NCBI GenBank assembly: GCA_947629215.1
Contig: CANRCU010000001.1
Coordinates: 1-38,701, forward strand
DNA from: an uncultured Clostridia bacterium
GTDB lineage: Bacteria > Bacillota > Clostridia > Lachnospirales > CAG-274
Length of the DNA: 38,701 nucleotides
Direction: 5' to 3'
Under the pieces are notes generated by a model that had not been told where the DNA came from, did no database searches, and was given only the letters and a program-made list of their open reading frames with translations. Positions within the stretch are counted from its first letter, which is position 1. Each line of letters starts with the position of its first letter. The translations under genes and the position numbers were made by a program. Of this stretch, positions 1 through 38,701 are shown piece by piece.

Positions 1-208
1 CTCGCTCTTTTCCTCTGACGAAAAGCACTTTTGGCTGCGCCAAAAGCCGCACTTCGTGCGTCCGCATTGCTTTTTTGCGGTGCATAAGCAAAGCTCATCC
101 TGCGGATTCCGGTCTGCGACGCTTTAAGTTAGTTTTATAAACAAAGTTTTTTGACAGTCTGACTGCCGCCAACAACATTTGGCGGCAGTTTTTAAATTGC
201 TGAGTTTT

Positions 209-910
209 TTATTTTTTTGCAATATTGCGTAAATCGTCTTCCAACGCCTTTCTGCGTCGGTGTTCATGTTCAAGTTCTTTCTGTATTTCATCGATACGCT
301 TGAATATATTGATAACAGCCTCCTGTTCATTTTCGGGCTGCATATGCTCGTTTGCATTGTTTTGTTTTTCTATCTCTTTGCGGAATACAGCCCTGAATAA
401 TACTCTTACAACAGGCTGTATAAAAAACAACTGTGTAAAGTAAGCGAAGGGAAAATTCAAACATACCAATTTGAGCCAATTTGCCAATAAAGTTAAAATA
501 TTGAATCCCATATAGTAGGGATAGTAGAGAAAAGCGGCAATAAAGCTCATAGTCGGACACATTATACCGACGGTCGCACATATTACAGCCGTTTCAAATA
601 TCATGGGATGATTTTTGGCGGGATTGAATATCCTGCATGCAAGTTTGAATGAAACGGGGCTGCCAACTATATTCTCCAACAGATAAGCAATAATAAATTC
701 CGATATTACGCAAAACCATATCGGTTTATATGTACCGAACATATATACTCCACCCTGTTTATTAAGGGCTGAGATAACGCTTGTTGTGTTGTTTACCGCC
801 ATTAATGTATCCCCGTTTATTACATACAGACTGTAAAATACATATGCATGTACAGTGATAATGACTGTAATAAAGGCAAATACCATTCTCTGAAATTGGT
901 TTTTCGGCAT
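209..910 (-). CDS. DUF2798-like polytopic membrane protein with a charged coiled-coil C-terminal tail
   Basis: ORF 209..1057 trimmed to the ATG at 910, which follows AAAGGAGGA at good spacing. The N-terminus MPKNQFQRMVFAFITVIITVHAYVFYSLYV and a second similar hydrophobic half resemble the DUF2798 two-repeat pattern (from memory). The C-terminus is rich in E/K/R. Confidence 0.5.
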   Translation of the reverse strand: MPKNQFQRMVFAFITVIITVHAYVFYSLYVINGDTLMAVNNTTSVISALNKQGGVYMFGTYKPIWFCVISEFIIAYLLENIVGSPVSFKLACRIFNPAKNHPMIFETAVICATVGIMCPTMSFIAAFLYYPYYMGFNILTLLANWLKLVCLNFPFAYFTQLFFIQPVVRVLFRAVFRKEIEKQNNANEHMQPENEQEAVINIFKRIDEIQKELEHEHRRRKALEDDLRNIAKK

Positions 911-1242
911 AAAATATCCTCCTTTTAGCACAAAAAAACACATGTGTGCCATAACATACTCTGTAATCAGATTTACGTGCAATGCACCACATGTGTCAAT
1001 ATGTATATATAATTTTTTACAGTGAATATGATACCATAATTTCAAGTAAAAAATCAAGAAAAAATTTTTGACCGTTCAAGTAGAATGTTAAAGTGTCAAT
1101 GCACTTTAACAGTGACTTTTTTATACTCGGAAATAACTCCTTTACTTTGTTTGTTTTATATGTTAAAATTATATCACAGTTGTAGATACGCAACGCGTAT
1201 TACGGATTTTTTTTTAACGAAAATAAAGAAGGAGTGACAACA

Positions 1243-2172
1243 ATGAAAAAAACAATACCGACCAAAGCGGCAGCATTGCTGTTTACATCAGCCCTTATTC
1301 TGACGTCGGTCACACCCATAAATACATATGCCGCAAGAACCACCGAAACAGCCGTATTCTCCGATATAGGTATGACTGTAAACGGTGAGGAATTAAATAT
1401 GCGCCCCGTTATAATAAACGGTACAAGCTATTTTCCGGTAAGAACCATAGGTTATGCCCTTAACTGTAAAACAGAATGGATAGCGGACACAAAAAGCATA
1501 ATCCTTACAAGTCAAGGCAAAGAAGCAGGCGATGATACCTTTGAACAGGGCAGCGGCACGGCAGAGGCTATATTCGACGACGAGATCTCTCTTACAGCCG
1601 ACGGAAAAAATGTAAATACATCCATAGCCATAGTAGACAACAGAAGCTATGTTCCCATCAAAACGGTTGCCGAGGCTATGGGCAAACGCGCTGCATGGGA
1701 CGAGGACACACGAACAATACAAATTGTAGACCCGCAAACAGTTGTCGTAGACGATGATATTAAGGATTACTATGTTTATGACCTGCCCGAAATAAAAACT
1801 CAAGAAGATTACCTTGTGGGAAACTGGAAAGGTTACCTTGATACTTGGGCTAAATTAGATTACGAATACTTTATAACCAAAAATGATGACGGTACATATA
1901 AAGTAATTGTAAAATCAACAATAGCAGAAGATACCGACGAATATAAAGAATATGCAGGAAATTCTTCTGTTGATGAATGTACAGGTCATTATGACAGTGA
2001 AACAAATAAACTTCTTGTTACGGATGCTAAAAATATATACAGAGAAGAACCATACGGAGAAGAATGGGGTGACGATTATCTTGTACTTGATGGGGATGTG
2101 TTGAATATGCCTTATGAGGACAATATAAAAGAAGATGAAGATTTCAAGAACGGAAAACTTACAAGGTTTTGA
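1243..2172 (+). CDS. Secreted protein with a copper-amine-oxidase N-terminal-like (stalk) domain and an acidic C-terminal domain of unknown function
   Basis: ATG at 1243 lies behind AAGAAGGAG. Signal peptide MKKTIPTKAAALLFTSALILTSVTPINTYA. Two halves of the form VNG..L......I.NG.SY.P.R......G....WD.....I are typical of the Cu_amine_oxidN1 fold. Confidence 0.65.
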   Translation: MKKTIPTKAAALLFTSALILTSVTPINTYAARTTETAVFSDIGMTVNGEELNMRPVIINGTSYFPVRTIGYALNCKTEWIADTKSIILTSQGKEAGDDTFEQGSGTAEAIFDDEISLTADGKNVNTSIAIVDNRSYVPIKTVAEAMGKRAAWDEDTRTIQIVDPQTVVVDDDIKDYYVYDLPEIKTQEDYLVGNWKGYLDTWAKLDYEYFITKNDDGTYKVIVKSTIAEDTDEYKEYAGNSSVDECTGHYDSETNKLLVTDAKNIYREEPYGEEWGDDYLVLDGDVLNMPYEDNIKEDEDFKNGKLTRF

Positions 2173-2281
2173 CCGATGGGTAAATCCACCGCCTAAATAG
2201 GCGGTGGATACTTTGTTGTATTCTGTGGGGAAAACAAAACGAATACAAAGGCTTTGATAAAAGTTGTCGACAGCGGCTGCT

Positions 2282-3031
2282 TTATTCGCCGTCCACCGCC
2301 TGTTTTGCCAGAGCGATAAATTCGTCCTTATCTTCGGCGGGGTCGGAGGCTATAAGGCAATAGCCTACGCCGTCTTTGTTCCATACGACCGAAAGCATGG
2401 TGTTTATCTCAATATCTTTGCTGCCGTAGCTTATCACAAGCTCGCCCTTTTCCTGAAGCTCTTTGTCCTCTTCGGTCAGTTTGTAATCGGGCGGTACAAA
2501 TTTATATACATCGCTGCGGTAATAAAGAGTTACACCGTTATAGTCGACAGACTCGCTGCCTTCGGTATCTGTTACGGAGCCGGGCTTTGTATCAAGGTTC
2601 AGAAAACCGTTTTCTGTTTTGTAACTGAAATTCATGCCGGTATAATCTCTTACGGCATTTTTGTTTTCGTCACGTTCGGTTGAGTGGACGGGTACACAGC
2701 TTTCAAATTCGTGATCGCCAAGTTTTTTCGGATAAACGGGCGTATAATCTATGATATTTTTCAGCTCGTCGAGTGTGGGATAATGGTTTATATCTTCATA
2801 ATGCGAAGAATGGCTTTCGGTTGAAGCTATTTTACCCGCGCCTATGGCGATGCCGGAGATCGCGGCGCACATAACGGCGCATACAGCCAATACTCTTACA
2901 GGTTTTATCTTTTTCATTTTTAAGCACTCCTTTTCATATCTTTCCGTTATATCGGATAACATATTTTCTTTGGGGGCAATATCCTTTGCGGCATATTCAA
3001 GCGCCGCCCTTATTTTATTATCCATATACAT
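2282..3031 (-). CDS. Membrane-anchored putative anti-sigma factor (short cytoplasmic N-terminus, one TM, extracellular DUF4367-like domain)
   Basis: Its start overlaps the stop of the upstream sigma gene by 14 nt, and GGAGGG lies 5 nt upstream of the ATG. It has a single TM (VRVLAVCAVMCAAISGIAIGAG) followed by ~180 extracytoplasmic residues. Function is inferred mainly from position. Confidence 0.5.
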   Translation of the reverse strand: MYMDNKIRAALEYAAKDIAPKENMLSDITERYEKECLKMKKIKPVRVLAVCAVMCAAISGIAIGAGKIASTESHSSHYEDINHYPTLDELKNIIDYTPVYPKKLGDHEFESCVPVHSTERDENKNAVRDYTGMNFSYKTENGFLNLDTKPGSVTDTEGSESVDYNGVTLYYRSDVYKFVPPDYKLTEEDKELQEKGELVISYGSKDIEINTMLSVVWNKDGVGYCLIASDPAEDKDEFIALAKQAVDGE

Positions 3032-3539
3032 ATTCGCCCTCCATTCTTTCTTTTAATAATTTTGTTGCGGCATTGAGCCTTGATTTGACCGTACCCTGCG
3101 GACAGCCGAGCGCAGAACTTATCTCTTTTATGCTCATATCCGCATAAAAATACATAACTATCACCGCACGGTGCTTTGCGCCCAAGGTCTTTATACAGTC
3201 GTAAATATAACTTGTGTCCGAGGGATAGCGATCCGTGACGGATATATCGCCGTATATGTCCTCACAAGGAACGGTCTGTTTACTTTTACCGGCAGCTTTG
3301 TATGACAGCCTTGTCACTATCTTATAAAACCATGGTCTGAAAGCATTGTTGTCTTTCAGCGTTTTTATGGAACGCAGGCATTGTATAAAGGCGTCCTGCA
3401 AGATGTCCTCGGCGGTCTGGTAGTCCGAAACGATAAGATACGCCATGCGCAGGGCAGGTTTGGCATACAGCGCATACAGTGTTTCAAGACCCGACATATC
3501 GCCGCTTTTCAAGGCTCTCACCGCAGTTTCTTCATGCAT
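3018..3539 (-). CDS. ECF-type RNA polymerase sigma-70 family factor
   Basis: Region 2-like DAFIQCLRSIKTLKDNNAFRPWFYKIVTRLSYK and region 4 HTH AVIVMYFYADMSIKEISSALGCPQGTVKSRLNAATKLLKERM. The start is placed at ATG 3539 (GGAGA 7 nt upstream) rather than the ORF-track start at 3620. Confidence 0.8.
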   Translation of the reverse strand: MHEETAVRALKSGDMSGLETLYALYAKPALRMAYLIVSDYQTAEDILQDAFIQCLRSIKTLKDNNAFRPWFYKIVTRLSYKAAGKSKQTVPCEDIYGDISVTDRYPSDTSYIYDCIKTLGAKHRAVIVMYFYADMSIKEISSALGCPQGTVKSRLNAATKLLKERMEGEYVYG

Positions 3540-3614
3540 TTCATCATCTCCGGTACATTTTTTAGAAGCTTCTGTATATAAGAGGAAAATTTTTTTCAAA
3601 AGGTTCATTTTTTG

Positions 3615-3643
3615 TTGCAATTTTTTATATTATGGTTTATAAT
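3615..3643 (+). promoter_or_regulatory. Sigma-A-like promoter for the scaffoldin gene (TTGCAA-17-TATAAT)
   Basis: TTGCAA at 3615..3620, a 17-nt spacer, and TATAAT at 3638..3643, about 48 nt upstream of ATG 3691. Confidence 0.4.
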
Positions 3644-3690
3644 CATATTATAATTATATACTATACGAATCTGTTCGGGGAGGAAAATTT

Positions 3691-5169
3691 ATGATATTTA
3701 AAAAAATATTCTGCGCCGTAACGGCGGTCACCGCCGCTATGCTTATGTGTGTCACAGCTCAGGCAGCCGAATACAAGCTTGAATCAAAAACTGTGGCAGC
3801 AGGCGACACGGTCACGCTTAAACTGACGGCATCGCCAAACGCGGTCAATACAAACGGCAGTGCCGTTAATGATCCGCAGCTTAACGGATATGCGCTTTCC
3901 ATTACATATGATGCAAATGTGCTTACGCCCGTATCTGTCGGCAAAGATGCCGCAAGCGCAGATACCTATGGCAAAAATCTGCTTGGCTCGGGTATTATGG
4001 TCGCAGACAACGACGTCAATAACAAAAAACTGACTGTTGCATGGGCAAATTCGACATCCAAGCCGTTTTCAAAGGATATGCAGCTTGCGGAATTTCAATT
4101 TAAGGTAGCGCCCGACGCAAAAGCGGCGGATACGGCTTTAACGCTTAATATAATCGCTACCGCCAACGGCGAAACTACATACGATAACACAAATACAAAC
4201 ATAGGCGGTAAAATAACCGTAACGGCTGCCGCTGTTTCAACGGAAAGCACGACGGAAACCACCACAAGCGCTTCGGGCGGTATCGGCGGCGGAGGCGGCG
4301 AAGGAGATATACCGTCTAAACCCACGACCTCTGCAACTACAACAACTACTACAGAAGCAACTACGGAAACAACGACCAAAGATAATTCGGGCGGACATAA
4401 TAAACCCGAAACAACAACGAAAGTTGAAACTCCGACCGAATCGACTACAAAGAAAGTCGAAACTCCGACCGAAACTACTACTAAGAAAGTCGAAACTTCG
4501 ACAGAAACCACTACTAAGAAAGTCGAAACTTCGACAGAAACTACTACTAAGAAAGTCGAAACTCCGACAGAAACCACTACTAAGAAAGTGAATACTCCGA
4601 CGGAAACCACTACTAAGAAAGTCGAAACTTCAACCGAAACTACTACCAAGAAAGTTGAAATTCCGACAGAAACTACTACAAAGAAGGTTGAAACTCCGAC
4701 GGAAACCACTACAAAGAAAGTCGAAACTTCGACAGAAACCACTACTAAGAAAGTCGAAACTCCGACCGAAACTACTACCAAGAAGGTTGAAACTTCGACA
4801 GAAACTACTACCAAGAAAGTTGAAACTCCAACGGAAACAACTACTAAGAAAGTAGATACTCCGACAGAATCGACCACCAAGAAAGTCGAAACTCCGACCG
4901 AAACAACCACCGATAAAACAGATACGGGCAGCAGCTACCCATACGGTGATGCCAATGCCGATAACGTTCTTACGGCTGCGGACTCGGCATCTATACTCCA
5001 AAAAGTACTCAGGGGCAGTTTATTCACAATGAAGATCGAAACAAAAACATCGGATTATATGAAGTATGTCGATGTTAACGGTGATAAGGTGCTGAATGCG
5101 GGCGATGCGGCTTTGGTTCTTCAAAAAACGCTGAATAATTCATTTGTGATGCCCGTCGAGAAAAAATAG
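3691..5169 (+). CDS. Adaptor-type scaffoldin: signal peptide, one cohesin module, Thr-rich repetitive linker, C-terminal dockerin
   Basis: RBS GGGGAGGA. Cohesin-like pattern AAGDTVTLKLTAS...LNGYALSITYDANVLTPVSV...LAEFQFKVAPDAKAADTALTL...IGGKITV. Dockerin YGDANADNVLTAADSASILQKVL...VDVNGDKVLNAGDAALVLQKTL has two Ca-binding F-hand repeats. Confidence 0.75.
   Translation: MIFKKIFCAVTAVTAAMLMCVTAQAAEYKLESKTVAAGDTVTLKLTASPNAVNTNGSAVNDPQLNGYALSITYDANVLTPVSVGKDAASADTYGKNLLGSGIMVADNDVNNKKLTVAWANSTSKPFSKDMQLAEFQFKVAPDAKAADTALTLNIIATANGETTYDNTNTNIGGKITVTAAAVSTESTTETTTSASGGIGGGGGEGDIPSKPTTSATTTTTTEATTETTTKDNSGGHNKPETTTKVETPTESTTKKVETPTETTTKKVETSTETTTKKVETSTETTTKKVETPTETTTKKVNTPTETTTKKVETSTETTTKKVEIPTETTTKKVETPTETTTKKVETSTETTTKKVETPTETTTKKVETSTETTTKKVETPTETTTKKVDTPTESTTKKVETPTETTTDKTDTGSSYPYGDANADNVLTAADSASILQKVLRGSLFTMKIETKTSDYMKYVDVNGDKVLNAGDAALVLQKTLNNSFVMPVEKK
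4420..4914 (+). repeat. 15 tandem in-frame copies of a 33-bp unit encoding KVE(T/I)(P/S)TE(T/S)TTK
   Basis: Counted directly in the translation and the DNA. The units differ mostly by synonymous or P/S changes, and the frame is maintained throughout. Confidence 0.9.
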
Positions 5170-5215
5170 ACAACAAACATTGTCTTGGTTTCGTATATTT
5201 GTTTGGCAAATACAC

Positions 5216-5252
5216 AAAAAGACTCAAACCTTTATCGGGATGAGTCTTTTTA
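5216..5252 (+). terminator. Intrinsic terminator after the scaffoldin gene
   Basis: AAAAGACTCA ... TGAGTCTTTT stem followed by a T-run. Confidence 0.6.
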
Positions 5253-5477
5253 AATGCAAAATGTCCGATATATTTGCGGTTGCGGAGGCAGGATTGATAT
5301 AATATAACGAAACCGTTCATCTGCATATTGAAGTATATTGTAAGATTTTTTAAAAATTGTTATATTGTTCTTGATTTTTTTTTACAAAAGTGATAAAATC
5401 AAAGTATAAATCATAAGAGCTTATTTGCGGTCAATTTATAAGTTCTTATAAATAAAACACGAAGGGAGTTCATAAAG

Positions 5478-6437
5478 ATGAATGAAGTTTTGGAGAAATT
5501 AAGTCTTATCGGTATTGTACCCGTTGTTGTTATCAACGATGTTGAGAAAGCTGTTCCGCTGGCAAAAGCGCTTGTTGCAGGCGGTATCCCATGTGCAGAG
5601 GTAACATTCAGAACGGCAGCTGCCGAAGAAGCCATCAAAAGAATGTCTGCGGAAGTTCCCGAGCTTATTGTCGGCGCAGGTACCGTGCTTACAAAAGAAC
5701 AGGCTGACAAAGCTATTGCCGCAGGTTCAAAGTTCCTTGTAAGCCCCGGTCTTGACCCCGAGATAGTTAAATACTGCAACGAAAAAGGTTATCTTATCAC
5801 ACCCGGTACTTGCAACCCAAGCGACCTTAACCATGCCGTTAACCTTGGTCTTGAAGTTGTTAAGTTCTTCCCGGCTGAAGCGGCAGGCGGCCTTAATATG
5901 ATAAAATCTATGGCAGCAGCTTATACAACACTTAAATTCATGCCCACAGGCGGTATCAACGCAGGCAATCTGAACAGTTATCTTGCATATAACAAAATCA
6001 TCTGCTGCGGCGGTAGCTGGATGGTAAAGAGCGACCTTATCGACAACGGTGAGTTTGACAAAATCACAGAGCTTTGCAAAGAGGCTGTTGCATCTATGCT
6101 CGGTTTTGAGTTTGCTCATGTCGGCATCAATACAGAAAACGAAGAAGCTGCTCTTGCTGTTGCAAACAAATTCAGCAAGCTGTTCAACTTCCCGATCAAA
6201 AACGGCAACTCGGCTGTATTTGCAGGCACAGGTATCGAAGTAAGAAAGCAAATGTTCCTTGGCAAGAACGGTCATATCGCTATTAAGACAAGGTATCTTG
6301 ACAGAGCTGTAAATTACCTTAACTATATCGGCGAAGAAGTTGATATGGAAACAGCTGTTGTTAAGAACGGAAAAATTACATCTGTTTACTTAAAAGAACA
6401 TATCGGCGATTTTGCCGTACATCTGGTACAGGCTTGA
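5478..6437 (+). CDS. eda: KDPG / 4-hydroxy-2-oxoglutarate aldolase (Eda) fused to a ~110-aa C-terminal VOC/glyoxalase-like domain
   Basis: Eda-like blocks IVPVVVINDVEKAVPLAKALVAGGIPCAEVTFRT, GAGTVLT..QA..A..AGSKFLVSPG and VKFFPAEAAGG...KFMPTGGI. Beyond about residue 205 the sequence continues as FEFAHVGINTENEEAALAVANKF...GHIAIKT...DFAVHLV. Confidence 0.8.
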   Translation: MNEVLEKLSLIGIVPVVVINDVEKAVPLAKALVAGGIPCAEVTFRTAAAEEAIKRMSAEVPELIVGAGTVLTKEQADKAIAAGSKFLVSPGLDPEIVKYCNEKGYLITPGTCNPSDLNHAVNLGLEVVKFFPAEAAGGLNMIKSMAAAYTTLKFMPTGGINAGNLNSYLAYNKIICCGGSWMVKSDLIDNGEFDKITELCKEAVASMLGFEFAHVGINTENEEAALAVANKFSKLFNFPIKNGNSAVFAGTGIEVRKQMFLGKNGHIAIKTRYLDRAVNYLNYIGEEVDMETAVVKNGKITSVYLKEHIGDFAVHLVQA

Positions 6438-6470
6438 TGATTTAGCGGATCGAATAGGTGCTTTTATATC

Positions 6471-6516
6471 GACCCCTGTAAGTTAGACCAAAAATCTGAC
6501 TACAGGGGTCTTTTTT
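6471..6516 (+). terminator. Intrinsic terminator after eda
   Basis: GACCCCTGTA ... TACAGGGGTC, a perfect 10-bp stem, followed by TTTTTT. Confidence 0.7.
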
Positions 6517-6657
6517 ACGGTAAAATTCAATTTTAGATATTCGTACTCCGATATGTTGCGACTCATATTCGGCGGCTTCAGTTATAATTATAAATCATCA
6601 TTTTTGTTTTATTTATGATGGTTTTTCAAAAAAAATTGCTTTTTACGCATAAAACTA

Positions 6658-6686
6658 TTGACAATTTATTATTTTTAATGTATTAT
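6658..6686 (+). promoter_or_regulatory. Sigma-A-like promoter (TTGACA-17-TATTAT)
   Basis: TTGACA at 6658..6663 and TATTAT at 6681..6686, about 60 nt upstream of ATG 6745. Confidence 0.4.
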
Positions 6687-6744
6687 AAAATTATAGAATT
6701 AAAATATTTATAGGACATAGTTAATTTGAAAGGAAGTAGTTAAA

Positions 6745-7131
6745 ATGAATTTTGAAGAGATGTTTGCCCGTGCAGGCGAAAGACTGAACAAGGCTAAGGT
6801 CAAAGATGTTTCCGAGCATATTACAGTTCAGTTCAACGTCAGCGGAGAAGGCAGCGGTGCTTTTTATGCTGAAATTGCTGAGGGCAAGATCAATGTTCAG
6901 CCTTATGATTATAAAGGCTGTGATATACAGGTAGATGCCGACAGTGATGCTCTTGTTACTGCATTGGAAAGCAAAACAGCAGATACGCTCAGTTTCAGAG
7001 GTGACGAGGCTAAAATCGCTGTATTAAAGCCTATCCTTGCAGCTATACCTAAAAAGGTCGTTCGTAAAACTGCAGCTAAAACCGATGATAAGCCTGCTAA
7101 AAAAAGCAGCAAGAAATCTGCAAAAAATTAA
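6745..7131 (+). CDS. SCP2 (sterol-carrier-like) domain protein with a Lys-rich tail
   Basis: RBS GAAAGGAAG. The pattern ITVQFNVSGEGSGAFYAEIAEGKINVQP...DIQVDADSDALVTAL...LSFRGDEAKIAVLKPIL resembles the SCP2 fold signature. The tail is KKVVRKTAAKTDDKPAKKSSKKSAKN. Confidence 0.5.
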   Translation: MNFEEMFARAGERLNKAKVKDVSEHITVQFNVSGEGSGAFYAEIAEGKINVQPYDYKGCDIQVDADSDALVTALESKTADTLSFRGDEAKIAVLKPILAAIPKKVVRKTAAKTDDKPAKKSSKKSAKN

Positions 7132-7176
7132 TTGTTTTGCATGATTTTTAAATATTGATAATTAACATAAAATCAA

Positions 7177-7207
7177 ACGGCGCAAAATTTTTTGTGCCGT
7201 TTTTTTG
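7177..7207 (+). terminator. Intrinsic terminator after the SCP2-like gene
   Basis: ACGGCGC ... GTGCCGT stem (one G-U pair) followed by TTTTTTT. Confidence 0.6.
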
Positions 7208-7337
7208 GTTCTTTTTCAAATAGTGTGTTTTTGTAATCATCAAAAGTTTCACAAGTGGCGTAGGCATTAATATAAAATTTTTTCTGCCCAAATCTTTTAC
7301 AAAAAAACAGGTAGAGGCAAAAATCAATTTATAAATC

Positions 7338-7440
7338 TTGGCTCAAACCTTTGTGGGGTACGGGGCAAAGCCCCGTTTATAAAGTTTTCGATCAAGCCTT
7401 TTGCAAAAGGCTTGTGGGGCATGGGCAAAGCCCCATAAAA
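7338..7440. repeat. Two tandem copies (60-bp period) of a GC-rich hairpin element
   Basis: TTGTGGGGTACGGGGCAAAGCCCCGT (7351..7376) and TTGTGGGGCATGGGCAAAGCCCCAT (7412..7436). There is also a perfect 20-bp palindrome, AAGCCTTTTGCAAAAGGCTT, at 7394..7413. Confidence 0.5.
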
Positions 7441-7445
7441 ATAAA

Positions 7446-7500
7446 AAATAAAAAAAAACAGGGCTGTCCGATAGCATTTGCCGCTATTGTGACAGCCCTT
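7446..7500 (-). terminator. Intrinsic terminator of the pectate lyase gene
   Basis: On the minus strand, AGGGCTGTC ... GACAGCCCT is followed by a long T-run (the A-run at 7446..7458 on plus). Confidence 0.7.
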
Positions 7501-7512
7501 GTATTATTAAGG

Positions 7513-10500
7513 TTATGACGTTCTCTCAACTTCAAATTCAAAAGTAGAAAGAAGTGCTTTTTGCAATATTGCCGCCGCTGCCGCCGCAGTTATGCCATCT
7601 TTTGTGACACGGCTGTTTATAAGCCCCTGCGGTGTCATTGTTATTGCCTGCGGATTAAGCACATATTGCAGAACGAAAGCCGAATCGGCAGCATTGACAA
7701 TGCCGTCGCAGTTGGCATCGCCAAGCAGCGTTTTTTGTGACGGACCGACAGGCTTATCCCCACCGTGATCATCCGATGTAGTTGATTCGGTCGTAGTTTC
7801 GGTCGATACACTCGAAGTAGTCGTTTCTGTCGATACGCTCGCAGTGGTCGTTTCTGTCGATGTTTCTGTCGATGTGCTTGAAGTGGTAGATTCGGGTTTG
7901 CTGTGTCCACCCTGTTCTTTGGTCGTGGTTTCGGTCGATGTACTCGCAGTGGTGGTTTCGGTCGTTGATTCCGTGCTTGTTACGGTACTTTCACCGCCGT
8001 TGAGCGAATATTCAAGCAGATAAAGGTGAGCTTCCTTTTTATTTCTCTTGAATGTGACCGTACCTGCCTTTACGGGTACCGTCATTATTTTTTCGGTCAG
8101 TTCGTATACAGTACCGTTCAAAGTGATGCTTGAGCTTGCCAAAGCGTCGGTAACTATTGTAAGGTATCCGTCTTTTGGCGCTTCAAAGGTAATGGTCAAC
8201 CCCGAAGTTATTTTGATAGCCTTGTTAAGCGTCTGACCGTTATATTCTACGGGATTATTTTTGGCAGAACTCCAGTTGTTGGCATCTTGCACATCAAAGA
8301 AATTTTCCGTATTTGTGCCGTCCGTATAATTCCATACAAAGAGAGTGCCTTTGCTTACCATATTTGCCGTTACGGAAACTTCCGAGCCTTTTACAGCCGT
8401 TATCGTGCCGGAAGTCATTGAATCGACTTTCCAACCCGGAACATTTATTTTTATCTCAAACGGTGTGCCGACTTCGACTTTGCCTGTAAATGTACCGCTG
8501 CCGTTGCCTGTAAGCGCGGTATTGCCGACACTTACGCTTGCGTTCGTCACATCGAAACTTTCGGTTTCGCCTGCGGCAGGTTTGAGTATTACCGACACCG
8601 AACCAAGCTCTTTGTCAAGGTGCAGCGGTGTAGGCGTATTTGTTGTCCTGACGGTTATTTCGGCATTTTCAAGCGGCACATAATCGCCCGTATTTGTTAT
8701 CGAAACTTTGTATTTGCCGACGGCTATCTCGTTTGCGGACTGATAAAGACCGCCGCCCTTGTCGGCAAGCACGGTGCCGTCCGCAAGTTTAACGGTCACT
8801 CCCGTTACAGGTGTATTGCCCGAACCGCCCGTGAGCATTACAGCCGCATAGCCGTTGCTGTCGGTCGGAAGGTCAAGTTTGCCGCTGAACGTGTCGCCGT
8901 CTTTAGCCAAGGTCGTTGTGAGCGATTTGCTTGAATAGCCCTCTTTTGATGCCGTTACCGTTATTTCCATACCCAAAGGTACGATATTTGCGGTATAAGT
9001 GCCGTCACCGTTGTTTACAAAGGTTATACCCTCGGCGGTCACATCCGCATCCGTTATAGGTGTGCTGCCGCTTACAACGGTCACCGTTATAGAACCGGAT
9101 TCGGTCAAGGGGAATGCCTGAAGCGTGCCTGCATGTGTCTTTACATATTCGGGTACGTCTTTTGTGTCGTTAAGTACCGACACATTCGATTTTCCGTTCG
9201 AAAAATAGAATTGTTCGGGATTCTGATCCCATTCGGCAATGGAATCACCGTTGGGGAATTTCAGCCCGTTGTCCCCGGGGCCTGCATCGGTCCTCTTCTC
9301 GGCTTTGACGGTCTTGCCTTTCAGGCTGTCCTCGGTGCAGTCGCCCGATGTCATATCGCCGAAAGTTTTAAGATAGGACACATCGTGTCTTTCGTTATAA
9401 ATATTTTTACAGTTGTCGAAATAGTTGTTTTCGGAGAAACAGTGCGCATGACCACGCAAGTCTATGACCTGACTGGTGTTATGCTTTTTTGCGGGACCGT
9501 TATCCTGGAAATATGTGTTGTATATATGTATATTTCCGCCTGCGCCAAGGGGCTGCCTTGATGCAACGTCCTCGTACCAGTTGTGGTGCAGTGTCATATA
9601 GAACTGATTTTCCTTTTCGCTTGCGCCGAGCAAATTGGTTTTATGGCACTTGATATAGTGGTTATAGCTCATTGTGTAGTATTGACCGCGCTTGAAATCG
9701 CATGAGCCGTCGCCTTCCGCTTTGTCGCTTTCGGTCGGATTGGCGCAGTAACCCGGATAAAATACGTTGTTATGCACCCATACACGTTTTATAGGCGATG
9801 TTATTGCGTCGTCACCCTGGAAGCCGAGCGCATCTTCGGGATAGTTTTTGAAAGTCAGGTTCCTTACTTCAAAACTTTCGCCCGCATCGGCAGGGCAGGT
9901 CTTTGTTTGCGAAAAAGTGAAACCCCAGCCGTCTATAACACAGTCGTCGCCGATACCCTCTATGGTGATGTTCTTACCGTATTTTGTTATTGCAAGATTG
10001 CCGTTGTCGCCTTCGCCGCCGCCAAGCTCATTTGTCTTTGCATCATAAGGCGTTAAATTTTCGGGCGGTGTTACCGTGCCTATAAAGCGGAATATCAGGG
10101 GGTGATCGTCACATTTTACATTGCCGTCAAAGCCCTTTGCCGTTTCGCTTGAAGGGCCTGTTATCCTTCTTATAAGGTGGTGGTTGTTGTTTAAGATATT
10201 GCCTATACCGTTGCTGCCCCTTGTCCAGGTAGCGCCAGAAGAAGATGAGGAATATTTTACGGTAAGGTCCTCATAGCCGGGAACGGAAACGGTGTTTTTG
10301 TTTTCGTCGGTAACATAAACGATTATTGCATTGTCCTTTGGTGTACCGTCGTTATTGTATGCGCCCACGCCCTCGCTGCGTTTGAAATGCGCATAACCCG
10401 AACGGTCGTTTGCATAAACAAGAATGTTGCTTCTTGTGTATACGGTATTGTCGGATGCCGTGACCTCAATATCGTATCTGCCCGCTTTAAGACCGGGAAT

Positions 10501-10782
10501 ATCCACCCTGCCTCTGCCGCTTGTGCTTGCTTTGCGCACCAGATACTTCAAATCGTCACCCGAAAGATAGGTGTAGTCGGTGTCGCCCGTCTGCCTGTAG
10601 CCTACTTTTACATTGGCTGCATCGGGGTCGCTGTCTGCCCATTCGGCATAAAGTGTTTCATACCAACCCGCGCATACGTTAAAAGCGGCAGCTTGGGCCG
10701 TCACAGTACCGATATGCACCGATGTAAGAAGCATTGAAACAGCCAGAACGGAGGACATGATTTTTTTGAATGCTTTCTTCAT
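7513..10782 (-). CDS. Secreted multidomain pectate lyase-like enzyme (PL1-type beta-helix) with Ig-like/CBM-like modules, a Thr-rich linker and a C-terminal dockerin
   Basis: Signal peptide. Catalytic-type blocks VWVHNNVFYPG, DGSCDFKRGQYYTMSYNHY and SRQPLGAGGNIHIYNTYF (compare the vWiDH and RxPxxRxGxxHxxNN motifs of PL1). These are followed by ~450 aa of beta-rich modules, an S/T linker and the dockerin LLGDANCDGIVNAADSAFVLQYVL. The start is placed at ATG 10782 (AAGGA 5-7 nt upstream). The ORF-track ATG at 10791 has no spacing from its RBS. Confidence 0.7.
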   Translation of the reverse strand: MKKAFKKIMSSVLAVSMLLTSVHIGTVTAQAAAFNVCAGWYETLYAEWADSDPDAANVKVGYRQTGDTDYTYLSGDDLKYLVRKASTSGRGRVDIPGLKAGRYDIEVTASDNTVYTRSNILVYANDRSGYAHFKRSEGVGAYNNDGTPKDNAIIVYVTDENKNTVSVPGYEDLTVKYSSSSSGATWTRGSNGIGNILNNNHHLIRRITGPSSETAKGFDGNVKCDDHPLIFRFIGTVTPPENLTPYDAKTNELGGGEGDNGNLAITKYGKNITIEGIGDDCVIDGWGFTFSQTKTCPADAGESFEVRNLTFKNYPEDALGFQGDDAITSPIKRVWVHNNVFYPGYCANPTESDKAEGDGSCDFKRGQYYTMSYNHYIKCHKTNLLGASEKENQFYMTLHHNWYEDVASRQPLGAGGNIHIYNTYFQDNGPAKKHNTSQVIDLRGHAHCFSENNYFDNCKNIYNERHDVSYLKTFGDMTSGDCTEDSLKGKTVKAEKRTDAGPGDNGLKFPNGDSIAEWDQNPEQFYFSNGKSNVSVLNDTKDVPEYVKTHAGTLQAFPLTESGSITVTVVSGSTPITDADVTAEGITFVNNGDGTYTANIVPLGMEITVTASKEGYSSKSLTTTLAKDGDTFSGKLDLPTDSNGYAAVMLTGGSGNTPVTGVTVKLADGTVLADKGGGLYQSANEIAVGKYKVSITNTGDYVPLENAEITVRTTNTPTPLHLDKELGSVSVILKPAAGETESFDVTNASVSVGNTALTGNGSGTFTGKVEVGTPFEIKINVPGWKVDSMTSGTITAVKGSEVSVTANMVSKGTLFVWNYTDGTNTENFFDVQDANNWSSAKNNPVEYNGQTLNKAIKITSGLTITFEAPKDGYLTIVTDALASSSITLNGTVYELTEKIMTVPVKAGTVTFKRNKKEAHLYLLEYSLNGGESTVTSTESTTETTTASTSTETTTKEQGGHSKPESTTSSTSTETSTETTTASVSTETTTSSVSTETTTESTTSDDHGGDKPVGPSQKTLLGDANCDGIVNAADSAFVLQYVLNPQAITMTPQGLINSRVTKDGITAAAAAAILQKALLSTFEFEVERTS

Positions 10783-10840
10783 AAATACCATCCTTTTTTA
10801 GTTTTGCGGCATATCCTGAAAAAATATGCCATACGCCGTG

Positions 10841-11890
10841 TTACAACAAGTAAGCAGCCGTTCGGGTCTTGCCGTCCCATGTGACTTTAAAGCCGAGCGC
10901 TTCGCCGAGCGCGCGGAACGGCAGATATATCCGGTCGTTTTTTATCTCCGCAAAAGCGCCGTATTTAAAATAGACGCGTTTCCCGTCCGCAAGCATATAC
11001 CTTCGGTTTGCGGTTATTTCTACCTTATGACCGTTATATACGACTACAGCTGTTTTTGTGCGGGCGTTCCATGTGATGTTGACATCATCGCCCAACCCTT
11101 TTTGTAAAGAACGCACAGATATTAAAGTTGAATTGCTGCTTTTTTGTATATAAGGTGAGTATATAACGAAAATGGGTACTTTGTCAAGATATGCAATAGA
11201 AGAATCTATCATAAAAGTCAATATTTTTTTGGCAAATCTGACCGAGCTTTTACTTTTGGGCGCCAGTTTCTTTTCGGCAGTGGTCTGTTCCGTTGTGGTT
11301 TCCTTTACGGGTTCTGTCTTGTTTTTGTTGGCAAGCCGTGAAAAACCGCTGTTAAACACGCCTCCGCCGCTGCCTCCGCTGCCGCCTCCACCACCGCTGC
11401 CCGAATGAGAACCGCTTGTCGGTCTTTCGGTCGTGGTCGTTTCGGTGGTCGGGTCTTTATCCTGTTTTTGTGTGGTCGTTTCGGTCGTGGTGTCCCGGCT
11501 TTGTGTAGTGGTTTCGGTCGGGGCGCTGTGTCCCTGTGTTGTAGGCTCTGTCGGTGTATCCGGTCTTTGTGTGGTATCTTCCGTTGTGGGATCCGGGTCT
11601 GACGAACCCGGCGGCAATACGGTAGTTTCCTCGCCCGAATTACCCGTAAAGTCCTCGGTGGTCGTTTCGGTATCGGTTTCCGTGTCGGGTTCGGTTGTGG
11701 GTTCGGTAGTACTCTCCGTGTCGGTCACGTTATCGGTAGTACTCTCCGTATCGGTTTCGGTAGTTATCTCAATATCGGTCGTAATTTCCGTGTCGGTTTC
11801 GTTACCGTCACCGGCATAAACAATAAACGCCGACAAAAACAATACCAACATTACGGATATTGCCGAATACAAAATTTTCGGTTTTACCAT
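10841..11890 (-). CDS. Secreted or membrane-anchored Thr/Glu/Asp-rich protein with a Gly/Ser tract and a C-terminal copper-amine-oxidase-N-like (stalk) domain
   Basis: ATG 11890 is preceded by GAGGAGAG inside the end of the kinase gene, with a 1-nt gap after the kinase stop. N-terminal hydrophobic segment ILYSAISVMLVLFLSAFIVYA. C-terminus KVEITANRRYMLADGKRVYF...IYLPFRALGEALGFKVTWDGKTRTA. Confidence 0.6.
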   Translation of the reverse strand: MVKPKILYSAISVMLVLFLSAFIVYAGDGNETDTEITTDIEITTETDTESTTDNVTDTESTTEPTTEPDTETDTETTTEDFTGNSGEETTVLPPGSSDPDPTTEDTTQRPDTPTEPTTQGHSAPTETTTQSRDTTTETTTQKQDKDPTTETTTTERPTSGSHSGSGGGGGSGGSGGGVFNSGFSRLANKNKTEPVKETTTEQTTAEKKLAPKSKSSVRFAKKILTFMIDSSIAYLDKVPIFVIYSPYIQKSSNSTLISVRSLQKGLGDDVNITWNARTKTAVVVYNGHKVEITANRRYMLADGKRVYFKYGAFAEIKNDRIYLPFRALGEALGFKVTWDGKTRTAAYLL

Positions 11891-11891
11891 C

Positions 11892-13178
11892 TTAATCACT
11901 CTCCTCACTCAAAAGCGGCGGTTTGAGCAGAACATATATTGTGATAACGCCGTTTTCCGCGCTGAAATCAAATTCGCCGTTATAGCGGTGTACAATATCT
12001 TTTATTATTTTTATGCCCATACCGTGGTTTTCGCGGTCGGGCTTGGTCGTTACAAAATCCGTGCCGACTATAACGGGCATTTTTGCTATGGAGTTAAGCG
12101 TTGAGATATAGATATAATCCCCCTGCATCTTTACTTTTAATTGTACAAAGCCGCCTTGGCATTTCGCAGCCGCCTCTATCGCATTGTCAAGCAGGTTTGA
12201 TATAAGCGACGACATATCCGTGCGTTTTATATTGACCTCGCCCATAACACCCGTTACGCTCAGTTTAACGCCCGCTTTTTCGGCAAGCTCGGCTTTTTGT
12301 GTGATGACTATATCGGCTATGCTGTTTTGAAGATAGCTTTTGTACGGCCTGTCAAGCGTGCCGGCTACGCTTTGCAGATATTCTTCGGTTTCTTTTATTT
12401 TCTTTTGGCGCAGCAATTCCATTGCGGTGAAGATATGGTTTTTGCAGTCATGCACGGCAAGCCTTGTCTGCTCGTTGCCTGCGGCAAGAGTGCTGTAAAA
12501 TTTTTCGTTTGCTTTGAGAGAGTTTGCTATTTCACGGCTTTCATAATATGCCGTGTAAAAATGCGTAAGACTGTTGAACAAAAGAAATACCAGAACGATT
12601 ATTGCAAACATGATTATGGATATAAACGAAAATGTAAGTCTTGTTTCGGGGTCTGTGTTATATGATACAAGGCAAATACATTCCATACAGACGGTTATCA
12701 TAAAAATCGCCGATGTGAGTATAAGACGGTATCTAACAGGCGCGCTGAACTGCATCTCAATGCGTCCGCTGTTTATTATGCCTATAAAAATAAGCCGCGC
12801 AAACAGTATACCGACCAGATTGAACATTGGCAGCTCTGCAAATTCGGCATAGCGTGAACGCAGAACAAGCGTAAATATACCCATAACAAGCAGCTCGCTT
12901 ATCTCTATAAAAACAAAGTACAAAAGCGCAACAATAAACGAGCCGAGGGGTCTGAGCTTAAAGCACATACAAACGCACCAGCTTACAAATATGGCGATAA
13001 ACGGCGCAATAATGCGATCGGAGAGATAATGCACACGTATAAAGCTGAGTATTGCGGCAGTTAACAGCGGCAGCAGAGTTTCAGCCCCGAAATGTATACG
13101 CGTATACTTGCATACGAGCATATAAAGCAAAAGACTGTCAAAAAGACAGACAGCAAGCTCGAAAAATATCCAGAGCAT
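11892..13178 (-). CDS. AgrC/ComD-type (HPK10, GHKL) sensor histidine kinase with a 6-7 TM sensor
   Basis: Polytopic N-terminal half. H-box AVHDCKNHIF, N-box SNLLDNAIEAA and G-box ENHGMGIKIIKDIV. RBS GAGGAGG lies in the end of the regulator gene (2-nt gap). Confidence 0.85.
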   Translation of the reverse strand: MLWIFFELAVCLFDSLLLYMLVCKYTRIHFGAETLLPLLTAAILSFIRVHYLSDRIIAPFIAIFVSWCVCMCFKLRPLGSFIVALLYFVFIEISELLVMGIFTLVLRSRYAEFAELPMFNLVGILFARLIFIGIINSGRIEMQFSAPVRYRLILTSAIFMITVCMECICLVSYNTDPETRLTFSFISIIMFAIIVLVFLLFNSLTHFYTAYYESREIANSLKANEKFYSTLAAGNEQTRLAVHDCKNHIFTAMELLRQKKIKETEEYLQSVAGTLDRPYKSYLQNSIADIVITQKAELAEKAGVKLSVTGVMGEVNIKRTDMSSLISNLLDNAIEAAAKCQGGFVQLKVKMQGDYIYISTLNSIAKMPVIVGTDFVTTKPDRENHGMGIKIIKDIVHRYNGEFDFSAENGVITIYVLLKPPLLSEESD

Positions 13179-13180
13179 TT

Positions 13181-13897
13181 TCAGTCCTCCTCGATATAGC
13201 GAAAGTACCTTTGTTTTACCTGACGCACCATATACGGTCGTGAACCGATGTATATATGCTCGCCATTGGAAAGCACAATGTCGTTTTTTTCAAAACAGTT
13301 TATGTGAGCCATATTTACAAGATAAGAGCGATGCACGCACACAAAGCCTTGGTCGGTCAGTTTATCGGTCAGATCGGAAAGTTTGCTGCCCGTGACCTCA
13401 AAACTGCCTTTAAGCGTTACTACAGAGAGCTGTCTTAGGTTGTATTCAAAATAAATTATATGGGGCAGCGCAAAGGTAAGCTGAGTTTTTGCGCTTGAAC
13501 GCGCTTTTATGTTAAGAGTGATGCAGCGGTTTTCGGGCTTGGTATCAAAAGCAGCCGTCAAGCCCTCTTCAAGAGCGGCTTCGTCACCTTTTGCAACAAA
13601 GCGGAAAGCACGGTATTTATAACCGTCAAAAACTCTGCCGACCTCGGATGTAAGAAAAATAACGCGGGCTTTGCTGTCGGACTTGTTAAGGCGTTCCGCA
13701 AGCTCAAAACCGTCTGTATCCGGCATTGCTATATCAAGTATGAACAAGTCCGTATCCGACGTATCGCCCGAAAGCAGGGCGTCTGCGCTGTCGTAACAGT
13801 CTATTGCAATATCTTTGCCTGCAAGGGAGCGGTTTATAAAATCTTTTGTGCTTTGAAGTATTTCTTTTTGATCGTCACAAATAACTATCTTAAACAA
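13181..13897 (-). CDS. LytTR-family response regulator
   Basis: Receiver domain KIVICDDQ...LFILDIAMPDTDGFELA and C-terminal LytTR domain FVCVHRSYLVNMAHI. TTG start at 13897, 7 nt after AAAGGGGA. Confidence 0.9.
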   Translation of the reverse strand: MFKIVICDDQKEILQSTKDFINRSLAGKDIAIDCYDSADALLSGDTSDTDLFILDIAMPDTDGFELAERLNKSDSKARVIFLTSEVGRVFDGYKYRAFRFVAKGDEAALEEGLTAAFDTKPENRCITLNIKARSSAKTQLTFALPHIIYFEYNLRQLSVVTLKGSFEVTGSKLSDLTDKLTDQGFVCVHRSYLVNMAHINCFEKNDIVLSNGEHIYIGSRPYMVRQVKQRYFRYIEED

Positions 13898-13921
13898 ACC
13901 GTCGTCCCCTTTTTATAAGTT

Positions 13922-14569
13922 TTATAATTTGGCGGCAAGCCTTATTATCCTGCTTGTGCCAAGCCTGTCCGCGCCTGCGGCTATCATTTTTTCGGCGTCG
14001 TCAAGGCTGCTTATGCCGCCTGCGGCTTTTATCTTTTTGGTTTTTATATTTTGCGCAAATAATTCTATATCGCTCAATTTTGCGCCTGCGCTGCCAAAAC
14101 CCGTGCTGGTCTTTATAAAATCGGCATCGCTTTGCTCGACCACACGGCACATATTTATTTTTTCTTCTTCGGTCAGGTCGCAGGTTTCTATTATAACCTT
14201 CAGCAAAGCGCCTCCGCAGGCATCTTTTATTTTATTTATCTCTTTAAGTATGCTTGCATATTTTTTTGCTTTGACGTCCCCGCGGTTGATGACCATATCA
14301 ATTTCGTCCGCACCGTCCTTCACGGCGGTCTTTGCCTCGTAAGCCTTGACATCGGCGGTATTGTAGCCGTTTGGGAAGCCGATGACCGTGCATATTTTTA
14401 TGCGTTCGCCAACATAGTCCTTAGCCTGTCCGACAAAACAGGGCGGTATGCAGATGCTTGCCGCACCGTATTTTATGCCTTCGTCGCATATCTGCCTTAT
14501 GTCGTCCCACGTTGCCGTTACCGAAAGCAAAGTATGGTCGACTTTTGAAAGTATCTCATTTATCTCCAT
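13922..14569 (-). CDS. deoC: Deoxyribose-phosphate aldolase
   Basis: VDHTLL, ICIPPCFV, CTVIGFPNGY, GADEIDMVIN, KVIIETCDLT, DFIKTSTGF and IKAAGGI...GADRLGTS. The start is placed at ATG 14569 and overlaps the upstream gene by 14 nt. Confidence 0.85.
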   Translation of the reverse strand: MEINEILSKVDHTLLSVTATWDDIRQICDEGIKYGAASICIPPCFVGQAKDYVGERIKICTVIGFPNGYNTADVKAYEAKTAVKDGADEIDMVINRGDVKAKKYASILKEINKIKDACGGALLKVIIETCDLTEEEKINMCRVVEQSDADFIKTSTGFGSAGAKLSDIELFAQNIKTKKIKAAGGISSLDDAEKMIAAGADRLGTSRIIRLAAKL

Positions 14570-15815
14570 TTTTCTTTTTTTCCTCCCATAACAGATTTTC
14601 GACAAACTGTTTTGCCGTCCTGCCCGACATTCCCTTTTGGTTGAGTTCCCAGCGCAGAGCGGCTTGTTTTATCTCCTCATCGGGGAGAGTTATGCCGTTT
14701 TTGCGCGCAAGCCCTATGGCTATTTTCACATATTCCTGAGGGGTCGGTTTTGCATATGTTATGGTTATGCCGAAACGGTCGGAAAGCGAGAGTTTTTCGT
14801 TCATCGTATCGGTGGTATGTATATCGGCGACTGCGCTTGCGGTGTTGCGGTCGCTCCATTTTTCCTGTATAATGTGGCGGCGGTTGCTTGTCGCATAGAA
14901 AAGCACATTGTCGGGCTTGCCCTCGCTGCCGCCTTCAAGCAGGGATTTCATATACTTATATTGCAGCTCGTTTTCGTCGAATGAAAGGTCGTCTATATAA
15001 ATGATAAACTTTCTGCCGCGCGGTCTTAAAAGTTTAAGAATATCGGGCAAATCCGCTATCTGCTCTTTTGTTATCTCAACAAGGCGCAGACCTTGTGTGT
15101 GGTATTCGTTTATAAGCGCTTTTATGGAAGATGATTTTCCCGTACCCCTTGCACCGACAAGCAGTATATTGTTTGCGGGGCAGTTGTTTATAAAAGCGAG
15201 CGTATTGTCGCGCAGCTCTTCTATCTGGCTTGTATAACCGATAAGGTCGTCAAAAGTTATCTTGTCGGGGTGGGTTATGCCGACAAGCGCCTTTTTGTCG
15301 CTGTTATATTTGAAAACACGGTAGACGGAAATATCCCCGCAGCCGTTTTTGCGGTGAAAAGCTATTATATCTTCAAGCGTCAGGTTTTCGGATACATCGC
15401 TTTTGCCGCTTTCGACAGGACGATAATCCATAAGTGTTTCCATAGCCGACATCATAAAACGGCTGTCGGGCAGCTCCGTCAAGTCTGTTTCGGAAAGCTC
15501 CGTCAGCGCCCGAATATCCGCTTTTGCAAGCTCATAAAGAGATGTACCCTCAACTTTTTTGTTATTTTCGCAAAGCAGCGTGAATATATTCTCATCGGAT
15601 ATGATGAGGTGCCTTATGTAATTGCCGAAAAGATTGCCGCTGAAATGCTTTTCCTCGGCGCGGTTTACAAGAAATTCCGTTAATTCTGCAAGATACGGAA
15701 GGTTGTCGTCCGCCGTGAAAATATTTTTCAATATCTTGATTATTTCGTCGTCGGCTATTTTTTTGTATATCGTAAGTGAATTTATGCCGTCAAGCAGCCT
15801 GTTGCAGTCAGTCAT
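14556..15815 (-). CDS. DUF815-type AAA-family ATP-binding protein with an uncharacterised ~190-aa N-terminal region
   Basis: Walker A LLVGARGTGKSS, Walker B FIIYIDDLSF and YATSNRRHII match the DUF815 (PF05673) pattern as I recall it. RBS AAGGGGG follows a 15-nt gap after the upstream small gene. Confidence 0.75.
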   Translation of the reverse strand: MTDCNRLLDGINSLTIYKKIADDEIIKILKNIFTADDNLPYLAELTEFLVNRAEEKHFSGNLFGNYIRHLIISDENIFTLLCENNKKVEGTSLYELAKADIRALTELSETDLTELPDSRFMMSAMETLMDYRPVESGKSDVSENLTLEDIIAFHRKNGCGDISVYRVFKYNSDKKALVGITHPDKITFDDLIGYTSQIEELRDNTLAFINNCPANNILLVGARGTGKSSSIKALINEYHTQGLRLVEITKEQIADLPDILKLLRPRGRKFIIYIDDLSFDENELQYKYMKSLLEGGSEGKPDNVLFYATSNRRHIIQEKWSDRNTASAVADIHTTDTMNEKLSLSDRFGITITYAKPTPQEYVKIAIGLARKNGITLPDEEIKQAALRWELNQKGMSGRTAKQFVENLLWEEKKKNGDK

Positions 15816-15830
15816 TAAGAAACCCCCTTT

Positions 15831-16106
15831 TTAAAGCGATGATATGAACATTTCGTAGGCGTCCGCCCACTCCTCTATGGGATATGTTGCGCCGCCGTTG
15901 GTGCTTTTGAGCATATTGCTCCACAGCGTTTCATTCAGCGCAAGCAGCTCACCCAAGTCCACGGGGCAGCCGTTTTCGGCTGCGATACGGCAAAAAGCCG
16001 CCATGGGGTCGTCTGCGTTCTGCGTCGCTTTAAGGGCATTGCAAAGTTCCTTATTATCGGCTGCAAGTTTATGCAGTTTATCAAGCATATCGTTTATATC
16101 GTTCAT
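15831..16106 (-). CDS. Nif11-like small protein (91 aa) with an internal Gly-Gly; possible leader-peptide-type precursor
   Basis: MLDKLHKLAADNKELCNALKATQNADDPMAAFCRIAAENGCPVDLGEL follows the Nif11 pattern (L..F..K...D..L...L.........A.E.G..V....L). It is followed by ...MLKSTNGG-ATYPIEEWADAYEMFISSL. There is an RBS (GGGGG) and a plausible promoter upstream. Confidence 0.5.
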   Translation of the reverse strand: MNDINDMLDKLHKLAADNKELCNALKATQNADDPMAAFCRIAAENGCPVDLGELLALNETLWSNMLKSTNGGATYPIEEWADAYEMFISSL

Positions 16107-16191
16107 ATATTATTACCCCCTTTTGTGTATATTTTCATTTTAACATAAAAAAGGGGAATATACAAGATAAACAAAACAGGATCTTTTTGTT

Positions 16192-16220
16192 ATAATAACA
16201 TACGCCAAGCCCCGAAACAA
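16192..16220 (-). promoter_or_regulatory. Minus-strand promoter TTGTTT-17-TATTAT for the Nif11-like gene string
   Basis: Read on the minus strand, TTGTTT is at 16220..16215 and TATTAT at 16197..16192, about 85 nt upstream of ATG 16106. Confidence 0.4.
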
Positions 16221-16228
16221 GCGGATAT

Positions 16229-16259
16229 GTATGAATTGACGGTTTTTGGTATGAACTGA
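16229..16259 (-). promoter_or_regulatory. Pair of 11-nt direct repeats resembling LytTR (AgrA/ComE-type) binding boxes
   Basis: On the minus strand, TCAGTTCATAC and TCAATTCATAC lie 20 bp apart start to start. The pair ends 8 bp upstream of the -35 above. The 9-mers fit [TA][AC][CA]GTTN[AG][TG]. Confidence 0.45.
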
Positions 16260-16360
16260 TATTCGGATAAAATTTCTAATTTATTTTTAATACTGATTTT
16301 ATTGTGTTTTAAATTTTGCATTTTATAATATCGGCAATAATAAAAACGGAGGTATCTGAT

Positions 16361-18523
16361 ATGAAACGAAAATTGTTTGTTATGCTTGCGGCATTGATGT
16401 GCCAAAGCTGCATATGTATGACTGCCTGCGGAGCGGAGGTTTCTGCCGTGCAGGCGGCGGTGAACGTTAACGGGAAAAATGTATCCGACGAGGCGCTTTT
16501 GTCCGACGGGAACAAACTTATACCCGCAAGGGGCGTGCTGTCGGAGTTGGGGTTTGAGCTTATATATGAACCGTCGCTCGGTCAGCTCTATGTCTGCAAA
16601 AACAAAAAGCTGCTCATAATGACGGTCGGTTCGTCACAGGCGTCTTATAAAGGCGAAACAACGGAATTGTCGGCAGCGCCCGTTATGACAAACGGCAGCG
16701 TTTATATCCCTTACGACGTTATATCGGGGGTATTGGGGTATGATGTCAATATCGGCTCGGACGGCAGTGTATCGGTGCTTGACCCCGAAGACGAGAAAGA
16801 CAAAACAGAAAATACCGGAACAATAGACCTTGATGCATCCAAAGTCACGGGCGAGGGCGTAAGCATTGACGGAAATGTCGTCAAAATAACCAAAGGCGGC
16901 GATTTCACGGTCAAAGGCAGTTTTAACGGCAGTATCACGGTCGATACGAACGAAAGGGTGAAACTGAGGCTTGACGGGGTAAATATCAAGGCTTCGGACG
17001 GTCCCGCAATTGATTTTAAAAACACGGATAAGTCTTTTATAACGCTTGAGGAAGGCAGCAAAAATATTCTTGCCGACAGTGAAAATTACAGTGACGAGGA
17101 CGCCAAAGCAACGCTTTTTTCAAATGCCGATTTGGAGATAAAGGGCAGCGGTTCGCTTGAGATAACATCGGTATACAAACACGGCATTGCAAGCGATGAT
17201 GTGCTTGATATAGAAAACGGCAATGTGAGCATTACGGCAAAAAGCGACGGTCTGCACGCAAACGACGGTATCGAGATAAAAGGCGGCAATATTGTGATAA
17301 ATGCAGGGGAAGACGGTATAGACTGCGAGGGCTATACGGATATTGCTGACGGTGTGTTAAAGATAACGGCATCGGGCGAAGCCGAACCGAGCGCAAATAA
17401 TGATTTCGGAATGCATATGAACGGCAATGCGGGCATGAAACCATGGGGAGGACAACCGCAGGAAGAACTTCAACAGGGAGAATTTCCGCAAGGTGAACCA
17501 CCGCAGAGAGAATTTCAACAGGGTGAACTACCGCAGGGAGATTTTCCGCAGAGAGAATTTCAACAGAGTGAGCCTCTGCAGGGAATGCCCGAAGGCTTTA
17601 AAATGCAAGGCACAAAAATACCGACCGACGAACAGACGGAAAGCACGACCGACGCATATCCAAGCAGCAAAGGCATCAGTTCCGACGGCTATCTTATGAT
17701 AAGGGGCGGAAATATTGAAATAGATTCAAACGATACCTGCATAAAATCCGAAAGTTTTATAAATGTGAGCGGAGGCAGCCTGACACTTGATTCAAGCGTC
17801 AAAAAAGGCATAAAAGCAACCGACGACCTGTTTGTGAACGGCGGTACTCTGACTGTGAATGCAGCCGATGAGGGGCTTGAAAGCAAGCGTGTTATGACGA
17901 TAAACGGCGGCGACATAAAGATAACCTCAAAAGATGACGGCATAAACGCAGGCGGCGGCAACGGCGGTATGCGCGGTGACCCGAGCGAATACGGTGAGCA
18001 TCATATCATAGTAAACGGCGGTAAAATAACGATAGACGCAGGCGGCGACGGTATAGACTCAAACGGTAATTTGACCTTCAACGGCGGTGAATGCGTTATT
18101 TACGGACCGGAAAACGGCGGAAATTCGGCTATGGACGCAAACGGTGAAATAAACGTCAACGGCGGTATTCTGCTTGCATTCGGCAGCGTCGGTATGGTCG
18201 AAACGCCGAGCGAAAATTCCAAACAAAACGTTATAAATGCCGCTTTTGACAATGTACAAAACGGCGGTTCCGAGTTTCGTCTGACGGCGTCGGACGGCAG
18301 TGTGACCGTTTCCGACATCCCCGAAAAGACCTATCAGTCGGTAATATATTCTTCGCCCGATATAAAAGACGGCGAAAGTTACACCATATCGGCAAACGGT
18401 GTTGACGGCGGCAGCGCCAAAGTCGACGGAAAGATAACATCAATAGGCGAAAATGCCGAACGAGGTATGGGTTTTGGCGGTATGAAAAGGGGTATGGGAC
18501 ACCGCCCCGTTCAGATAAACTAA
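16361..18523 (+). CDS. Lipoprotein with an N-terminal stalk (Cu_amine_oxidN1-like) domain and a Cthe_2159-type carbohydrate-binding beta-helix domain
   Basis: GGAGG lies 8 nt before ATG 16361. Lipobox-like signal MLAALMCQSCICMTAC|G. Repeated turns such as DGIDCEG, DDGINAGGG and GDGIDSNGNLTFNGGECVIYGP...NSAMDANGEINVNGGILLAFG are typical of the PF14262 family (from memory). Confidence 0.7.
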   Translation: MKRKLFVMLAALMCQSCICMTACGAEVSAVQAAVNVNGKNVSDEALLSDGNKLIPARGVLSELGFELIYEPSLGQLYVCKNKKLLIMTVGSSQASYKGETTELSAAPVMTNGSVYIPYDVISGVLGYDVNIGSDGSVSVLDPEDEKDKTENTGTIDLDASKVTGEGVSIDGNVVKITKGGDFTVKGSFNGSITVDTNERVKLRLDGVNIKASDGPAIDFKNTDKSFITLEEGSKNILADSENYSDEDAKATLFSNADLEIKGSGSLEITSVYKHGIASDDVLDIENGNVSITAKSDGLHANDGIEIKGGNIVINAGEDGIDCEGYTDIADGVLKITASGEAEPSANNDFGMHMNGNAGMKPWGGQPQEELQQGEFPQGEPPQREFQQGELPQGDFPQREFQQSEPLQGMPEGFKMQGTKIPTDEQTESTTDAYPSSKGISSDGYLMIRGGNIEIDSNDTCIKSESFINVSGGSLTLDSSVKKGIKATDDLFVNGGTLTVNAADEGLESKRVMTINGGDIKITSKDDGINAGGGNGGMRGDPSEYGEHHIIVNGGKITIDAGGDGIDSNGNLTFNGGECVIYGPENGGNSAMDANGEINVNGGILLAFGSVGMVETPSENSKQNVINAAFDNVQNGGSEFRLTASDGSVTVSDIPEKTYQSVIYSSPDIKDGESYTISANGVDGGSAKVDGKITSIGENAERGMGFGGMKRGMGHRPVQIN
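17471..17584 (+). repeat. About 2.5 copies of a 45-bp in-frame repeat encoding QQGEFPQGEPPQREF
   Basis: 17471..17515 and 17516..17560 align almost base for base, followed by a partial third unit. The repeat is inserted between beta-helix segments. Confidence 0.8.
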
Positions 18524-18672
18524 AAACAATGGGCTACCGCAAACAGTATTTGGTTTTCGCTGTTTGCGGCAGCCAAAATATTTATCCCTGCTTATTTACT
18601 TCTGTAATGATTAAATCCCATAATATTAGTATTGCAAAAATAAAAATGGCATTTATCGCCCCTTTCAAACTG

Positions 18673-19104
18673 TCAAATAACCCCTATTTCTATTTTAGGA
18701 ACAGGGGTTGTTTTTAACAAAATTCTATTCAAAACAACAGAAATTTCCCAAACCATATGAATATTCGGACGTGTATTATCACCTGTTTTCAAGTGTATTG
18801 CAAATTTTTTGAGATTCATGCATGCAAATTTAAGCTTGACCCATTTTGATACCTGAACCAAACCTGTTAAAGTTGTATATCTCATAGAATGTTTTTCCTT
18901 TGCATCCGCAAATACCCTTTATTTCCGGAAATTTTTCGGTAACTGTGTCATACAGCGGATCAAAAGCGATACTGTCGTGGATATTTCCGGGCGTGACAAC
19001 ACAACCCAATATATAACCGTGTTCATCACAGGCTGTATGGGCTTCATACGCAAACTACATTTTATGCTCTCCTTTGTGGAAAACACCGCAGTCGGGATCG
19101 AATA
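18673..19104 (-). pseudogene. Decayed IS1182-family (IS5-like) transposase remnant
   Basis: The minus-strand frame reads FDPDCGVFHKGEHKM*FAYEAHTACDEHGYILGCVVTPGNIHDSIAFDPLYDTVTEKFPEIKGIC, the classic IS1182 DDE core, with an in-frame TAG. A C-terminal-like piece, LTGLVQVSKWVKLKFACMNLKKFA, lies only ~250 bp away. The N-terminal ~250 codons and several hundred bp of the middle are absent. Confidence 0.6.
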
Positions 19105-19178
19105 TAAAAAAGCCCAGTACTCCTGAGCTTTTTTGACAGTCTGACTCATCCTATAAAGGACGAGTCTTTTTTATTTAC

Positions 19179-20663
19179 TTAGAATGTCTTTTTGTTTGCT
19201 GCAAGCTCGAATTTATCAAGAACTTTTTGACTTGGTTCTTTATCTATAAGCGAAACTATAACAATAAGCGCAAGAGAGATGAAGAATGCGGGTACAAGCT
19301 CGTAAAGGCCGGTGCTTGCGGCAAGGAACTTATTCCACAGTATGACAACGGCTGCGCCGCTTATCATACCGGCAAGAGCGCCGTTCATAGTCATTCTCTT
19401 CCAGAAAAGGCTGAGAAGCATCGCGGGGCCGAAAGCGGCGCCGAAGCCTGCCCATGCGTTTGAAACAAGCGCCATGACCGTATTGTTGGGGTCAAGGGCG
19501 ATGATATAAGCTATTATCGAAACCACGACAATGGCTATACGGCTGAGAGTAAGCATCTGTTTATCGCTCGGTTTGTTTTTGGCGATAACGCCGTAAATAT
19601 CGCTTGTAACGGCAGAGGCGGTAACAAGCAGCTGAGAATCCGACGTACTCATTATTGCGGAAACTATCGCGCAAAGCAGTATACCCGCAATAAGACCGGG
19701 TGTAAGTTTCTGAACGAGTACCATAAATATGGTTTCGGCAGAAACGCTGTCAAGCCGGACTGCACCCGTGTGTTCAAGGTAAACATAACCTATACAGCCC
19801 ACAGCCACCGATGCAACAAGCGAAATAACCACCCATACCATGGCTATTATGCGTGATTTTTTTATCATCTCTTCGCTCCTTATCGACATAAAGCGCACAA
19901 GGATATGCGGCATACCGAAATAGCCGAGACCCCAACCGAGGTTCGATATTATATCGACAAGTTTGTATGGCTCGGAGCCGTTTGCCATAAGGTTCATATA
20001 GCCGACCTTCTGAGATGTTATGGCTGTAAAGCTGTCGCCGCCGATGGCTGCATATGCTATTATAGGCACTATCAGCAGCGCAAAGAACATAAGCATGCCC
20101 TGGAAGAAATCAGTCCAGACAACGGCGAAATATCCGCCCATGAATGTATATATAAGTATAACTATCGCGCCGACGGTAAGACCGATGTGATATTTTATGC
20201 CGAATACATTTTCTATCAGTTTTGCGGCTGCGTTAAAGCCCGAAGCCGTATAAATAAGAAAGAAAATAAATATTATGACCGCGCATACAATTCTTACAGC
20301 CGATGCGTCCGAATTGAAACGGTTCTGAAAATACTGCGGTATGGTTATGGAATCGTCGGCGATCGCCGAATAACGTCTTAAACGTTTTGCGACTATCAGC
20401 CAGTTGAGATATGTACCTATACCAAGGCCTATGGCTATCCATGCCGAGCTTACGCCGTTAAGATATACTGCACCGGGCAGACCCATCAACAGCCAGCTTG
20501 ACATATCCGATGCCTGCGCCGAAAGCGCCGTAAGCCAGCTGCCCGTTTGTCTGCCGCCTAAAAAATAGTCCGACACATTTTTTGAGCGTTTTGAAAACGC
20601 CGCTCCTATGCCTATCATTATACCGAGATAAATGACAAAGGCAATTATGATCCAGAAACTCAT
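19179..20663 (-). CDS. putP: Sodium/proline symporter (SSS family)
   Basis: SDYFLGGRQTGSWLTALSAQASDMSSWLLMGLPGAVY plus about 13 TM segments of the PutP type. RBS AAGGAGG. Confidence 0.85.
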   Translation of the reverse strand: MSFWIIIAFVIYLGIMIGIGAAFSKRSKNVSDYFLGGRQTGSWLTALSAQASDMSSWLLMGLPGAVYLNGVSSAWIAIGLGIGTYLNWLIVAKRLRRYSAIADDSITIPQYFQNRFNSDASAVRIVCAVIIFIFFLIYTASGFNAAAKLIENVFGIKYHIGLTVGAIVILIYTFMGGYFAVVWTDFFQGMLMFFALLIVPIIAYAAIGGDSFTAITSQKVGYMNLMANGSEPYKLVDIISNLGWGLGYFGMPHILVRFMSIRSEEMIKKSRIIAMVWVVISLVASVAVGCIGYVYLEHTGAVRLDSVSAETIFMVLVQKLTPGLIAGILLCAIVSAIMSTSDSQLLVTASAVTSDIYGVIAKNKPSDKQMLTLSRIAIVVVSIIAYIIALDPNNTVMALVSNAWAGFGAAFGPAMLLSLFWKRMTMNGALAGMISGAAVVILWNKFLAASTGLYELVPAFFISLALIVIVSLIDKEPSQKVLDKFELAANKKTF

Positions 20664-20676
20664 TAAGTACCTCCTT

Positions 20677-20712
20677 AAAAAACCTGCCCTGCCGTTTTAT
20701 CAGCGGCACGGG
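20677..20712 (-). promoter_or_regulatory. Terminator-like hairpin plus U-run in the putP leader, immediately before the RBS (possible attenuator)
   Basis: The minus strand reads CCCGTGCCG-CTGATAAAA-CGGCAGGG CAGG TTTTTT AAGGAGG. The stem has one bulge, and the U-run is 4 nt from the stem. Confidence 0.25.
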
Positions 20713-20862
20713 ATATTGCGTGTTGCTTATGCAAAGCACCGACATTTTGTCGGATACTTTCAAAAACCTATTATATAATAACATTATACGGCGCAGATGT
20801 CAAATGTTTTGCTCTCACCCGACGGCGTTTTTTTCATACCTTAAAATAAAAAGGGCTAAATT

Positions 20863-21423
20863 ATGGGCGCATATATATTTCTGACCGCTGCGGCGCTAAG
20901 CCTGGACAGCTTTGCGGTGGGTGTGGCTTACGGGGTGAGGAAAATAAGCTTCAGCCGCGGCGGGATGTTTGTGTTTATGATAACGGGGCTTTGCCTGTCG
21001 CTGCTTTCGTGTGCGGCAGGTAAGGCCGCTTCGGGGTTGATAAAGGGCGGCATCGCAGGCGGCGTTATACTTACTGTAACGGGCATGGCAATGCTCTTGC
21101 AGCAATTCGGGCTTGGCGATATACCGCTGCTTAGGCTTATTTCGTCACCCGAAAAGGGCGACGTGGACAAAAACCGCAAAATAGATACCAAAGAGGCATT
21201 CTTTATGGCGCTGGCGCTTTCGTCCGACAGCTGCGCGGCTTGTATAGGCGGTGTGGCGGGCGGAAATATACTGCTGCCGCTGACCGTGTTTTTGTTTCAG
21301 CCCGTATTTCTGAATACGGGTATTGCATCGGGAAGGAAATTTTCTCCCGAAGGGAGCGAAAAAATATGCGGCATAGCCGCGGGGCTTTTGCTCGTAGCAC
21401 TCGGATTGGGAAATATTGTATAG
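20863..21423 (+). CDS. ytaF: YtaF-like sporulation membrane protein (MntP/DUF204 superfamily)
   Basis: LSLDSFAVGVAYGVRKISF at the N-terminus and a second half with ALALSSDSCAACIGG, matching the two-repeat organisation of YtaF/MntP. Confidence 0.65.
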   Translation: MGAYIFLTAAALSLDSFAVGVAYGVRKISFSRGGMFVFMITGLCLSLLSCAAGKAASGLIKGGIAGGVILTVTGMAMLLQQFGLGDIPLLRLISSPEKGDVDKNRKIDTKEAFFMALALSSDSCAACIGGVAGGNILLPLTVFLFQPVFLNTGIASGRKFSPEGSEKICGIAAGLLLVALGLGNIV

Positions 21424-21464
21424 ATTTTGGCTTAAAACAGTGAAATTTTTTCCGAATTAATGCA

Positions 21465-21493
21465 TTGACAAATCGAGCAAACTGTTAGAAAAT
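21465..21493 (+). promoter_or_regulatory. Possible sigma-A promoter (TTGACA-17-GAAAAT) for the regulator/kinase/GerMN operon
   Basis: TTGACA at 21465..21470 and GAAAAT at 21488..21493. Confidence 0.35.
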
Positions 21494-21537
21494 ATAAGTA
21501 TATGTCTTTGCATTGTTTTGATCGGGGGAGAAGAAAA

Positions 21538-22227
21538 ATGGCTTATAAAATATTGGTCGTCGATGATGAAAAGCTGATAGTAAAAGGTATACGTTTCAGC
21601 CTTGAAAAAGAAAATATGGAGGTAGATGTCGCTTATGACGGCGAAGAGGCGCTGAGCCTTGCCGCCGAAAACGATTACAGCCTTATTTTGCTTGATGTTA
21701 TGTTACCCAAGATAGACGGGCTTGAAGTCTGTCAAAGGATAAGGGAGTTTTCAAACGTACCCGTCATCATGGTCACAGCCAAGGGCGAAGATATGGATAA
21801 GATAATGGGGCTTGAATACGGCGCCGACGATTATATAACCAAGCCTTTCAATATATTGGAGCTTAAAGCGCGCATCAAAGCCATATTGCGGCGCAGCGTG
21901 CGAACGGTGTCCGTTACCGAAGAAAAGAAAAAAACGCTCAAAATGCGTGAACTTGAAATAGACCTCGATTCCCGCCGCTGTTTTATAAACGGCAAGGAGA
22001 AAAAGCTGACCGCCAAAGAATTTGATATGTTGGAGCTTTTTATGGAAAATCCGGGCAAGGTATACAGCCGTGAAAATCTGCTCAATACGATATGGGGCAT
22101 AGGCTATCCCGGCGATGCGCGCGCAGTCGACGTACATGTGAGGCGTTTGCGCGAAAAAATCGAAGAAAAGCCGAGCGAACCGCAGTATATCCACACCAAA
22201 TGGGGGGTAGGTTATTATTTCAGGTAA
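21538..22227 (+). CDS. OmpR/PhoB-family response regulator
   Basis: MAYKILVVDDE...LILLDVMLPKIDGLEV...VIMVTAKGE..DKI.GLE.GADDYITKPF followed by a winged-helix C-terminus ...VDVHVRRLREKIE...IHTKWGVGYYF. The start is placed at ATG 21538 behind GGGGGAGAAG. Confidence 0.9.
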   Translation: MAYKILVVDDEKLIVKGIRFSLEKENMEVDVAYDGEEALSLAAENDYSLILLDVMLPKIDGLEVCQRIREFSNVPVIMVTAKGEDMDKIMGLEYGADDYITKPFNILELKARIKAILRRSVRTVSVTEEKKKTLKMRELEIDLDSRRCFINGKEKKLTAKEFDMLELFMENPGKVYSRENLLNTIWGIGYPGDARAVDVHVRRLREKIEEKPSEPQYIHTKWGVGYYFR

Positions 22228-22291
22228 TTTTGGCATAAGGTGGTATCAGAGTTTCAAGCCCAAGCTTTTTGTTGCCTCCTTTCTTATAGGT

Positions 22292-23662
22292 ATGCTGCCG
22301 CTTTTGGTGTATTCAATGTTCATATCGGACAGTTTAAAGACCTATTTTCGCAATACCAACGAAAAAGAGCTTTTGTATCAGGCAAACAAAGTGGCAGTCA
22401 GCATACAAAAAAACAACTATCTCACGGACGAAAACAAAAAACAACAGTTTGTCGATGAGATGGATATAAAAAGCGAGGAAGAGGGCTTTCGTATAATCGT
22501 GACCGACAGCCTTGGCCATGCCGTGACGGATACGAACCGTTCGGCGATAGGCAAAATGTGCATAGTACCCGAGATACTTGTTGCCCTTGACGGCAAAGAC
22601 GAGGCAAACCTGAGAGAAAGCGAGGGCGTTATATATGCGTCGGCTTATATCGAGGACGAGGAGTCGCGCAAGATAGGCGCTGTGCTTTTGGTGTCGTCTT
22701 TTGACGAGGTGAACAATATCATATCCGATGTCGACCACAACGGTTTTATAATAATGATAATACTTGTACTCACGCTTGCGGTCATCACGTTTTTTTTATC
22801 ACAGGCAATATTTTCGCCGCTGAACAACATTCTTGAAACCATACAGCGCATATCAGACGGTCAGTTCCACAACCGCCTTGATATAAAGGGGCATAACGAG
22901 CTGAGCCGCCTTGGCGAAGCCATAAACGTTATGACACAGCAGCTGGAGCATGTTGACACCGCAAGGCAGGAATTTGTTTCAAATGTGTCGCACGAGCTGA
23001 AAACGCCGCTGAGCAGTATGAAGGTGTTGAGCGAATCGCTGCTTTTGCAGCAGGATATGGATGTGGAGATGTACCGCGAGTTTATGCAGGACATAAATTC
23101 CGAAGTAGACCGTATGACGAACATAATAAACGACCTGCTTGCGCTTGTAAAGCTGGATTACCGTGAAGAAGGCATGCTGAACATAGCGGAAACGAACCTT
23201 ACCGAGCTTGTTGCCGCCATAATAAAACGGCTGACCCCGCTTGCCGATAAAAAGCATATCGAGCTGGAGTTTGAATGTTCAAAGGAAATAATCATAGAAG
23301 CCGACGAGATGAAACTGACGCTTGCGTTGTCAAATCTTGTGGAAAACGCCATAAAATACACTCCCGGATACGGCAGTGTCAGCGTAACGGTGGATTGCGA
23401 CCATCAGAATGCATTTTTCAGCGTCAAAGACACGGGCATAGGCATCAGCGCCGAAGAACAGAGCAAGATATTCAACCGTTTTTACCGTGTTGACAAAACA
23501 CGTGACCGCGAAACGGGCGGAACGGGGCTTGGGCTTGCAATAACACATTCCACGGTGATGATGCATAACGGCAGTATAAAGGTAACAAGCGCCGAAGGCG
23601 AAGGCGCAACTTTTGTTGTGCGTCTGCCCATCAAGCAACATCAGGGAGGCGCCGGAAAATGA
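22292..23662 (+). CDS. Sensor histidine kinase (extracytoplasmic loop, HAMP, HisKA, HATPase_c); 5' end uncertain
   Basis: H-box FVSNVSHELKTPLSSM, N-box LSNLVENAIKYT and G-boxes KDTGIGI and GGTGLGLAI. Coordinates start at the first ATG, but the same frame is open from 22211 and encodes the rest of TM1 (see finding). Confidence 0.85.
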   Translation: MLPLLVYSMFISDSLKTYFRNTNEKELLYQANKVAVSIQKNNYLTDENKKQQFVDEMDIKSEEEGFRIIVTDSLGHAVTDTNRSAIGKMCIVPEILVALDGKDEANLRESEGVIYASAYIEDEESRKIGAVLLVSSFDEVNNIISDVDHNGFIIMIILVLTLAVITFFLSQAIFSPLNNILETIQRISDGQFHNRLDIKGHNELSRLGEAINVMTQQLEHVDTARQEFVSNVSHELKTPLSSMKVLSESLLLQQDMDVEMYREFMQDINSEVDRMTNIINDLLALVKLDYREEGMLNIAETNLTELVAAIIKRLTPLADKKHIELEFECSKEIIIEADEMKLTLALSNLVENAIKYTPGYGSVSVTVDCDHQNAFFSVKDTGIGISAEEQSKIFNRFYRVDKTRDRETGGTGLGLAITHSTVMMHNGSIKVTSAEGEGATFVVRLPIKQHQGGAGK

Positions 23663-24648
23663 GTTTGAAAAAAAACAAGACAATAAACAAAAAAGCCGTG
23701 TTTGCGGCAGGGCTTGCCGCCGTGCTGCTGACAGCGGCTTGCATATATCTTTTTACGGTGTTTTTTGCCGACGATAGCAATGACGAAGGCAAAATAGAGC
23801 TGTATTATATAAACAACATAACGGGCGTGCTTGAGGCGGAATCACGCAGAACGGAGCTGCCCGAAAACAGGGAAGAAGCTGTACGCACGGTTTTTAACGA
23901 GTATGTGAACGGGTCTGCAAATTCAAATCTTTCTCTTGCCGACCCCGAACTCAAAAACTTTACTTCGCTGACCTATCCCGTCGACGGCAACGAGAGCATA
24001 GCCAAAATAAATTTTACGGACAGTTTCAACAAGCTGAGCGCATCCAAACAGCTGCTATGCATATCGGGCATGGTATATACGCTGACGGGGCTTGATTATT
24101 TAAGGAATGTGTATTTTTATGTAAACGACGAGCCGCTTGTGAATATGAACGGCGAGGCGGTAGAGCGCTATAACAGGAACAATGTTGCCATAAACCCGAG
24201 CCTTGACCCCGAAAAGACCGACAGACAGCTTGTTGTGCTTTATTTTACAAATGCGGGGCAAAACAAGCTTATGCCCGAAGAACGCAGCATTGAGATAAAA
24301 CAGAGCCGTACCACCGAATATCAGATAGTCGAGCAGCTTATACAGGGGCCTCTTGACAGCAGCCTTGTACCCACCGTTTCAAGCGATGTGAAAATAAGGG
24401 ATATAAAGACCGAGGGCGATATTTGTTATGTCAATCTTTCTTCGGAATTTATGACAAAAAACAACGTCACTCCCGCCGAAGAAACAATGACGATATATTC
24501 CATTGTAAATTCACTTACGGAGCTTGACACAGTGACCAAGGTACAGTTTCTTATAGAGGGCGAAAAGCTGACGGAATACAAGGGTCACCTTGATTTCAGC
24601 AAGACTTTCGAGCGTGATACGAGCCTTATATACGAAGGCAAAAAATGA
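23659..24648 (+). CDS. Membrane-anchored protein with two GerMN domains
   Basis: ATGA overlap with the kinase stop. One N-terminal TM. The patterns IELYYIN...LEAESR and LVVLYFTNAGQNKLMPEERSIE...IVEQLIQGP...VKIRDIKTEGDICYVNLSSEF are typical GerMN signatures. Confidence 0.6.
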   Translation: MSLKKNKTINKKAVFAAGLAAVLLTAACIYLFTVFFADDSNDEGKIELYYINNITGVLEAESRRTELPENREEAVRTVFNEYVNGSANSNLSLADPELKNFTSLTYPVDGNESIAKINFTDSFNKLSASKQLLCISGMVYTLTGLDYLRNVYFYVNDEPLVNMNGEAVERYNRNNVAINPSLDPEKTDRQLVVLYFTNAGQNKLMPEERSIEIKQSRTTEYQIVEQLIQGPLDSSLVPTVSSDVKIRDIKTEGDICYVNLSSEFMTKNNVTPAEETMTIYSIVNSLTELDTVTKVQFLIEGEKLTEYKGHLDFSKTFERDTSLIYEGKK

Positions 24649-24676
24649 TTTTTTATGAAATTTTTTGTTCATATAC

Positions 24677-24705
24677 TTGCAAAATAAAAAACTATGCTGT
24701 ATAAT
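24677..24705 (+). promoter_or_regulatory. Sigma-A-like promoter (TTGCAA-17-TATAAT)
   Basis: TTGCAA at 24677..24682 and TATAAT at 24700..24705, about 37 nt upstream of ATG 24742. Confidence 0.4.
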
Positions 24706-24741
24706 AAGCTGTAAACCTACCAAGCGAAAAGGAGAATGGCT

Positions 24742-25467
24742 ATGAAAAAATTATTGATATTATTGCTGTTATGCTGTACGGCATTGACAGCTTGCGGAAA
24801 TGACGAAACGACGGAAAGTGAACAACCGGCAGACAACACTGCGGCTGAACAGGCTCAACAGGCTGAACAGAGCGCTCCCGCTCAACAGGAAGCGCCTGCG
24901 GCAACGACAAGCAACAATAAGTCGCCCTATGATTTTGCCGACGGTGTTCTGACCAAAGGTCATACCAACAGCAGCGAAATTGTTATTGCGGACGATATAA
25001 CAAAAATTGACGGTTTTGCTTTCAAAGACTGCACGGAACTCAAAAAGATAGTTATACCGAACAGTGTTACGTCAATAGGCGATTATGCGTTCAGCGGCTG
25101 CAAATCGCTTGAAACCGTACAGATAGGTACGGGCGTTACAAGCCTTGGCAAAAATGCTTTTAACGGCTGTTCGGCTATTCGTTCCATAACCCTGCCCGCA
25201 AGCGTGACTGTTTTGCAGGATAACACATTTTCGGGATGTTCGTCGCTTGCGGCTTGCGGACTGCCCGCAAACCTTACGGAGATAGGCAATTATGTTTTCA
25301 AGGATTGCTCTGCGCTGAAAAAGCTTGTTATACCCGCAAGTGTAACAAAGCTTGGCAACGACCCGTTTGAGGGCTGTACGGGGCTTAAAAGCATTGAATG
25401 CACAAAGGGCAGCCCTGCCGAGGATAAAGCGCTTTATAATGCGGATACAATAGTTGTTGCAAAATAA
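24742..25467 (+). CDS. Lipoprotein with BspA-type leucine-rich repeats (LRR_5)
   Basis: Lipobox LLCCTALTAC|G, a Q/A-rich spacer, then repeats of I.IP.SVT.IG..AF.GC..L. The start is the second ATG, 7 nt after GGAGA. Confidence 0.7.
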   Translation: MKKLLILLLLCCTALTACGNDETTESEQPADNTAAEQAQQAEQSAPAQQEAPAATTSNNKSPYDFADGVLTKGHTNSSEIVIADDITKIDGFAFKDCTELKKIVIPNSVTSIGDYAFSGCKSLETVQIGTGVTSLGKNAFNGCSAIRSITLPASVTVLQDNTFSGCSSLAACGLPANLTEIGNYVFKDCSALKKLVIPASVTKLGNDPFEGCTGLKSIECTKGSPAEDKALYNADTIVVAK

Positions 25468-25608
25468 TATCAAACAGACAGGTAAGTACTCACCGCCAAA
25501 AAAGGCGAGGGGTACTTACTGTTGTATTCGGTGAAAGAAATAAGCCGAGCGTCTTACTCGGTCGATAAAAAATATACGGTCTGTTAAATTTATAAGGAGG
25601 AATTTTTG

Positions 25609-27753
25609 ATGAAGTTTAAAAAGCAGATATGCCTTATAATGGCAGGAATGATGACAGTGGGAACGCTGAATACGGTTTTTGCCGACAGCAGTTACAAAAC
25701 AACCGGTGAAGCCGTTGTCGCCATGGCAGCGGATGACGAAGTTGTATATCCCGCGGAAGGGGGAAATATCCGTTTTGACAAAAGCACGGGTACGGTCACA
25801 TACGCGGACAAGACCATAACATCCGCAAATATACCGGATACAATTGACGGAGTACAGGTAACAGCCATAGGGGACAATGCATTTTACAGATGTATGGAAC
25901 TGACAGCAGTGACTATACCCGAAAATGTAACCTATATAGGGGAAAGCGCCTTTTTTGATTGTGAATCTTTGACAAACATAAACATACCGCAAAAAGTTAC
26001 ATTTATAAAACGAGGCGCATTTGAATACTGTGAGAGTATTACAAGCATAACCATACCAAAGGGCGTTACATCTATCGAGGACGATGCATTTTGCGGTTGT
26101 TTGAAATTAACGGCTGTAACTTTGCCCGAAGGTTTAACGACCATAGGGCAGTACGGGTTTGAAGGCTGCGTAAGTCTGGCAGATATAAATTTACCCGAAG
26201 GTCTGACATCAATAGGGGAATATGCATTTCAGAGTTGTGCCTTAAAAAGCATAACCATACCCCAAAGTGTGACGGAAATCAAAGAGCGCGCATTTTTTGA
26301 TTGTGACGGTCTGACAAGCATCACTCTGCCCAAAAATTTAACATCGGTGGGTTTAGGGGCATTTGGATATTGTGACGGTCTGACTGAGATAAATGTTCCC
26401 GAAGACGGCATCGGTTTTACGGATATTGACGGAGTTTTGTTCAATAAGGATAAGACCGAATTATGGTCTTTCCCCGCGGGCAAAACGGATACGGAGTATA
26501 CAATACCCGACGGTGTGACGGATATTAAAAAAGGCGCTTTTATAGGCTGCAAAAATTTAAAAAACATAACCATACCAAACGGTGTAACAAATATTGAAGG
26601 CTCGGCATTTGCAAACTGTGAAGGGCTGACGACCGTGACTATACCCGAAAGCGTATTGTTTATAGAAAATACGGCATTCGGTTCCTGCACTGCCCTGACG
26701 GATATTTATGTTTCGGAAGGCAACAAAAATTATACCGATGTTGACGGTATCCTGTTCAATAAAGCAAAGACCGGTATAGAGTGTTATCCCATAGCCAAGG
26801 AAGCTGCGGTATATACGATACCCGAGGGCGTAACAACTATAGGTAAATGCGCATTTGTGGACTGTGTAAATTTAAAGGATATAAACATACCCGAAAGTGT
26901 AAACAGTATAGGAGCCGCCGCATTTTGCGGCTGTGCCGCATTGGAAGATATGACCATACCCGAAGGTGTGACAAATATCGGTGATTCTACATTTTTGGAC
27001 TGCCTGCATTTAAAAACCGTAAATATACCCCAAGGTGTAACAGCCATAGGCAACGCAGCATTTGAAGGCTGTACAAGCCTTAGCGAGATGACCATACCCG
27101 ACGGAGTGACAGAAATCGCAGACGAAACATTCAGGTATTGTTCGTCACTGACAGACGTCCATATCCCCGACGGTGTAGAATGCATAGGTATGTATGCATT
27201 TGAATATTGCGGAAATTTAAAGAATATAGTTTTGCCCGACAGTATAAAATTGATCGATGTAGCCGCATTTGACGGCTGTGAGGGGCTTACAAGCATAGAT
27301 ATACCCAAAAATACGGAGCTAATCGGCGCAGGCGCTTTTTATGACTGTAAGGGGCTGACAAGCATAAGCATACCCTCCGCTGTACAGGAGATAGAAAGCG
27401 AAGCATTTGAAGGCTGTATAAACCTTAAGGATGTTTATTACGACGGCACTAAAGAGGAATGGAACAGCTTATCTAAGGACTTTGGCAATGATGCTCTGCT
27501 CAATGCAACGATACATTACAACGGCGGTATAAACTACGGTGATGCAGACTGTAACGGTGAGATAACCGCAGCGGATTCGGCAATGGTATTGCAGAAGGTA
27601 CTTAAAACCGACTTTGAAATGACCGTTGAGAAAAAAACCGACGACTATATGTCCGTTGTGGACGTGGACGGAAACAAAGAACTCAATGCTGCGGATGCCT
27701 CTATAATATTGCAGAAGTCGCTTATAAATTCATTCAAAATGCCTTGTGAATAA
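25609..27753 (+). CDS. Secreted BspA-type LRR protein (~24 repeats) with a C-terminal dockerin
   Basis: AAGGAGGA RBS and a signal peptide. The ~23-aa unit (I)TIPEGVT.IG..AF..C..L is reiterated. The dockerin YGDADCNGEITAADSAMVLQKVL...VDVDGNKELNAADASIILQKSL lies at 27535..27750. Confidence 0.75.
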   Translation: MKFKKQICLIMAGMMTVGTLNTVFADSSYKTTGEAVVAMAADDEVVYPAEGGNIRFDKSTGTVTYADKTITSANIPDTIDGVQVTAIGDNAFYRCMELTAVTIPENVTYIGESAFFDCESLTNINIPQKVTFIKRGAFEYCESITSITIPKGVTSIEDDAFCGCLKLTAVTLPEGLTTIGQYGFEGCVSLADINLPEGLTSIGEYAFQSCALKSITIPQSVTEIKERAFFDCDGLTSITLPKNLTSVGLGAFGYCDGLTEINVPEDGIGFTDIDGVLFNKDKTELWSFPAGKTDTEYTIPDGVTDIKKGAFIGCKNLKNITIPNGVTNIEGSAFANCEGLTTVTIPESVLFIENTAFGSCTALTDIYVSEGNKNYTDVDGILFNKAKTGIECYPIAKEAAVYTIPEGVTTIGKCAFVDCVNLKDINIPESVNSIGAAAFCGCAALEDMTIPEGVTNIGDSTFLDCLHLKTVNIPQGVTAIGNAAFEGCTSLSEMTIPDGVTEIADETFRYCSSLTDVHIPDGVECIGMYAFEYCGNLKNIVLPDSIKLIDVAAFDGCEGLTSIDIPKNTELIGAGAFYDCKGLTSISIPSAVQEIESEAFEGCINLKDVYYDGTKEEWNSLSKDFGNDALLNATIHYNGGINYGDADCNGEITAADSAMVLQKVLKTDFEMTVEKKTDDYMSVVDVDGNKELNAADASIILQKSLINSFKMPCE

Positions 27754-27757
27754 GTCG

Positions 27758-27789
27758 GAGAGGGTGTCGTTTTGCGACACCCTCTTTTT
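27758..27789 (+). terminator. Intrinsic terminator after the LRR-dockerin gene
   Basis: GAGAGGGTGTCG-TTTTG-CGACACCCTC followed by TTTTT. Confidence 0.7.
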
Positions 27790-27819
27790 GTTGTGTTACG
27801 AAATATTTTAAAGATTTTT

Positions 27820-28362
27820 TTATTGCTCCATTTGTTTGCCTAAAAAACCGGCTGCGGTCTGTGCAAGTTTGCCTTCGACCTCGCCCATGCTTTGGTCGCC
27901 GAGCATAATTATAGCGCCCAATACATCGCCTTCGCATATGATGGGTACGATAAGCTCGGCGGAATAAATATCGTCGTTTTCGTTTTCCACTATCGGCACA
28001 AAATCGCTGTCATTGCGGGTAGCAATGTGTGTATTTCGGGCATTCAGCACCTGTTCCAGTTCGTCCGAGATATGCTTTTCCATAAACTCTTTTCGGCTGC
28101 CGCCGCTGACGGCGATTATCTGGTCTTTATCCACTATGCAGGTTATATGGCCTGCACTTTGGGCAAGACTTTCCGCATACTCCTTTGCGAACGCCCCCAA
28201 CTCGCCTATAGGCGAATATTTTTTAAGGATTATCTCGCCCTCGCGGTCGGTATAAATTTCCAGGGGGTCGCCCTCTCTTATTCTGAGTGTTCTTCTTATC
28301 TCCTTGGGGATAACAATTCTTCCCAAATCATCTATTCTTCTTACAATACCGGTAGCTTTCAC
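27820..28362 (-). CDS. spoVT: Stage V sporulation protein T (AbrB-type N-terminal domain plus GAF-like domain)
   Basis: GTG start at 28362, 7 nt after AAGGAGGA. (M)KATGIVRRIDDLGRIVIPKEIRRTLRIREGDPLEIY...ILKKYSPIGELG...AAGFLGKQMEQ is nearly collinear with B. subtilis SpoVT as I remember it. Length is 180 aa. Confidence 0.93.
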   Translation of the reverse strand: MKATGIVRRIDDLGRIVIPKEIRRTLRIREGDPLEIYTDREGEIILKKYSPIGELGAFAKEYAESLAQSAGHITCIVDKDQIIAVSGGSRKEFMEKHISDELEQVLNARNTHIATRNDSDFVPIVENENDDIYSAELIVPIICEGDVLGAIIMLGDQSMGEVEGKLAQTAAGFLGKQMEQ

Positions 28363-28716
28363 CGTAATGTCCTCCTTATAAACAAATTTTATTTGTATAG
28401 CTATTATTTGTTTAAGGCGGAATTTTATACTATAATGACACAGGTCAAATTTTGGAAGGCAAGTCGGAGCTAACTGTCCGTTATAAAAGGTTTGCAAAAT
28501 TTTTAGGGATTGACCCATAACGTTTTTTCGTATATAATGAAATAAAAAACATAAATATGGAAAACTTTGTTTACAAGTCAATATTTACTTTTGACCGAAT
28601 AACTCTTCGGAACGGAGAACGTCAAGCCGTTTCGGCATGAGTATACAGCATAAAAGGAGAACGCCTCAAGGCTCAAAAAAACCTTTTTATGCGCTCATAC
28701 AGGGGGTTTTGAAGCA

Positions 28717-28725
28717 CCCCCCCCC
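28717..28725 (+). repeat. C9 homopolymer tract 37 nt upstream of the adhesin start codon
   Basis: CAGGGGGTTTTGAAGCACCCCCCCCCGAAAAAAATCGCAAAAAAAC. The G5 at 28702..28706 can pair with part of the C-run. Confidence 0.9.
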
Positions 28726-28762
28726 GAAAAAAATCGCAAAAAAACTTTTCACGGAGGGCATT

Positions 28763-31700
28763 ATGAGAAAACACAATTTTTTAACAAGAACATCTGCTTT
28801 TATATTATGTACTTCTATAATATTATCCGCATTGCCGAATATAAATTTCACTTCACCCGTAGAACCCGTAGAAACAAAGGCGGCAGAGAGCAGCACCGAT
28901 GAGTATGCAAACGAAACGTTGGAACATATGTGGGACGGTAATAATGACGGCGACCCCGATGATGCTTTCCTGAAAGCCGCACGCCCTAATTATGCTTGCC
29001 GAAACGACAGTTTTGGCGGCGTGGAATACAGGACCATCTTCCACGTATATGCTTTTGAAGGCGACACAATTTGTGTCGGTTCAAGCGTATATGATTCACA
29101 GCTTAATATAAATCATACAAAAGTTTCATCGACCGTAGGTGATAAAGGTTCTGTCGATGTAGTTATGACAGATTTAAACGGGGTTTCTCATTCAATTGAC
29201 ATACGAAATTCAGACGATGATAAAACCGGTTACATTCCGGATTGGCAAACAGAATATGCGGCAGTAAAAGGTTTACATAAAGAAAACGGTAAGTTTGTTG
29301 GAGAATATACCGATGCAACATCTAATACATATACATACACCCCCTATACTTATAATGTAATAGAAACGGGAGTATACACTTTTGAGTTTCATTCTTATAA
29401 CAAGAGCGGCGGCAACAATAATGCAAAACAAAGAAATGGTAGTTTCAGTGATACCAAAACAAGCGGACTTATTGCTGCTTTAAATTTAACAGTATTTAAT
29501 GAAAGCGGTGAAGAACAACACGGACGTACTTATGCGGATTTTCTTTCGTTAGAAATGGATCCGACCAATAACATAGGTGTCAAAGATTCATATTATATTC
29601 TTACAAAGGATAGTTATATCTATAAAATGCAGTTTAATAATGCAATACCTTATACCTATAACTTCTTTTCCAACAACAAGGGACTTTACGACTCCGCAAC
29701 GGGCGAAATCATTTATACATCAGTAAAAGATGTAAACAACAAAAATACTTATGCCCGAATGGGCGCAGCATATAAATATCCCGGTACAAAGGATACGGAT
29801 ATGCTGAAAAGCTATTATATTTTTTTGGAATATCCCGACGACCGGTTAGAAGGCGAAATATACGAAAAGCCTGTTCAGCCCGACCCCGCTACAAATCTGC
29901 GTTTTGTAAGCCAAATCAAAGACGAGAGCGGAAACAAGATACCCGGCGCATATGAGGGTGAGGGCGGATATTTTGCTTTTGATGTGGATGAAGCGACTAC
30001 CGCCACTTTGCGTCTTGAATTTAAGAATACCGAAGCAGAGGACAGCTTTGCACCCGTAGAAATTTCGGGTGCGGTCACGCCCCATTCCACAAATTATTTC
30101 TACTGGAACGGTAAGGACGGAAACGGTACGGTAATTCCGAAAAACAAGTATCTTATGGAAAACCTGGCATTCACCGTCACCACAAAAGCAGGGGAGATAC
30201 ATTTTCCTATCATAGATATGGAATGTGCGCCGGGCGGTATCACATTTACAAGAATGAGCCATATTTATGATAAAAACGGTACACGACTGGATGCCGATGA
30301 CAATATTTACGGCAAGACAAAAAATCTGATATATTATGACGATACGGCAATATATTACGGTGAAATGGCTGCATCTACAGGATTTTCCGAAAGCAATGTA
30401 GATGTAGCAAAAGATAAATTCACGACCTCGGACGGTATGGACGGACAATATTATAACTATAACAACATAGGCAATGCCAACGGCGGTGAAAATATAGTTC
30501 GTAATGCTAAATCCGAGTATGTTACAAAGAATAAGATCCGTATCGGAGACCACAGCCATACAACAAATGTAGTAAATTATTTTGACACAGACGGGAAATT
30601 GCTGAAAGGAGAAGGTCAAGAAGATATATTGGATTATCTCGATTCGGCAAAATATCCGGTCGGACAGTCAACAGGCGATTACTCCACTACCGATTATGCC
30701 ATTGCCAACTTCTGGACATTTATACCTTCCAAGCCTGCGACGGCTTCCGTTGATATTGACAGTATCACAATAACAGAACGCCCGGAAAATTATTTTAACC
30801 TTACAGGCCGTGTGTTCTTTGATGCAAATTCCGATGGATTATTTAAAGATATGTCCCAAGACGGCGACTATGCAATGAGCGGCGTCACCCTGAATCTTTA
30901 CAAAAAAACAAATGACAAGGACATCATAGAAGGCGAAACTTATGTCAACTACAATTCGGACAATACGTTAACTGCGCTTAATGCCGAAAGTTTTCCTACG
31001 GCTGAAAATAAGTATATGCTTGTCGATACCGGGCTGACAACGGGAGACGGTATTTACAAATTCACCAGTTTGAATTATGACCCGAAAAACGGAACAGAAT
31101 ATATATATGAAGTTATAAAACCTTCAAAAAACTATACGTTAAAAAGCGGTAGTATAACAGCTAAACCATTAGAACATTATGAGGATAAAATACTTAATCA
31201 ATACTATGGCTACTACTCAAATAAAAGTTTTAACAATTCTTACAAAGGTACAGAGGTACAGAAAATCGTTGTCGGCGGAAGTGAGGGCGTAGACCCGACA
31301 AAGCTGGGATATTCTAATGAAATTGATAAAAAAATCCACGAAAATCCCGACCATACAGTCTGCGCAGTGGATGTGGGCTATAATTACAAGACCCTTGACC
31401 GTTCGCTTGTGCTGAAAAAAGAGTGGAAAACTAAAGAAACAAACGCGACCCACCCCGCAGCGGTGGTATACCAGCTGTCATACAAACTTGAAAGAGATAC
31501 AGGTTCTTATATTTACGATTATTATACCTTGTCCGCAATAACATCATGGCAAAAGGAGGACGAATATCTTCCCGCAGAGCTTGGTGGTAAGAATGTTGAC
31601 AACTATTATGTATCCGCCGAATATTACATAGACAACAACGCAGGCAAGATATATAGACACACCTATAACGATTACAACAATGCAACAGGCAAATATGAGA

Positions 31701-34700
31701 GTTTTGTTGCAAACAAAACATACAGTGTGGATCTTAGCACCTTATTTAAAGACGGAACCGTACCTGCGGACTGCAAAGTGACCGACTTGCCCGACCTAAA
31801 TGACGACGGCTACTCGGATGCCAAGGATATGGGCGAAATAACAGAGTGGAAAGAGGACACAAACCCAAAATATACAGCCGTTCTTGACCGTGACATGCGT
31901 TCGGACAACACGACCGTGACCATAACAAACGCAGAACAACCCGGCACGATAGAGATACTTAAATATTACGATACGCCAAAAGAGGGAAATTACCTTCAGG
32001 GCGCTACCTTCCGTGTATATGTCGGCACAATGGAAGAGATAAAAGCTCTTAACGGTGACGTGGAAGGATTGCGTGAAAAGCAAGTAGCTTCGGGTTCGAC
32101 AAGAAGCAACGGCCGTGTGGCTTTCCCGGGGCTTGATCCGACAAAAACCTATACCGTAAGAGAGGTATATGCACCCGACGGATACCGTATATTGGAAGAA
32201 TATTACGAAGTCAAACCAAAAAAAGAAGATTTGGAAACAGACAGTGAAAATGTATTCTATTTTGACGAAAAAGGCTATGCTTTTCATCAAATAGGTAATG
32301 CCCTTGCCGACAAGGAATTTAAAATAAGAAAACAGATACTGGGCAGGGCATGGCAGAGTGATGACAAATTTACCTTTAATATAAAGCCGATGTTTGACGG
32401 CAATGATTTGAATAAAGAAGGCGAATTCAATATCAATGATGCGGAAAGATTATTATATACAGATGATGCAGTATTGCTTGACAAGCTGGGCGCATTTGTA
32501 GAAGAATTTTCTTCCTGCACAAAAGTAGTTAATTCAGATAATGCTTTTTACAGCTTTACAACCCAACAGAAAGACCGCCCCGATATAACATACAACAGCA
32601 GCGACACAAAGGTATCCGATACGCTGATAACAAATGAAGGAAATGCAAGATTCTGCGATTTTGAATTTCCTTTTGCGGGGACATACACATTTTCTGTTTC
32701 GGAGCTGGATGAAGCGGACAAAAACAGCACCCTTGAAACCTCAAAACGCATATATACGGTGGAAATCACCGTAAACCGTGTTTTAAACACCGGTGCAACA
32801 GGTGAGCTTGACCTCGGCAATTCTCACCTTACAGCCGAGGTATCAAAAATAACCTATACCGAAGGCGATGACACAACTTCAAAAGTATTTGCAGGTTCAA
32901 GCCCCCTGTTTACAAACACTTATACCCCTGCGCCTGCGGCACAGTCCACAAGCTATGCCATTAAAAAAATTTTCAATGGCAGACCCGAAGGCGGCTATAA
33001 CAGCAGTGATAAATTTACTGTGCGTATAAAGGGTACAGACGATGTTACACAAGAGGCAATAGCGAACAAAAACCTTTCGATAACGGGTCTTGGCGATCCG
33101 AAAGCTTCGGGTGAAGGCGCTGCGATGGAATGGACACATGATTTCACAAAAGAACAGCCCGATAACCTTAATTTTAATTACTTTATATTTAACAATATTA
33201 CTTTCCCCGTGCAATATGTGGATAAGGAAGGAAACCCATACGAACCTACGGACGACAAACCCACCCCCGACGATGAGGAGCTTGAAAGTGGTAAATATAC
33301 CGCCCAAACCATGCCTGTGACCTATTGGCTTGAAATAAGCGAGGATAAGCCCGATGAGGTGAACGGCATTACCTATGACGAGAATAAATATTATCTTGAA
33401 ATAATACTCAGGAACACGGAAAAAGGCACGATCACAAACGAAGCAGAAGAGGAAGAAGACGGCATCATAGAAGAGATTGATCTTTATCTTTACAAGAACG
33501 ATAAAGAATCTGCCGTAGCAAACTGTATTACAAATCAACACGTTGTCAATGAATCCGAGTGGAAAACAGGCAGCGAAACCGATGTAACATGGTGTTATGT
33601 GGATAAAAACGGAAAATTACGGGACGGAAAAGACATGGATACGCCTCCCGCAGGTGCAAAACTGCTTATAAAGAGAAAAGAGTCACACGAAGGCCCTCAC
33701 GAAATGACTTTCACAAACACCTATGCTGCATCCTATACCTGGACGCCGAAAATAACAAAAATTTTAAACGGCAGAAACTGGCTGTCTGCGGACAAGTTTG
33801 AATTTACCATGACGTACGAAGATGAAACGGGGGTAATAATGCCCGAAGACAACAAAGTTCTTATAACAAAAGAGGATACCTCCAAACAGTTTAAGTCCGT
33901 GACCTTTACAGCACCGGGCGAATATAAATTTAAATTCAAGGAAAAAGATGTAACGGGTATTACAGAAAAAAATTCGGGTACTTACGAAATAACGGTGAAA
34001 CTGAAAGACGACGGCAAAGGTTCTCTCTATGGTGAGGTCGGGGAAGGAGATGCTATCGAGCTTTCGAATACCAACATTGAATTTGTGAACACTTATGCCG
34101 ATAAAGAAAACAAAATAGGCTTTGCCATGACCAAGAACATAGAGGGCAGACCTTTTAACGACGGCGAGGAGTTCTCATTTAAAATAGTGCCTTCGGAAAA
34201 GGCAAAAGAAGCCATTCGAAGCGATGTGATAGAAATGCCGACTGAGCTTGCGACGGACATCGAAGGGAATTATACTTTTTCGGTCACTGCGGATGCCTCT
34301 GAAGTAACGAATACAATAGTGAAAACGCTTGGCGACATCGTTGTAAAAAAGGGTGAGGAAGAACTTCAGCAATATAAATTCACTATTTCCGAAAACACGG
34401 ACGGTTTTGATGAAAAAGATATGAAGTGTTTTGAAAACGATATAAGGCTGACCCTCAATGTTGAGCGTGAACTTAAAGACGGGCTGCCTACGGGTGAATT
34501 GAAGGTGTCGGCTGCATATGCCTATATTTCGGATGACGGACCCATAGAAACAGAGGCAATAAATATACCTTTCAGAAATATCTGTATGGGCAGTCTTACC
34601 GTAAAGAAAGAAGTATGGAACGACGCAGCCAAAGGCAAAGACTTCACATTTGAAGCCGAATTTGAATGTCCCGAGGGAACGGCGAGCATACCGGGTATTA

Positions 34701-35104
34701 CCGTTTACGATATGTCGGGAGAGGAATTGCCCATAGCATTTAACAAAACAAGCGAGGGTAAGTATACAGGCACTTTTACTCTGCAAAATACGAAGCATAT
34801 CGTGATAAAGGATATACCCCCATACACACAATATACGATAAGAGAAAAGGACATACCCGAGGACTATTTGCTGCTGCGTGTTACAAACGGCACGGAAACG
34901 CCGGAGATCACGGAAAACGGCGTTTCGGGTAAGTTGGAAAACAGCAGGCTTTCACAGTCTTTGAGTTTTGTAAACGCTAAATTTTACAGCCCATTCCCCG
35001 GAACGGGCGGAAAAGGCAGACATATATCGTATGCCTTGGGTGTGCTGATGCTGATAATAAGCGGTGTTTTGAAAAAAAGAACTGCCAAAAACAACGGTAT
35101 CTGA
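28763..35104 (+). CDS. Giant (2113 aa) cell-wall-anchored adhesin/pilin-like protein: unassigned N-terminal region, SdrD-B/Cna-B (SpaA-type) domains, several Spy0128-like isopeptide-type domains, C-terminal sorting signal
   Basis: ATG 28763 behind ACGGAGGG, with a signal peptide. GRVFFDANSDGLFKD...MSGVTLNLYKK is SdrD-B-like. TIEILKYYD...ATFRVYV...GRVAFPGLDPTKTYTVREVYAPDGY is Cna-B with an E-box-like motif. Repeated KFTFNIKP / FAGTYTFSVSE...YTVEITV-type modules are present. The C-terminus is SPFPGTGG plus the hydrophobic stretch ISYALGVLMLIISGVL plus KKRTAKNNGI. Confidence 0.8.
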   Translation: MRKHNFLTRTSAFILCTSIILSALPNINFTSPVEPVETKAAESSTDEYANETLEHMWDGNNDGDPDDAFLKAARPNYACRNDSFGGVEYRTIFHVYAFEGDTICVGSSVYDSQLNINHTKVSSTVGDKGSVDVVMTDLNGVSHSIDIRNSDDDKTGYIPDWQTEYAAVKGLHKENGKFVGEYTDATSNTYTYTPYTYNVIETGVYTFEFHSYNKSGGNNNAKQRNGSFSDTKTSGLIAALNLTVFNESGEEQHGRTYADFLSLEMDPTNNIGVKDSYYILTKDSYIYKMQFNNAIPYTYNFFSNNKGLYDSATGEIIYTSVKDVNNKNTYARMGAAYKYPGTKDTDMLKSYYIFLEYPDDRLEGEIYEKPVQPDPATNLRFVSQIKDESGNKIPGAYEGEGGYFAFDVDEATTATLRLEFKNTEAEDSFAPVEISGAVTPHSTNYFYWNGKDGNGTVIPKNKYLMENLAFTVTTKAGEIHFPIIDMECAPGGITFTRMSHIYDKNGTRLDADDNIYGKTKNLIYYDDTAIYYGEMAASTGFSESNVDVAKDKFTTSDGMDGQYYNYNNIGNANGGENIVRNAKSEYVTKNKIRIGDHSHTTNVVNYFDTDGKLLKGEGQEDILDYLDSAKYPVGQSTGDYSTTDYAIANFWTFIPSKPATASVDIDSITITERPENYFNLTGRVFFDANSDGLFKDMSQDGDYAMSGVTLNLYKKTNDKDIIEGETYVNYNSDNTLTALNAESFPTAENKYMLVDTGLTTGDGIYKFTSLNYDPKNGTEYIYEVIKPSKNYTLKSGSITAKPLEHYEDKILNQYYGYYSNKSFNNSYKGTEVQKIVVGGSEGVDPTKLGYSNEIDKKIHENPDHTVCAVDVGYNYKTLDRSLVLKKEWKTKETNATHPAAVVYQLSYKLERDTGSYIYDYYTLSAITSWQKEDEYLPAELGGKNVDNYYVSAEYYIDNNAGKIYRHTYNDYNNATGKYESFVANKTYSVDLSTLFKDGTVPADCKVTDLPDLNDDGYSDAKDMGEITEWKEDTNPKYTAVLDRDMRSDNTTVTITNAEQPGTIEILKYYDTPKEGNYLQGATFRVYVGTMEEIKALNGDVEGLREKQVASGSTRSNGRVAFPGLDPTKTYTVREVYAPDGYRILEEYYEVKPKKEDLETDSENVFYFDEKGYAFHQIGNALADKEFKIRKQILGRAWQSDDKFTFNIKPMFDGNDLNKEGEFNINDAERLLYTDDAVLLDKLGAFVEEFSSCTKVVNSDNAFYSFTTQQKDRPDITYNSSDTKVSDTLITNEGNARFCDFEFPFAGTYTFSVSELDEADKNSTLETSKRIYTVEITVNRVLNTGATGELDLGNSHLTAEVSKITYTEGDDTTSKVFAGSSPLFTNTYTPAPAAQSTSYAIKKIFNGRPEGGYNSSDKFTVRIKGTDDVTQEAIANKNLSITGLGDPKASGEGAAMEWTHDFTKEQPDNLNFNYFIFNNITFPVQYVDKEGNPYEPTDDKPTPDDEELESGKYTAQTMPVTYWLEISEDKPDEVNGITYDENKYYLEIILRNTEKGTITNEAEEEEDGIIEEIDLYLYKNDKESAVANCITNQHVVNESEWKTGSETDVTWCYVDKNGKLRDGKDMDTPPAGAKLLIKRKESHEGPHEMTFTNTYAASYTWTPKITKILNGRNWLSADKFEFTMTYEDETGVIMPEDNKVLITKEDTSKQFKSVTFTAPGEYKFKFKEKDVTGITEKNSGTYEITVKLKDDGKGSLYGEVGEGDAIELSNTNIEFVNTYADKENKIGFAMTKNIEGRPFNDGEEFSFKIVPSEKAKEAIRSDVIEMPTELATDIEGNYTFSVTADASEVTNTIVKTLGDIVVKKGEEELQQYKFTISENTDGFDEKDMKCFENDIRLTLNVERELKDGLPTGELKVSAAYAYISDDGPIETEAINIPFRNICMGSLTVKKEVWNDAAKGKDFTFEAEFECPEGTASIPGITVYDMSGEELPIAFNKTSEGKYTGTFTLQNTKHIVIKDIPPYTQYTIREKDIPEDYLLLRVTNGTETPEITENGVSGKLENSRLSQSLSFVNAKFYSPFPGTGGKGRHISYALGVLMLIISGVLKKRTAKNNGI

Positions 35105-35118
35105 ATACCTTTGTCCAC

Positions 35119-35150
35119 AAGCGGCGCAGACATGATATGCGCCGCTTTTG
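35119..35150 (+). terminator. Terminator-like hairpin after the adhesin gene
   Basis: AAGCGGCGCA ... TGCGCCGCTT followed by a short TTTG. Confidence 0.5.
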
Positions 35151-35175
35151 CTCAAAAATATTTTTTTAAAAAATA

Positions 35176-35204
35176 TTGACATATACGATTTTATAGTATA
35201 TAAT
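35176..35204 (+). promoter_or_regulatory. Perfect-consensus sigma-A promoter (TTGACA-17-TATAAT) for the tRNA
   Basis: TTGACA at 35176..35181 and TATAAT at 35199..35204. The tRNA starts 18 nt downstream. Confidence 0.6.
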
Positions 35205-35221
35205 AATACTGTTGCTGATAT

Positions 35222-35294
35222 GCTGATATAGCTCAGTAGGTAGAGCGCAGCATTGGTAGTGCTGAGGTCACGGGTTCGACTCCCGTTATCAGCT
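35222..35294 (+). tRNA. tRNA-Thr (anticodon GGU)
   Basis: Hand-folded cloverleaf: acceptor GCTGATA/TATCAGC, D-arm GCTC-AGTAGGTA-GAGC, anticodon arm CAGCA-TTGGTAG-TGCTG, variable loop AGGTC, T-arm ACGGG-TTCGACT-CCCGT, discriminator T. No encoded CCA. Confidence 0.9.
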
Positions 35295-35305
35295 TAACAG
35301 TTAAG

Positions 35306-35328
35306 AGCCGCCGTTAGAGCGGCTTTTG
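35306..35328 (+). terminator. Short hairpin terminator after the tRNA
   Basis: AGCCGC-CGTTAGA-GCGGCT followed by TTTGTATTTT. Confidence 0.45.
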
Positions 35329-35351
35329 TATTTTGGAAAAGAGATGATTTT

Positions 35352-36098
35352 ATGAACGTAGCAGAAATAATATTCAGCCCCACGGGCGGTACGGAAAAGG
35401 TTTCGCATATTTTGAGTACACAATGGAGCGAAAAAACGACCAAGATAGACCTAAGCGATGCAAATATTGATCTTGCCGAGTGTAAAATAGAGCGTGCGGA
35501 CAAGGTCATTATCGCCATGCCGTCTTTTGGCGGCAGAGCGCCCGAAACGGCTGTCAGACGTTTAAAAAATATAAGGGGCAACGGCGCGGACTGCGTTATT
35601 GTTTGTGTATACGGGAACAGGGCGTATGAAGATACGCTTGCAGAAATGGAGGACGCCGCCAAAGAAAGCGGATTTCGGGTAACGGCTGCCATAGCGGCTG
35701 TAGCCCAACATTCGATAATACCTCAATATGCAGCAAACAGACCCGACAAGTCCGACGAAGAGCAGCTGAAAGGCTTTGCCCGTCAGCTTATGAACAAAAC
35801 GGACGAAGCAGGCTTTATACCGGGCAGCCATACTTATAAAAAGGCAGGCGGCGCAGGGCTTGTGCCAAGCCCCGAAAAGTCTTGTACAAAATGCGGGATA
35901 TGCGCCGAAAAATGCCCCGTAAAGGCAATAGACACCGCTCGTTTTCATGCCGATAAAAAGAAATGTATCTCTTGTATGCGCTGTGTGAAAATATGCCCCG
36001 AAAATGCAAGAAAGATAAACGGTATGATGGTTTCCGCCGCCGCTTTGGCAATAAAAAAAGCTTGTTCCGTCAGGAAAGAAAACGAACTGTTTGTTTAA
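35352..36098 (+). CDS. Flavodoxin-like domain fused to a 2x[4Fe-4S] ferredoxin domain
   Basis: N-terminal IIFSPTGGTEKV...VIIAMPSFGGRAP and C-terminal CTKCGICAEKCP plus CISCMRCVKICP cluster motifs. Confidence 0.6.
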   Translation: MNVAEIIFSPTGGTEKVSHILSTQWSEKTTKIDLSDANIDLAECKIERADKVIIAMPSFGGRAPETAVRRLKNIRGNGADCVIVCVYGNRAYEDTLAEMEDAAKESGFRVTAAIAAVAQHSIIPQYAANRPDKSDEEQLKGFARQLMNKTDEAGFIPGSHTYKKAGGAGLVPSPEKSCTKCGICAEKCPVKAIDTARFHADKKKCISCMRCVKICPENARKINGMMVSAAALAIKKACSVRKENELFV

Positions 36099-36130
36099 AA
36101 AAATAGAGGGTGTCGCAAAAACGACACCCC
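36096..36130 (-). terminator. Terminator of ftsZ (shared hairpin between convergent genes)
   Basis: The minus strand reads GGGGGTGTCG-TTTTTG-CGACACCCTC followed by TATTTTTTT. Confidence 0.6.
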
Positions 36131-36161
36131 CTACTTTACTTAACGGAAAATCAACAGTCTT

Positions 36162-37364
36162 TTATTTCTTTCTGCGTTTTAAGAAATCGGGTATATCTAT
36201 ACTGTCTTTATCCAGCTCGCTTGCTTTGGAATGCAGCTCGTCAAAATGCGAACGCTGAGTTTGCCTTTGTGACTGAACGGGGCGTGCGGGCTGTTCTTCT
36301 TCCTTTTCTTCCCGTGGTTCGGGTGCTTCGGCTATTTCTTCCTCGGCAGCCTCAACTTTTTTAATGAAACTCGGTCTTGGACGGGATACCGATGAGCCGA
36401 TGACTTTTTCCTTATCTATAAGACCCGTTGCAACAACGGTAACAACGACCTCGTCGCCCAACTCTTCGTTGATGGAAGTACCGAATATATTCTCAACATC
36501 GGGATCGAGAGCCGTGGTAATGATTTCTGCAGCCTCGGCAGCTTCAAGAATTGAAAGATTCGAGCTGCTGCTGAAATTGATAAGCACGCTTGTAGCGCCT
36601 GCGATGGAAGTTTCAAGCAGGGGCGAATTGATAGCGGCGCGCACGGCAGCCTCCGCCGTGTTTGCGCGGCCTACGCCGAAATGAGCAAGACCCTTGTTTC
36701 GCATAATGGTGCATACGTCGGCAAAGTCAACATTTATCATGCCGGGTTTGGTGATAAGGTCTGAGATACCCGTTACACCCTGATGCAGTATGCTGTCGGC
36801 TTTTTCAAAAGCCTGTATCATCGTAGTCGATTTATCGGCTATTTCAAGCAGTTTCTGGTTAGGTATGACAATAAGCGTGTCAACGTTTTCTTTAAGGCGC
36901 TCTATGCCCTCTTCGGCGTTTTTCATACGCTTTTTCATCTCAAAATTAAAGGGCTTTGTGACAACGGCTACCGTAAGTATGCCAAGGTCATGCGCTATCC
37001 TTGCAATAACGGGCGCTGCGCCCGTACCCGTGCCGCCGCCCATACCTGCGGTTATGAACACCATGTCGATGCCTTCAAGAGCCTCTTTTATGGCTTCACG
37101 GGATTCTTCTGCGGCTTTTTCGCCTATTTCGGGGCGTCCGCCTGCGCCAAGCCCCTTGGTGAGTTCTGCGCCTATGGCTATTTTTCTTGTTGCCTTTGAA
37201 CCCCTCAAGTCCATGCTGTCTGTATTTATGGCAAGAAAATCTATGCCCTCGGGGCTGTTTTCTATCATACGGTTTATGGCATTACCGCCGCCGCCGCCAA
37301 CGCCAATGACCACGATTTTGGCGATATTATCAAATTCATTGTTGTTTTCGTCAAGTAAGATCAC
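36162..37364 (-). CDS. ftsZ: Cell division protein FtsZ
   Basis: [46 protein letters not shown] and the C-terminal DIPDFLKRR peptide. GTG start 8 nt after AGGAGG. Confidence 0.97.
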
Positions 37365-37544
37365 GTTATTTTCCTCCTAAGCAGTTTGGTTTCGCAAGTC
37401 CCGGACGGAACATATATAAATAACTTTATTTCTGTCATTATAAATATACTCTATATACATCTTACAATTTTTTTAAAGATTTTTCAATACTAAAATCAAA
37501 AATTTTAAAAAAAATTCAAAAATAATACCCAAAATGTTATATTT

Positions 37545-38249
37545 TCAGCTTGTATAGACAAAAGTCGGGTTTTCGAGCGTCAAATCGAGAGTGCCGGGGA
37601 TGGATGTATCCAAATTTTTGAGTATCTCTATAAGTGTCAGCAGTCTGTTTGTCGAACCGTCGTTCTCCCCGTAAATGACCTGTACATTGTCACAGTAGAA
37701 TTTAATGTTTTCGGGGTCGCTTATATCCACCTTGAGTACGTCGTTCATAAGCTCGTATTTTTCAAACATCTCGGACAGACTTATCATGGCTTCAAACGCC
37801 TCGGGATTGTCCGTTTCGATAGGCTCGCCAAGGGTGAAGGTCGCAAATTGCAGCCCCATAATTATCGGCGCAGGCTTTACCATATCGCTGCGCACGTCTA
37901 TAACAAGGCCGTTGTCGCTGAGATAGAGATAACTGCCCGTAAACTCAACATAGCCCCTGACCTTGTTTTCCTCAATATCCACAACAAGCGTATGAGGCAG
38001 TTTTTTTGTTATCTGTACTTTTTTTATATAATTGCTTTTTTCCATTTCTTTTATCGCTTTGCCGCCGTTAAAAGCAAAAATATTGTTGTTGTTATTGTTT
38101 ATAACGGCTTTCACCATTTCGTCGGTAAAAAGCTCGTTGCCGTTTATCTGTATATCCGTTATCCCGAATACGGGCAAGAAAAACAACAGCATTACGGTCA
38201 TAACGATGCATATACCGAAAAGCGCAGCGAGCGGACCCGATCTTTTCAT
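37545..38249 (-). CDS. ftsQ: Cell division protein FtsQ/DivIB (TM plus POTRA)
   Basis: Short N-terminus, a TM (LAALFGICIVMTVMLLFFLPVF), then POTRA-like ITDIQINGNELFTDEMV...VQITKKLPHTLVVDIEENKVRGYV. Located between murA and ftsZ. The start is placed at ATG 38249. Confidence 0.7.
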   Translation of the reverse strand: MKRSGPLAALFGICIVMTVMLLFFLPVFGITDIQINGNELFTDEMVKAVINNNNNNIFAFNGGKAIKEMEKSNYIKKVQITKKLPHTLVVDIEENKVRGYVEFTGSYLYLSDNGLVIDVRSDMVKPAPIIMGLQFATFTLGEPIETDNPEAFEAMISLSEMFEKYELMNDVLKVDISDPENIKFYCDNVQVIYGENDGSTNRLLTLIEILKNLDTSIPGTLDLTLENPTFVYTS

Positions 38250-38309
38250 TTGCACAACTCCGTTTCGATCAAAACTTCTATTGTATCATACAACCAAAAC
38301 GCACTTTTG

Positions 38310-38701
38310 TCAAGTCAAATAACGCAGATCCACACCTATAAGCGACATTTTTTTACATATATCCTCATATCCGCGCAAAATATAGCCGCCGTTTTTTATA
38401 ACGCAAGCGCCGTCACGCACGGTGAGGGCGGCAAGCAGCAACGCAGCCCCGCAGCGCAGGTCGGTGGCGCTGACTTCGGCTTTTTTGAAGCCTTTGCCGT
38501 GACCTCTTACAAGAAAGGTGCGTTCGTCCGCGGCAATTATGTCTGCGCCCATTTTTCTCAATTCGGCTATATGCCCTTGGCGTTTGTCGAATATATTCTC
38601 GCGTATGACACATTCGCCCGTTTTGGCGGCAAAAAGCGCCGTTATCTGCGGCTGCATATCCGTCGGGAAACCGGGATAGGGCGCGGTTTCAAGGTGTGGC
38701 G
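38310..38701 (-). CDS. murA: UDP-N-acetylglucosamine 1-carboxyvinyltransferase, C-terminal part (gene runs off the window)
   Basis: PYPGFPTDMQPQ...ENIFDKRQGHIAELRKMGADI...VSATDLRCGAALLLAAL...ILRGYEDICKKMSLIG is the conserved MurA C-terminus. The frame is open to the window edge. Confidence 0.85.
   Translation of the reverse strand, partial: PHLETAPYPGFPTDMQPQITALFAAKTGECVIRENIFDKRQGHIAELRKMGADIIAADERTFLVRGHGKGFKKAEVSATDLRCGAALLLAALTVRDGACVIKNGGYILRGYEDICKKMSLIGVDLRYLT

Follow-up and report, generated by a model that had tools for sequence, protein, structure and literature searches.

On the minus strand of the window, by which we mean the whole stretch of 38,701 nucleotides (38.7 kb) analysed here, two direct repeats stand directly upstream of a promoter-like sequence. 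The promoter points at a string of genes that includes a LytTR response regulator and an AgrC-like histidine kinase. Is this repeat pair the binding site of the regulator encoded in the same string, and do both belong to a peptide-pheromone autoinduction loop, as a preliminary description of the sequence had proposed? The same architecture is conserved 5' of orthologous operons, and this comparative support from four lineages makes the repeats very probably the site of the regulator encoded at 13181-13897. The pheromone became very doubtful.

Repeats, promoter and gene module in the window

Read on the minus strand, the distal box DR1 (TCAGTTCATAC, 16249..16259) and the proximal box DR2 (TCAATTCATAC, 16229..16239) are 11-mers with 10 of 11 identical positions, separated by 9 nt, and their starts are 20 bp apart. 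Defined as 9-mers they leave a gap of 11 nt; defined as cores they form TTCATAC-N13-TTCATAC, with the cores at 16255-16249 and 16235-16229 and the 13-nt spacer at 16236..16248. The cores lie 20 bp or about two helical turns apart, thus both should face one side of the DNA. Sequence inspection revealed no third box 20 bp upstream of DR1. The -35-like hexamer TTGTTT (16215..16220) begins 8 bp 3' of the proximal box and is followed, after a spacer of 17 nt, by the extended -10 element TGtTATTAT (16192..16200; TATTAT at 16197-16192, TG at 16200-16199). This promoter, P1, has a -35 that was missing from a simple promoter scan because just 3 of its 6 bases match TTGACA. Its start site is predicted near 16185, so that the boxes would be centred at about -47 and -67. 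A recheck of the sequence confirmed repeats, spacings, -35 and -10 as they had been given before. An Rfam search of the intergenic region yielded no match.

LytTR sites consist of two direct repeats of 9-11 nt with spacers of 11-13 nt and have no common consensus (PMC4847170), and in LytTR operons the repeats are located 4-11 bp from the -35 with a separation of 11-13 bp (PMC6193735). The boxes agree with these sites in the length of the repeat pair, the spacer, the distance to the -35 of the predicted promoter and the presence of a LytTR regulator in cis. The 11-nt gap, regarded in the preliminary description as deviating from characterised sites, falls within the published range of 11-13 nt (PMC4847170, PMC6193735).

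Judged by the window alone, the pair is not exceptional. Fifteen direct repeats of equal identity occur in the window at distances of 15-25 bp. The 9-mer consensus [TA][AC][CA]GTTN[AG][TG], whose fit had been presented as evidence, is matched perfectly at 32 sites of the window, where about 48 would be expected, and with a single mismatch at 608; two pairs pass the consensus criterion that had been applied, versus 2.2 expected by chance. The window boxes fit this consensus with 0 and 1 mismatches, which is a chance-level fit, and the ortholog boxes fit it poorly. The other consensus pair is located at 13357-13386 on the plus strand (TCAGTTTAT, 12 nt, AAAGTTTGC; 21 bp phasing), within the coding sequence of the regulator; it is compatible with chance and illustrates the weakness of the 9-mer consensus. 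On window statistics alone, repeat and consensus fit are not beyond chance. The 11-mer TCARTTCATAC has two sites in the window, DR1 and DR2, and no further site was found in the window at one mismatch; the exact TTCATAC pair pattern occurs once. A search for further regulon sites with up to three mismatches in the window and in the orthologous locus L101 returned chance-level matches, nothing more.

The regulator (13181..13897, minus strand) combines a receiver domain with a LytTR domain (Pfam Response_reg, 1.1e-14; LytTR, 6.1e-13). Its best NCBIfam matches, BtsR, LytR and AgrA, are weak, and it is not a VirR ortholog. A PDB sequence search with the regulator retrieved matches to the receiver domain only and is therefore uninformative on DNA recognition. 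The adjacent gene (11892..13178, minus strand) codes for a polytopic histidine kinase of the AgrC/ComD architectural type (HATPase_c_5, 7.8e-19), with about 6-7 transmembrane segments, a His243/His248 region and a GHKL domain. To the AgrC model it aligns weakly over the full length, at 4.7e-6 and far under the cutoff, which is a likeness in architecture and not orthology. The third gene of the module (10841..11908, minus strand; start codon uncertain) codes for a protein, secreted or anchored in the membrane, that carries a Thr/Glu-rich linker and, at its C-terminus, a Cu_amine_oxidN1 domain (Pfam). Compared with its L101 counterpart, the kinase shows 52% identity over the full length, and the C-terminal 173 amino acids of the third protein share 60% identity with the product of the gene behind the L101 kinase gene. 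Kinase and third gene are syntenic with L101, therefore the conserved unit comprises regulator, kinase and surface protein.

The Cu_amine_oxidN1 domain is present in three proteins of the window, encoded at 1234-2172 (plus strand), 10841-11908 (minus strand) and 16361-18523 (plus strand). The gene at 10841-11908 and the divergent gene for a Cthe_2159 beta-helix protein bracket the box-controlled gene string, which hints at a relation of the system to cell-surface proteins. Several genes of the window (2282-3620 and 7513-10791, minus strand; 3691-5169, 24736-27753 and 28637-35104, plus strand) form a cellulosome-type context: a sigma-70 family factor with regions 2 and 4 followed by an unannotated gene, dockerin proteins, a pectate lyase with CBM77 and dockerin, BspA-type LRR proteins and a 2155-aa protein with FctA/SpaA isopeptide domains. 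They point to cellulosome-bearing Clostridia of rumen or gut. The remaining genes include an OmpR/HisKA two-component system with a Germane-domain gene (21502-24648), SpoVT (27820-28581) and ftsZ/ftsQ at the right end.

Conservation upstream of orthologous regulators

Few orthologs of the regulator were available overall. The GTDB genome scan contributed a single one, and a metagenome scan with the regulator alignment retrieved only relatives with 25-31% identity, which are not orthologs. Besides the window, three deep lineages with sublineages formed the base of the comparison. Identities to the window regulator were 54-55% for L001/L104, 61% for L100, 56% for L101/L102/L103 and 55% for L105/L106; between the box-bearing lineages the regulators were 52-75% identical.

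The pattern TTCATAC-N13-TTCATAC-N8-TTGT[TG][TA]-N17-TG.TA...T was found directly 5' of the regulator gene in L001/L104, L100 and L101-L103, where this conserved architecture is located 37-53 nt before the start codon of the regulator. Among 106 loci, the exact pair pattern was present in six, each time upstream of an orthologous regulator and always at the same position. In the alignment of the four lineages, all 23 motif columns (both boxes, the TTGT of the -35, and TG, TA and T of the extended -10) were invariant, versus 8 of the 93 other columns. A 7-mer pair common to all four upstream regions at one distance was not obtained in any of 2000 shuffles. The cores of the distal and of the proximal box are invariant in the four lineages, as are the length of the 13-nt spacer, the 8 bp between proximal box and -35, and the 17 nt between -35 and -10. 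Within the spacer, CG.C (16241, 16240 and 16238) is invariant across the aligned lineages and may be an extension of the proximal box. The repeat is more than chance because its sequence, spacing and position have been kept across the lineages.

The alignment also altered the definition of the box. The base preceding TTCATAC varies and is a G in four of the eight boxes, so that the alignment to the 'GTT' of the published consensus was fortuitous. Judged by the aligned sequences, the conserved box core is TTCATAC, shifted 3' of the 9-mer described earlier. Such sites are identified by phylogenetic footprinting, not by a fit to a loose 'LytTR consensus'. In the search of orthologous loci, proposed in the preliminary description as a check, the pair was found in L001/L104, L100 and L101-L103, and the boxes are absent upstream of the regulator in the ortholog group L105/L106. 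At least one lineage can therefore do without autoregulation.

Upstream of the regulator in the box-less L105/L106 there is a GC-rich element of about 440 bp, which is also located 5' of a 91-aa gene in L108-L110; it is 87-96% identical between loci (L105, 1-440; L110, 1-340; L108; L109). The element in L105 and L110 has no Rfam match. It ends in ...GAGCATAAACGATAATTTA; L100 and L101, which bear boxes but not the element, likewise contain the 13-mer AAACGATAATTTA. The element may be mobile or repeated, with a target preference, or else an artefact of assembly across a repeat. More distant LytTR regulators, with 28-31% identity to that of the window (L081, L083, L003, L093), have their own, different direct repeats of 7-8 nt with 18-22 bp phasing just 5' of TGnTAnAAT-type promoters, e.g., ATCTATTT at a distance of 20 in L081. 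These repeats appear to fit the general autoregulatory pattern of LytTR proteins.

The inserted cassette and the alternative explanations

Between P1 and the first gene of the string lies a second full promoter that is absent from the preliminary description. This promoter, P2 (16137..16165, minus strand), consists of TTGTAT (16165-16160), a 17-nt spacer and TGtTAAAAT (16145-16137), and it is followed by a GGGGG ribosome-binding site and the ATG at 16106 of a gene for a 91-aa Nif11-domain protein (15831..16106). Downstream on the same strand are genes for a DUF815 P-loop ATPase (14556..15815; Pfam E = 1.5e-93) and a DeoC-family aldolase (13922..14569; ATG 14569 chosen as start by homology). 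The stop codon of deoC precedes the TTG start of the regulator by 24 nt, and no hairpin or terminator was predicted between them. In the tightly packed region from 16106 to 13181 no terminator was predicted, one weak site inside the kinase gene excepted. The apparent TTG start of the regulator (13895-13897) has the ribosome-binding site GGGGA 7 nt upstream. The L100 ortholog starts with ATG, and the TTG may reflect a rearranged junction with deoC.

Relatives carry the 91-aa gene elsewhere. L107, which shares its sample with L100, has the order tRNA, a hairpin with a T run (recognised by eye), a promoter, a 94-aa gene, Cytidylate_kin2, DUF815 and DeoC, followed by convergent genes. The identity of the window proteins to the L107 copies (DUF815 86%, 91-aa protein 77%, DeoC 75%) is well above the conservation of the regulator. 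The 91-aa gene is alone in L108-L110, of which L109 stems from the sample of L101 and L110 from the MAG assembly of L102, and has yet other contexts in L111-L114. The 91-aa gene and the regulator are on separate contigs in the L101 and L102 assemblies and in the L100 sample. A counterpart of P2, cTTGTAT-17-TAAAAT, is present at the same place 5' of the 91-aa gene in L107 and L114, both box-less, and no boxes were found at the 91-aa loci of relatives. P2 and the cassette are thus shown to be of separate evolutionary origin from the P1 module. The fused arrangement of P1, cassette and regulator was seen in this window only. The simplest history suggested by these comparisons is that a segment P2-91aa-DUF815-DeoC came to sit between P1 and the ribosome-binding site of the regulator.

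The insertion raises the question whether P1 still matters. The boxes and P1 might be an ancestral relic, irrelevant since the insertion, with the operon running from P2 or from an internal promoter. P2 is complete and conserved with the cassette, and a weak promoter-like site in the 3' end of deoC (13971-13944) could feed the regulator independently. The insertion, known from this window only, is possibly recent, and in L105/L106 the module exists without boxes. On paper P1 and P2 are alike (-35 with 3 of 6 bases, -10 with 5 of 6, both with TG), and because they are equally strong in this respect an activator dependence of P1 is not readable from the sequence. Against a relic stand the motif columns and all three spacings, which are intact throughout although they should have decayed after any insertion that is not recent, and the lack of a block to read-through from P1. 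We consider this explanation unlikely.

Less probable still is that another protein, e.g., an XRE-type HTH_26 regulator, binds the boxes, or that their main target is the divergent Cthe_2159 gene at 16361. The orthologs have the boxes in an intergenic region shared with a divergent DUF2975-HTH_26 operon, and in the window two weak plus-strand promoter-like sites overlap the boxes. However, the overlapping plus-strand hexamers are not conserved, and it is only with respect to the regulator side that the boxes keep a constant orientation and a constant 8 bp to the -35. Homologs of HTH_26 and DUF2975 are absent from the window, which has nevertheless kept the boxes; HTH_26 was rejected as the binder because its gene is missing there. 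For an XRE protein the palindrome TTATCG-N5-CGATAA (TTATTG in L001) is better suited. It was observed at about 7810-7830 in L101, about 3335-3355 in L100 and at the equivalent place in L001/L104, apart from the LytTR boxes and nearer to the divergent operon, and is likely the operator of the HTH_26 regulator. A role of the repeats at the divergent gene, mentioned earlier as a possibility, found no support: none of the orthologs has this neighbour, and some 45 bp past the boxes the gene carries a promoter of its own (TTGTGT-16-TATAAT, 16302-16329, plus strand), followed by GGAGG and the ATG at 16361.

The peptide-pheromone loop depends on the 91-aa protein. It would be a precursor of the leader-GG type, whose C-terminal 19-20 residues, once cleaved off, would act as the signal for the AgrC-like kinase. 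RiPP precursors with Nif11-type leaders that end in GG are known, and the kinase is polytopic like the sensors of peptides. The 91-aa family comprises 66 clusters; 13 of 17 members match Pfam Nif11 in the N-terminal part, while the window copy itself is sub-threshold, and an invariant GG follows. In the alignment of 17 members with 51-79% identity to the window copy, however, the C-terminus with the motif LKSTNGGATYPIE.W is invariant, so that conservation is highest in the presumed core, opposite to the cores of pheromones and RiPPs. The 91-aa gene is unlinked to regulator and kinase in all relatives examined, and the ortholog leaders of 37-53 nt are too short for a peptide gene; none was called in L101. 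Neither AgrB nor a C39-ABC exporter nor a candidate precursor was among the Pfam matches of the main ORFs of the window. A rhomboid gene is located downstream in L101, and none in the window. Because of its invariant C-terminus and the unlinked position of its gene elsewhere, the 91-aa protein was rejected as a Nif11-leader precursor of a pheromone or bacteriocin. The first gene of the string codes for a conserved Nif11-domain protein with its own promoter and other loci in relatives, and a peptide-pheromone loop is to be seen as very improbable.

The family was noticed as widespread: about 90 residues long, it occurs in Clostridia with a Nif11-like N-terminus and the motif LKSTNGGATYPIE[DE]W.DAYE.F, and its genes often adjoin those for Cytidylate_kin2, DUF815 and DeoC. 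The invariant GG recalls the cleavage sites of Nif11-type leaders, yet the 'core' does not vary.

A variant of the pheromone reading is that the insertion itself made a new circuit, in which the 91-aa protein is cleaved after GG and the kinase responds to the exported peptide ATYPIEEWADAYEMFISSL (19-20 residues). The LytTR loop would in that case have gained its autoinducer from a small protein of housekeeping-like character; we give this very little credence. In a milder version it is conceivable that DUF815, DeoC and the Nif11-like protein were captured as signal-responsive members of the regulon by promoter stacking of P1 and P2. A chance repeat without function, which the equally good repeats of the window and the chance-level consensus fit would allow, is hardly credible in view of the shuffles and the invariant motif columns.

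Proposed circuit and relation to known systems

Taken together, the TTCATAC boxes are probably the tandem binding site of the regulator encoded at 13181-13897 and would form with P1 the native, positively autoregulated promoter of the three-gene module. For binding, activation, start sites and read-through we infer the following course. The membrane domain of the kinase would sense a signal and the kinase would phosphorylate the regulator, probably on Asp55. Two regulator molecules would occupy the boxes, centred near -47 and -67, and assist RNA polymerase at P1, which would increase the transcription of regulator and kinase. Since the cassette of 2.25 kb is located between P1 and the regulator, the loop must read through three extra genes. 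The cassette genes would join the regulon, and P2 may provide a signal-independent basal expression of regulator and kinase. The inserted cassette would thus be a small natural case of operon and promoter stacking with a constitutive promoter inside a loop. The motif TTCATAC-N13-TTCATAC at 8 bp from the -35 may serve as a recognition motif for this family of LytTR two-component systems, whose host group appears to be cellulosome-bearing Clostridia of rumen and gut, and is usable for regulon scans of genomes.

Among the known LytTR systems, one likeness is to YpdB (PyrR) of E. coli. The direct repeat upstream of yhjX, GGCATTTCAT, has a TTCAT core as the boxes do, a shared feature that is possibly meaningless, and YpdB is likewise a LytTR response regulator, working with a LytS-like kinase that does not sense peptides (PMC4847170). 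In contrast to the system described here, YpdB is proteobacterial and its target is a transporter gene, not its own operon (PMC4847170). With agr of Staphylococcus aureus and with ComE/PlnC the module shares the AgrC-type polytopic kinase. A polytopic kinase and a LytTR regulator are present, and a feedback promoter is suggested by the comparison of loci; the agr, com and pln operons, however, encode a peptide precursor and a function for its processing or export, and neither a precursor gene nor an AgrB or C39-ABC function was found in the 38.7-kb window. The proximal AgrA repeat is centred near -60 and agr promoters have suboptimal spacers of 18-20 nt (PMC4227749), whereas the proximal box would be centred near -47 in front of a promoter with an optimal 17-nt spacer.

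The VirR/VirS system of Clostridium perfringens is alike in organisation: it is a clostridial LytTR response regulator with a polytopic kinase and without a pheromone gene in the operon, and its two direct repeats form a core of about 50 bp just 5' of the -35, where they share one helix face and keep a constant position to the promoter. VirR boxes are of the type CCAGTT.T.CAC, the boxes in the window of the type TTCATAC, and the regulator is no ortholog of VirR. The location of VirR boxes immediately 5' of the -35 on one helix face has been found to be phase-dependent (PMC2838878).

The autoregulatory promoters of hdrRM and brsRM are further counterparts. The hdrRM promoter of S. mutans has an extended -10 and repeats 8 nt 5' of the -35, and its autoactivation was demonstrated by EMSA and reporter assays (PMC6193735). 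In both systems, as in the window, the repeat pair is directly 5' of the -35 (in hdrRM at the same 8 nt), the -10 is extended, the repeats stray from the 'LytTR consensus' and the regulator acts by positive feedback on its own operon, which for the window is our inference. They differ in that hdrRM and brsRM consist of a stand-alone LytTR protein and a membrane inhibitor, in place of a receiver-domain regulator and a histidine kinase, and in the sequence of the box, here TTCATAC. For specialists the autoregulatory class itself holds no surprise, autoregulation by LytTR proteins through direct repeats being well established; newly defined is the box TTCATAC with its 20-bp phasing, and unusual is the cassette inserted in the loop.
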